DNA from: Eledone cirrhosa
Lineage: Eukaryota
Length of the DNA stretch: 64,000 nucleotides
Direction: 5' to 3'
NCBI GenBank assembly: GCA_964016885.1
Contig: OZ024759.1
Location: 7,192,001-7,256,000, forward strand
Shown: piece by piece, positions 1 through 64,000 of the stretch
Numbering within the stretch: position 1 is the first letter of the stretch
Layout of the letters: each line of letters starts with the position of its first letter
The notes under the pieces: generated by a model
Databases searched by the model: none
What the model was told of the DNA's origin: nothing
What the model saw: only the letters and a program-made list of their open reading frames with translations
Program-made: the position numbers and the translations under genes

Positions 1-185
1 CCACTTTGCAGTGGAATGATATGGACCCCAGTCCCTATCATCTCATTTCTACAGCTGAGTAAACTGGAGCAATGTGAAATAAAGTGTCTTGCTCAAGGAA
101 ACAACACATCACCCGGTCTGAGAATTGAACTCACAACCTTTCGATTGCAAGGCCAATGCTCTAACCACTAAGCCATGTGCCTCCA
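1..185 (-). mobile_element. tRNA-derived CORE-type SINE (5' part; cut by window edge)
   Basis: Reverse complement of the copy at 4591: A box TGGCTTAGTGG, B box GTTCAATTC, CORE-like CCTTGAGCAAGACACTT. Confidence 0.8.
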
Positions 186-402
186 CATATATATATATAT
201 ACACACACATACACCCACACAAGCCTATATACATGTATAGATAGACAGAGACACACATACACAGGTAAAAGTACTGTAATATACAAAAACACACACACAC
301 ATATAAACATACATACAATATAAGGAAGAGCACATAACACGTACACACACACACACACACACACACACGTACATACAACCACACGCGCGCACATGCACAT
401 AA

Positions 403-434
<32 letters not shown>

Positions 435-441
<7 letters not shown>

Positions 442-649
442 TTCAAAATATTAATAAATATAGACATTCAACGTAATCAAAATATATTTTATTATATATA
501 TTTCGGAGGTACTGTGCTGTTTTTTCAGTACGTCCTCATCAGATAAAATATATAAATACTGAAAAAACAGCACAGTACCTCCAAAATATATATAAAATAT
601 ATTTTGATTACGTTGAATGTCTATATTTATTAATATTTTGAATTAATAT
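435..649. repeat. Fold-back inverted repeat next to (TA)n, Penelope-like pseudo-LTR remnant
   Basis: Arms about 435-530 and 557-649 are near-perfect reverse complements; contains a hammerhead motif. Confidence 0.75.
485..550 (-). ncRNA. Minimal type-I hammerhead ribozyme (Penelope type), intact core
   Basis: Minus strand reads tattttat-CTGATGA-ggacgtactg..cagtacctcc-GAAA-tatata-TA^-ataaaata: stem I, both catalytic boxes, stem II closed by G-C, palindromic stem III, AUA cleavage triplet. Confidence 0.75.
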
Positions 650-1269
650 TAATAACTCTGGAAAACTTTTACTGTTGAGTGCTTCTAATCTATTGTAAAA
701 CAATATTCATTGATTAATCAATGAATATTGTTTAACTTTTGGTAATATATATCTAATCTATCTTAAGGACGATCTGTCGATTTTGAGAATGTAAGCAAAA
801 CCTGTCTTTTCTTCATTTCCGTAGTCTCCTCATTTAAGCAGTTTTAAAACCTTATTTATACCACTCTAAAATTCAAATTCTCCGTTTATCTCTCTGATTT
901 TAAATGACTATTTTCATGTTTTTAATATGTCTCAATCTGTTGGACCTTTCCTAAAGGCTAAACTACTCCTAAAGTCACCCATTTCCCGCCCTCCCACCCC
1001 CACACACCACCATTGCTATATGGTCCAATCATATCTCAGCGGCTTTAGTAAGTTCTCTAACAAATCAGTATAGCAAAGCTACCAACCCGGTTACTACTCC
1101 TTAAGTTTAGACCTGTTTGATGGGTTGACTGCGGAATTTGGAAAGTCTAAGCACTCAATGACAATGTCACAGATGAAGATAAATTCACCTCCTGCTGCAA
1201 GACGAGAATACAAGGACCCCTCTTTATTTCAGACACGGATGGCCAACAAGATTTTGTCTTCCACACCCC

Positions 1270-2195
1270 TCCAACCCATCCATCCCACCCTCCCAACTTC
1301 AGAGTTGGTACCATCAACGTAGGCACATTGAAAGGTCGCTCAAATGAGGTTGTAGAGATGCTTGAACGTAAAGAAGTTGATGTTTGTTGTGTTCAAGAGA
1401 CTAGGTGGAGAGGGGGATCTGCCAGATTCATCGTGGGTAAAAAACGATGCTATAAACTTTTCTGGGTGGGAAATGACAACAGACAGGGTGGAGTAGGAAT
1501 TATGTTAGCTGAATAATGGGTAGATAAGGTAATTGACGTAAATATAGTGAATGACAGAATAATTAAAATAAGACTAGTTCTAAATAGAACTACTGTAACA
1601 ATAATATCCGCTTATGCACCCCAATCTGGTTTACCTGACGTTATAAAGGACAGGTTCTATGAGATGCTAATGCACACTACCTCCCAAATAACCGACAGTG
1701 ACTACTGGCGATCTAAACAGTCACGTTGGACAACATAGTGATGGCTATGATGGAATTCATGGAGGCTATGGGGTTGGAAATAGAAATGAGGAGGGCTTCA
1801 GAATCCTGGAATTCTGTGACGCAAATAGCCTCACTATCTGTAATACAAACTTCAAAAAACGTGAAAACCACTTGATCACCTATAGATCAGGGGAATATAC
1901 CAGCCAGATAGATTATATCCTTACTAGAAGACGGGACAAAGTGTCTGTTGTAAACACTAAATCCCTCGCCGGTGAAGAATGCACCTCCCAACATAGCCTA
2001 GTAGTTAGTGACCTCATAGTCAGGAATAGACGTACTCGACGACAGAGGAGGCCTATCTTGAGGAGAAGAATATGGAAGTTGAAGGACCCCACAGCCAGTA
2101 ATAAATTTAAAAGCATATGACTTGATGCCTTTGACAATAAGGAAGAGAAATTAGAGACTTGCAATATAGAGGAACAGTGGCAATTCTTGAAAGTG
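1270..2195 (+). mobile_element. RTE-clade LINE fragment, AP-endonuclease domain, disrupted
   Basis: VGTINVGTLKGRS..CVQETRW..GVG..SAYAPQ..GDLNSHVG..RNEEG..SQIDYIL..QHSLVVSD with stop codons and frameshifts. Confidence 0.9.
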
Positions 2196-2228
2196 AACCA
2201 AAAAGGGGGAGGAAGATAAGTCAGCGCC

Positions 2229-2716
2229 ATTCCTGGCCTGACTGTAGTCTGACATTAATATCGACCTTTCTTCCTCTTTCTTTCTATCTTTCTTCTTGTA
2301 GCCATCAACCCTGACTTCTCTTCTTCTTCCTTTTCTTCTTCTCTTCCCCCTTCTTTCTGTCTTTCTCCTTGTGGCATGATATTAACGCTGACTTTCCTCC
2401 CCCTTTTTCTTTGCCTATATTTGACCGGTAGTAGTTGTTAAGATACGGGTCCCTTAAAATAAATTTTTTTCGCGACATTCCTGGCCTGACTGTAATACCG
2501 ACCTTTCCTCCTCTTTCTTTCTGTCTTTCTTCTTATACCTGACATTAACCCTGGCTTCTCTTCTTCCTTTTCTTCCTTCCCCCTTCTCTCTTCTTTCTTT
2601 CTTTCTTTCTTTTTCCTTCCCCCTTCTCTCTTCTTTCTTTCTTTCTTTTTGTGGCATGATATTAACGCTGACTTATGTTCCTATCCCTTTCTGTTTTCCT
2701 TTATTTGACCGGTAGT
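2229..2716 (+). repeat. Degenerate pyrimidine-rich direct repeat, two copies of about 200-240 bp
   Basis: cattcctggcctgactgta ... gtggcatgatattaacgctgactt ... atttgaccggtagta occurs at about 2229-2432 and 2476-2716. Confidence 0.7.
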
Positions 2717-2851
2717 ATCACACTGTAAGCTTTAGCCACGTCACTCGAGGGCGACCGGCAAAGGTGGAAGTTGCTGGATGGCGGTCGTCCTCAGGTCTTT
2801 GATTTACAGCCCCATGGATTTTATCCATTACATTCACTTATTATATTTTGA

Positions 2852-2909
2852 ATACCTGATGATATCACCGGATTCATACGGAACCCGGTCATTGAAATAA
2901 TCATAGTAT
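2852..2909 (+). ncRNA. Degenerate hammerhead ribozyme motif
   Basis: atac-CTGATGA-tatcaccgg..ccggtcatt-GAAA-taatca-TA-gtat; stem II has mismatches including the closing pair. Confidence 0.5.
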
Positions 2910-3100
2910 AATAAACCTTTCAAGGATTTACACAAATGCAGCCTCCTGTCATTTCATTATAATATTTAACTCCGTAATAGCACCACCAACTACACAAACA
3001 AAGACGGTTGAACTGCTTTACGTTGAGTACTCTCTATATTATTACATTAAGATTGACCATACGGAATTGACCAGCTCTATCCAGTGGTGAACCTCAAACC

Positions 3101-3145
<45 letters not shown>

Positions 3146-3146
<1 letters not shown>

Positions 3147-3460
3147 CCGTGTAGGCAACACGGTAAAAACCTCCCAGCCCCACACTGTAAATGTGGTTGG
3201 TGTTAGGAAGGGCATCCAGCTGTAGAAAACCCGCCAGACAGTCCACGCTGTAATGTGGCCGTGTAGGCAACACGGTAAAAACCTCCCAGCCCCACACTGT
3301 AAATGTGGTTGGTGTTAGGAAGGGCATCCAACTGTAGAAAACCCGCCAGACAGTCCTATGCGAGCAAGACAACCACTCTTGCCTCAAGTGGGAAAACCCC
3401 CGTCCAAACCCATGCAAGCGTGGAACACGGACGCTAAGCCTGATGATGATGATGATGATG
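3146..3460 (+). mobile_element. RTE 3'-UTR-derived element with internal 112-bp duplication and (GAT)n tail
   Basis: Matches the 3' end of the RTE at 30800-31020; nearly identical to 52608-52925. Confidence 0.8.
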
Positions 3461-3585
3461 ATATATATATGTCTATACCTATATACCTATATATATATAT
3501 ATATATATATGTCTATACCTCTATACATATATATATATATGTCTATACATATATATATATATATGTCTATACCTCTATATATATA

Positions 3586-4152
3586 TAATATAAGATCAAA
3601 AGATGGTTAAAAGAGTTCCAAGTATTTTATTATGCGCATTTGAAAAACAAATATCATCATGGGATGATATCTGCGTTCTCATCATATAAAATAGGGATAC
3701 ATGATATGAAGCTTAAAAAACATTTGTGAATAGTGAAGTTTTAAATCAACATATGTTGATTTAAAACTTCACTATTCTCAAATGGTGAAGGCGTGTAGCT
3801 GAGTAGTTAGAGAATTGGATTCACAATGTTGAGGTTGTGAGTTCGATTCCTGGACCGGGCGATGTGTTATGTCCTTGGGCAAGACACTTTATTTCACGTT
3901 GCTCCTTCTACCTGGAGTTGCGACCGATAGATAGTACTAGCAACTGGAAAGACCAACGGAAACATTGTTTCCTCGGTCCGATTTGACGAAAGTCGATCGA
4001 TCCTTTATTCTCAAATGTTTTTTAAGCTTCATATCATGTATCCCTATTTTATATGATGAGAACGCAGATATCATCCCATGATGATATTTGTTTTTCAAAT
4101 GCGCATAATAAAATACTTGGAACTCTTTTAACCATCTTTTGATCTTATATTA
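3586..4152. repeat. Inverted repeat (about 145-bp arms) with mutated hammerhead scaffold; spacer holds a ~62-bp palindrome and a SINE head
   Basis: 3586-3732 is the reverse complement of 4006-4152; arm reads tattttat-aTGATGA..AAA-tgcgca-TA-ataaaata; palindrome 3721-3784 centred on catatg; tRNA/CORE SINE fragment 3784-3905. Confidence 0.75.
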
Positions 4153-4171
4153 TTTATATATATATATATGT

Positions 4172-4440
4172 GTGTTGTTTCCTTGAGCAAGACACTTTAT
4201 TTCACATTGCTCCAGTTTACTCAGCTGTAGAAATGAGATGATAGGGACTGGGGTCCCTATCATTCCACTGCAAAGTGGTCGTGGAGGTGCCACAGCAAAA
4301 AAGCACCCAGCACTCACTGTAAATGAGGTTGGTGTTAGGAAGGGCATCCAGCTGTAGAAATCAAGCCAGAATCAGTTCCCGTCCCACCCTTGCAAGCAGG
4401 GAAAAGTGGATGTAAAATGGAAATGATGATGATGATGATT
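4172..4440 (+). mobile_element. 5'-truncated CORE-type SINE
   Basis: Same body and tail as 4591-4930 without the tRNA head. Confidence 0.8.
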
Positions 4441-4534
4441 ATATATATATAGGTATAGACATATATATATATATGTATAGAGGTATAGACATATATATAT
4501 AGGTATAGACATATATATATATATAGAGAGGTAT

Positions 4535-4590
<56 letters not shown>

Positions 4591-4592
<2 letters not shown>

Positions 4593-4930
4593 AGGCACAT
4601 GGCTTAGTGGTTAGAGCATTGGCCTTGCAATCGAAAGGTTGTGAGTTCAATTCTCAGACCGGGTGATGTGTTGTTTCCTTGAGCAAGACACTTTATTTCA
4701 CATTGCTCCAGTTTACTCAGCTGTAGAAATGAGATGATAGGGACTGGGTTCCCTATCATTCCACTGCAAAGTGGACGTGGAGGTGCCACTGCAAAAAAGC
4801 ACCCAGCACTCACTGTAAATGAGGTTGGTGTTAGGAAGGGCATCCAGCTGTAGAAATCAAGCCAAAATCAGTTCCCGTCTCACCCTTGCAAGCAGGGAAA
4901 GCGGATGTAAAATGAAATGATGAAATGATA
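4591..4930 (+). mobile_element. Full-length tRNA-derived CORE-type SINE with RTE-derived tail
   Basis: A/B boxes, CORE-like domain, tail cccttgcaagcagggaaagcggatgtaaaatga shared with the RTE 3' end; inserted in (TA)n. Confidence 0.85.
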
Positions 4931-4977
4931 TATATATATAGAAGTATAGACATATATATATATATAGAGGTATAGAC

Positions 4978-5019
<42 letters not shown>

Positions 5020-5074
5020 GTATAGACATATATATCTATAATATATATATATATATATATATGGAGGTATAGAC

Positions 5075-5106
<32 letters not shown>

Positions 5107-5182
5107 GTATAGACATATATATCTATAATATATATATATATATATATATGGAGGTATAGACATATATATATATCTAGGTATA

Positions 5183-5219
<37 letters not shown>

Positions 5220-5248
5220 GTATAGACATATATCTATATCTAGGTATA

Positions 5249-5325
<77 letters not shown>

Positions 5326-5489
5326 GTATAGACATATATCTGTTAGAACACGAAAAGTGTGAAACAACAGAATGTTCACTTTTCGTGTTCTAACAAATAT
5401 GCGTAACTTCTTCATAAATTTTCCGGGGATAGCCGTGGTGGTGGTGATCGTATGTCATTGGCTAATTTTCAACCAATCAGAGTAAGTGT

Positions 5490-5540
<51 letters not shown>

Positions 5541-5541
<1 letters not shown>

Positions 5542-6010
5542 TCTCCAAGACAATGTCACTGGACCGAGACCTTTGGCGGTACTCAGTAACAGAGAAGACC
5601 CGCCTTACCTAAATATATAGTAAAACCTACTCCAGCCAGTAGGCATCTCTAACAAAATACACCCCGTCCCACCACCACCACCCCCACCCCATCCACACCA
5701 CCCCGTTCTATGTAAAGTTATGTTGGTGCTGCGCCATCCAGGCCGAAACAAATGAGATCGTGTAGGTGTCACGACAAAAAAACACACAGTCCACGCTGTA
5801 ATGTGGCCGTGTAGGCAACACGGTAAAAACCTCCCAGACCCACACTGTAAATGTGGTTGGTGTTAGGAAGGGCATCCAACTGTAGAAAACCTGCCAGACA
5901 GTCCTATGCGAGCAAGACAATCACTCTTGCCTCAAGTGGGACTACCCCCGTCCAAACCCATGCAAGCATGGAACACGGACGTTAAACGTTGATGATGATG
6001 ATGATGATGA
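5541..6010 (+). mobile_element. RTE LINE 3' end (ORF terminus, 3' UTR, (GAT)n)
   Basis: Similar to 30540-31020 and 10510-10983. Confidence 0.85.
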
Positions 6011-7294
6011 TACTATTCCCCCTCTCTCTATATATATCTTACGCTTTCGCTTTACACTCCTCCCCTTCAATAACACATTTCCCCCTCTCTATATATCTCT
6101 TATACTGTTACACTTATATTTCCATTTATTTATTACCCCCTCTCTCTATATCTCTTCCACTGTTACTTACGCCTGTTTCTCTCTATCTGTTCCGTCTCTA
6201 TATATATCTCTCTTACTCTTTAGCTTTGCACTCCTCCCCTTCAATACCATCTCTCCCCCTCTCTATATATTTGTTACTCTATCGCTGCACGCTCCTCTCC
6301 TTCAATATATCAATTACACTATTACGCTTTACACTCCTTTATCCCCAGCGCCCCTATATATACCCCCCCGCATCTATATTTTAATGTTCCGTTGCACCGT
6401 GAATATATGTGTCTATATATATATATATACATATATATTGTATATACACATTCATGTATGTGTATACACACTCATGTATGTATATACACTGGTTTTATGT
6501 GTGTATTGTAAATTTGTACTGTTAAAACACGAAACTAACATTCGATTGACACTTTGATTACCTGTACAGGCAATAGTTATTAGAATGCTGTTGAAGTGTG
6601 TATATATTTTTGGGGGACATCCTGTATATACACACATTATATATAATACAATAAACAGATAAATACACACATATATATATGAGCTTATTTAATTATAAAT
6701 ATTGTGAATTTTTAACTCAGTTCAATTATATATATAAATGGCTTCTACAGGACTAGAACTGTTTCATTCGAAAGAAATCATCATAATATTGAGAGGGGGG
6801 GACTAGATAAAATATTTCAAATCAAATGTGTATAAGTTATAAGTTAAAATGTATAAATAGAGACGATAGTGGAGGTATATCTGTTTAGTGGAACAGTAGA
6901 CGATAGAATTAAATACAGACGAGAATCTCCCTTTAATGAAACAGCAGACGATAGAATTAAGGCAATTTAAATTTTAAGCATTTGCATTTTTGCCTTTCAT
7001 CGTTACGGGGTCGATAAAATAAAGTACCAGTAATACACTGTCATTATAAGTAGACGACTTTCAAATTGAATTGTTGGTTCCATTTCTTTAGTATTTTCAA
7101 TTGTAGTTATCTACTTAAAAAGCGTTACACGGTTAGAGACATAATTGGTAAGTTATATCTTCCCTATTAAACCATTGCATTATTTCGCCTACAATAGAAC
7201 AAAAATGAAATGTTCTTTAAAGAAACAGGAATATAACTTTATAAAAAAAAAAGTTGCATCCGCTTCTTTTATCATTGATAATTTTTTCAACACA

Positions 7295-7430
7295 AGTATT
7301 GGTAGAGCGTCAGACACCATGCTTTGCAGTATTGTTATGGTCCTTTGCATTCTAAGTTCAAATCCTGCCGAGGTTAACTTCGACTTTCATACTTACTAAT
7401 TCGATAAAATAAAGTACCAATAATGGACTG
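7295..7430 (+). mobile_element. Second SINE family (OK/OR-like), degenerate copy
   Basis: ttcaaatcctgccgaggttaacttcgactttcat..tcgataaaataaagtacc shared with copies at 9125, 54250, 56100 and 62508. Confidence 0.65.
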
Positions 7431-8020
7431 CCGTAATGGATTTGTGCCGAAAAATAGAAACACTATTAATGTGCAATAAGAGCAAAATATAACGACATTG
7501 CTCAATTATTTTATCTAATGTTGTAATAACACAAGGAAATGTTGTTTGTGTATTTTTTTTTATATTTGCTCATAGGCTTTTACAATTTCGCTCAGCCAAC
7601 AACTATTAAAAAGTGAGTTGCTTAAGATAACAATTTAATCACAAATTGTTGCTATCTTTTAATACACTCCAACAAGTCATCAAATTATGTACAATAAAAA
7701 CAAATCTTATTAATTTGCTCAGGGAATATAAAGAAAATGTATATACACTGATAATTGCAATTGTATGTAAATATTTTGTTTTTGTATTGTTTATTTTATG
7801 TTTTCTATTATGTATAATATATTGATTTAATATTGATTGTTTTTTGTAGTTGTTTATATTAAAAGTCTGAAAATATTTTTATACATCTTACACTAATATT
7901 TATAAGATAATTTATAATAACAATTACATAATCTAATTACATTACAACGATAATTTATTATTAATATATATCCTGTTTAACTAGAGTTATTACAAGCGTT
8001 GCCTTAAAAAAATATTAAAC

Positions 8021-8974
8021 TAGACATGAAAAATGCGCAAGCTCAAAAGTGCCACAGAATGTTATAATAAACCTTCAAAAGTGTGGGACTAGAGTTGTTG
8101 CTAAAAAATATTGTAATTATTATATATCGTACATTCTGTGGCATCCTTTATAAAAATAGCTTAAACCAACGAAGCCTTTATTTTTACGCTATTTCACTTA
8201 GTTAATTCTTAGAGTGTAACATATAAAAATATGATTTACAACTATAAAATAAATTAATTAATATAATAACAGAGCTGCGGAGCTGAAATTTAGGAAATAA
8301 TGGAGTATCGGATCCTGAGTTGGAGCCAGTCAATTTTTGGCCGACTCCGCAGCCCTGTATAATACATTTCATATTAAAGTTATTAATAAACCTATTTTAC
8401 ACTGCATGCAAATTACCATGAGATATTGATATTAGATATAAGATACAGCGCAATATCTACAGCTGTAAAAGTACGAAAGCGAAGTAATAATAAGTGGCTT
8501 AAGGTAATTCCAATATGAAAGTTTGTAGTGATAAAAATTTGATAATGCAATACGATTGTTAATATTATAGTTCTATGAAAATGTAACAATAGATAACTAA
8601 ATTATTTTACTATTAGTATATTTAAAAAATTATCATTATAGATTTGATCGTTCATATAAGCATCATATTAATTTTCAACACAATTATCTTGTTACTATGA
8701 GTATATGATAATAATATTACGTAATTATTTATAGCTGTTATTACATTAAACATAGATGTATTTATTTTTATATGTTACACTCTAAGAATTAACTAAGTGA
8801 ATTAGCGTAAAAATAAAGGCTTCGTTGGTTTAAGCTATTTTTATAAAGGATGCCACAGAATGTACGATATATAATGATTACAATATTTTTTAGCAACAAC
8901 TCTAGTCCCACACTTTTGAAGGTTTATTATAACATTCTGTGGCACTTTTGAGCTTGCGCATTTTTCATGTCTAG
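8021..8974. repeat. Long inverted repeat, about 210-bp arms (8021-8231 / 8763-8974)
   Basis: Arms are near-perfect reverse complements; right arm abuts (TA)n. Confidence 0.85.
8270..8357. mobile_element. Very short hAT-like MITE
   Basis: Ends CAGAGCTGCGGAG ... CTCCGCAGCCCTG (imperfect TIR), flanked by tataataa / tataatac (8-bp TSD, one mismatch). Confidence 0.6.
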
Positions 8975-9121
8975 TATATATATATATATAGGTATAGACA
9001 TACTTAAGACAATGTAGTGGAACTAAGTGAGGAACCACTTAATTATAAAAATGACATGAAAATAAAAAGGTATATATACTTAAAACATGGTGGGTGAATC
9101 AGGGAGTATAACTAAAATAAT

Positions 9122-9300
9122 AATTGTTTCTACTATTGGCACAAGGCCAGCAAATATCCGGTGTATTACTGGTACTTTATTTTATCAATCCCGTAAGGAT
9201 GAAAGGCAAAGTTAACCTCGGCGGAATTTGGACTCAGAATGGAAAGGGCCGTAACTCTGTGCGTCAAAGCATGGCGTCCGACCCTCTACCAATACTGCCA
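9122..9300 (-). mobile_element. OK/OR-like SINE
   Basis: Reverse complement of the family at 56115-56310. Confidence 0.75.
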
Positions 9301-10003
9301 ATCCAATATAATGATCAGGTCGGGGAGATAAAAGGTGTATAAATTATTAGTGGTGGAAAGTAAATGTTTGTAAATAGATCTGGATAAAGGTATGTGGTTA
9401 TAAAGTGAGCTGAGTAAAGGGAGGGTGGTTAATGAGAGGACAGAATGAAGGTGGTGGGTATGAATGTGTTAAAAGTATGGCAGAAAAAAAAGGGGAGGTA
9501 TAAATCAAATGAAATAAATAAATAAACATGAGAGAGAAAAATGTATATATTGGTAGAAAGTATGTGTTTATATGATGAACTGGGTAAGGTGTACGCTAAA
9601 CACTCGTGCACATAGCACGTTAAACCAAGTTCCTCTCAGCGCAGACACGGGGCAGACGGAGGCTCTGTAAGCCGTAGCGTAGGTAATCCATCAAGGAGAG
9701 CTACCACTCCAAATAAATTGGTGCGGGTTAGAGAAGTCCAGTAAGACAACTTCCCTAGTGCTGGTGGCACGAATAAAAGCACCCAGTCCATGCTGTAAAG
9801 TGGTGCTGGTGTTAGAAAGGGCATCTAACCAGTGTATATTAATGAAAAAAAACTATGAGCACAACAAATACAGCTTGAGCTCTGCCGTCAGGGTCAAACA
9901 TTTTCCTATTACTCACTCTACTACCTTAAGTATTGAGTACTCTGGTGCGTTATGGTCCATCTGATTCCTTACCACATCTCCTTTGTTATAAATATATATA
10001 TAT

Positions 10004-10246
10004 ATAAGGAAAAGAAATCGAAAATGTAACTGGAGTCTTTTTAAGAATATTTATTTGTTTCCCTTACCAGTTTCACAGTTGTTATGCTTTTCAAAAGTAG
10101 AATTGAGGTGGAGGGTTTGTGAAAAACCACAAACCCTCTACCTCAATTCTACTTTTGAAAAGCATAACAACTGTGAAACTGGTAAGGGAAACAAATAAAT
10201 ATTCTTAAAAAGACTCCAGTTGCATTTTCGATTTCTTTTCCTTATA
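10004..10246. repeat. Near-perfect hairpin (about 118-bp arms, ~6-nt loop) with decayed hammerhead scaffold
   Basis: Arms pair around gaaaaacc at about 10121-10128; related copy at 11431-11660; both flanked by (TA)n. Confidence 0.85.
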
Positions 10247-10509
10247 CTTTCACTCGTATAGAATATCTCGGTTTTTTTTCATTTAAAAAATCCTTGTTTT
10301 CTTTTATATATATATATATATATATATGCACGAGGCTAGCTAAACATACATATATATAGAGAGATAGATATGTATGAAGTATAGATGGTCTCCTACAAGA
10401 TGGTAGCTCATAGGAAGATTCTTTGATGTTTTAATAATAGGAACCACAGTCCTCTCATGAATATACATACATACAAACACACATATATGTATATATATAT
10501 ATATATTTA

Positions 10510-10983
10510 CACCTTACACACTTACACCTCTCCAAGACAATGTCACTGGACCAAGATCTTAGGCGCTACGCAGTAATACAGAAGACCCGCCTTGCCTAAG
10601 TACAAAGCGAAACTTAGAGTCAGTAGGCACCTCTTAACCAAACATACACCCCCGTCCCACTACCCCACCAACACCACCCCTTTCTCTGTGAAGTTATGTT
10701 GGTACCACAACATCCAGTCCTAAATAAATGAGGTTGTGTAGGTGGCACAACAAAAAAACACACAGTCTACGCTGTAATGTGGCCGTGTAGGTAACACAGT
10801 AAAAACCTCCCAGTTCACACTGTAAATGTGGTTGGTGTTAGGAAGAGCATCCAGCCGTAGAAAACCTGCCAGACAGTCCTATACAACAAGACACGGTCAC
10901 CCGACCAATCTTGCCTCAAGTGGGACAATTCCCGTCTAAACCCATGCTAGCGTGGAAAATAGACGTTAAATGATGATGATGAT
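10510..10983 (+). mobile_element. RTE LINE 3' end
   Basis: Similar to 30525-31020; (GAT)n tail. Confidence 0.85.
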
Positions 10984-11732
10984 ATATATATATATATGAA
11001 TGTATGTACAGTATATTTGGCTGTATGTTTAATTAAAAACATTTTGAAAACCTTACGCTATCATTTTTAAAGTAGTGACTATATCACTTCTTTTTTGGGG
11101 CAAAGGAAGGGAGAGAAGCTAACAGATCTGTTTCACACTGTTGGTGTTCCTCAGAGCAACGTACTCCCCGACCTCTGCCGAAAATTATAGAAGCTAGATT
11201 CTTATAGAATTCCAGTAATAATCAGGAGCTGATTATACAGCGATTGCCGGTCCAGCAAACATTAGGTATTAGGATTGGTGCTCTGAAACAGCGATGTATA
11301 CATGAATGTATGTATAGTATATTTGGCACTATACTGTATGTTTAATTAAAAACATTTAGAAGACCTTGCCCTATCATTTTTAAAGTAGTGACTATGTCAC
11401 TTACTTCTTTATATATATATATATGTATATATAAAGAAAAAAAGATGAAATCGAAAATGCAACTGGAGTCTTATTTTTTTTTAAAATATATATATTTATT
11501 TGGTTCCTTTACCGGTTTCGCAGTTCTTCTGCTTTTCAAAAGTAGAGTTGAGATGGAGGGTCTGTGGTTTTTCTCACATTTGTTGTTACTGTTGTTGTTG
11601 TTACTGGACAAAAATAAGACTCCAGTTGCATTTTCGATTTCATCTTTTTTTCTTTATACTTTCACTTGTGTAGGACACCTCGGTTATTTTTCATTTTGTA
11701 AAAAAAAACTCACTTTCTAATATATATATATA

Positions 11733-12007
11733 TATGAGAGACGTAAAATAAGAAAATTATAAAATTAACTTACTTACTTAAATTTCACTCCCAACTAATT
11801 AGTTTCTGAAAGGGATTAAACATACTATCCGAAGAACGCACGTATTGCCTGGAAACTTAGCTGAGAATAGACTTCCCTGATGACGAAAGGCTTTTCCGTG
11901 CGTTCTTCAGATAGTACGTTTAATCCCTTTCAGAAACTAATTAGTTGGGAGTGAAATTTAAGTAAGTAAGTTAATTTTATAATTTTCTTATTTTACGTCT
12001 CTCATAT
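11733..12007. repeat. Fold-back inverted repeat, Penelope-like, about 100-bp arms
   Basis: 11733-11832 is the reverse complement of 11897-12007; starts at (TA)n. Confidence 0.85.
11871..11952 (+). ncRNA. Type-I hammerhead ribozyme motif, sense to Beclin-1
   Basis: acttcc-CTGATGA-cgaaagg..cctttca-GAAA-ctaattag-TT^-gggagt; palindromic stem III; stem II closing pair is a C-A mismatch. Confidence 0.65.
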
Positions 12008-12118
12008 TATTGTTCTGCAACCCCATGCATTGAACCACATAGTTACTAAGACAAAACCTATATATTTGCTAACAGAAGTATGCATCTGTGTATATATATG
12101 TTACTAGATATACTAATT

Positions 12119-12149
<31 letters not shown>

Positions 12150-12479
12150 GATAGATATCGTTATCATCATTTAATGTTCATTTTCCACTCTAGCATGGGT
12201 TAAACAAGTTGTCCCATTGTAAAGACAAGTAAACATGTCTTGCCCATATATGTACATGTTGTTACAGCTGACACCTATGTAGCTTTGGCTGTATTAATCA
12301 CAGCATCTGCACTAGGGAGGTTGTCTGCCATGGACATCTTTCCTATTACCAACCACATTACAGGGTGTACTGGGTGTATTAATCAGAGCACCAGCAGTAG
12401 GAATGTTGTCAATGGACTGTCCTCCTTTCCTGTCAACCATCGTCTGTCCTGGATTCTACAGTGTGTTGATGTATTGTAG

Positions 12480-12677
12480 GGACTTCCTGTTAAACCTGGA
12501 CAACTCCGAAGAAAAGGATGACTTGGAAAGTTTGGATAATGATTTAAAACAACTGGAAATTGAGGAGAAGATGTTGCGGGAACAACTGGAAAAGATGGAG
12601 ACAGAACGGGCAGAGATGGCAAAGTTGATTCGGGAAGAGAAAGATATTGCCAAACAACTGGATAGTGAAGAAGAGAA
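12480..12677 (+). CDS. BECN1: Beclin-1 internal exon A (coiled coil, first half); phase 2 in / 2 out
   Basis: ttgtAG at 12478-12479, GTaaga at 12678. Encodes DFLLNLDNSEEKDDLESLDNDLKQLEIEEKMLREQLEKMETERAEMAKLIREEKDIAKQLDSEEE(K), aligning to the human Beclin-1 coiled coil just before Y229; in phase with exon B. Confidence 0.9.
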
Positions 12678-12684
12678 GTAAGAC

Positions 12685-13822
12685 TTGTTGTTACTGCTGT
12701 TGTTGTTGTTACTGTTGTTGTTGTTGTTGTTACTGTTGTGGTTGTTGTTGTTGTTACTGTTGTGGTTGTGGTTGTTGTTGTTGTTACTGTTGTTGTTGTT
12801 ACTGTTGTGGTTGTTGTTGTTACTGTTGTTGTTACTGTTGTTGTTGTGGTTGTTACTGTTGTGGTTGTTGTTGTTGTTACTGTTGTGGTTGTTGTTACTG
12901 TTGTGGTTGTTGTTGTTGTTACTGTTGTGGTTGTTGTTACTGTTGTGGTTGTTGTTGTTACTGTTGTGGTGGTTGTTGTTGTTGTTGTTGTTACTGTTGT
13001 GGTGGTTGTTGTTGTTGTTGTTGTTACTGTTGTGGTTGTTGTTGTTGTTACTGTTGTGGTTGTTGTTGTTACTGTTGTTGTTGTTGTTACTGCTGTTGTT
13101 GTTACTGTTGTGGTTGTTGTTACTGTTGTTGTTGCTGTTGTTGTTGCTGTTGTGGTTGTTGTTGTTGTTGTTGTTACTGTTGTGGTTGTTGTTGCTGCTG
13201 TTGTTGTTGTTACTGTTGTGGTTGTTGTTGCTGTTGTGGTTGTTGTTACTGTTGTTGTTGTTGTTGTTGTTGTTGCTGTTGTGGTTGTTGTTGTTGTTGT
13301 TACTGTTGTTGTTGTTGTTGTTACTGTTGTGGTTGTTGTTGTTACTGTTGTGGTTGTTGTTGCTGCTGTTGTTGTTGTTACTGTTGTTGTTGTTGTTGTG
13401 GTTGTTACTGTTGTGGTTGTTGTTGCTGTTGTGGTTGTTGTTGTGGTTGTTACTGTTGTGGTTGTTGTTGCTGTTGTGGTTGTTGTTGCTGTTGTGGTTG
13501 TTGTTACTGTTGTTGTTGTTGTTGTGGTTGTTACTGTTGTGGTTGTTGTTGCTGTTGTTGTTGTTGTTGTTGTTACTGTTGTGGTTGTTGTTGCTGTTGT
13601 TGTTGTTGTTGTTACTGGTGTGGTTGTTGTTGTTGTTGTTGTTACTGTTGTTGTTGTTGTTACTGTTGTGGTTGTTGTTACTGTTGTGGTTGTTGTTGCT
13701 GTTGTTGTTACCGTTGTGGTTGTTGTTGTTACTGTTGTTGTTACTGTTGTGGTTGTTGTTGTTGTTGTTACTGTTGTTGTTACTGTTGTTGTTGTTACTG
13801 GTGTTTCTATAGTGGTTGTTGT
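12685..13822. repeat. Compound trinucleotide microsatellite (GTT)n with ACT/GCT/GTG interruptions
   Basis: Seen directly; starts a few bases after the exon A donor. Confidence 0.98.
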
Positions 13823-13842
13823 ATTACTACACACTCATACTG

Positions 13843-14438
13843 CCACTCCACTCTCTCTCAACTCCCACTCCACTCTCTCTCAACTCCCACTCCACTCTCT
13901 CTCAACTCCCACTCCACTCTCTCTCAACTCCCACTCCTGTCTCTCTCTCAACTCCCACTCCTGTCTCTCTCTCAACTCCCTCTCCACTCTCTCTCAACTC
14001 CCACTCCACTCTCTCTCAACTCCCACTCCACTCTCTCTCAACTCCCTCTCCACTCTCTCTCAACTCCCACTCCACTCTCTCTCAACTCCCACTCCACTCT
14101 CTCTCTCTCAACTCCCACTCCACTCTCTCTCTCAACTCCCTCTCCACTCTCTCAACTCCCTCTCCACTCTCTCTCAACTCCCACTCCTCTTTCTCAACTC
14201 CCACTCCACTCTCTCTCAACTCCCACTCCACTCTCTCTCAACTCCCACTCCACTCTCTCTCAACTCCGTCAAACTCTCTCTCAACTCCCACTCCACTCTC
14301 AACTCCCACTCCACTCTCTCAACTCCCACTCCACTCTCTCTCAACTCCCTCTCCACTCTCTCTCAACTCCCACTCCACTCTCTCTCAACTCCCACTCCAC
14401 TCTCTCTCAACTCCCACTCCACTCTCACTCCCACTCCT
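13843..14438. repeat. ~22-bp C/T-rich minisatellite (actcccactccactctctctca) running into the exon B acceptor
   Basis: Seen directly; roughly 27 units by length/period; no AG dinucleotide seen. Confidence 0.95.
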
Positions 14439-14448
14439 CTATTTACAG

Positions 14449-14511
14449 GTACTGGGAAGAATACAACCAATGTAAACGTGAACTTCACCAGTTTCAAGAT
14501 GATCAAAGAAG
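14449..14511 (+). CDS. BECN1: Beclin-1 exon B (coiled coil), 63 nt, phase 2/2
   Basis: tttacAG at 14447-14448, GTtagt at 14512. (K)YWEEYNQCKRELHQFQDDQR(S) aligns to human [21 protein letters not shown]. Confidence 0.92.
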
Positions 14512-14569
14512 GTTAGTAGTGGTAGTAGTGGTGGTGGTAGTGGTAGTAGTGGTGGTGGTAGTGGTGGTG

Positions 14570-17500
14570 GTCTCTCTCTCCTCTCTCACCACAGTGTCAC
14601 CCTACACCCCAATGTCAACTCTATATCTCTCCTCTCTCACCACAGTGTCACCCTACACCCCAATGTCAACTCTATATCTCCCCTCTCTCACCACAGTGTC
14701 ACCCTACACCCCAATGTCAACTCTATATCTCCCCTCTCTCACCACAGTGTCACCCTACACCCCAATGTCAACTCTATATCTCTCCTCTCTCACCACAGTG
14801 TCACCCTACACCCCAATGTCAACTCTATATCTCTCCTCTCTCACCACAGTGTCACCCTACACCCCAATGTCAACTCTATATCTCTCCTCTCTCACCACAG
14901 TGTCACCCTACACCCCAATGTCAACTCTATATCTCTCCTCTCTCACCACAGTGTCACCCTACACCCCAATGTCAGCTCTATATCTCCCCTCTCTCACCAC
15001 AGTGTCACCCTACACCCCAATGTCAACTCTATATCTCTCCCCCCTCACCACAGTGTCACCCTACACCCCAATGTCAACTCTATATCTCCCCCCCTCACCA
15101 CAGTGTCACCCTACACCCCAATGTCAACTCTATATCTCCCCCCCTCACCACAGTGTCACCCTACACCCCAATGTCAACTCTATATCTCTCCCCCCTCACC
15201 ACAGTGTCACCCTACACCCCAATGTCAACTCTATATCTCCCCCCCTCTCACCACAGTGTCACCCTACACCCCAATGTCAACTCTATATCTCCCCCCTCTC
15301 ACCACAGTGTCACCCTACACCCCAATGTCAACTCTATATCTCCCCTCTCTCACCACAGTGTCACCCTACACCCCAATGTCAACTCTATATCTCTCCCCCC
15401 TCACCACAGTGTCACCCAACACCCCAATGTCAACTCTATATCTCTCCTCTCTCACCACAGTGTCACCCTACACCCCAATGTCAACTCTATATCTCCTCCC
15501 TCTCACCACAGTGTCACCTTACACCCCAATGTCAACTGTCTCTCTCTCCCCTCTCTCACCACAGTGTCACCCTACACCCCAATGTCAACTCTATATCTCC
15601 CCTCTCTCACCACAGTGTCACCCTACACCCCAATATCAACTCTATATCTCCTCTCTCACCACAGTGTCACCCTACACCCCAATGTCAACTCTATATCTCC
15701 CCCCCCTCACCAGAGTGTCACCCTACACCCCAATGTCAACTCTATATCTCTCCTCTCTCACCACAGTGTCACCCTACACCCCAATGTGAACTCTATATCT
15801 CTCCTCTCTCACCACAGTGTCACCCTACACCCCAATGTCAACTATATATCTCTCCCCCTCACCACAGTGTCACCCTACACCCCAATGTCAACTCTATACC
15901 TCCCCTCTCTCACCACAGTGTCACCCTACATCCCAATGTCAACTCTATATCTCCCCTCTCTCACCACAGTGTCACCCTACACCCCAATGTCAACTCTATA
16001 TCTCCCCTCTCTCACCACAGTGTCACCCTACACCCCAATATCAACTCTATATCTCCCCCCCTCACCACAGTGTCACCCTACACCCCAATGTCAACTCTAT
16101 ATCTCCCCCCCTCACCACAGTGTCACCCTACACCCCAATGTCAACTCTATATCTCTCCTCTCTCACCACAGTGTCACCCTACACCCCAATGTCAACTCTA
16201 TATCTCCCCCCCTCACCACAGTGTCACCCTACACCCCAATGTCAACTCTATATCTCCCCCCCTCACCACAGTGTCACCCTACACCCCAATGTCAACTCTA
16301 TATCTCTCCCCCCTCACCACAGTGTCACCCTACACCCCAATGTCAACTCTATATCTCCCCCCTCTCACCACAGTGTCACCCTACACCCCAATGTCAACTC
16401 TATATCTCCCCCCTCTCACCACAGTGTCACCCTACACCCCAATGTCAACTCTATATCTCCCCTCTCTCACCACAGTGTCACCCTACACCCCAATGTCAAC
16501 TCTATATCTCCCCCCCCTCACCACAGTGTCACCCAACACCCCAATGTCAACTCTATATCTCTCCTCTCTCACCACAGTGTCACCCTACACCCCAATGTCA
16601 ACTCTATATCTCCTCCCTCTCACCACAGTGTCACCTTACACCCCAATGTCAACTGTCTCTCTCTCCCCTCTCTCACCACAGTGTCACCCTACACCCCAAT
16701 GTCAACTCTATATCTCCCCTCTCTCACCACAGTGTCACCCTACACCCCAATATCAACTCTATATCTCCTCTCTCACCACAGTGTCACCCTACACCCCAAT
16801 GTCAACTCTATATCTCCCCCCCTCACCAGAGTGTCACCCTACACCCCAATGTCAACTCTATATCTCTCCTCTCTCACCACAGTGTCACCCTACACCCCAA
16901 TGTCAACTCTATATCTCTCCTCTCTCACCACAGTGTCACCCTACACCCCAATGTCAACTGTCTCTCTCTCCCCTCTCTCACCACAGTGTCACCCTACACC
17001 CCAATGTCAACTCTATATCTCCCCTCTCTCACCACAGTGTCACCCTACACCCCAATATCAACTCTATATCTCCTCTCTCACCACAGTGTCACCCTACACC
17101 CCAATGTCAACTCTATATCTCCCCCCCTCACCAGAGTGTCACCCTACACCCCAATGTCAACTCTATATCTCTCCTCTCTCACCACAGTGTCACCCTACAC
17201 CCCAATGTCAACTCTATATCTCTCCTCTCTCACCACAGTGTCACCCTACACCCCAATGTCAACTCTATACCTCCCCTCTCTCACCACAGTGTCACCCTAC
17301 ACCCCAATGTCAACTCTATATCTCTCCTCTCTCACCACAGTGTCACCCTACACCCCAATGTCAACTCTATATCTCCCCTCTCTCACCACAGTGTCACCCT
17401 ACACCCCAATATCAACTCTATATCTCCTCTCTCACTACAGTGTCACCCTACACCCCAATGTCAACTCTATACCTCCCCTCTCTCACCACAGTGTCACCCT

Positions 17501-20500
17501 ACACCCCAATGTCAACTCTATATCTCCCCCCCTCACCACATTGTCACCCTACACCCCAATGTCAACTGTCTCTCCCCCCTCACCACAGTGTCACCCAACA
17601 CCCCAATGTCAACTCTATATCTCTCCCCTCTCACCACAGTGTCACCCTACACCCCAATGTCAACTCTATATCTCTCTTCTCTCACCACAGTGTCACCCTA
17701 CACCCCAATGTCAACTCTATATCTCTCCCCCTCACCACAGTGTCACCCTACACCCCAATGTCAACTCTATACCTCCCCTCTCTCACCACAGTGTCACCCT
17801 ACATCCCAATGTCAACTCTATATCTCCCCTCTCTCACCACAGTGTCACCCTACACCCCAATGTCAACTCTATATCTCCCCTCTCTCACCACAGTGTCACC
17901 CTACACCCCAATATCAACTCTATATCTCCCCCCCTCACCACAGTGTCACCCTACACCCCAATGTCAACTCTATATCTCCCCCCCTCACCACAGTGTCACC
18001 CTACACCCCAATGTCAACTCTATATCTCTCCTCTCTCACCACAGTGTCACCCTACACCCCAATGTCAACTCTATATCTCCCCCCCTCACCACAGTGTCAC
18101 CCTACACCCCAATGTCAACTCTATATCTCCCCCCTCACCACAGTGTCACCCTACACCCCAATGTCAACTCTATATCTCTCCCCCCTCACCACAGTGTCAC
18201 CCTACACCCCAATGTCAACTCTATATCTCCCCCCTCTCACCACAGTGTCACCCTACACCCCAATGTCAACTCTATATCTCCCCCCTCTCACCACAGTGTC
18301 ACCCTACACCCCAATGTCAACTCTATATCTCCCCTCTCTCACCACAGTGTCACCCTACACCCCAATGTCAACTCTATATCTCCCCCCCCTCACCACAGTG
18401 TCACCCAACACCCCAATGTCAACTCTATATCTCTCCTCTCTCACCACAGTGTCACCCTACACCCCAATGTCAACTCTATATCTCCTCCCTCTCACCACAG
18501 TGTCACCTTACACCCCAATGTCAACTGTCTCTCTCTCCCCTCTCTCACCACAGTGTCACCCTACACCCCAATGTCAACTCTATATCTCCCCTCTCTCACC
18601 ACAGTGTCACCCTACACCCCAATATCAACTCTATATCTCCTCTCTCACCACAGTGTCACCCTACACCCCAATGTCAACTCTATATCTCCCCCCCTCACCA
18701 GAGTGTCACCCTACACCCCAATGTCAACTCTATATCTCTCCTCTCTCACCACAGTGTCACCCTACACCCCAATGTCAACTCTATATCTCTCCTCTCTCAC
18801 CACAGTGTCACCCTACACCCCAATGTCAACTGTCTCTCTCTCCCCTCTCTCACCACAGTGTCACCCTACACCCCAATGTCAACTCTATATCTCCCCTCTC
18901 TCACCACAGTGTCACCCTACACCCCAATATCAACTCTATATCTCCTCTCTCACCACAGTGTCACCCTACACCCCAATGTCAACTCTATATCTCCCCCCCT
19001 CACCAGAGTGTCACCCTACACCCCAATGTCAACTCTATATCTCTCCTCTCTCACCACAGTGTCACCCTACACCCCAATGTCAACTCTATATCTCTCCTCT
19101 CTCACCACAGTGTCACCCTACACCCCAATGTCAACTCTATACCTCCCCTCTCTCACCACAGTGTCACCCTACACCCCAATGTCAACTCTATATCTCTCCT
19201 CTCTCACCACAGTGTCACCCTACACCCCAATGTCAACTCTATATCTCCCCTCTCTCACCACAGTGTCACCCTACACCCCAATATCAACTCTATATCTCCT
19301 CTCTCACTACAGTGTCACCCTACACCCCAATGTCAACTCTATACCTCCCCTCTCTCACCACAGTGTCACCCTACACCCCAATGTCAACTCTATATCTCCC
19401 CCCCTCACCACATTGTCACCCTACACCCCAATGTCAACTGTCTCTCCCCCCTCACCACAGTGTCACCCAACACCCCAATGTCAACTCTATATCTCTCCCC
19501 TCTCACCACAGTGTCACCCTACACCCCAATGTCAACTCTATATCTCTCCTCTCTCACCACAGTGTCACCCTACACCCCAATGTCAACTCTATATCTCTCC
19601 CCCCTCACCACAGTGTCACCCAACACCCCAATGTCAACTCTATATCTCTCCCCCCTCACCACAGTGTCACCCTACACCCCAATGTCAACTCTATATCTCC
19701 CCCCCTCACCACAGTGTCACCCTACACCCCAATGTCAACTCTATATCTCTCCCCCCTCACCACAGTGTCACCCTACACCTCAATGTCAACTCTATATCTC
19801 CCCCCCTCACCACAGTGTCACCCTACACCCCAATGTCAACTCTATATCTCTCCCCCCTCACCACAGTGTCACCCTACACCCCAATGTCAACTCTATATCT
19901 CCTCTCACACCACAGTGTCACCCTACACCCCAATGTCAACTCTATATCTCTCCTCTCTCACCACAGTGTCACCCTACACCCCAATGTCAACTCTATATCT
20001 CTCCTCTCTCACCACAGTGTCACCCTACACCCCAATGTCAACTCTATATCTCCCCTCTCTCACCACAGTGTCACCCTACACCCCAATGTCAACTCTATAT
20101 CTCCCCTCTCTCACCACAGTGTCACCCTACACCCCAATGTCAACTCTATATCTCCCCTCTCTCACCACAGTGTCACCCTACACCCCAATGTCAACTCTAT
20201 ATCTCCCCTCTCTCACCACAGTGTCACCCTACACCCCAATGTCAACTCTATATCTCTCCCCCCTCACCACAGTGTCACCCTACACCCCAATGTCAACTCT
20301 ATATCTCTCCCCCCTCACCACAGTGTCACCCTACACCCCAATGTCAACTCTATATCTCCCCTCTCTCACCACAGTGTCACCCTACACCCCAATGTCAACT
20401 CTATATCTCCCCCCCCTCACCACAGTGTCACCCTACACCCCAATGTCAACTCTATATCTCTCCCCCCTCACCACAGTGTCACCCTACACCCCAATGTCAA

Positions 20501-23500
20501 CTCTATATCTCTCCCCCCTCACCACAGTGTCACCCTACACCCCAATGTCAACTCTATATCTCTCTTCTCTCACCACAGTGTCACCCTACACCCCAATGTC
20601 AACTCTATATCTCTCCCCCCTCACCACAGTGTCACCCTACACCCCAATGTCAACTCTATACCTCCCCTCTCTCACCACAGTGTCACCCTACACCCCAATG
20701 TCAACTCTATATCTCTCCTCTCTCACCACAGTGTCACCCTACACCCCAATGTCAACTCTATATCTCTCTCCTCTCACCACAGTGTCACCCTACACCCCAA
20801 TGTCAACTCTATACCTCCCCTCTCTCACCACAGTGTCACCCTACACCCCAATGTCAACTCTATATCTCCTCTCTCACCACAGTGTCACCCTACACCCCAA
20901 TGTCAACTCTATACCTCCCCTCTCTCACCACAGTGTCACCCTACACCCCAATGTCAACTCTATATCTCTCCTCTCTCACCACAGTGTCACCCTACACCCC
21001 AATGTCAACTCTATATCTCTCCTCTCTCACCACAGTGTCACCCTACACCCCAATGTCAACTCTATATATCTCCTCTCTCACCACAGTGTCACCCTACACC
21101 CCAATGTCAACTCTATATCTCCCCCCCTCACCACAGTGTCACCCTACACCCCAATGTCAACTCTATATCTCCCCCCCTCACCACAGTGTCACCCTACACC
21201 CCAATGTCAACTCTATATCTCTCCTCTCTCACCACAGTGTCACCCTACACCCCAATGTCAACTGTCTCTCCCCTCTCTCACCACAGTGTCACCCTACACC
21301 CCAATGTCAACTCTATATCTCCCCCCCTCACCACAGTGTCACCCTACACCCCAATGTCAACTCTATATCTCCCCCCCTCACCACAGTGTCACCCTACACC
21401 CCAATGTCAACTCTATATCTCCCCCCCTCTCACCACAGTGTCACCCTACACCCCAATGTCAACTCTATATCTCCCCCCCTCTCACCACAGTGTCACCCTA
21501 CACCCCAATGTCAACTCTATATCTCCCCCCTCTCACCACAGTGTCACCCTACACCCCAATGTCAACTCTATATCTCTCCTCCCTCACCACAGTGTCACCC
21601 TACACCCCAATGTCAACTCTATATCTCCCCCCTCTCACCACAGTGTCACCCTACACCCCAATGTCAACTCTATATCTCCCCCCTCTCACCACAGTGTCAC
21701 CCTACACCCCAATATCAACTCTATATCTCTCCTCTCTCACCACAGTGTCACCCTACACCCCAATGTCAACTCTATACCTCCCCCCTCTCACCACAGTGTC
21801 ACCCTACACCCCAATGTCAACTCTATATCTCCCCCCCTCACCACAGTGTCACCCTAAACCCCAATGCCAACTCTATATCTCCTCTCTCACCACAGTGTCA
21901 CCCTACACCCCAATGTCAACTCTATATCTCCCCCCCTCACCACAGTGTCACCCTACACCCCAATGTCAACTCTATATCTCCTCTCTCACCACAGTGTCAC
22001 CCTACACCCCAATGTCAACTCTATATCTCTCCTCTCTCACCACAGTGTCACCCTACACCCAATGTCAACTCTCTCTCACCACAGTGTCACCCTACACCCC
22101 AATGTCAACTCTATATCTCCCCTCTCTCACCACAGTGTCACCCTACACCCCAATGTCAACTCTATATCTCCTCTCTCACCACAGTGTCACCCTACACCCC
22201 AATGTCAACTCTATATCTCTCCTCTCTCACCACAGTGTCACCCTACACCCCAATGCCAACTCTATATCTCTCCCCTCTCACCACAGTGTCACCCTACACC
22301 CCAATGTCAACTCTATATCTCTCCTCTGTCACCACAGTGTCGCCCTACAACCCAATGTCAACTCTATATCTCTCCTCTCTCACCACAGTGTCACCCTACA
22401 CCCCAATGCCAACTCTATATCTCTCCTCTCTCACCACAGTGTCACCCTACACCCCAATGTCAAGTCTATATCTCCCCTCTCTCACCACAGTGTCACCCTA
22501 CACCCCAATGTCAACTCTATATCTCCCCCCCCTCACCACAGTGTCACCCTACACCCCAATGTCAACTCTATATCTCTCCTCTGTCACCACAGTGTCGCCC
22601 TACAACCCAATGTCAACTCTATATCTCTCCTCTCTCACCACAGTGTCACCCTACACCCCAATGTCAACTCTATATCTCCCCTCTCTCACCACAGTGTCAC
22701 CCTACACCCCAATGTCAACTCTATATCTCCCCCCCTCACCACAGTGTCACCCTACACCACAATGTCAACTCTCTCTCTCCCCGCTCTCACCACAGTGTCA
22801 CCCTACACCACAATGTCAACTCTATATCTCCCCTCTCTCACCACAGTGTCACCCTACACCCCAATGTCAACTCTATATCTCCCCTCTCTCACCACAGTGT
22901 CACCCTACACCCCAATGTCAACTCTATATCTCCCCTCTCTCACCACAGTGTCACCCTACACCCCAATGTCAACTCTATATCTCTCCTCTCTCACCACAGT
23001 GTCACCCTACACCCCAATGTCAACTCTATATCTCTCCCCTCTCACCACAGTGTCACCCTACACCCCAATGCCAACTCTAAATCTCTCCTCTCTCACCACA
23101 GTGTCACCCTACACCCCAATGTCAACTCTATATCTCTCCTCTCTCACCACAGTGTCACCCTACACCCCAATGTCAACTCTATATCTCCTCTCTCACCACA
23201 GTGTCACCCTACACCCCAATGCCAACTCTATATCTCTCCTCTCTCACCACAGTGTCACCCTACACCCCAATGTCAACTCTATATCTCCCCTCTCTCACCA
23301 CAGTGTCACCCTACACCCCAATGTCAACTCTATATCTCCCCCCCCTCACCACAGTGTCACCCTACACCCCAATGTCAACTCTATATCTCCCCCCCCCCTC
23401 ACCACAGTGTCACCCTACACCCCAATGTCAACTGTCTCTCTCTCTCCCCTCTCCACAGTGTCACCCTACACCCCAATGTCAACTTTATATCTCCCCCCCT

Positions 23501-26500
23501 CACCACAGTGTCACCCTACACCCCAATGTCAACTCTATATCTCTCCTCTCTCACCACAGTGTCACCCTACACCCCAATGTCAACTGTCTCTCTCTCTCCC
23601 CTCTCCACAGTGTCACCCTACATCCCAATGTCAACTCTATATCTCCCCTCTCTCACCACAGTGTCACCCTACACCCCAATGTCAACTCTATATCTCTCCT
23701 CTCTCACCACAGTGTCACCCTACACCCCAATGTGAACTGTCTCTCTCCCTTCTCTCACCACAGTGTCACCCTACACCCCAATATCAACTCTATATCTCTC
23801 CTCTCTCACCACAGTGTCACCCTACACCCCAATGTCAACTCTATATCTCCCCCCCTCACCACAGTGTCACCCTACACCCCAATGTCAACTCTATATCTCC
23901 TCTCTCACCACAGTGTCACCCTACACCCCCGTGTCAACTCTATATCTCCCCTCTCTCACCACAGTGTCACCCTACACCCCAATGTCAACTCTATATCTCC
24001 CCCCCTCACCACAGTGTCACCCTACACCCCAATGTCAACTCTATATCTCCTCTCTCACCACAGTGTCACCCTACACCACAATGTCAACTCTATATCTCCC
24101 CTCTCTCACCACAGTGTCACCCTACACCCCAATGTCAACTCTATATCTCCCCTCTCTCACCACAGTGTAACCCTACACCCCAATGTCAACTCTATATCTC
24201 CCCTCTCTCACCACAGTGTCACCCTACACCCCAATGTCAACTCTATATCTCCCCTCTCTCACCACAGTGTCACCCTACACCCCAATGTCAACTCTATATC
24301 TCCCCTCTCTCACCACAGTGTCACCCTACACACCAATGTCAACTCTATATCTCCCCTCTCTCACCACAGTGTCACCCTACACCCCAATGTCAACTCTATA
24401 TCTCCCCTCTCTCACCACAGTGTCACCCTACACCCCAATGTCAACTCCATATCTCTCCTCTCTCACCACAGTGTCACCCTACACCCCAATGTCAACTCTA
24501 TATCTCTCCCCTCTCACCACAGTGTCACCCTACACCCCAATGCCAACTCTATATCTCTCCTCTCTCACCACAGTGTCACCCTACACCCCAACGTCAACTC
24601 TATATCTCCCCTCTCTCACCACAGTGTCACCCTACACCCCAATGTCAACTCTATATCTCTCCTCTCTCACCACAGTGTCACCCTACACCCCAATATCAAC
24701 TCTATATCTCTCCTCTCTCACCACAGTGTCACCCTACACCCCAATGTCAACTCTATATCTCCCCCCCTCACCACAGTGTCACCCTACACCCCAATGTCAA
24801 CTCTATATCTCCTCTCTCACCACAGTGTCACCCTACACCCCAATGTCAACTCTATATCTCCTCTCTCACCACAGTGTCACCCTACACCCCAATGTCAACT
24901 CTATATCTCCCCCCCTCACCACAGTGTCACCCTACACCCCAATGTCAACTCTATATCTCCTCTCTCACCACAGTGTCACCCTACACCCCAATGTCAACTC
25001 TATATCTCCCCCCCTCACCACAGTGTCACCCTACACCCCAATGTCAACTCTATATCTCCCCTCTCTCACCACAGTGTCACCCTACACCCCAATATCAACT
25101 CTATATCTCTCTTCTCTCACCACAGTGTCACCCTACACCCCAATGTCAACTCTATATCTCCCCTCTCTCACCACAGTGTCACCCTACACCCCAATGTCAA
25201 CTCTATATCTCCCCTCTCTCACCACAGTGTCACCCTACACCCCAATATCAACTCTATATCTCTCCTCTCTCACCACAGTGTCCCCCTACACCCCAATGCC
25301 AACTCTATATCTCTCCTCTCTCACCACAGTGTCACCCTACACCCCAATATCAACTCTATATCTCTCCTCTCTCACCACAGTGTCACCCTACACCCCAATG
25401 TCAACTCTATATCTCCCCTCTCTCACCACAGTGTCACCCTACACCCCAATATCAACTCTATATCTCCCCTCTCTCACCACAGTGTCACCCTACACCCCAA
25501 TATCAACTCTATATCTCTCTTCTCTCACCACAGTGTCACCCTACACCCCAATGTCAACTCTATATCTCCCCTCTCTCACCACAGTGTCACCCTACACCCC
25601 AATGTCAACTCTATATCTCCCCCCTCTCACCACAGTGTCACCCTACACCCCAATGTCAACTCTATATCTCTCCTCTCTCACCACAGTGTCACCCTACACC
25701 CCAATGTCAACTCTATATCTCCCCTCTCTCACCACAGTGTCACCCTACACCCCAATATCAACTCTATATCTCTCCTCTCTCACCACAGTGTCACCCTACA
25801 CCCCAATGTCAACTCTATATCTCCCCTCTCTCACCACAGTGTCACCCTACACCCCAATGTCAACTCTCTCTCTCCCCCTCTCACCACAGTGTCACCCTAC
25901 ACCCCAATGTCAACTCTATATCTCTCCCCACTCACCACAGTGTCACCCTACACCCCAATGTCAACTCTATATCTCCCCTCTCTCACCACAGTGTCACCCT
26001 ACACCCCAATGTCAACTCTATATCTCCCCTCTCTCACCACAGTGTCACCCTACACCCCAATGTCAACTCTCTCTCTCCCCCTCTCACCACAGTGTCACCC
26101 TACACCCCAATGTCAACTCTATATCTCTCCTCTCTCACCACAGTGTCACCCTACACCCCAATGTCAACTCTATATCTCTCCTCTCTCACCACAGTGTCAC
26201 CCTACACCCCAATGTCAACTCTATATCTCTCCCCTCTCACCACAGTGTCACCCTACACCCCAATGTCAACTCTATATCTCTCCTCTCTCACCACAGTGTC
26301 ACCCTACACCCCAATGTCAACTCTATATCTCCCCTCTCTCACCACAGTGTCACCCTACACCCCAATATCAACTCTATATCTCTCCTCTCTCACCACAGTG
26401 TCACCCTACACCCCAATGTCAACTCTATATCTCCCCCCTCTCACCACAGTGTCACCCTACACCCCAATGTCAACTGTCTCTCCCCTCTCTCACCACAGTG

Positions 26501-27121
26501 TCACCCTACACCCCAATGTCAACTCTATATCTCTCCTCTCTCACCACAGTGTCACCCTACACCCCAATATCAACTCTATATCTCTCCTCTCTCACCACAG
26601 TGTCCCCCTACACCCCAATGCCAACTCTATATCTCTCCTCTCTCACCACAGTGTCACCCTACACCCCAATGTCAACTCTATATCTCCCCCCCTCACCACA
26701 GTGTCACCCTACACCCCAATGTCAACTGTCTCTCTCCCCTCTCTCACCACAGTGTCACCCTACACCCCAATGTCAACTCTATATCTCCCCTCTCTCACCA
26801 CAGTGTCACCCTACACCCCAATGTCAACTCTATATCTCTCCTCTCTCACCACAGTGTCACCCTACACCCCAATGTCAACTCTATATCTCTCCTCTCTCAC
26901 CACAGTGTCACCCTACACCCCAATGTCAACTCTATATCTCTCCCCTCTCACCACAGTGTCACCCTACACCCCAATGTCAACTTTATATCTCTCCTCTCTC
27001 ACCACAGTGTCACCCTACACCCCAATGTCAACTCTATATCTCTCCCCTCTCACCACAGTGTCACCCTACACCCCAATGTCAACTCTATATCTCTCCTCTC
27101 TCACCACAGTGTCACCCTACA
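14570..27121. repeat. 12.5-kb satellite, 49-53-bp units (mode 51): ctctctcaccacAG|tgtcaccctacaccccaatgtcaactctatatctccc
   Basis: Seen directly; about 245-250 units by length/period; last unit supplies the acceptor and first 12 nt of exon C. Confidence 0.98.
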
Positions 27122-27193
27122 GCTACAGTATGCCCAAAGTCAACTGGAAAAACTGACCAAAATAAATGTGTTTAATGCCACCTTCCATATATG
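27110..27193 (+). CDS. BECN1: Beclin-1 exon C (end of coiled coil, start of BARA), 84 nt, phase 2/2
   Basis: ccacAG at 27108-27109 (last unit of the 51-bp array), GTaagt at 27194. (S)[27 protein letters not shown](W) aligns without gaps to human [29 protein letters not shown]. Confidence 0.95.
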
Positions 27194-27349
27194 GTAAGTG
27201 AAGATTTTATTGTTGTTGAGCTTGTTGCTGTTTATCATCATCAGTTTACATCAGTTGGCCCTGTTGGTATGGGTTAGACGGGTCCTTACACTGCCAGCCA
27301 GCTTGTGGACATTCCAACAATGTCAAAAAATAGTACAGCTCCCATTACT

Positions 27350-28350
27350 TTCGAAAACATTTTTTCCTGCTCAGAGTTTCTGAAGCATGGAACAAACTAC
27401 CAGCATCAGTTGTTAGCTGTTGAGACACTGTATCCTTTAAAACCTCCATGGAACAAACTACCAGCATCAGTTGTTAGCTGTTGAGACACTGTATCCTTTA
27501 AAACCTCCATGGAACAAACTACCAGCATCAGTTGTTAGCTGTTGAGACACTGTATCCTTTAAAACCTCCATGGAACAAACTACCAGCATCAGTTGTTAGC
27601 TGTTGAGACACTGTATCCTTTAAAACCTCCATGGAACAAACTACCAGCATCAGTTGTTAGCTGTTGAGACATTGTACCCTTTAAAACCTCCATGGAACAA
27701 ACTACCAGCATCAATTGTTAGCTGTTGAGACACTGTATCCTTTAAAACCTCCATGGAACAAACTACCAGCATCAGTTGTTAGCTGTTGAGACACTGTATC
27801 CTTTAAAACCTCCATGGAACAAACTACCTGCATCAGTTGTTAGCTGTTGAGACATTGCATCCTTTAAAACCTCCATGGAACAAACTACCAGCATCAGTTG
27901 TTAGCTGTTGAGATACTGCATCCTTTAAAACCTCCATGGAACAAACTACCAGCATCAGTTGTTAGCTGTTGAGATACTGCATCCTTTAAAACCTCCATGG
28001 AACAAACTACCAGCATCAGTTGTTAGCTGTTGAGACACTGCACCCTTTAAAACCTCCATGGAACAAACTACCAGCATCAGTTGTTAGCTGTTGAGATACT
28101 GCATCCTTTAAAACCTCCATGGAACAAACTACCAGCATCAGTTGTTAGCTGTTGAGACACTGTATCCTTTAAAACCTCCATGGAACAAACTACCAGCATC
28201 AGTTATTAGCTGTCGAGACATTGCATCCTTTAAAACCTCCATGGAACAAACTACCTGCATCAGTTGTTAGATGTCGAGACACTGCATCCTTTAAAACCTC
28301 CATGCTTCCCAACGCCAACACTACACCTGATATTCTCCCTCCATACATAT
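27350..28350 (+). repeat. 61-bp minisatellite (~15 units, 27387-28303) inside a CR1-like LINE 3' remnant
   Basis: Unit catggaacaaactaccagcatcagttgttagctgttgagacactgtatcctttaaaacctc translates to WNKLPASVV..FK, like the C-terminus of CR1/L2-group ORF2; flanks match 55020-55465. Confidence 0.85.
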
Positions 28351-28388
28351 GTTTTTATATACTCCTGTCTCTCTCTCTCTCTCTAACA

Positions 28389-31020
28389 TTGTGACGGCTA
28401 TGATGGAATCCATGGAGGCTATGGGTTTGGTACTAGAAATGAGGAAGGCTTCAGAATCCTGGAATTCTGTGACGCTAATAACCTAACTATCTGTAATACA
28501 AACTTCAAATAACAAGACCATCCCTTGATCACCTATAGATAGATTATATCCTTACCAGTCAGATAGATTATATCCTTACCAGAAGACGTGACAAAGTGTC
28601 TGTTGTAAACACTAAGTCCCTCCCCAGTGAAGAATGCACCTCCCAACATAGCCTCATAGTTAGTGACCTCATAATCAGGACTAGACGTACTCGACGGCAG
28701 AGGTGGACTACTTTGAGGAGAAGAATATGGAAGTTGAAGGACCCCACAGCCAGTAATAAATTTAAAAGCATATGACTTGATGCTTTTGACAGTAAGGAAA
28801 ACTGTGATATTGTCGGGGAGAAGTGTGCCTGTAATGATGATGGTGTACTTGCTATTACTGATGCTGATAAGAAGGTAGCTTGGAAGTGTCACTACGAGAG
28901 GCTACTAAATGAGGAGAATAAATGGGAAAAAGATAGTCTGCCCCAAATCGATCCAATAGAGGGACGAGCAGTGCAAGTTAAAGGTAGTATAATAAGTAAG
29001 ACAATCAAAGATATGAAGACGGGCAAGGCAGCTGGGCCTTCGAAGATAGTTGCTGAGATGTTGAAAGCATCTGGAATGGTGGGACATACTATGGTCACCT
29101 GGATAGTACAAAAAGTAATACAGAATGGGGTCATACCTGGCGTAGCAGCATCATCATTAACTGCTACAAGGGTAAAGGAGATACTCTAGATAGAGGAAAC
29201 TATGGAGGCATTAAGTTAGTTGACCAGGTCATGAAGGTCACAGAAAGAATTAGAGCACAACTAATCAGAGATCGAATTGATCTAGATGAAATGCAGTTTG
29301 GGTTTGTGTCAGGTAAAATTACCACAGATGCTCTTTTCCTTGTACGACAAAACTACAAGAGAAGTACCTAGCTAAAAGTTAACCCCTCTACTTAGCTTTT
29401 GTTGACTTGGAGAAAGCCTTTGACAGAGTCCCCCGCTCCATTATCTGGTGGGCTCTTAGAAAACTAGGTGTAGATGTATGGCTTGTGAGAGCTATACAAG
29501 CTATGTATAAAGAAACAGTCAGCAAGGTTAGAATTAACAACGAATATAGTGAAGAATTTAGTGTAAAAGCTGGTCTGTCTTTAGCCCCCTCCTATTTATT
29601 ATTTCTTTTCAGGCTATAACAGAGGAGTTCAAGACCGGCTGCCCATAGGAACTTCTATATGCAGATGATCTAACGCTCATAGCTAAATCAATGGCTGTAC
29701 TAGAGAAGAAATTCCAAACATGGAAGCATGGTCTAGAATCAAAAGGCCTTAAAGTTAACTTGTCTAAGACTAAAGTTCTAGTATGTAGAAAGGAAAATAG
29801 GGCACAAGAGTCCTCTGGGAAATGGCCATGCTCAGTGTGTAAGAAAGGAGTAGGTAGAAATTCCATTTTATGTCCCAAGTGCAAACTATGGGTACATAAA
29901 AGATGTAGTGGGATCACAGGTAAGCTATTTAAGAGCATAGATTTTATATGTAGCCGATGCTCAGGTGCAATAAGTAGCAAGTGCCCACAGGATACTAGCT
30001 CCTTCTATTGCCCAGATGGTTCTATAGAAATAGTGGACACTTTCCGTTATCTGGGGGACAAAATCAGCAGTGGTGGAGGATGTTCTGAAAGTACAGTAGC
30101 CAGAGTCAGAACGGGATGGAAAAAGTTCAGAGAGCTTATACCGCTGTTGGCCACAAAAGGTTTCTCTCTAAAAATGAAAGGCAGATTGTATGATCCCTGT
30201 ATACGAACAGCAATGCTATATGGCAGTGAGACATGGGCATTGTGTGCAGAGGACCTGCACAGACTGGAAAGGAACGAAGCTTGCATGCTCCGCTGGATGT
30301 GTAATAGTAATATACATGAACGGCAAAGCATAAATGAACTAAGTGAGAAATTAGGAATAAGATGGATCAGCTGCTGTTTACTTGAGAGAAGACTACGTTG
30401 GTATGGCCACATGATGCGGATGAAGGACGACAGCTGTATAAAAAAGTGCAGGGCGATCAAAATTGATGGAAGCTACGGAGTAGGTAGACCCAGAAAAACC
30501 TGGGATGATCTGATAAATTCCGACCTTACACACTTACACCTCTCTAAGACAATGTCACTGGACCGAGATCTTTGGTGTTACGCAGTAATACAGAAGACCT
30601 GCCTTGTCTATGTACAAAGTGAAACCTACAGTCAGTAGGCACCTCTTAACCAAATATACACCCCAATCCCACTACCCCTACCCTATCCTCCCACTCCCAC
30701 AAACACCACCCTCTCTCTGTAAAGTTGGTACCACAACATCCAGTCCAAATAAATGAGATAATGAGATCGAGATCGTGTAGGTGAAACGACAAACAAACAC
30801 AGTCCACGCTGTAATGTGGCCGTCTAGGTAACACGGTAAAAACCTCCCAGTTCACACTGTAAATGTGGTTGGTGTTAGGAAGGGCATCCAGCCGTAGAAA
30901 ACCTGCCAGACAGTCCTATATGAGCGAGACACGGTCACCCGACCAACCTTACCTCAAGTGGGACAACTCCCGTCTAACCCATGCTAGCGTGGGAGATAGA
31001 CGTTAAACGATGATGATGAT
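28389..31020 (+). mobile_element. RTE-clade LINE, 5'-truncated and internally deleted, with RT, Cys/His finger, 3' UTR and (GAT)n
   Basis: MKTGKAAGPS, QFGF, AFVDLEKAFDRVPR, LLYADDL, FRYLG, RRLRWYGH, GRPRKTW; several frameshifts and stops. Confidence 0.95.
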
Positions 31021-31315
31021 ATATGTATGGTGGTTTGGTTCCACTACTCCTGATAAAGTTGTTGGGGCGTAGTATTGACATGTGGCATTTCTTAGGCATT
31101 TAAAGCCTGGCAGAGCCTATCTCTCTCCAGGCCGGAGTACAGCAGATTTCTTCCAGAGAGAGGAAGAATCAACCCAGTACTTGACTGGTACTTTTTTTTA
31201 TCAACCTCAAAAGGATGAAACGCAGATTTGACCTCGGCAAGATTTGAACTCAGAGAGCTGCAATGAATATTATAAAGCATTCTATCCAATGTTCTAACGA
31301 CTCTGTCAATGAAAA

Positions 31316-31535
31316 TTGTGTACAGTGCTCAGGTGCATTACAACTCATCAAAGGTGCATGTATAGTACATAGAATAATGTACAAATGTCAGGAAAGTGAA
31401 TAGTGTATGAGTCATGATATACACACAGACACATGTGTATGGAGGGGGAATATCTGGTGTAGTGTTGACGAATTTCGGGAAGCATAGAAGTTTTAAAGGA
31501 TGCAGTGTCCCAATAGTTAACAACTGATGCTGGTA
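31316..31535 (-). mobile_element. CR1-like LINE 3' end, unamplified copy
   Basis: Reverse complement of 55370-55590. Confidence 0.75.
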
Positions 31536-31624
31536 TGTACTTATAGAAGAGGTCCTTTAGTCATCTCTTACAACAGTCATACAGAAATATATGAACTAAA
31601 CTCTCTCTCCTCTTTCTTCCACAG

Positions 31625-31685
31625 GCACAACGGACAGTTTGTTACAATAAACAACTTCAGATTAGGCCGGCTTCCAAGTGCCCAG
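31625..31685 (+). CDS. BECN1: Beclin-1 exon D, 61 nt, phase 2/0
   Basis: Long pyrimidine tract then acAG at 31623-31624, GTaagt at 31686. (W)HNGQFVTINNFRLGRLPSAQ. Confidence 0.96.
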
Positions 31686-31899
31686 GTAAGTACAAAATAT
31701 ATTTATATATCATCATCATCATCATTTAATATCCATTTTTCCACACTGGCATGGGTTAGACGAGTTGTCCTGTTGTGGGCAATGCTAGGTCAGGTGACCA
31801 TGTCTTCCTCATACATAACTATTTGGGGTTAGGTTTCTATAGCTGGATGCCCTTCCTAGCACCAACCTCATTTACAATATTGGGTGCTTTTTACCGTGG

Positions 31900-34800
31900 C
31901 GCCACTTTGCAGTGTGGACTGGGTGCTTTTTGTTGTGACACCTACATGACCACTTTACAGTGTGGACTGGGTGCCTTTTGTTGTGACACCTACATGACCA
32001 CTTTACAGTGTGGACTGGGTGCCTTTTGTTGTGACACCTACATGACCACTTTACAGTGGGGACTGGGGACTTTTGTTGTGACTCCTACATGACCACTTTA
32101 CAGTGTGGACTGGGTGCCTTTTGTTGTGACACCTACATGACCACTTTACAGTGTGGACTGGGTACTTTTTGTTGTGACACCTACATGACCACTTTACAGT
32201 GTGGACTGGGTGGTTTTTGTTGTGACACCTACATGACCACTTTACAGTGTGGACTGGGTGCTTTTTGTTGTGACACCTACATGACCACTTTACAGTGTGG
32301 ACTGGGTGCTTTTTGTTGTGACACCTACATGACCACTTTACAGTGTGGACTGGGTGCTTTTTGTTGTGACACCTACATGACCACTTTACAGTGTGGACTG
32401 GGTGCTTTTTGTTGTGACACCTACATGACCACTTTACAGTGTGGACTGGGTGCTTTTTGTTGACACCTACATGACCACTTTACAGTGTGGACTGTGTACT
32501 TTTTGTTGTGACTCCTACATGACCACTTTACAGTGTGGACTGGGTACTTTTTGTTGTGTGACCTACATGACCACTTTACAGTGTGGACTGGGTGCCTTTT
32601 GTTGTGACTCCTACATAACCACTTTACAGTGTGGACTGGGTGCTTTTAGTTGTGACACCTACATGACCACTTTACAGTGTGTACTGGGTACTTTTTGTCA
32701 TGAGACCTACACGACCCCTTTACAGTGAGGACTGGGTACTTTTTGACGTGAAACCTACATGACCACTTTACAGTGTGGACTGGGTGCTTTTTGTTGTGAC
32801 ACCTACATGACCACTTTACAGTGTGGACTGGGTGCCTTTTGTTGTGACTCCTACATGACCACTTTACAGTGTGGACTGGGTACTTTTTGTTGTGACACCT
32901 ACATGACCACTTTACAGTGTGTACTGGGTACTTTTTGTTGTGACACCTACATGACCACGTTACAGTGTGGACTGGGTACTTTTTGTTGTGACACCTACAT
33001 GACCACTTTACAGTGTGGACTGGGTACTTTTTGTTGTGACACCTACATGACCACTTTACAGTGTGGACTGGGTGCCTTTTGTTGTGACACCTACATGACC
33101 ACTTTACAGTGTGGACTGGGTACTTTTTGTTGTGACACCTACATGACCACTTTACAGTGTGGACTGGGTGCTTTTTGTTGTGACACCTACATGACCACTT
33201 TACAGTGTGGACTAGCTGCTTTTTGTTGACACCTACATGACCACCTTACAGTGTGGACTGGGTACTTTTTGTTGTGACACCTACATGACCACTTTACAGT
33301 GTGGACTGGGTGCTTTTTGTTGTGACACCTACATGAACACTTTACAGTGTGGACTGGGTGGTTTTTCTTGTGACACCTACATGACCACTTTACAGTGGGT
33401 ACTGGGTGCTTTTTGTTGTGACACCTACATGAACACTTTACAGTGTGGACTGGGTGCTTTTTGTTGTGACACCTACATGACCACCTTACAGTGTGGACTG
33501 GGTACTTTTTGTTGTGACACCTACATGACCACTTTACAATGTGGACTGGGTGCTTTTTGTTGTGACACCTACATGAACACTTTACAGTGTGGACTGGGTG
33601 CTTTTTGTTGTGACACCTACATGACCACTTTACAGTGTGGACTGTACTTTTTGTTGTGACACCTACATGACCACTTTACAGTGTGGACTGGGTACTTTTT
33701 GTTGTGACTCCTACATGACCACTTTACAGTGTGGACTGGGTACTTTTTGTTGTGACACCTACATGACCACTTTACAGTGTGGACTGGGTGCCTTTTGTTG
33801 TGACTCCTACATAACCACTTTACAGTGTGTACTGGGTACTTTTTGTTGTGATTCCTACATGACCACTTTACAGTGGGGACTGGGTACTTTTTGTTGTGAC
33901 TCCTACATGACCACTTTACAGTGTGGACTGGGGACTTTTTGTTGTGATTCCTACATGACCACTTTACAGTGGAGACTGGGAACTTTTTGTTGTGACTCCT
34001 ACATGACCACTTTACAGTGTGGACTTTGTACTTTTTGTTGTGACACCTACATGACCACTTTACAGTGTGGACTGGGTACTTTTTGTTGTGACACCTACAT
34101 GACCACTTTACAGTGTGGACTGGGCGATTTTTGTCATGACACCTACATGACCACTTTACAGTGTGGACTGGGTGCCTTTTGTTGTGACTCCTACATGACC
34201 ACTTAACAGTGTGGACTGGGTACTTTTTGTTGTGACACCTACATGACCACTTTACAGTGTGTACTGGGTACTTTTTGTTGTGACACCTACATGACCACTT
34301 TACAGTGTGGACTGGGTACTTTTTGTTGTGACACCTACACAACCACTTTACAGTGTGGACTGGGTACTTTTTGTTGTTACACATACATGACCACTTTACA
34401 GTGTGGACTGGGTACTTTTTGTTGACACCTACATGACCACTTTACAGTGTGGACTGTGTGCCTTTTGTTGTGACACCTACATGACCACTTTACAGTGTGG
34501 ACTGGGTGCCTTTTGTTGTGACTCCGACATGACCACTTTACAGTGTGGACTGGGTGCTTTTTGTTGTGAGACCTACATGACCACATTACAGTGTGGATTG
34601 GGTGCCTTTTGTTGTGACACCTACTAGACCACTTTACAGTGTGGACTGGGTGCTTTTTGTCGTGACACCTACATGACCACTTTACAATAAGTACTGGGTG
34701 GTTTTTGTTGTGACACCTACATGATCACTTTACAGTGTGGACTGGGTACTTTTTGTTGTGACACCTACATGACCACTTTACAGTGTGGACTGGGTGCTTC

Positions 34801-35727
34801 TTATTGTGACACCTACATGACCACTTTACGGTGTGTACTGGGTACTTTTTGTTGTGACACCTACATGACCACTTTACAGTGTGGACTGGGTACTTTTTGT
34901 TGTGTGACCTACATGACCACTTTACAGTGTGGACTGGGTGCTTCTTATTGTGACACCTACATGACCACTTTACGGTGTGTACTGGGTGCTTTTTGTTGTG
35001 TCACCTACATGACCACTTGACAGTGTGGACTGGGTACTTTTTGTTGTGTGACCTACATGACCACTTTACATTGTGGACTGGGTACTTTTTGTTGTGACAC
35101 CTACATGACCACTTTACAGTGTAGACTGGGTACTTTTTGTTGTGACACCTACATGACCACTTTACAGTGTGGACTGGGTGCTTTTTGTTGTGAGACCTAC
35201 ATGACCACTTTACAGTGTGGACTGGGTGCTTTTTGTTGTGAGACCTACATGACCACTCTACAGTGTGGACTGGGTGCCTTTTGTCATGACACCTACATGA
35301 CCACTTTACAGTGTGGACTGGGTGCTTTTTGTCGTGACACCTACATGACCACTTTACAATAAGTACTGGGTGGTTTTTGTTGTGACACCTACATGATCAC
35401 TTTACAGTGTGGACTGGGTACTTTTTGTTGTGATTGCTACATGACCACTTTACAGTGTGGACTGGGTACTTTTTATTGTGTCACCTACATGACCACTTTA
35501 CAGTGTGGACTGGGTACTTTAGGTTGTGACACCTACATGACCACTTTACAGTGTGGACTGGGTACTTTTTGTTGTGACTCCTACATGACCACTTTACAGT
35601 GTGGGCTGGGTACTTTTTGTTGTGACTCCTACATGACCACTTTACAGTGTGGACTGTGTGCCTTTTGTTGTGACACCTACATGACCACTTTACAGTGTGG
35701 ACTGGGTACTTTTTGTTGTGTGACCTA
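31900..35727. repeat. 48-bp satellite (ccactttacagtgtggactgggtgctttttgttgtgacacctacatga), about 80 units
   Basis: Seen directly; continues from a minus-strand SINE/RTE tail at 31710-31910. Confidence 0.97.
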
Positions 35728-35942
35728 CCATTATATAACTATCTTATCTTCCACTTACTATATATATATCAATGTATGCTCTCCCCCCCAACTCCCTCTC
35801 TCTCACCCCATCATCATCATTTCCGTTTAGCGTCAATTCTTCCATGCTAGCATGGGTTAGATGGGTCGTCCATGCTGGGAGCCAAATCTAGCTATTGCAT
35901 ACTTTGCTCTGGCAAGGACTGTTTGGCCAGGTATTTTACAGC

Positions 35943-38900
35943 TGGATGCCCCCTAAAACCAACTACACTCTGCTACTTTACCAATGTCTCTGCCCAACTC
36001 TCTCTAGGATGCCCCCCTAACACCAACTACACTCTGCTACTTTACCAATGTCTCTGCCCAACTCTCTAGGATGCCCCCTAATACCAACTACACTCTGCTA
36101 CTTTACCAATGTCTCTGCCCAACTCTCTAGGATGCCCCCCTAATACCAACTACACTCTGATACTTTACCAATGTCTCTACCCAACTCTCTAAGGTGCCCC
36201 CCTAACACCAACTACACTCTGCTACTTTACCAATGTCTCTGCCCAACTCTCTCTAGGGTGCCCCACTCTCTCTAGGATGCCCCCCTAATACCAACTACAC
36301 TCTGATACTTTACCAATGTCTCTACCCAACTCTCTAGGGTGTCCCCCTAATACCAACTACACTCTGAGACTTTACCAATGTCTCTACCCAACTCTCTAGG
36401 ATGCCCCCCTAACACCAACTACACTCTGCTACTTTACCAATGTCTCTACCCAACTCTCTCTAGGAAGCCCCCCTAACACCAACTACACTCTGCTACTTTA
36501 CCAATGTCTCTACCCAACTCTCTCTAGGATGCCCCCCCCCCCTAACACCAACTACACTCTGATACTTTACCAATGTCTCTACCCAACTCTCTAGGGTGCC
36601 CCCCTAACACCAACTACACTCTGCTACTTTACCAATGTCTCTACCCAACTCTCTAAGGTGCCCCCCTAACACCAACTACACTCTGCTACTTTACCAATGT
36701 CTCTGCCCAACTCTCTAGGATGCCCCCCCCCCCCCCTAACACCAACTACACTCTGCTACTTTACCAATGTCTCTACCCAACTCTCTAGGGTGCCCCCCTA
36801 ACACCAACTACACTCTGCTACTTTACCAATGTCTCTACCCAACTCTCTAGGATGCCCCCCTAACACCAACTACACTCTGCTACTTTACCAATGTCTCTGC
36901 CCAACTCTCTAGGATGCCCCCCTAAAACCAACTACACTGTGCTATTTTACCAATGTCTCTACCCAACTCTCTAGGATGCCCCCCTAACACCAACTACACT
37001 GTGCTACTTTACCAATGTCTCTACCCAACTCTCTAGGATGCCCCCCTAACACCAACTACACTCTGCTACTTTACCAATGTCTCCACCCAACTCTCTCTAG
37101 GATGCCCCCCTAACACCAACTACACTCTGCTACTTTACCCATGTCTCTACCCAACTCTCTAGGATGCCCCCCTAACACCAACTACACTCTGCTACTTTAC
37201 CAATGTCTCTACCCAACTCTCTAGGATGCCCCCCCTAACACCAACTACACTGCTACTTTACCAATGTCTCCACCCAACTCTCTCTAGGATGCCCCCCCTA
37301 ACACCAACTACACTGCTACTTTACCAATGTCTCCACCCAACTCTCTCTAGGGTGCCCCCCTAACACCAACTACACTGTGCTACTTTACCAATGTCTCTGC
37401 CCAACTCTCTAGGGTGTCCCCCTAACACCAACTACACTGTGCTACTTTACCAATGTCTCTGCCCAACTCTCTAGGGTGCCCCCCTAACACCAACTACACT
37501 GCTACTTTACCAATGTCTCTACCCAACTCTCTAGGGTGCCCCCCTAACACCAACTACACTGTGCTACTTTACCAATGTCTCTACCCAACTCTCTAGGATG
37601 CCCCCCCCCTAACACCAACTACACTGTGACACTTTACCAATGTCTCTACCCAACTCTCTCTAGGATGCCCCCCCTAACACCAACTACACTGTGCTACTTT
37701 ACCAATGTCTCTACCCAACTCTCTAGGAAGCCCCCCTAACACCAACTACACTGCTACTTTACCAATGTCTCTACCCAACTCTCTCTAGGATGCCCCCCCT
37801 AACACCAACTACACTCCTACTTTACCAATGTCTCTACCCAACTCTCTAGGGTGCCCCCCTAACACCAACTACACTCCTACTTTACCAATGTCTCTACCCA
37901 ACTCTCTAGGGTGCCCCCCTAACACCAACTACACTGCTACTTTACCAATGTCTCTACCCAACTCTCTAGGATGCCCCCCCTAACACCAACTACACTGCTA
38001 CTTTACCAATGTCTCTACCCAACTCTCTAGGGTGCCCCCCTAACACCAACTACACTCTGCTACTTTACCAATGTCTCTACCCAACTCTCTAGGGTGCCCC
38101 CCTAACACCAACTACACTCTGCTACTTTACCAATGTCTCTACCCAACTCTCTAGGGTGCCCCCCTAACACCAACTACACTCTGCTACTTTACCAATGTCT
38201 CTACCCAACTCTCTAGGGTGCCCCCCTAACACCAACTACACTCTGCTACTTTACCAATGTCTCTACCCAACTCTCTAGGGTGCCCCCCTAACACCAACTA
38301 CACTCTGCTACTTTACCCATGTCTCTACCCAACTCTCTAGGGTGCCCCCCTAACACCAACTACACTGTGCTACTTTACCCATGTCTCTACCCAACTCTCT
38401 AGGGTGCCCCCCTAACACCAACTACACTCTGCTACTTTACCCATGTCTCTACCCAACTCTCTAGGGTGCCCCCCTAACACCAACTACACTGTGCTACTTT
38501 ACCCATGTCTCTACCCAACTCTCTAGGGTGCCCCCCTAACACCAACTACACTCTGCTACTTTACCAATGTCTCTACCCAACTCTCTAGGGTGCCCCCCTA
38601 ACACCAACTACACTCTGCTACTTTACCAATGTCTCTACCCAACTCTCTAGGGTGCCCCCCTAACACCAACTACACTCTGCTACTTTACCAATGTCTCTAC
38701 CCAACTCTCTAGGATGCCCCCCTAACACCAACTACACTCTGCTACTTTACCAATGTCTCTACCCAACTCTCTAGGGTGCCCCCCTAACACCAACTACACT
38801 CTGCTACTTTACCAATGTCTCTACCCAACTCTCTAGGGTGCCCCCCTAACACCAACTACACTCTGCTACTTTACCAATGTCTCTACCCAACTCTCTAGGG

Positions 38901-39268
38901 TGCCCCCCTAACACCAACTACACTCTGCTACTTTACCAATGTCTCTACCCAACTCTCTAGGGTGCCCCCCTAACACCAACTACACTCTGCTACTTTACCA
39001 ATGTCTCTACCCAACTCTCTAGGGTGCCCCCCTAACACCAACTACACTCTGCTACTTTACCCATGTCTCTACCCAACTCTCTAGGGTGCCCCCCTAACAC
39101 CAACTACACTCTGCTACTTTACCCATGTCTCTACCCAACTCTCTAGGGTGCCCCCCTAACACCAACTACACTCTGCTACTTTACCAATGTCTCTACCCAA
39201 CTCTCTAGGGTGCCCCCCTAACACCAACTACACTCTGCTACTTTACCCATGTCTCTACCCAACTCTAG
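35943..39268. repeat. ~62-bp satellite (ggtgccccccCTAACaccaactacactctgctactttaccaatgtctctacccaactctctAG), about 54 units, ending at the exon E acceptor
   Basis: Seen directly; begins inside a minus-strand SINE/RTE tail (tacagctggatgccc) at 35812-35960. Confidence 0.97.
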
Positions 39269-39357
39269 GTTGACTGGAATGAAATCAATGCAGCCTGGGG
39301 CCAGACAGTTCTCCTACTTCATGCTTTGGCTAAAAAAATGAATCTTAAATTTACGAA
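39269..39357 (+). CDS. BECN1: Beclin-1 exon E, 89 nt, phase 0/2
   Basis: ctctAG at 39267-39268 (last unit of the 62-bp array), GTaagt at 39358. [29 protein letters not shown](K), containing the [10 protein letters not shown] signature. Not in the ORF track. Confidence 0.97.
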
Positions 39358-39412
39358 GTAAGTCAAACTTTATATTTCATACATTTTGGGGGGTTTTGTT
39401 TTATTGTTTCTA

Positions 39413-40197
39413 ATCTGGTCCAGTCCGGTGCGATCTGGTCTGGTCCGGTGCGATCTGGTCATGTCTGGTGCGATCTGGTCCAGTCCAGTGCGATCTGGTC
39501 TAGTCTGGTGCGATCTGGTCCAGTCCGCTCCAATGCGATCTGGTCATGTCTGGTGCGATCTGGTCCAGTCCAGTGCGATCTGGTCTAGTCTGGTGCGATC
39601 TGGTCCAGTCCGCTCCAATGCGATCTGGTCATGTCTGGTGCGATCTGGTCCAGTCCGGTGCGATCTGGTCCAGTCCGGTGCGATCTGGTCTGGTCCAATG
39701 CGATCTGGTCCTGTCTGCTGCGATCTGGTCCAGTCCAGTGCGATCTGGTCCAGTCCGATGCGAACTGGTCCAGTCTGGTGCTCTCTGGTCCGGTCCAATT
39801 CGATCTGGTCCTGTCTGGTGTGATCTGATCCAGTCCGGTGCGATCTGGTCCAGTCCGATGCGAACTGGTCCGGTCTGGTGCGTTCTGGTCCAATCCAGTG
39901 CAATCTGGTCCAGTCCGGTGCAATCTGGTCCAGTCCGGTGCAATCTGGTCCAGTCCGGTGCAATCTGGTCCAGTCCGGTACAATCTGGTCCAGTCCGGTA
40001 CAATCTGGTCCAGTCCGGTGCAATCTGGTCCAGTCCGGTACAATCTGGTCCAGTCCGGTGCAATCTGGTCCAGTCCGGTACAATCTGGTCCAGTCCGGTG
40101 CAATCTGGTCCAGTCCGGTGCAATCTGGTCCAGTCCGGTGCAATCTGGTCCAGTCCGGTGCAATCTGGTCCAGTCCTGTGCAATCTGGTCCAGTCTG
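39413..40197. repeat. 20-bp minisatellite (gtgcaatctggtccagtccg), about 39 units
   Basis: Seen directly; degenerate 5' half, homogeneous 3' half; fills most of intron E-F. Confidence 0.95.
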
Positions 40198-40329
40198 AAG
40201 CAAACTGACCGTTCGACCCAAGACTTCCTCCTGAACAAGACACCAGTCCATAGCAGGGTAAAAGAGCTTATCCCAGTGTAAATGGTGTCAACCATTCAAC
40301 CATACGCTGTACATATACACCCTCTGTAA

Positions 40330-40473
<144 letters not shown>

Positions 40474-40506
40474 TAAGTTAGTTTGGAGTGTGGTGTGTAT
40501 AGTGTT

Positions 40507-40547
<41 letters not shown>

Positions 40548-40584
40548 TCATCGTCGTCGTTTCCTGTCCACATTTCCCTGCTTG

Positions 40585-40676
<92 letters not shown>

Positions 40677-40678
<2 letters not shown>

Positions 40679-41016
40679 CCACTTGGCTTAGTGGTTAGAG
40701 CATTGGCCTTGCAATCGAAAGGTTGTGAGTTCAATTCTCAGACCAGGTGATGTGTTGTTTCCTTGAGCAAGACACTTTATTTCACATTGCTCCAGTTTAC
40801 TCAGCTGTAGAAATGAGATAGGACTGGGGTCCCTATCATTCCACTGCAAAGTGGTCGTGGAGGTGCCACGGCAAAAAAGCACCCAGCACTCACTGTAAAT
40901 GAGGTTGGTGTTAGGGAGGGCATCCAGCTGTAGAAATCAAGCCAGAATCAGTTCCCGTCCCACCCTTGCAAGCAGGGAAAAGTGGACGTAAAATGAAATG
41001 ATGATGATGATGATGA
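40677..41016 (+). mobile_element. Full-length CORE-type SINE
   Basis: Near identical to 4591-4930; preceded by (TA)n(GA)n, ends in (GAT)n. Confidence 0.85.
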
Positions 41017-41080
41017 TATATATATATGTGTGTGTATGATGTTTGTGTATTAATATATATATGTACGTAGTGTTTGTATA

Positions 41081-41129
<49 letters not shown>

Positions 41130-41394
41130 ATGTAGTGTTTGTGTATTAATATATATATATATATGTGTATGTGTATGTAGTGTTTGTGTATTAATATATA
41201 TATGTGTGTGTGTGTGTGTAGTGTAGTGTTTGTGTATTTATATATATATATATGTGTGTGTGTAGTGTTTCGATACATATATGTGTGTGTATTAATACAT
41301 ATATGTGTGTGTGTGTGTGTGTATTAATACATACATATATGTGTGTGTGTGTATTAATACATACATATATGTGTGTATGTCTTTTTGAACTTTA

Positions 41395-43260
41395 TTAACC
41401 TCATTGTCAAGCTTGACGTGAGGAATGCCGTCAAATACCTATGCTGGAACCATCTGCCCGAGGCCTTCCTCAGCCGAGCCCTCTCTGCCTACCTGCTGGC
41501 TTACCTGTCATATGGGGCCCTCAGCATGCTCCTTGTTACTGACACGGCAGTCATAGTTTCAGTCACTGAGGTCCAACAGGGTGACCCTTTGGGCCCCCCT
41601 CCTCTTTGCTCTTGGTATAGACCACATTGCTCAAAATATCACGGTCCCTCTAATGTTTGGTACGTGGATGATGCCGGGCGGGCCCATGGTGACTGTCTGC
41701 CATGAACTGCAACTGGTGGTTCCTGCTCTGACGAGAGTCGGCCTCCAGATCAACTCGTCCAAGTCGGAGGTGGTGACTGTCAACCATAATGCTGGGAGCT
41801 TTGCAGCCTCCATCTTGTACGTGCAATCCTTTCTCCCCCAGGTACAGGTGACAACTAAAGAGGATTTCCTCATCCTCTGGTCAGTGATCCACCCGCTGGC
41901 CATCCACTCCACCATTATGTCCAGGCTTCAGCAGCTCAAGACCCTCACGAGTAGACTGTGCATGATTGACACCCACCCAGCCCTCTTCCTGTTAAGGAAC
42001 TGCTTTGCCATGCCGAAGCTCCTCTATACACTACATAATGCTCCTTGCTACAGCCACGCGTCTCTCCTCGCTGACCTCGACATTTGTATCCAAGCGGCAG
42101 ATGAGGAGATATGCAATGTCTGGTTTGATGACTTTGGATGGCAACAGGTCCCCTTATCTGTTAGCAATGGTGGCCTTGGCCTCCGGTCCCTGGTCTCGCC
42201 AGCTTTGCTGGCATTTCTTTTGTTGGTAACCTCTTGCCACATCCTCATTAACAAGGTTCTTCAAAACAATGGAACCCACTGTGATCAAGGAATGTGAGGC
42301 CGCCTGCGAGACTTGGAACTGGCTCAGACTCAGCCCAGTAGACGTCCCTCCTCCTTTTTCCCCTGTTGACGTCAAATCTCCCCCAGAGCACTTGGGATGC
42401 CATCTAGTGCAACAATGCCTCGAACAGACTAGCGCACCAGCTCAACCTCTCACATCCCCACAATGGTGCCTGGCTCAATGCCTTACCCTCTTTTTCAACT
42501 GGAACACAGCTGGATAATGATAGCCTGCGCATTGGGGTTTCCCTGAGACTCGGCCTCCAGATCTGCAAGCCACAGAAATTTAACTGCAGATCAACCATTG
42601 ACTCTTTCGGCCACCACTCGCTGTCATGTCGCTACAGTGCCGGCCACCTTCCATGCCGCGCCACCCTCAACGAGGTCATAAAGCATGGCTTGGATGCTGC
42701 AGGCTTCTCCTCACAGTTCGAGCCAATGGGGCTGGAGTGAGGGGATAGCATGAATATCTTCCTGTTCCGCGGTAGTAAACCCCTCGTCTGGGATGCCGCA
42801 TGCAGCGACACATTCTCCAGTGGCAACCTGGTGCAGTCTGAAAGTAACCCAGGCTCTGCTGCACTTTGGGCTGAGGAGGGAAAACTCTCCAAGTACTGGT
42901 TGCTCTCTGACAGGTTTGCTGTAGAGCCCCTAGCAGTGGAGACTTCTGGTGTCCTTGGCCCTAGGGTCACCTCCCTACTTACCACCATCGGCGCTGAGCT
43001 GGCTACCCCTAGCAGTGGAGACTTCTGGTGTCCTTAGCCCTAGGGTCACCTCCCTACTTACCACCATCAGCACTGAGTTGGCTACCCCTAGCAGTGGAGA
43101 CTTCTGGTGTCCTTAGCCCTAGGGTCACCTCCCTACTTACCACCATCAGCACTGAGTTGGCCACAGGTGTGAGCCTCATGACCTGGAATGGCTCTTCCAA
43201 CACATCTCCCTCACCATCCTCCAGGGAAACGCTTTCTCTATTCTGTCCACCAGCGCCATG
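41395..43260 (+). mobile_element. Decayed CRE-clade (restriction-like endonuclease) non-LTR retrotransposon, 5'-truncated
   Basis: KLDVRNA, VQQGDPLGP, WYVDD, GLQINSSKSE, GGLGLRS, GAWLNALP, SLRLG, HSLSC, LVWD, EEGKLSKY, PLAVETSG, QGNA in shifting frames; 79-bp segment triplicated at 42927-43163. Confidence 0.8.
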
Positions 43261-43298
43261 GAGCGGCCAACACATGGGACCCCATTTGCTGATAATAG

Positions 43299-46200
43299 TG
43301 AGAGATTGGGAGAGGGGGAGAGATGGAGGTGATGACAGTGGGAGTTTGGTTCCTCTGTGTTCAGACCTGGTGTACATGAGAGATGGGGAGGGCAGGAGAG
43401 ATGGAGGTGATGACAGTGGGAGTTTGGTTCCTCTGTGTTCAGACCTGGTGTACATGAGAGATGGGGAGGGCAGGAGAGATGGAGGTGATGACAGTGGGAG
43501 TTTGGTTCCTCTGTGTTCGGACCTGGTGTACATGAGAGATGGGGAGGGCAGGAGAGATGGAGGTGATGACAGTGGGAGTTTGGTTCCTCTGTGTTCGGAC
43601 CTGGTGTACATGAGAGATGGGGAGGGCAGGAGAGATGGAGGTGATGACAGTGGGAGTTTGGTTCCTCTGTGTTCAGACCTGGTGTACATGAGAGATGGGG
43701 AGGGCAGGAGAGATGGAGGTGATGACAGTGGGAGTTTGGTTCCTCTGTGTTCGGACCTGGTGTACATGAGAGATGGGGAGGGCAGGAGAGATGGAGGTGA
43801 TGACAGTGGGAGTTTGGTTCCTCTGTGTTCAGACCTGGTGTACATGAGAGATGGGGAGGGCAGGAGAGATGGAGGTGATGACAGTGGGAGTTTGGTTCCT
43901 CTGTGTTCAGACCTGGTGTACATGAGAGATGGGGAGGGCAGGAGAGATGGAGGTGATGACAGTGGGAGTTTGGTTCCTCTGTGTTCAGACCTGGTGTACA
44001 TGAGAGATGGGGAGGGCAGGAGAGATGGAGGTGATGACAGTGGGAGTTTGGTTCCTCTGTGTTCGGACCTGGTGTACATGAGAGATGGGGAGGGCAGGAG
44101 AGATGGAGGTGATGACAGTGGGAGTTTGGTTCCTCTGTGTTCAGACCTGGTGTACATGAGAGATGGGGAGGGCAGGAGAGATGGAGGTGATGACAGTGGG
44201 AGTTTGGTTCCTCTGTGTTCGGACCTGGTGTACATGAGAGATGGGGAGGGCAGGAGAGATGGAGGTGATGACAGTGGGAGTTTGGTTCCTCTGTGTTCAG
44301 ACCTGGTGTACATGAGAGATGGGGAGGGCAGGAGAGATGGAGGTGATGACAGTGGGAGTTTGGTTCCTCTGTGTTCGGACCTGGTGTACATGAGAGATGG
44401 GGAGGGCAGGAGAGATGGAGGTGATGACAGTGGGAGTTTGGTTCCTCTGTGTTCAGACCTGGTGTACATGAGAGATGGGGAGGGCAGGAGAGATGGAGGT
44501 GATGACAGTGGGAGTTTGGTTCCTCTGTGTTCGGACCTGGTGTACATGAGAGATGGGGAGGGCAGGAGAGATGGAGGTGATGACAGTGGGAGTTTGGTTC
44601 CTCTGTGTTCGGACCTGGTGTACATGAGAGATGGGGAGGGCAGGAGAGATGGAGGTGATGACAGTGGGAGTTTGGTTCCTCTGTGTTCAGACCTGGTGTA
44701 CATGAGAGATGGGGAGGGCAGGAGAGATGGAGGTGATGACAGTGGGAGTTTGGTTCCTCTGTGTTCAGACCTGGTGTACATGAGAGATGGGGAGGGCAGG
44801 AGAGATGGAGGTGATGACAGTGGGAGTTTGGTTCCTCTGTGTTCAGACCTGGTGTACATGAGAGATGGGGAGGGCAGGAGAGATGGAGGTGATGACAGTG
44901 GGAGTTTGGTTCCTCTGTGTTCGGACCTGGTGTACATGAGAGATGGGGAGGGCAGGAGAGATGGAGGTGATGACAGTGGGAGTTTGGTTCCTCTGTGTTC
45001 AGACCTGGTGTACATGAGAGATGGGGAGGGCAGGAGAGATGGAGGTGATGACAGTGGGAGTTTGGTTCCTCTGTGTTCGGACCTGGTGTACATGAGAGAT
45101 GGGGAGGGCAGGAGAGATGGAGGTGATGACAGTGGGAGTTTGGTTCCTCTGTGTTCAGACCTGGTGTACATGAGAGATGGGGAGGGCAGGAGAGATGGAG
45201 GTGATGACAGTGGGAGTTTGGTTCCTCTGTGTTCGGACCTGGTGTACATGAGAGATGGGGAGGGCAGGAGAGATGGAGGTGATGACAGTGGGAGTTTGGT
45301 TCCTCTGTGTTCAGACCTGGTGTACATGAGAGATGGGGAGGGCAGGAGAGATGGAGGTGATGACAGTGGGAGTTTGGTTCCTCTGTGTTCGGACCTGGTG
45401 TACATGAGAGATGGGGAGGGCAGGAGAGATGGAGGTGATGACAGTGGGAGTTTGGTTCCTCTGTGTTCGGACCTGGTGTACATGAGAGATGGGGAGGGCA
45501 GGAGAGATGGAGGTGATGACAGTGGGAGTTTGGTTCCTCTGTGTTCAGACCTGGTGTACATGAGAGATGGGGAGGGCAGGAGAGATGGAGGTGATGACAG
45601 TGGGAGTTTGGTTCCTCTGTGTTCAGACCTGGTGTACATGAGAGATGGGGAGGGCAGGAGAGATGGAGGTGATGACAGTGGGAGTTTGGTTCCTCTGTGT
45701 TCAGACCTGGTGTACATGAGAGATGGGGAGGGCAGGAGAGATGGAGGTGATGACAGTGGGAGTTTGGTTCCTCTGTGTTCGGACCTGGTGTACATGAGAG
45801 ATGGGGAGGGCAGGAGAGATGGAGGTGATGACAGTGGGAGTTTGGTTCCTCTGTGTTCAGACCTGGTGTACATGAGAGATGGGGAGGGCAGGAGAGATGG
45901 AGGTGATGACAGTGGGAGTTTGGTTCCTCTGTGTTCGGACCTGGTGTACATGAGAGATGGGGAGGGCAGGAGAGATGGAGGTGATGACAGTGGGAGTTTG
46001 GTTCCTCTGTGTTCAGACCTGGTGTACATGAGAGATGGGGAGGGCAGGAGAGATGGAGGTGATGACAGTGGGAGTTTGGTTCCTCTGTGTTCAGACCTGG
46101 TGTACATGAGAGATGGGGAGGGCAGGAGAGATGGAGGTGATGACAGTGGGAGTTTGGTTCCTCTGTGTTCAGACCTGGTGTACATGAGAGATGGGGAGGG

Positions 46201-47806
46201 CAGGAGAGATGGAGGTGATGACAGTGGGAGTTTGGTTCCTCTGTGTTCGGACCTGGTGTACATGAGAGATGGGGAGGGCAGGAGAGATGGAGGTGATGAC
46301 AGTGGGAGTTTGGTTCCTCTGTGTTCAGACCTGGTGTACATGAGAGATGGGGAGGGCAGGAGAGATGGAGGTGATGACAGTGGGAGTTTGGTTCCTCTGT
46401 GTTCGGACCTGGTGTACATGAGAGATGGGGAGGGCAGGAGAGATGGAGGTGATGACAGTGGGAGTTTGGTTCCTCTGTGTTCAGACCTGGTGTACATGAG
46501 AGATGGGGAGGGCAGGAGAGATGGAGGTGATGACAGTGGGAGTTTGGTTCCTCTGTGTTCGGACCTGGTGTACATGAGAGATGGGGAGGGCAGGAGAGAT
46601 GGAGGTGATGACAGTGGGAGTTTGGTTCCTCTGTGTTCAGACCTGGTGTACATGAGAGATGGGGAGGGCAGGAGAGATGGAGGTGATGACAGTGGGAGTT
46701 TGGTTCCTCTGTGTTCGGACCTGGTGTACATGAGAGATGGGGAGGGCAGGAGAGATGGAGGTGATGACAGTGGGAGTTTGGTTCCTCTGTGTTCGGACCT
46801 GGTGTACATGAGAGATGGGGAGGGCAGGAGAGATGGAGGTGATGACAGTGGGAGTTTGGTTCCTCTGTGTTCAGACCTGGTGTACATGAGAGATGGGGAG
46901 GGCAGGAGAGATGGAGGTGATGACAGTGGGAGTTTGGTTCCTCTGTGTTCAGACCTGGTGTACATGAGAGATGGGGAGGGCAGGAGAGATGGAGGTGATG
47001 ACAGTGGGAGTTTGGTTCCTCTGTGTTCAGACCTGGTGTACATGAGAGATGGGGAGGGCAGGAGAGATGGAGGTGATGACAGTGGGAGTTTGGTTCCTCT
47101 GTGTTCGGACCTGGTGTACATGAGAGATGGGGAGGGCAGGAGAGATGGAGGTGATGACAGTGGGAGTTTGGTTCCTCTGTGTTCAGACCTGGTGTACATG
47201 AGAGATGGGGAGGGCAGGAGAGATGGAGGTGATGACAGTGGGAGTTTGGTTCCTCTGTGTTCGGACCTGGTGTACATGAGAGATGGGGAGGGCAGGAGAG
47301 ATGGAGGTGATGACAGTGGGAGTTTGGTTCCTCTGTGTTCAGACCTGGTGTACATGAGAGATGGGGAGGGCAGGAGAGATGGAGGTGATGACAGTGGGAG
47401 TTTGGTTCCTCTGTGTTCAGACCTGGTGTACATGAGAGATGGGGAGGGCAGGAGAGATGGAGGTGATGACAGTGGGAGTTTGGTTCCTCTGTGTTCAGAC
47501 CTGGTGTACATGAGAGATGGGGAGGGCAGGAGAGATGGAGGTGATGACAGTGGGAGTTTGGTTCCTCTGTGTTCGGACCTGGTGTACATGAGAGATGGGG
47601 AGGGCAGGAGAGATGGAGGTGATGACAGTGGGAGTTTGGTTCCTCTGTGTTCAGACCTGGTGTACATGAGAGATGGGGAGGGCAGGAGAGATGGAGGTGA
47701 TGACAGTGGGAGTTTGGTTCCTCTGTGTTCGGACCTGGTGTACATGAGAGATGGGGAGGGCAGGAGAGATGGAGGTGATGACAGTGGGAGTTTGGTTCCT
47801 CTGTGT
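43299..47806. repeat. 78-bp satellite, 57 full units plus partial, one polymorphic site
   Basis: Unit agagatggaggtgatgacagtgggagtttggttcctctgtgttc[a/g]gacctggtgtacatgagagatggggagggcagg; no other variation seen by eye. Confidence 0.98.
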
Positions 47807-48010
47807 CAGTTTACACTATTGACCCTTTGATTGCTGGACATAATACTTTAGTCATGCATCAAGTTAAAAAGTTAGAATCGCAGTATCTGACTAAAATGTA
47901 CGTAGTTGCTTCCCTTCGACCATAAAGTTTATAAGAAAAACAAGTTGACTTTACATTTAATTTCTATTTTAGAAGTTTCCTGTCTAAACGAAATTGTTGT
48001 TGTCTTACAG

Positions 48011-48053
48011 GTTTGATCATGCAATGGTAGCATTTCTGGACTGTTTACAAGAG
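48011..48053 (+). CDS. BECN1: Beclin-1 exon G, 43 nt, phase 2/0
   Basis: ttacAG at 48009-48010, GTgagt at 48054. (K)FDHAMVAFLDCLQE. Confidence 0.96.
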
Positions 48054-48132
48054 GTGAGTGTGTCTTAACGGGTCTTCTGTATAGTTTCTGTCTACCAAAT
48101 TCACCAACAAAGCATTATATATATGTGTGTGT

Positions 48133-48159
<27 letters not shown>

Positions 48160-48167
<8 letters not shown>

Positions 48168-48465
48168 ATATTAACAAATGGAAACTATATTTATAAAACC
48201 ATATTTATTTCATTATACATATTTCAAGGACCACCAGAGCAAACTATGGTGCGCTTTCATCAGATAAAATAGAATATAGGTTAGTTTTATAAATAAATAT
48301 TGACATACCCTTAAAAAATGCAACCATTCTGGTTGGAATCTCCTGGATAGGGGAGTTATTAAATTTATTGTTGGTTTATTATGCAAATTAGTGGCCCTTG
48401 AAATATGTATAATGAAATAAATATGGTTTTATAAATATAGTTTCCATTTGTTAATATATTGTATA
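48160..48465. repeat. Inverted repeat (about 70-bp arms), Penelope-like remnant
   Basis: 48160-48228 is the reverse complement of 48397-48465; follows (TA)n; followed by gttgagtgct as at about 674. Confidence 0.75.
48206..48271 (-). ncRNA. Minimal type-I hammerhead ribozyme motif
   Basis: Minus strand: tattttat-CTGATGA-aagcgcacca..tggtggtcctt-GAAA-tatgta-TA^-atgaaata. Confidence 0.65.
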
Positions 48466-48552
48466 TTTACTCCAATAATTTGTTGAGTGCTTTATATCAG
48501 TTATAAAAATATTTTGCTTGTTGTATCCCAACAAATTAAATATAACCTCTAC

Positions 48553-48828
48553 ATATATATATGTGTATGTGTGTGTGTGGATATATATATATATGTGTGT
48601 GTGTGTGTGGATATATATATATGCAAATGTGTGTGTGTGGATATATATATATATATGTAAATGTATGTGTGTGTGGATATATGTATATATATGTGTGTGT
48701 GGATATATATATATGTAAATGTGTGTGGATATATATATATGTAAATGTATATGTGTGTGTGTGAGGATATATATGTATGTAAATGTATGTGTGTGTGTGG
48801 CTATATATATGTATATATGTGTGTGTGG

Positions 48829-48863
<35 letters not shown>

Positions 48864-49014
48864 AATGTATGTATGTGTGTGTGTGTGGATATATATATAT
48901 GTAAATGTATGTGTGTGTGTGGATATATATATATGTGTGTGTGTGTGTATATATATGTGTGTGTGTGTGTCGATATATATATATGTAAATATATGTGTGT
49001 ATGTGTGTGTGTAG

Positions 49015-49047
<33 letters not shown>

Positions 49048-49925
49048 GATATATATATATGCAAATGTGTATGTGTGGATATATATATATATATATGTAA
49101 ATGTATGTGTGTGTGGATATATGTATATATATGTGTGTGTGTGTGGATATATATATATGTAAATGTATGTGTGTGTGTGTGTGCGTGTGGATATATATAT
49201 ATGTAAATGTATGTGTGTGTGGATATATATATGTGTGTGTGTATATATGTGTGTGTGTGTGTGTATATATATGTGGTGTGTGTGTGTATATATATATGTG
49301 TGTGTGTGTGTATATATATATACGTGTGTGTGTGGATATATATATGTAAATGTATGTGTGTGTGTGTCTGTGGATATATATATGTGTGTGTGTGTGGATA
49401 TATATATATATAAATGTATGTGTGTGTGTGTGTGGATATATATATGTATATATGTGTGTGTGTGTGTGGATATGTAAATGTATGTGTGCGTGTGTGGATA
49501 TATATATGTGTGTGTGTGGATATATATATATGTGTGTGTGTGGATATATGTATATGTATGTGTGTGTGTGTGTAGATATATATATATGTAAATGTGTGTG
49601 TGTGTGTTGATATATATATATATGTGTGTGTGTGGATATATATATATATGTAAATGTATGTGTGTGTGTGTGGATATATATATATATATGTGTGTGTGTG
49701 TGGATATATGTATATGTAAATGTATGTGTGTGTGTGTGTGTGGATATATGTATATGTGTGTGTGTGTGGATATATATATGTGTGTGTGTATGTGTGGATA
49801 TATATATATGTAAATGTATGTGTGTGTGTGTGGATATATATGTATGTAAATGTATGTGTGCGTGTGTGTGTGGATATATATATATGTGTGTGTGTATATA
49901 TATATATGTAAATGTATGTGTGTAT
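48553..49925. repeat. Compound (TA)n/(TG)n microsatellite punctuated by gga and gtaaatgta
   Basis: Seen directly; ends about 15 nt before exon H. Confidence 0.95.
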
Positions 49926-49940
49926 CTTATTGTAATCCAG

Positions 49941-50044
49941 TTCAAGAAAGAAGTGGAGAAAGGTGATTCCAACTTCTGCCTGCCATACAAGATGGAGAAA
50001 GGACGTATAGAGGATGCTAACACAGATACCTCCTATTCTATAAA
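49941..50044 (+). CDS. BECN1: Beclin-1 exon H, 104 nt, phase 0/2
   Basis: atccAG at 49939-49940, GTaagt at 50045. FKKEVEKGDSNFCLPYKMEKGRIEDANTDTSYSI(K). Confidence 0.96.
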
Positions 50045-50209
50045 GTAAGTATTTCTTACTATCTCTCTATATATATCATCATCATCACTTAACGTCCATT
50101 TTCCACAATAGCATGGTGACAGGACCTTGATTCACATACACAGAACTGATTTGGGCTTGTTTTCTACAGCTGGATGCCCTTCTTAACACCAACCTCATTT
50201 AATTATTAT

Positions 50210-50255
<46 letters not shown>

Positions 50256-50269
50256 TCATCATCATCATC

Positions 50270-52442
50270 ATCATACATCCGCTTTTCCCTGCTTGCAAGG
50301 GTGGGACAGGTCCTCTTCAGCACAGCATCTCTCCACTCGTCATGGTCCTTCGTCATCTCCTCTGTGAGCTTCAATGATCTGAGGTCTGCTCTCACCACCT
50401 CCGCCCATGTTTTTCGTGGTCTACCTCTACCACATCTTCCTTCAACTGGCATTTCTTGGCACTTCTTCACCCATCGGTCATACTCCATGCGCATCACATG
50501 TCCATACCACCTCAGTCTCCTCTCTAGCACACTACATTCTATCCCTCTCAGACCCAGTTTCTGTCTCAACACATTCATGCTGGGTCGTTCATGCACATTT
50601 ACACTGCACATCCAACAGAGCATGCTTGCCTCATTTCTCTCCAGCCGTCGCATATCCTCTGCAGTTGCTGCCCATGTCTCATTACCATGCAGCATCGCGC
50701 TCCTCTTACAGGCATCATACAACCGGCCTTTCGTACGCAGGGAGAAACCCTTCTTCATCAGCAGAGGAAGCAGCTCCCTAAACCTCTTCCAACCCGTCCT
50801 TATTCTAGATACTATGGCCTCGGAACCCCCCCCCCTCCCATGTTAATCTGATCTCCTAGATACTGGAAGCTATCCACCACTTCTATAGCGCCCTCCTGCA
50901 TTTGAAAAATGTATCTATCAATGCGACTTCTACTGTCTAATTTCCCTGTTCATCTACTGCATACGTATTTCTCCCTACCTGTTAGTTTGCCTGCTATCCC
51001 GCTACATCTCTTGTGTACCCAGGATCTGCATTGTATGCATTTTATAGAATTTATGCCAGTTCCTTTTCTGCATATCAAACATAGCCATTTCCCTGATCAA
51101 CACTTTTGTCTTAGCTAGGTTCACTCTCAGTCCTCTTGCTTCCAACTACTGTTTCCATAGCCAGAATTTATTCTCTAGCTCCTCTACTGATTCTGCTATA
51201 AGAATCAGATCGTCAGCATAGAGAAGTTCCCATGGGCAGCCAGTCTTAAACTCCTCTGTTATGGCTTGGAGGACTATAATGAACAAGAGCAGGCTGAAGA
51301 CCGAACCTTGATGTACTCCTACTTGTATCTGGAATTCCTCACTAAACTCCATACCTCCTCTCACTTTACTGACAGCACCTCTCTACATAGCTTGCACTGT
51401 CCTAACAAGCCATTCTTCTACACCTAGTTTCCTTAGGCACCACCAGATGACAGATCGGGGTACCCTATCAAAGGCCTTCTCTAGGTCAACAAAGGCTAAG
51501 TATAGTGGCTTATTTTTCTCTAAGAACCTCTCTTGTAATTGTCTCACCAAGAAGAGGGCATCTGTTGTACTTCCCAAGCACAAAATCAAACTGCATCTCA
51601 TCTAGTTTGACCCTTTCTCTAATCAGTTGCGCTAATATCCTTTCTGCCACTTTCATAACCTGATCCATCAGTTTTATACCCCTATAATTGCTCCTTTCCA
51701 GAGCATCCCCTTTACCTTTGTAGCAATTTATGAGAATACTGCTGCACCAGTCTTTGGGTATGTCACCACCATATATAGCCTGATTGATGATGCGTGCAAC
51801 AAGTTTAGTGCCTACGTCCCCTGATGCCTTCAGCATCTCAGCAACTATCCCCGACGGTCCAGCAGCCTTACCACTTTTCATTTCTTTAATCGCCTCTTGG
51901 ACCCTATATTCGTCAATCTCAATAGCTGGTCCCTCTGTCGGATCTACTGAGGGTAATTTCTCTCTCTCCCATTCCTTCTCCACGTTCATCAGTCTCTCAT
52001 AATAATATTTCCAGGCCTCTTTTTTCTGATCATTCGTGACACTAAGTACACCAGCATCATTCCGGACACATTTATCTCCAACAACATCCTGATTTGCATT
52101 GACACACTGCCTTGCAATGTGGAACACCGCACGCCTCTGATCTTCTCGTCGCAGAACATTGGCAAACCTCCTACTCTCAGCCTCCCTGCGTGCTAAGTAC
52201 ACCTGACGTCTAGCTTCTCTCTTAGCGGCTGTATATCCTTCTCTACTCCCACCATTTTTCAAAGCCTTCCAAGCCAGTCTTTTGTTTCTAATGGCCCTAT
52301 CTACTGTGCTGTTCCACAACCAGGTCACTCTCTGTCTGGTTGAAGCTCTGCTCCAGCCACAAGTTTCTTCAGTAGCCTGCAGTAAGTTGTCACGTAAGAA
52401 ATTCCAATGAACATCTATGTCATACGTCTCTAAATCGTCTTC
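50270..52442 (-). mobile_element. RTE-clade LINE, second subfamily, 5'-truncated
   Basis: MKSGKAAGPSG, NYRGIKL, AFVDLEKAFDRVPR, GVHQGS, LLYADDL, RRLRWYGH, GRPRKTW; frameshifts; (GAT)n tail. Confidence 0.95.
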
Positions 52443-52463
52443 TATATATATATATATACACAC

Positions 52464-52514
<51 letters not shown>

Positions 52515-52539
52515 TACATGTATATATATATATATATAT

Positions 52540-52925
52540 CCAGGCCGAAACAAATGAGATCGTGTAGGTGTCACGACAAAAAACACACAGTCCACGCTGT
52601 AAATGTGGCCGTGTAGGCAACACAGTAAAAACCTCCCAGCCCCACACTGTAAATGTGGTTGGTGTTAGGAAGGGCATCCAGCTGTAGAAAACCCGCCAGA
52701 CAGTCCACGCTGTAATGTGGCCGTGTAGGCAACACGGTAAAAACCTCCCAGCCCCACACTGTAAATGTGGTTGGTGTTAGGAAGGGCATCCAACTGTAGA
52801 AAACCCGCCAGACAGTCCTATGCGAGCAAGACAACCACTCTTGCCTCAAGTGGGAAAACCCCCGTCCAAACCCATGCAAGCGTGGAACACGGACGCTAAA
52901 CCTGATGATGATGATGATGATGATG
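52540..52925 (+). mobile_element. RTE 3'-UTR-derived element with internal 112-bp duplication
   Basis: Near identical to 3146-3460. Confidence 0.8.
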
Positions 52926-52949
52926 ATATATATATATATATATACACAC

Positions 52950-52990
<41 letters not shown>

Positions 52991-52996
52991 TACATG

Positions 52997-53028
<32 letters not shown>

Positions 53029-53038
53029 TACATGTATG

Positions 53039-53104
<66 letters not shown>

Positions 53105-53196
53105 TACATGTATATATAAATGAGAAAACTGATTGCTAGAACAGCCGTAAAACAGCTAAATGTTGTCAAAGACAGTGATGGGTAAAAATACCTGAG

Positions 53197-53978
53197 CGGA
53201 CAGAGACCAGTGACCAGTGGTCAACAGAGACAATCCACAAGGTGGGTGACAGGTAGATGATATATAATGTCTCAGAGGACAGACCAGTGACCAGTGGTCA
53301 ACAGAGAGACAATCCACAAGGTGGGTGACAGGTAGATGATATATAATGTCTCAGTGGTCAGTGGTCAACAGAGAGACAATCCACAAGGTGGGTGACAGGT
53401 AGATGATATATAATGTCTCAGAGGACAGAGACCAGTGACCAGTGGTCAACAGAGAGACAATCCACAAGGTGGGTGACAGGTAGATGATATATAATGTCTC
53501 AGAGGACAGAGACCAGTGACCAGTGGTCAACAGAGAGACAATCCACAAGGTGGGTGACAGGCAGATGATATATAATGTCTCAGAGGACAGAGACCAGTGA
53601 CCAGTGGTCAACAGAGAGACAATCCACAAGGTGGGTGACAGGTAGATGATATATAATGTCTCAGTGGACAGAGACCAGCAACCAGTGGTCAACAGAGAGA
53701 CACTCCACAAGGTGGGTGACAGGTAGATGAAATATAATGTCTCAGAGGACAGAGACCAGCAGCCAGTGGTCAACAGAGAGACAATCCACAAGGTGGGTGA
53801 CAGGTAGATGATATATAATGTCTCAGAGGACAGAGACCAGCAACCAGTGGTCAACAGAGAGACACTCCACAAGGTGGGTGACAGGTAGATGAAATATAAT
53901 GTCTCAGAGGACAGAGACCAGCAGCCAGTGGTCAACAGAGAGACAATCCACAAGGTGGGTGACAGGTAGATGAAATAT
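53197..53978. repeat. 81-bp minisatellite, about 9-10 units
   Basis: Unit gaggacagagaccagtgaccagtggtcaacagagagacaatccacaaggtgggtgacaggtagatgatatataatgtctca. Confidence 0.95.
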
Positions 53979-54244
53979 AGAAAATATTGAAAGAGGTGGA
54001 GGACATGGAGAAGTGTGTTGACACACAGAGGTGACTGGAAGAAGGAAATAAAGACGATGTACAAGACAAGTTTTCACAGATGCATCTTCACCCTCATCAG
54101 CTCTCAAGCCAGCAAAATAGTTTCACATGAGTGTTTTTCGGTGCCTTACCAAAATCAATAGTTGATAAGCTCAGGTGGTTTTGGCCAGTTACCTCTTTCT
54201 CAGGTAACTGAAACTGCCTGAGCTCGCAGTCAAACTTCTACCTC

Positions 54245-54590
54245 AATAATATACTATAATAATTGTTTATACATTTGGCACAAGGCCAGCAAAAACCCCA
54301 GTGCATTACTGGTACTTTATTTTATCGACCCCATAAGGATGAAAGGCAAAGTCAACCTCACGGTATTTGAACATAGACCGTAAAGGGACGTAACTCTATG
54401 CTGGAAAGCATGGCGTCCGACCCTCTACCGATACTGCCAATTCACCGCCCTTTATAATATACTATAATAATTGTTTCTACTTTAGGCACAAGGCCAGCAA
54501 TAACCCAGTGTATTACTGGTACTTTATTTTATCGACCCCGTAAGGGTGAAAGGCAAAGTTAACCTTGGCGGGATTTGAACTCGGGTCGTA
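54245..54590 (-). mobile_element. Two tandem OK/OR-like SINE copies
   Basis: Reverse complement of the 56115-56310 family, repeated. Confidence 0.75.
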
Positions 54591-54704
54591 AAAATAATGA
54601 AATTCAATCGGTAGGAACGTGACCAGTCGTAACTGTGGGAACTCAATGTCTAAAAGAAAATGGGTGCTGTGTGTACACATATACATATATATACTATAAT
54701 AATG

Positions 54705-55595
54705 AAATATTGTGTACAGTGTATTGAGTACAACTCTGATTTGTGATCTTCTCTGTCCCCATACACCCGACCAACAATATCAGAGATGTGCAACCAAACG
54801 AATACCCTCCATCAGGCATCTACCATACTCTGAACCCCTTGGATCCCTGTGCGTGGATACATTAAAGCTCCGTCATCTGGCAACTGACTTGGTAGACACA
54901 CAAGATTGTTAACCATCTTGCCAACAACAACCCTGAGTACCTTTTTGATTTCCATGTGTCTAACACACGTGAACATGCCCACAAAGTCAGAAAACAGCAC
55001 AGCTCCCATGGCTTTCAGAAACATCTTCCACGTTCAGAGTTGCTGAAGCATGGAACAAACTACCTGCATCAGTTGTTAGATGTTGGGACACTGCATCCTT
55101 TAAAACTTCCATGGAACAAACTACCTGCATCAGTTGTTTGATGTCGAGACACTGCATCCTTTAAAACTTCCATGGAACAAACTACCTGCATCAGTTGTTA
55201 GATGTCGGGACACTACATTCTTCAAAACTTCCATGGAACAAACTACCTGCATCAGTTGTTAGATGTCGGGACACTGCATTCTTCAAAACTTCCATGGAAC
55301 AAACTACCTGCATCAGTTGTTAGATGTCGGGACACTGCATTCTTCAAAACTTCCATGGAACAAACTACCTGCATCAGTTGTTAGATGTCGGGACACTGCA
55401 TTCTTCAAAACTTCCATGCTTCCTGAGATTCACAAACACTACACCTGATATTCCCCCTCCATACACACACACACTTGTATCTGTGTATATATATCATGAC
55501 TCATACGCTGTTCACTTTCCTGACATTTGTACATTATTCTATGTACTATATATGCACCTTTGATGAGTTGTAGTGCACCTGAGCACTGTACACAA
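54705..55595 (+). mobile_element. CR1-like LINE 3' remnant with 61-bp unit amplified about 6 times (55049-55417)
   Basis: LPYSE..TLKLRHLATDLV..TREHAHKVRKQ..WNKLPASVV..FKTSML resembles CR1 ORF2 C-terminus. Confidence 0.75.
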
Positions 55596-56019
55596 TCATT
55601 TTCATTGATATTATCATTATTATATATACGGAGGGTGGTTTTCTGCTAGCATGTGTAGTGTGTATATTGATATTACATGCATGTAGATATGATATGTCAA
55701 ATAAAATGATAAATGACAATATACACAGAAATTGAAGAGAGACTGTGTTACACTGTCTTCTGTAATCAGTAAAGTAATCCATGATACATTTTTAAAAAGA
55801 CGATATTATATATAAACTGTATTACGGAGAAATGTAATGAAAACAAAAAAGGAGAAAATTAACAACAGAAATATAAACATTATATAACAATGTTAATATA
55901 TGAACGTTTATATAAGCGATGTTTGATATACCGTCCATTATATCATAACTGGAAATGTTGGCATTTGAAAATTTTAAAAGAAGTGAATCTTAAAATAAGC
56001 AATCATTATTAAGAATATT

Positions 56020-56312
56020 ATTATTACGGGGTCGATAAAATAAAGTACCAGTAATGCACTGGGTAATTGCTGGCCTTGTGCCTAAAGTAGAAACAATTAT
56101 TAAGAATATTATTAAGGGGCGGTGGATTGGCAGTATTGGTAGAGGGTCGGACGCCATGCTTTGACGTATAGAGTTACGGCCCTTGCCATTCTGAGTTCAA
56201 ATCCCGCCAAGGTTAACTTTGCCTTTCATCCTTACGGGGTCGATAAAATAAAGTACCAGTAATACACTGGGGTAATTGCTGGCCTTGTGCCTAACGTAGA
56301 AACAATTATTAA
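56020..56312 (+). mobile_element. OK/OR-like SINE (partial plus full copy)
   Basis: gggcggtggattggcagt..gagttcaaatcccgcc..gcctttcatccttacggggtcgataaaataaagtaccag. Confidence 0.75.
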
Positions 56313-56339
56313 GAATATTTATGTTTAATCAACAACTAC

Positions 56340-56905
56340 GAAATTTAGTAGATATGCAGTAGATGTACAGGGAAATTTGACAGTAGAAGTCGCAGTGATA
56401 GACACATTTTTCAAATGCAGGTAGGTTCTATAGAAGTGGTTGATAGCTTCCAGTAACTAGGTGATCAGATTAGCAAAGGAGGAGGGGGGGGGGGCTGCTC
56501 CAAGGCCATAGTATCTAGAATAAGGACGGATTGGAAGAAGTTTAGGGAGCTGCTTCCTCTGTTGACAAAGAAAGGTCAGTTATATGATGCCTGTGTGAGG
56601 TGCACGATGCTGCATGGTAGTGAGACATGAGCAGCAACTGTGGAGGATATGCGACGGCTGGAGAGAAATGAAGCTAGCATGCTCCGTTGGATGTGCAATG
56701 TCAATGTGCGTGAACGACCAAGCATAGACGAGTTGAGAAAGAAACTGGGTATAAGAGAGATAAGTTGTGTGCAGGAGAGAAGACTGAGATGGTATGGACA
56801 TCTCACCAAGGAGATAACGAAGGACCGTGACAAGTGGAGAGATGCTGTGCTGAATAGGACCCGTCCCACCCTTGCAAGCAGGGAAAAGCGGACGTAAAAT
56901 TATGA
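56340..56905 (+). mobile_element. RTE LINE 3' fragment (second subfamily)
   Basis: RRLERNEASMLRWMC..RRLRWYGH; inverted relative to 50270-50990. Confidence 0.9.
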
Positions 56906-57015
56906 TGAAATTACATAATATTCATTCATAATTTATTCAAAGTAATCCAACTTATTTTACTGACGAGATAAAAAAATATATTGAAGTCTGTCCCGCACTC
57001 CTCTCTTTATTATAT

Positions 57016-57465
57016 TACTAGCAGTGGTACCCGGCGTTGCACGGGATAAGGTATTGTGAAATATATAACCGCCTTAGCTAAGCTTAGTATTGCCACAACC
57101 ACGGCTGGCAAAGAAGTAAGGGTCTGGTGGTACGTAAGTAAGCAGCACTGTGGCTTAAAACGTGAGGAAGAAGTTGTGTGCACTTACCAACTGTTTGGGG
57201 AATGAGTGTGAGATTTGTCTTGAGCAAGGGTGGCAGAATAACCGGAGGCAGCAGACAGCCAGACATACAGATATTATAAGGGCGCCACGTTATATGTATG
57301 TATCTATCTAAAAAGAGAAAGACTAAGTATTATAGAGAGAGATCGCTAAATCACCTAATGCGGTCCCTAGGGCATTGAAAATTTGAAATTTTTTTTGCTC
57401 AGAACATTCCCTGAAACATAAGTATTACATGTGTAAAGTTTGAAAACAGTCGGTTGGGTGCTTCT
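57016..57465. mobile_element. Possible Helitron/Helentron-derived non-autonomous fragments
   Basis: ACTAGCAGTGGTACCCGGCGTTGCACGGG terminus, (CAGA)-like run and TATTATAAG resemble invertebrate Helitron/DINE-type repeats; recognition from memory only. Confidence 0.35.
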
Positions 57466-57469
57466 CTAG

Positions 57470-57910
57470 TTTTGCCGTTCACGTATATTACTATTACACA
57501 TCCAGCGGAGCATGCAAGCTTCGTTCCTCTCTAGTCTGCGTATATCCTCTGCACACAATGCCCAGGTCTCACTGCCATGTAACATTGCTGTTCGTATGCA
57601 GGCATCATACAGCCTGCCTTTCATTTTTAGAGAGAATCCTTTAGCGGCTAATAGTGGTATAAGCTCTCTGAACTTTTTCCATCCAGTTCTGACTCTAGCT
57701 ACTGTACTTTCAGAGCACTCTCCACCACTGCTGATTTTATCGCCCAGGTAACGGAAGGTGTCCACTATTTCTATAGAACCATCTGTGCAATGGAATGAGC
57801 TAGTATTTTGTGGGCACTTGCTGCTACTTATTGCACCAGAGCACCGGCCACATATAAAATCTATATTCTTAGTTAGCTTACCTGTGATCCCACTACATCT
57901 TTTATGCACC
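57470..57910 (-). mobile_element. RTE LINE fragment, part downstream of the LTR insertion
   Basis: (V)HKRCSGITGKL..FRYLG..RLERNEACMLRWMC; continues 60812-61460. Confidence 0.9.
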
Positions 57911-60811
57911 TTTAGCAGAGAAGTAATTTTAGAAGAGTTGTAATGTTGCCACGAGAAACCATCTTTGGTAGAAAGATATGATAGGAATATCGACAACGAC
58001 TTTAGCTTGTTTTTACATAATTTATTAACAAAGGTTAAGAAGTGAATTAAGCTGGCCTGCCAAGAGAAATGAAATAATTCAATTAAGATTACAAGAGAAC
58101 ATACGGTCGACTGGCTGAGGCGTTTGGCCAGGCCTGTACGAATGTTTTGTTGGTACATATTGTTTGTGCTTACGGAGCAAAAGAACAAGTGGTGTTTACC
58201 TTAGCATCTTCGCGGGCTATTTCTCCCTCAACGCGTAGGGATACATCCTCTTCTCCTGGTGCTGATTGGCTGAGCTGAGCCAAATCACGCACAGAGAATG
58301 TATGTGAGCCCGCGGAATGTAGGTCACTTCATCACCTCCGAGCAGATTTTTAGCCGAAAATCGTTAACGATGAAGTCAAGGACCCACAAGGTACAGTTTA
58401 CACCCCCCACGCACCCGCTTCTAGACGGAAGTCGATACAGATTATTGAATCAGCAAGAAGAAATGCTGAAAGAGCACATCAGTGAAAAAATAATTGAGCA
58501 GAAAGATGCATGCAAGAAAAAAAATGAGGCGCTACGGGCCGTGTTGAGCCACTGTCAAATGACTAGCTGTTTTGTAGTTTATACGTGACCACCAAAGGTC
58601 TAACAGAAAACAGATAAAGTCTGACATAGGCGAAGTTGCTGTTCTTGCATTAAATGTTAATGATAAGTGTTGTACCAGTAGCTGTGGACGAAGCTATTAT
58701 GGTCGTTTACCAGTGCTGGCAAGAAGATGATGGGTAGGTGAGAAAATGTTGGCCTCCCAGATCCCAGATGTATTGTCGAATGTGCTAGGGAGCCAGGAAA
58801 AAATGGCTGGTTGCTTTGAAAAGAAAAAAAAGCAAGTTGAATCTGTAGGTGGGTTGCAGTTCGATAATTCGGGCGAATCCACAGAAGTGGTGGAAAAGCT
58901 GACAAGTCCAGTTCTATTTGTTGTTTTCCCAGTGAGTTGGGTAAGATAACAAGATAGGGGTTGTTATGGACGATGAATGTGCAACGAGATGCGAAACTGT
59001 TTGAGTTCAGCTGCAATTAGCATTCTCGTGTTGCGGTGCAGGTGAATTAAGCTGCAAGTGTCGATAGCATGTTTTGGTACCTCCAGAAGGTGAAAAGGGA
59101 TCTCGCAGAATATTACGATGCTTGAAGATCACAAACCATAGATAACAACCTGTTGGTATGTGTATATATGCAGGCATGTAATACAGCAAAGAAAATGTGT
59201 ACGTGCGGTCACATACAATGATAGAGAGAAATGAATTTTTATATAATACAGTTTTTAAAAAAATAAATGTCCAAAATAAATGCCTGAAAAAAAAAGGAAG
59301 AAAGAAAAAATTGTTTCTTTTCTTTTAACAAAAAGTTTGCTTCTTTTTTCTTTGGGAACGCTCTTACTAGGGAACCAGTAGAGTTGCTGTTAAAGCAAAG
59401 TCAAATGAATCTTCTATAGAGTAGAAGTCGAGCGTTGAAAAACCTAGTGTCACCAACATGGCAGCCACGTCTGACGCCATATTGATGAGAAAACTAATGT
59501 CTTAATTTCTCGAGTCCTTGTGGTAACGAGACAGAAGGTATGGTGGTTGCGTCGGTAAAGTTACAAGCCGTTCCCTGGTGTTGGTTAATAGTTAGCCATG
59601 TGTTGCTGCTGATGGCTGGTACTTGGTGGTAGCCGTTTTGAAATTTCCTCGTAGCGTAAAGTTTTTGAAATACTGCTAATTTTTTTTCTAAAAATATTCT
59701 AAAGAAAATTTGAATAATAAAAAAAATTATTTTCCATGAAAATTATTCGGCAAGAATCCCAAGATGGCCGATCGAAAAATGTGTCCGTGATGAAGAAGCC
59801 GTCATGTGGCACGATGCAGCCAATCAGGTTGCTGGGATTGCAGAAGACAAGCTGTACACGGGGAAAACAAAATTTCTGAGTCTCCATTTGTAATTTCAAC
59901 AGAACGCCGAAAGCAAAATTCCACATCCAGAGAAATCCTTTTTTTTTTTTTTTTTTGTTTTTTGTTTTTATCAAACTATGCTTGCAAGGCAAGTTGTTCT
60001 TAGTTGGTGGTCACCGTACTCATTTTATCAAGTAATTGAAATATACCAAACCACCTCAACTGGATAGAAGACATCGCATAATTTTCAATCCAAAAGAGAA
60101 ATTTTTTGTTAGTCGCCGAAAAAACTCTTTCTTTTGTGTTGTATTTCTGTGTTCGTCTGTATGCGTGAGTTACTAGTGTTACCATGAAAGTTATGACAGA
60201 AACATTGTGCAGGCCGCGTGCTTCAACAAATGGAATATTATGAATTTTATGGACTTACGCTAAGTGAGTCTAGCTACCTGATTCGAACATTCCAAATGTT
60301 AAGCCACTCCACATAGCCATTAAAACGAATGGCGAATTCAAATAGGCTGCGTTTTCATACTTAATCGTCGAGGGTCACCAATTTAGCGGAGAAGTAATTT
60401 TAGAAGTCTTTGGTAGAAAGATATGATAGGAATATCGACAACGACTTTAGCTTGTTTTTACATAATTTATTAACAAAGGTTAAGAAGTGAATTAAGCTGG
60501 CATGCCAAGAGAAATGAAATAATTCAATTAAGATTACAAGAAAAAATACGGTCGACTGGCTGAGGCGTTTGGCCAGGCCTGTAGTAATGTTTTATCATTA
60601 CATATTGTTTGTGCTTACGGAGCAAAAGAACAAGTGGTGTTTACCTTAGCATGGTCAAGCTGCGAGTGTGTTAGTTTCCTCAAATTTTTGCGGGCTATTT
60701 CTCCCTCAGAACGTGTAGGGATACATTCTCTTCTCCCGGCGCTGATTGGCTGAGCTGAGCCAAATCACGCACAGAGAATGTATGTGAGCCCGCGGAATGT
60801 AGGTCACTACA
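57911..60811 (-). mobile_element. Non-autonomous LTR retrotransposon (Gypsy-like): 5' LTR 60382-60811, 3' LTR 57911-58331
   Basis: Direct repeats of about 420-430 bp; CACC duplicated at 57907-57910 and 60812-60815; minus-strand TGGTGACCCTCGACG next to the 5' LTR; no long internal ORF. Confidence 0.85.
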
Positions 60812-61460
60812 CACCCATACTTTGCATTTGGGACATAAAATGGAGTTTCTGCCTACTCCTTTCCTACACACTGAGCATGGCCATTTCCCAGATGGGACCA
60901 GTGCCCTATTTTCCTTCCTACATACTAGAACTTTAGTCTTAGACAGGTTAATTTTAAGGCCTTTTGATTCTAGGCTATGCTTCCATGTTTGGAATTTCTT
61001 CTCTAGTTCAGCCATTGATTCAGCTATGTGCGTTAGATCACCTGCGTATAGGAGTTCCCATGGGCAGCCAGTCTTGAACTCCTCTGTTATAGCCTGAAGG
61101 GCAATAATAAATAGTAGGGGGCTAAGAACGGAGCCCTGATGAACACCAACTTTTACGCTAAACTCTTCACTATATTCGTTGTTAATTCTAACCTTGCTGA
61201 CTGTTTCTTTATACATGACTTGTATAGCTGTATAGCTCTCACAAGCCATTCATCAACACCTAGTTTTCTAAGAGCCCACCAGATAATGGAACTGGGGACT
61301 CTGTCAAAGGCTTTCTCCAAGTCGACTAAAGCTAAGTATAGGGGTTTACTTTTAGCTAGGTACTTCTCCTGTAGTTGTCGTACAATGAAAATAGCGTCTG
61401 TGGTACTTTTACCTGACACAAACCCGAACTGCATTTCATCTAGATCAATTTCATCTAGAT
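60812..61460 (-). mobile_element. RTE LINE fragment, part upstream of the LTR insertion
   Basis: EMQFGFVSGKSTTDAIF..DLEKAFDRVP..GVHQGS..LLYAGDL..CPKCKVWV. Confidence 0.92.
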
Positions 61461-61569
61461 CAATATATATATATATAAACAATAAGTTAAAGTCTTCATT
61501 GATATGTAATCAACTGAGTTATATTCATAACAGATATGAAGCATTCGACAGATAAAACTTATCTGGAGT

Positions 61570-62490
61570 ATTATGATAATAATAGTAATAAACGAAAGAT
61601 ATAACTTTATATCATCACTATTTATTTCATTATATATATTTCGGGTATGCAAAAATTTATGTTCAACATAAATTAGAGCATGCCTAATGAGATTTATAAA
61701 ATGTTTGATGATATACTCGCAACAGATCAACGACAAGTGGGTGTATGATTTAAAATCTCAAAATTTCCTAAGATGTAATATTATTGGGAAAGATAAAAAT
61801 AAAAAGTAAAAAATAAAGACAGTTATTTTAAACGCTTCAGGTATTTTTTTAAAATAACGTAATTAGATTGGTCAGAAAAAAAACGTTAAATGTGTATAGC
61901 TTATTATCAAAATACATTTATATATATGTATATAGATCGATATATATATTATATTGTGACAAAATAAGAACATTTATTTTAGATATATAATGAAAAAAGC
62001 ATTTTAATATAAATAAACAAACAAAGGGGAGAACTTTGATTATTTATATAGGTAAGTTTAAAAAATGATATTATAATTATAGGGTTTATGAATAGTTCAG
62101 GGGAGAAGAATTTATTATTGGGGCTTAGAATATAAGTATATCAATAAATCCACATGTTTAATTATATGGGTAATATAGAAAACCAATATGCATTATATAT
62201 ACTTATTGTAGATATAGAAGAAATACTTTTTATTTTTATCTTTCCCAATAATATTACATCCTAGGATGTAATATTATTGGGAAATATTTGAGATTTTAAA
62301 TCATATACCCACTTGTCATTGATCTGTTGCGAAATTTTATACATCAAACATTTTATACATCTTCATGTATTTTATCTGAAGAAGGCATACTCTAATTTAT
62401 GTTGAACATAAATTTTTGCATCCCCAAAATATATATAATGAAATAAAGAGTGATGTTATAAAATTATATCTTTCGTTTATTACTATTATT
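61570..62490. repeat. Long degenerate inverted repeat (about 61570-61805 / 62225-62490), Penelope-like, with hammerhead scaffold at 62368-62445 (+)
   Basis: tattttat-CTGAAGA-..-AAAA-tatata-TA-atgaaata; GAAA box mutated here but intact in the opposite arm (tttcgg near 61640). Confidence 0.7.
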
Positions 62491-62507
62491 ATTATTATTA
62501 TTATAAA

Positions 62508-62700
62508 TAGGGCGGTGGATTGGCAGTATCAGTAGAGGGTCGGACGCCATGCTTTCCAGCATAGTTATGTCCCTTTACGATCTGAGTTCAAATCCCGCCG
62601 AGGTTGACTTTGCCTTTCATCCTTACGGGATCGATAAAATAAAGTACCAGTAATGCACTGGGTAATTGCTGGCTTTGTGCCTAAAGTAGAAACAATTATT
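62508..62700 (+). mobile_element. OK/OR-like SINE
   Basis: Same family as 56115-56310. Confidence 0.75.
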
Positions 62701-62849
62701 ATTATTATTATTAATATATATAGTAATAATAATAAATTTGAAGACATATATATGTGTGTGTGTGTGTGTACTTGGTAGGCTTTTACATGTAGCAGTTGTA
62801 CCTGGATTAAGCAACAAACGGCCACAGGAAACAAACACTACGAAACTCT

Positions 62850-63540
62850 GGGAGGGCTCTGTAGAAACAGTAGACAGCTTCTGCTACCTAGGTGACCGAA
62901 TTAGCAGCGGAAGTGGGTGTTTGGAAAGTACAATAACTAGGGTAAGAATGGGATGGAAGAAGTTCAGGGAGCTACTGCCACTGCTAGCTGCAAAAGGCTT
63001 TTCCCTCAAAATGAAAGGCAGACTGTATGATGTGTGTATCCGAACAGCAATGTTACATGGTAGTGAGACCTGGGCGCTGTCTGTAGAAGACTTGCGTAGA
63101 TTAGAAAGAAACGAAGCCTGCATGCTCTGATGGATGTGTAATAGTAATATACGCAAATGGCAAAGCATAGAATTGAGAGAGAGACTGAGCATAAGAGGAA
63201 TCAAATGCTGTGTGCAGGAGAGGAGGTTGAATTGGTATGGACATGTGATGCATATGAAGGATGACAGCTGCATAAAAATGTGCAACGCACTAAAAGTCGA
63301 TGGAAGCTTTGGAGTGGGAGACCCAAGAAGACCTGGGATGAGGTGATAAAATCTGACCTTGCCCAATTGCACCTCTCAAAAGAGATGACCCGTGACCTCT
63401 AGCATTACGCAGTAGTGCAGAAGACCCGACTTCCCACAGGTACAAGCTGAAGCCAAAGCATATAGACAGTATGCCCACATCCCCTCCCACTGCAAAGTGG
63501 TCGTGTAGGTGTCACCCAGCCCACACTGTAAAGGGGTCGT
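62850..63540 (+). mobile_element. RTE LINE 3' fragment
   Basis: SFCYLGDRIS..WKKFRELLPLL..RRLNWYGH with stops. Confidence 0.88.
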
Positions 63541-63690
63541 TTAAATAATGAAGAATTTGGAGGGATTTAGTAATATAAGTAACTTTCTCATTACTAAACT
63601 GGTTTTTGGAACATAAAGGTTCTTAGATGTTGATACCACAAGCAATAATAATAGTTTTCTTCTCATTCTTTTTTTCTCTTTTCTTTGTAG

Positions 63691-63796
63691 AATCCAGTTT
63701 AATTCTGAAGAACAATGGACAAAAGCCTTAAAGTACATGATGACGAACCTACGGTGGGGTTTAGCATGGGTATCATCACAGTTTCCCAACAACTGA
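63691..63796 (+). CDS. BECN1: Beclin-1 last coding exon I (to TGA); 3' UTR runs to window end
   Basis: Strong pyrimidine tract, tgtAG at 63689-63690. (K)[37 protein letters not shown] at 63794-63796. No canonical AATAAA seen before the window ends. Confidence 0.97.
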
Positions 63797-64000
63797 TCCC
63801 TAAACATTAATCCTTTACCAATGACCCTGTTTCTCGTGAAATATACACTGCCCTTGCTGTGAGTTTCAATTCATTTTGGAAAATAATTGAGAATTTGGGG
63901 AGATTTTAGTAAAATAACTAACTTTGGTTGTTATTTTAAATAATACCGGTGTTTAAAATTTGACTTAACCCTTCTTTTTGGTACAATATTTCTAATGAAA

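Follow-up and report, generated by a model that had tools for sequence, protein, structure and literature searches.

The intron between exons D and E of the Beclin-1/Atg6 gene of Eledone cirrhosa ends in a minisatellite of 54 units (35945-39268, forward strand), and each full unit repeats the 3' end of the intron up to AG|G. Most likely, the array is a splice-acceptor minisatellite akin to the 'mirage' minisatellites of amphioxus; it would have expanded neutrally, and exon definition would let the gene tolerate it, with some use of the nearest decoy acceptor. All positions are those of the window, i.e., the 64,000 nt of contig OZ024759.1 that were analyzed.

The host gene was identified by profile and protein matches and spans 12480-63796 of the forward strand. 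Its nine exons in the window (12480-12677, 14449-14511, 27110-27193, 31625-31685, 39269-39357, 40362-40472, 48011-48053, 49941-50044 and 63691-63796) translate cleanly and hold 285 open codons to the stop; the 5' part of the gene was not found within the window. Six of the eight exon translations given matched APG6_N or APG6, which identifies the gene as Beclin-1/Atg6. Exons C to I are nearly identical to beclin-1 of O. sinensis, and exons B and B2 reach 76-78%. Exon E (39269-39357, 89 nt) belongs to the BARA domain and corresponds to O. sinensis residues 301-330 with 100% identity. Its donor (39358-39363) is the only GTRAG within 35700-39420, and no GTRAG donor is found inside the 62-bp array. 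The partner of the array acceptors is the phase 0 donor of exon D (31625-31685) at 31686.

The authentic acceptor of exon E is the AG at 39267-39268, as given by protein alignment and by contiguity in the Pfam APG6 profile, where exon D covers positions 15-33 and exon E positions 35-62. The D/E junction is free of gaps against all 12 named Beclin-1 proteins aligned. A homolog search with exon B recovered none among 230 candidates, while an exon H query succeeded. With O. sinensis residues 160-340 as the query, the best 120 of 627 matches included only one other close relative, which has 21 extra N-terminal residues and no gap at the D/E junction. From this protein conservation in other species we infer that the last AG is used faithfully.

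Tandem Repeats Finder (TRF) reports the array with a period of 62, 52.9 copies, 92% matches and a score of 5393 at 35949-39266. A manual split gave 53 full units of 60-70 nt and one of 19 nt, with a modal length of 62 nt and an array end exactly at the exon E acceptor, in good agreement with the roughly 54 copies of about 62 bp in the preliminary description. The last unit (39209-39268) is indeed 2 nt shorter than the mode (60 nt) and holds the real acceptor, as had been noticed, and the overlap with exon E is limited to its first G. Unit ends read TAG|G in 52 cases, including the real acceptor, and AAG|G in two; the 57 AG dinucleotides within 35943-39268 are the 54 unit ends and three point variants. 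CTAAC had been assigned to every unit, which slightly overstates its presence in 47 of 54 (four have CTAAT, two CTAAA and one neither), and TTTAC occurs in 53 of 54. The described pyrimidine-rich stretch exists, with 72% pyrimidine over -20 to -3, but it is mediocre and its longest run is 5-6 nt. No Rfam or ARAGORN match to a structured RNA gene was found inside the array.

The pattern of variation among the units is that of an intragenic, minisatellite-like tandem duplication in which splice signals are reiterated, and concerted evolution acts inside the cluster and leaves out the boundary units. Both the first and the last unit are unique variants. The distance between neighboring units falls along the array by quarter (6.81, 4.15, 2.65 and 0.58), the last 18 units are almost identical (mean 1.05 substitutions), and divergence grows with separation from 1.92 substitutions at lag 1 to 3.43 at lag 40. 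Among the nine arrays compared, the polarity of turnover takes either direction. A GGT start follows 21 of the last 26 TAG decoys vs 8 of the first 25; selection for such a start after exon-near decoys was considered and dropped, as this bias is indistinguishable from polar turnover, which goes both ways elsewhere.

The 5' part of the unit derives from a retroposon, as proposed earlier. The source is a truncated retroposon 3' tail (35809-35967, reverse strand) that lies antisense to the gene and continues into unit 1; every unit takes its first ~23 nt from it, CTAAC among them. In blastn this stretch aligns with dispersed copies of the window at 71.5% over 165 columns, and at 82-84% over the 54-55 nt that surround the core. 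The 5' 20 nt of the unit match all 13 retroposon copies tested (shuffle p<=0.002). A retroposon origin of the remaining 3' 42 nt is unsupported, with matches to none of the 13 copies (shuffle p 0.17-0.99). The assignment to a tail shared by LINEs and SINEs follows from likeness to a dispersed repeat found after a reverse transcriptase ORF or a tRNA-like head: the copy at 30773-31027 follows an ORF with an RVT_1 match (E 6.9e-6, under the curated cut-off), and the copy at 40842-41024 follows a marginal Rfam tRNA match at 40683-40742 (29.6 bits; cut-off 29), where ARAGORN found no tRNA. RTE LINEs and SINEs are reported from O. vulgaris (PMC13282606). The tail lies about 40 nt upstream of the exon E acceptor, and it is the 62-nt stretch from the tail interior to the AG that is repeated 54 times. 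A single tandem duplication between look-alike ends (G|GATG in the tail, AG|GTTG at the acceptor) could have seeded the array, which ordinary minisatellite turnover, with the newest units at the exon-side end, may then have expanded.

The array is not alone in its gene. The same intron holds a 48-bp minisatellite of ~80 copies (31902-35728, forward strand) from the same retroposon family, into which a second antisense tail runs (31704-31950, reverse strand, by blastn). Before exon C, a 51-bp acceptor array (14575-27121, forward strand) includes 12 nt of exon and so spans the intron-exon boundary fully. Two of the eight Beclin-1 acceptors are thereby reiterated, 54 and about 247 times, and about 60% of the span of the gene consists of tandem arrays; with the arrays collapsed, the introns measure about 50-550 nt. 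The 62-bp unit is unrelated to the exon C array, as had been claimed (alignment score 36 vs a shuffle mean of 33.8, p=0.36), and a common origin with a 22-bp array was likewise rejected (p=0.32).

Selection is not needed to place an array at an acceptor. Random placement of each array inside the collapsed form of its intron predicts that 1.7 of 11 arrays cover an acceptor, and two do so (combined p=0.59). Against a window-wide null, four of the 11 arrays lie within 60 nt of a splice site vs 0.41 expected (p=0.0008), the distance of the 62-bp array being 2 nt in this null (TRF end 39266) and 0 in the within-intron null (unit split). As this enrichment is gone under the within-intron null, selection placing arrays at splice sites was rejected.

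How the last AG prevails has to be judged by mammalian splicing rules, and both exon definition and junction-dependent NMD may differ in cephalopods. With flanking introns as long as 7583 and 1004 nt, exon E would be recognized across the exon. The last AG, though not the strongest by sequence, would win by its place: it alone touches the purine-rich exon, with the single good donor 89 nt away. Exon E has 53% purines and four GAA, vs 33-34% purines and no GAA in the units. On a crude acceptor score, trained on the eight other acceptors of the gene, the real site reaches 0.9 and a typical decoy 1.7, and 52 of 56 decoys score equal or higher. The probability of being unpaired is 0.56 at the real acceptor and 0.58-0.61 at the decoys. 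Local RNA structure that hides the decoys was rejected, as the real site is no more accessible and the fold has z=+1.07. Since the real AG is neither stronger nor more accessible than the decoys, its context, i.e., exon E and its donor, must decide. A cross-exon proximity rule for splice-site choice supports use of the last AG (PMC9225289); for human competing 3' sites under exon definition, the same study describes the upstream preference as 'significantly reduced', and a reversal is not stated.

Splicing likely leaks to some extent to the one to three closest decoys, and the resulting stop-containing RNA would probably be removed by NMD. The nearest decoy (39207-39208) gives a normal-sized exon of 149 nt and has a tract equal to or better than that of the real acceptor. 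As predicted in the preliminary description, its use extends the exon by 60 nt, the last three of which are an in-frame TAG (39266-39268); this premature stop lies 89 nt upstream of the E/F junction. This TAG is not special, as a last unit of 62 nt would also give a premature stop. The further claim that mis-selection leads to a premature stop held for all 56 upstream AGs, each of which would place a stop over 55 nt upstream of the next junction, unlike the exon C array, where one unit adds 51 nt and no stop. Only three of the 56 decoys (four of 57 AGs counting the real one) give an exon of at most 300 nt, so leak should reach a plateau; it should not grow in step with the array, and adding further units should not raise it.

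Length could act in another way if a longer C/A-rich array binds proportionally more splicing factors or repressors and so weakens recognition of exon E; the outcome would be exon E skipping or slow removal of the D/E intron instead of decoy use. Loss of the 89-nt exon E shifts the frame, and the crude score rates the real acceptor as weak. The length of the ABCA7 VNTR is reported to track downstream exon skipping and lower expression (PMC5954066), and thousands of human repeats near splice sites are reviewed as altering exon inclusion by length (PMC13196383). However, the ABCA7 repeat is described as GC-rich and on the donor side, and the acceptor mirages of lancelets are reported to be spliced regularly (PMC3087553). 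We regard this explanation as unlikely.

A slightly smaller chance is given to a rheostat in which decoys capture the exon D donor co-transcriptionally, the NMD-bound share rises with array length, as had been suggested, and Beclin-1 dose is thereby tuned. The first decoys are transcribed 4.3 kb past the donor and 3.3 kb ahead of the real site, and this head start gives them a kinetic window. The stops behind all 56 upstream AGs and the 52 decoys that score as well as the real site also fit such a scheme. Inserted CAG repeats are reported to make a working intronic acceptor (bioRxiv 10.1101/2023.10.16.562581), and human BECN1 is called dose-sensitive (PMC9405542). Against this, the effect should saturate, as only three decoys give exons of at most 300 nt and the array has no internal GTRAG. 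Moreover, the position and polarity of the array are as chance gives, with no sign of selection. ABCA7 VNTR length is reported to be without effect on NMD (PMC5954066), and this nearest measured precedent argues against an NMD route for copy-number dosing.

The branch point had been placed at A39221 in the retroposon-derived part of the unit. The retroposon origin of this CTAAC (39216-39222, forward strand) stands, but its role is doubtful, as a second YTNAY, the TTTAC at 39240-39246 (forward strand), puts A39245 at -24, outside the retroposon-derived stretch, and is favored by position. Most mammalian branch points are described as lying 18-37 nt upstream (PMC8531310), and in each of the seven other complete introns of the gene a TNA candidate occurs in the -22 to -33 range, the stretch from there to the acceptor being free of AG. 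From these positions, A39245 appears a more likely working branch point than A39221, by a clear but not overwhelming preference.

This bears on whether the retroposon insertion displaced or outcompeted an old branch site, such that A39221 now works and the array copies an exapted element. CTAAC exceeds TTTAC in the consensus heptamer match (5/7 vs 3/7) and in U2 pairing (4/6 vs 3/6), no AG lies between CTAAC and the acceptor, and bovine IRF7 provides a described precedent at -47 (PMC8531310). Nevertheless, -48 is outside both the usual range and that of the gene itself, the native candidate persists at -24, and the 20 nt after CTAAC are only 65% pyrimidine, which leaves such a rescue very improbable. 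Apart from the branch point, it is compatible with neutral expansion.

An array that is an assembly artefact or grossly over-expanded is hardly credible: the near identity of the last 18 units and the C-runs of 9, 11 and 14, which could be sequencing slips, are outweighed by 34 distinct sequences among 54 units, divergence that rises with distance, a longest exact unit-aligned repeat of 336 nt, a window without N, and high base accuracy, as judged from three variants in 57 units of a neighboring array and from the clean translation of the exons.

Neutral, tolerated expansion does not make the array trivial, as 53 near-identical, equally strong 3' sites precede the required one in a conserved autophagy gene. 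This natural sequence sets first-come or intron-proximal choice against exon definition and can be transferred to a minigene, and such arrays matter for annotation and read mapping of octopod genomes. There is a small but appreciable chance of a bolder combination. The array would then be a working, length-variable rheostat, in which 53 full-strength decoys, transcribed as much as 3.3 kb before the weak real site, divert or stall a share of Beclin-1 pre-mRNA that rises with copy number, and it would exemplify a broader tendency in octopods for introns that were once compact to be swollen by minisatellites arising beside exons. Should copy number indeed set Beclin-1 output, autophagy would be under a dose control that mutates fast. 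Our literature search found no cephalopod report of splice-site-reiterating minisatellites, which the present array extends to this group.

The closest known systems are the amphioxus mirages (Adh3, the globins BflGb6 and BflGb9, troponin C and PGBD5), where splicing is reportedly undisturbed (PMC3087553, PMC3902484). They share with our array splice signals reiterated in tandem at the edge of an exon, on the acceptor side also in BflGb6, as well as concerted evolution that excludes the boundary units, and the 62-bp unit is within their reported 10-160 bp. In contrast to BflGb6, whose 3-6 units are described as including the start of exon 2, the octopod array has 54 units that stop at AG|G and include no more than 1 nt of exon. 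About 23 nt of its unit come from a retroposon, and the host is a mollusc and not a cephalochordate. Recursive (ratchet) sites (PMC13196383) are resembled by units 5 and 13, which end AAG|GT and thus place an acceptor directly before GT. Unlike such sites, these are only two of 54 units, with a poor donor match (6/9 at best), and all other units lack GT at +1; recursive splicing was rejected as the main mechanism. CAG-repeat acceptors (bioRxiv 10.1101/2023.10.16.562581) likewise offer many AGs reachable by a nearby donor, but they are described as trinucleotide repeats with one shared upstream tract and a preferred first CAG, whereas Beclin-1 has a full acceptor in each 62-nt unit and the last is conserved.

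Two human VNTRs are instructive for the expected outcome. The 37-bp VNTR in intron 7 of F7 is reported to repeat 5-9 identical donors into the intron, of which only the copy adjoining the exon is used, and the same report cites lamin B2, PDGF, CBS and 6-16 as further repeated splice-site cases, with two pseudo-sites used in CBS and 6-16 (PMC1557585). The Beclin-1 array is an acceptor-side mirror of the F7 case, in which the decoys are transcribed first and have their own branch candidates and tract. The 25-bp VNTR in intron 18 of ABCA7 also has a splice site in each unit; leak to the adjacent unit is described, one retained unit introduces a premature stop and makes the RNA sensitive to NMD, and expression and exon 19 skipping track length (PMC5954066). 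Unlike the Beclin-1 array, which is known from the sequence of a single haplotype, the ABCA7 VNTR is on the donor side and its length polymorphism and effects are measured. Collectively, lancelets and humans have repeated splice-site arrays that for the most part do not disturb splicing, and the Beclin-1 array is probably tolerated clutter of the same kind.

The repeat lies in Beclin-1/Atg6, a plus-strand gene whose 3' two thirds fall inside the window. Pfam APG6_N or APG6 is matched by six of the eight submitted exon translations, and the top protein match is Octopus sinensis beclin-1, to which exons C to I are nearly letter-perfect and exons B and B2 reach 76-78%; this points to an octopod source, probably of a different species. 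When joined, the nine exons stay open for 285 codons before reaching a stop, and GT-AG boundaries occur in 8/8 introns. No counterpart of O. sinensis residues 1-164 was found within the window.

Intron D/E (31686-39268) ends in a 62-bp tandem array in which each unit repeats the acceptor of exon E (39269-39357). Splitting it by hand gives 54 units at 35945-39268 (53 complete plus a 19-nt one; 34 distinct sequences), and TRF is concordant (35949-39266, 52.9 copies), which upholds the acceptor array reported in the preliminary description. There are 57 AGs, 54 of them at unit ends (52 TAG, 2 AAG) and three being point variants. The genuine acceptor is the AG that closes the final, 60-nt unit: the exons it joins, D and E, fill neighbouring Pfam profile positions, and their junction aligns gap-free with 12/12 named proteins. 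CTAAC, previously placed in every unit, occurs in 47/54 and is missing from seven, and TTTAC occurs in 53/54. Two units (36192-36199 and 36656-36663) close with AAG|GT, resembling a ratchet site whose donor is weak. The array looks genuine rather than assembly-made, because substitutions between units climb with spacing (1.92 at lag 1 to 3.43 at lag 40), exact repeats reach no further than 336 nt, and base accuracy is high given just 3 variants in the 57 units of a neighbouring array.

The unit is a chimera that combines about 23 nt of retroposon with about 40 nt from the original end of the intron, since 13/13 dispersed retroposon copies tested match its 5' 20 nt and none of them matches its 3' 42 nt. 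The earlier link to a retroposon tail motif stands, the putative RTE assignment being that of the preliminary description. An antisense tail (35809-35967) extends into unit 1, and a single duplication between look-alike ends, G|GATG of the tail and AG|GTTG of the acceptor, may have seeded the array. Turnover is polar, with neighbour distance falling from 6.81 to 0.58 approaching the exon, and unit 1 and the final unit are unique variants. The 48-bp array of the same intron (31902-35728) derives from the same retroposon family, and without arrays and tails the intron would measure roughly 130 nt. Common origin of the 62-bp unit with the 51-bp exon C unit was rejected (p=0.36), in line with what had been claimed.

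One tail copy terminates an ORF with a weak reverse-transcriptase match and another follows a marginal tRNA-like match, which fits a tail common to a LINE and a SINE. This tRNA-like match, from Rfam at 40683-40742 and not detected by ARAGORN, lies upstream of a tail with terminal GAT repeats and probably represents a tRNA-derived SINE's head. In a decayed LINE (28400-31020), a PHD-like zinc finger comes after the remnant of a reverse transcriptase, and further LINE fragments occur elsewhere in the window. Short antisense tails, CAT repeats first, lie about 20-320 nt from exons or arrays in several introns (31704, 35809, 50068, 12157). Inverted retroposon copies at 30773-31027 and 31704-31950 (73% identity, 262 columns) bracket exon D (31625-31685) and might pair as dsRNA, which could promote editing, back-splicing or looping-out of the exon.

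Two YTNAY sites upstream of exon E lack a downstream AG, A39221 (CTAAC, -48) and A39245 (TTTAC, -24). CTAAC does pair better with U2 (4/6 vs 3/6), but we moderately favour A39245, because TNA candidates fall between -22 and -33 in each of the seven other complete introns, mammalian branch points are reported mostly 18-37 nt upstream (PMC8531310), and the -24 site is in the native part of the unit. A retroposon-derived branch point, called likely in the preliminary description, is therefore possible rather than likely. Downstream of exon F (40362-40472) lies a retroposon copy in sense orientation whose positions 40904-40916 perfectly complement 39216-39228 (13 nt), in the CTAAC region of each unit. 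The modelled duplex has -51.6 kcal/mol vs -35.0 for shuffles (0/200 as low), and the copy could pair with units across exons E and F, 54 units facing one complement.

Acceptor strength was rejected as a reason why the last AG should be preferred: when the gene's 8 other acceptors are used to build a crude score, the last AG gets 0.9 and 52/56 decoys, the upstream AGs, score equal or higher. Local RNA structure was also rejected (unpaired probability 0.56 vs 0.58-0.61; fold no better than shuffles, z=+1.07). The last AG does differ in context, which we propose as the basis of selection: exon E is purine-rich (53% purines and four GAA vs 33-34% and none in the units), and its donor is the sole GTRAG across 35700-39420. 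Exon E is flanked by introns of 7583 and 1004 nt, and human data for this class report that sites nearest across the exon are favoured, with the upstream preference of 3' sites merely reduced (PMC9225289). Under these mammalian rules some decoy leak is likely, because that preference is only reduced and the nearest decoy would give an ordinary 149-nt exon. The leak should plateau beyond a few units, because just three decoys give exons of <=300 nt and six of <=500 nt.

All 56 upstream AGs lead to a stop >55 nt ahead of the E/F junction. Sequence confirms that splicing to the penultimate AG would lengthen the exon by 60 nt, the last three of them an in-frame TAG; this TAG is incidental, because a 62-nt final unit would equally yield a premature stop. 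A decay-escaping product would end about 19 residues past position 300 with most of the BARA domain absent. The contrast drawn earlier with the exon C array also holds, as one extra exon C unit adds 51 nt and no stop.

Tandem arrays occupy ~60% of the gene span. Compared with uniform placement in the collapsed window, arrays lie close to splice sites, with 4/11 at <=60 nt against 0.41 expected (p=0.0008). Within their own collapsed introns there is no closeness to splice sites (combined p=0.59; 1.7 acceptor-covering arrays expected, 2 seen; p about 0.11 for the 62-bp array alone). One departure remains, in that five of the 11 minisatellites sit in introns making up 7% of the length after collapse (p=7e-4 by a post hoc binomial test on one gene). 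Polarity goes in both directions among 9 arrays. Nothing requires selection on the 62-bp array. Collapsing arrays shrinks the five introns that make up this 7%, 12678-14448, 14512-27109, 31686-39268, 39358-40361 and 48054-49940 to about 67, 47, 548, 241 and 544 nt, and intron growth in this gene is by tandem expansion no less than insertion. A third pre-acceptor array (13834-14430; 22-bp, pyrimidine-rich, AG-free, 27 copies) stops 18 nt short of the acceptor of exon B2. Low-complexity arrays (12685-13822, 14514-14571, 39413-40195, 48553-49925) begin 2-55 nt past donors or finish 15 nt ahead of an acceptor. Separately, a 61-bp unit family is common to arrays at 27386-28304 and 55049-55418, with a single inverted copy at 31483-31535, just ahead of exon D.

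We consider it probable that the 62-bp array is neutral and tolerated through exon definition. Length-dependent skipping of exon E, which would shift the frame (89 nt), is unlikely but has the better precedent of the functional rivals: ABCA7 VNTR length is reported to correlate with expression and exon skipping, not with NMD (PMC5954066). The decoy-to-NMD rheostat of the preliminary description, in which array length sets the NMD-bound fraction, is slightly less likely still. In ABCA7, a single retained unit is described as causing a premature stop (PMC5954066).

The array is real and extends an already known class of splice-site repeats. Searches of the freely accessible literature listed no cephalopod case, and term counts in a 2026 O. 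vulgaris repeat annotation gave no mention of introns or word-initial 'satellite' (PMC13282606). CAG tracts are reported as able to serve as acceptors (bioRxiv 10.1101/2023.10.16.562581). Human F7 has 5-9 identical donors, of which only the copy next to the exon is described as used; for CBS and 6-16, leakage to two neighbouring sites is cited (PMC1557585). Lancelet mirages, minisatellites repeating exon-intron boundaries, acceptor-side ones among them, are described as regularly spliced, differing in length between haplotypes and excluding boundary units from homogenisation (PMC3087553; PMC3902484). The exon C array (14575-27121, about 247 copies) contains 12 nt of exon C, an extra unit staying in frame, and is a full mirage. 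Judged by its sequence, the 62-bp array would work as a mirage, with strict membership appearing borderline because it takes in the first exon base only. It is valuable as a test case on the acceptor side, in which unusually many equal sites compete.
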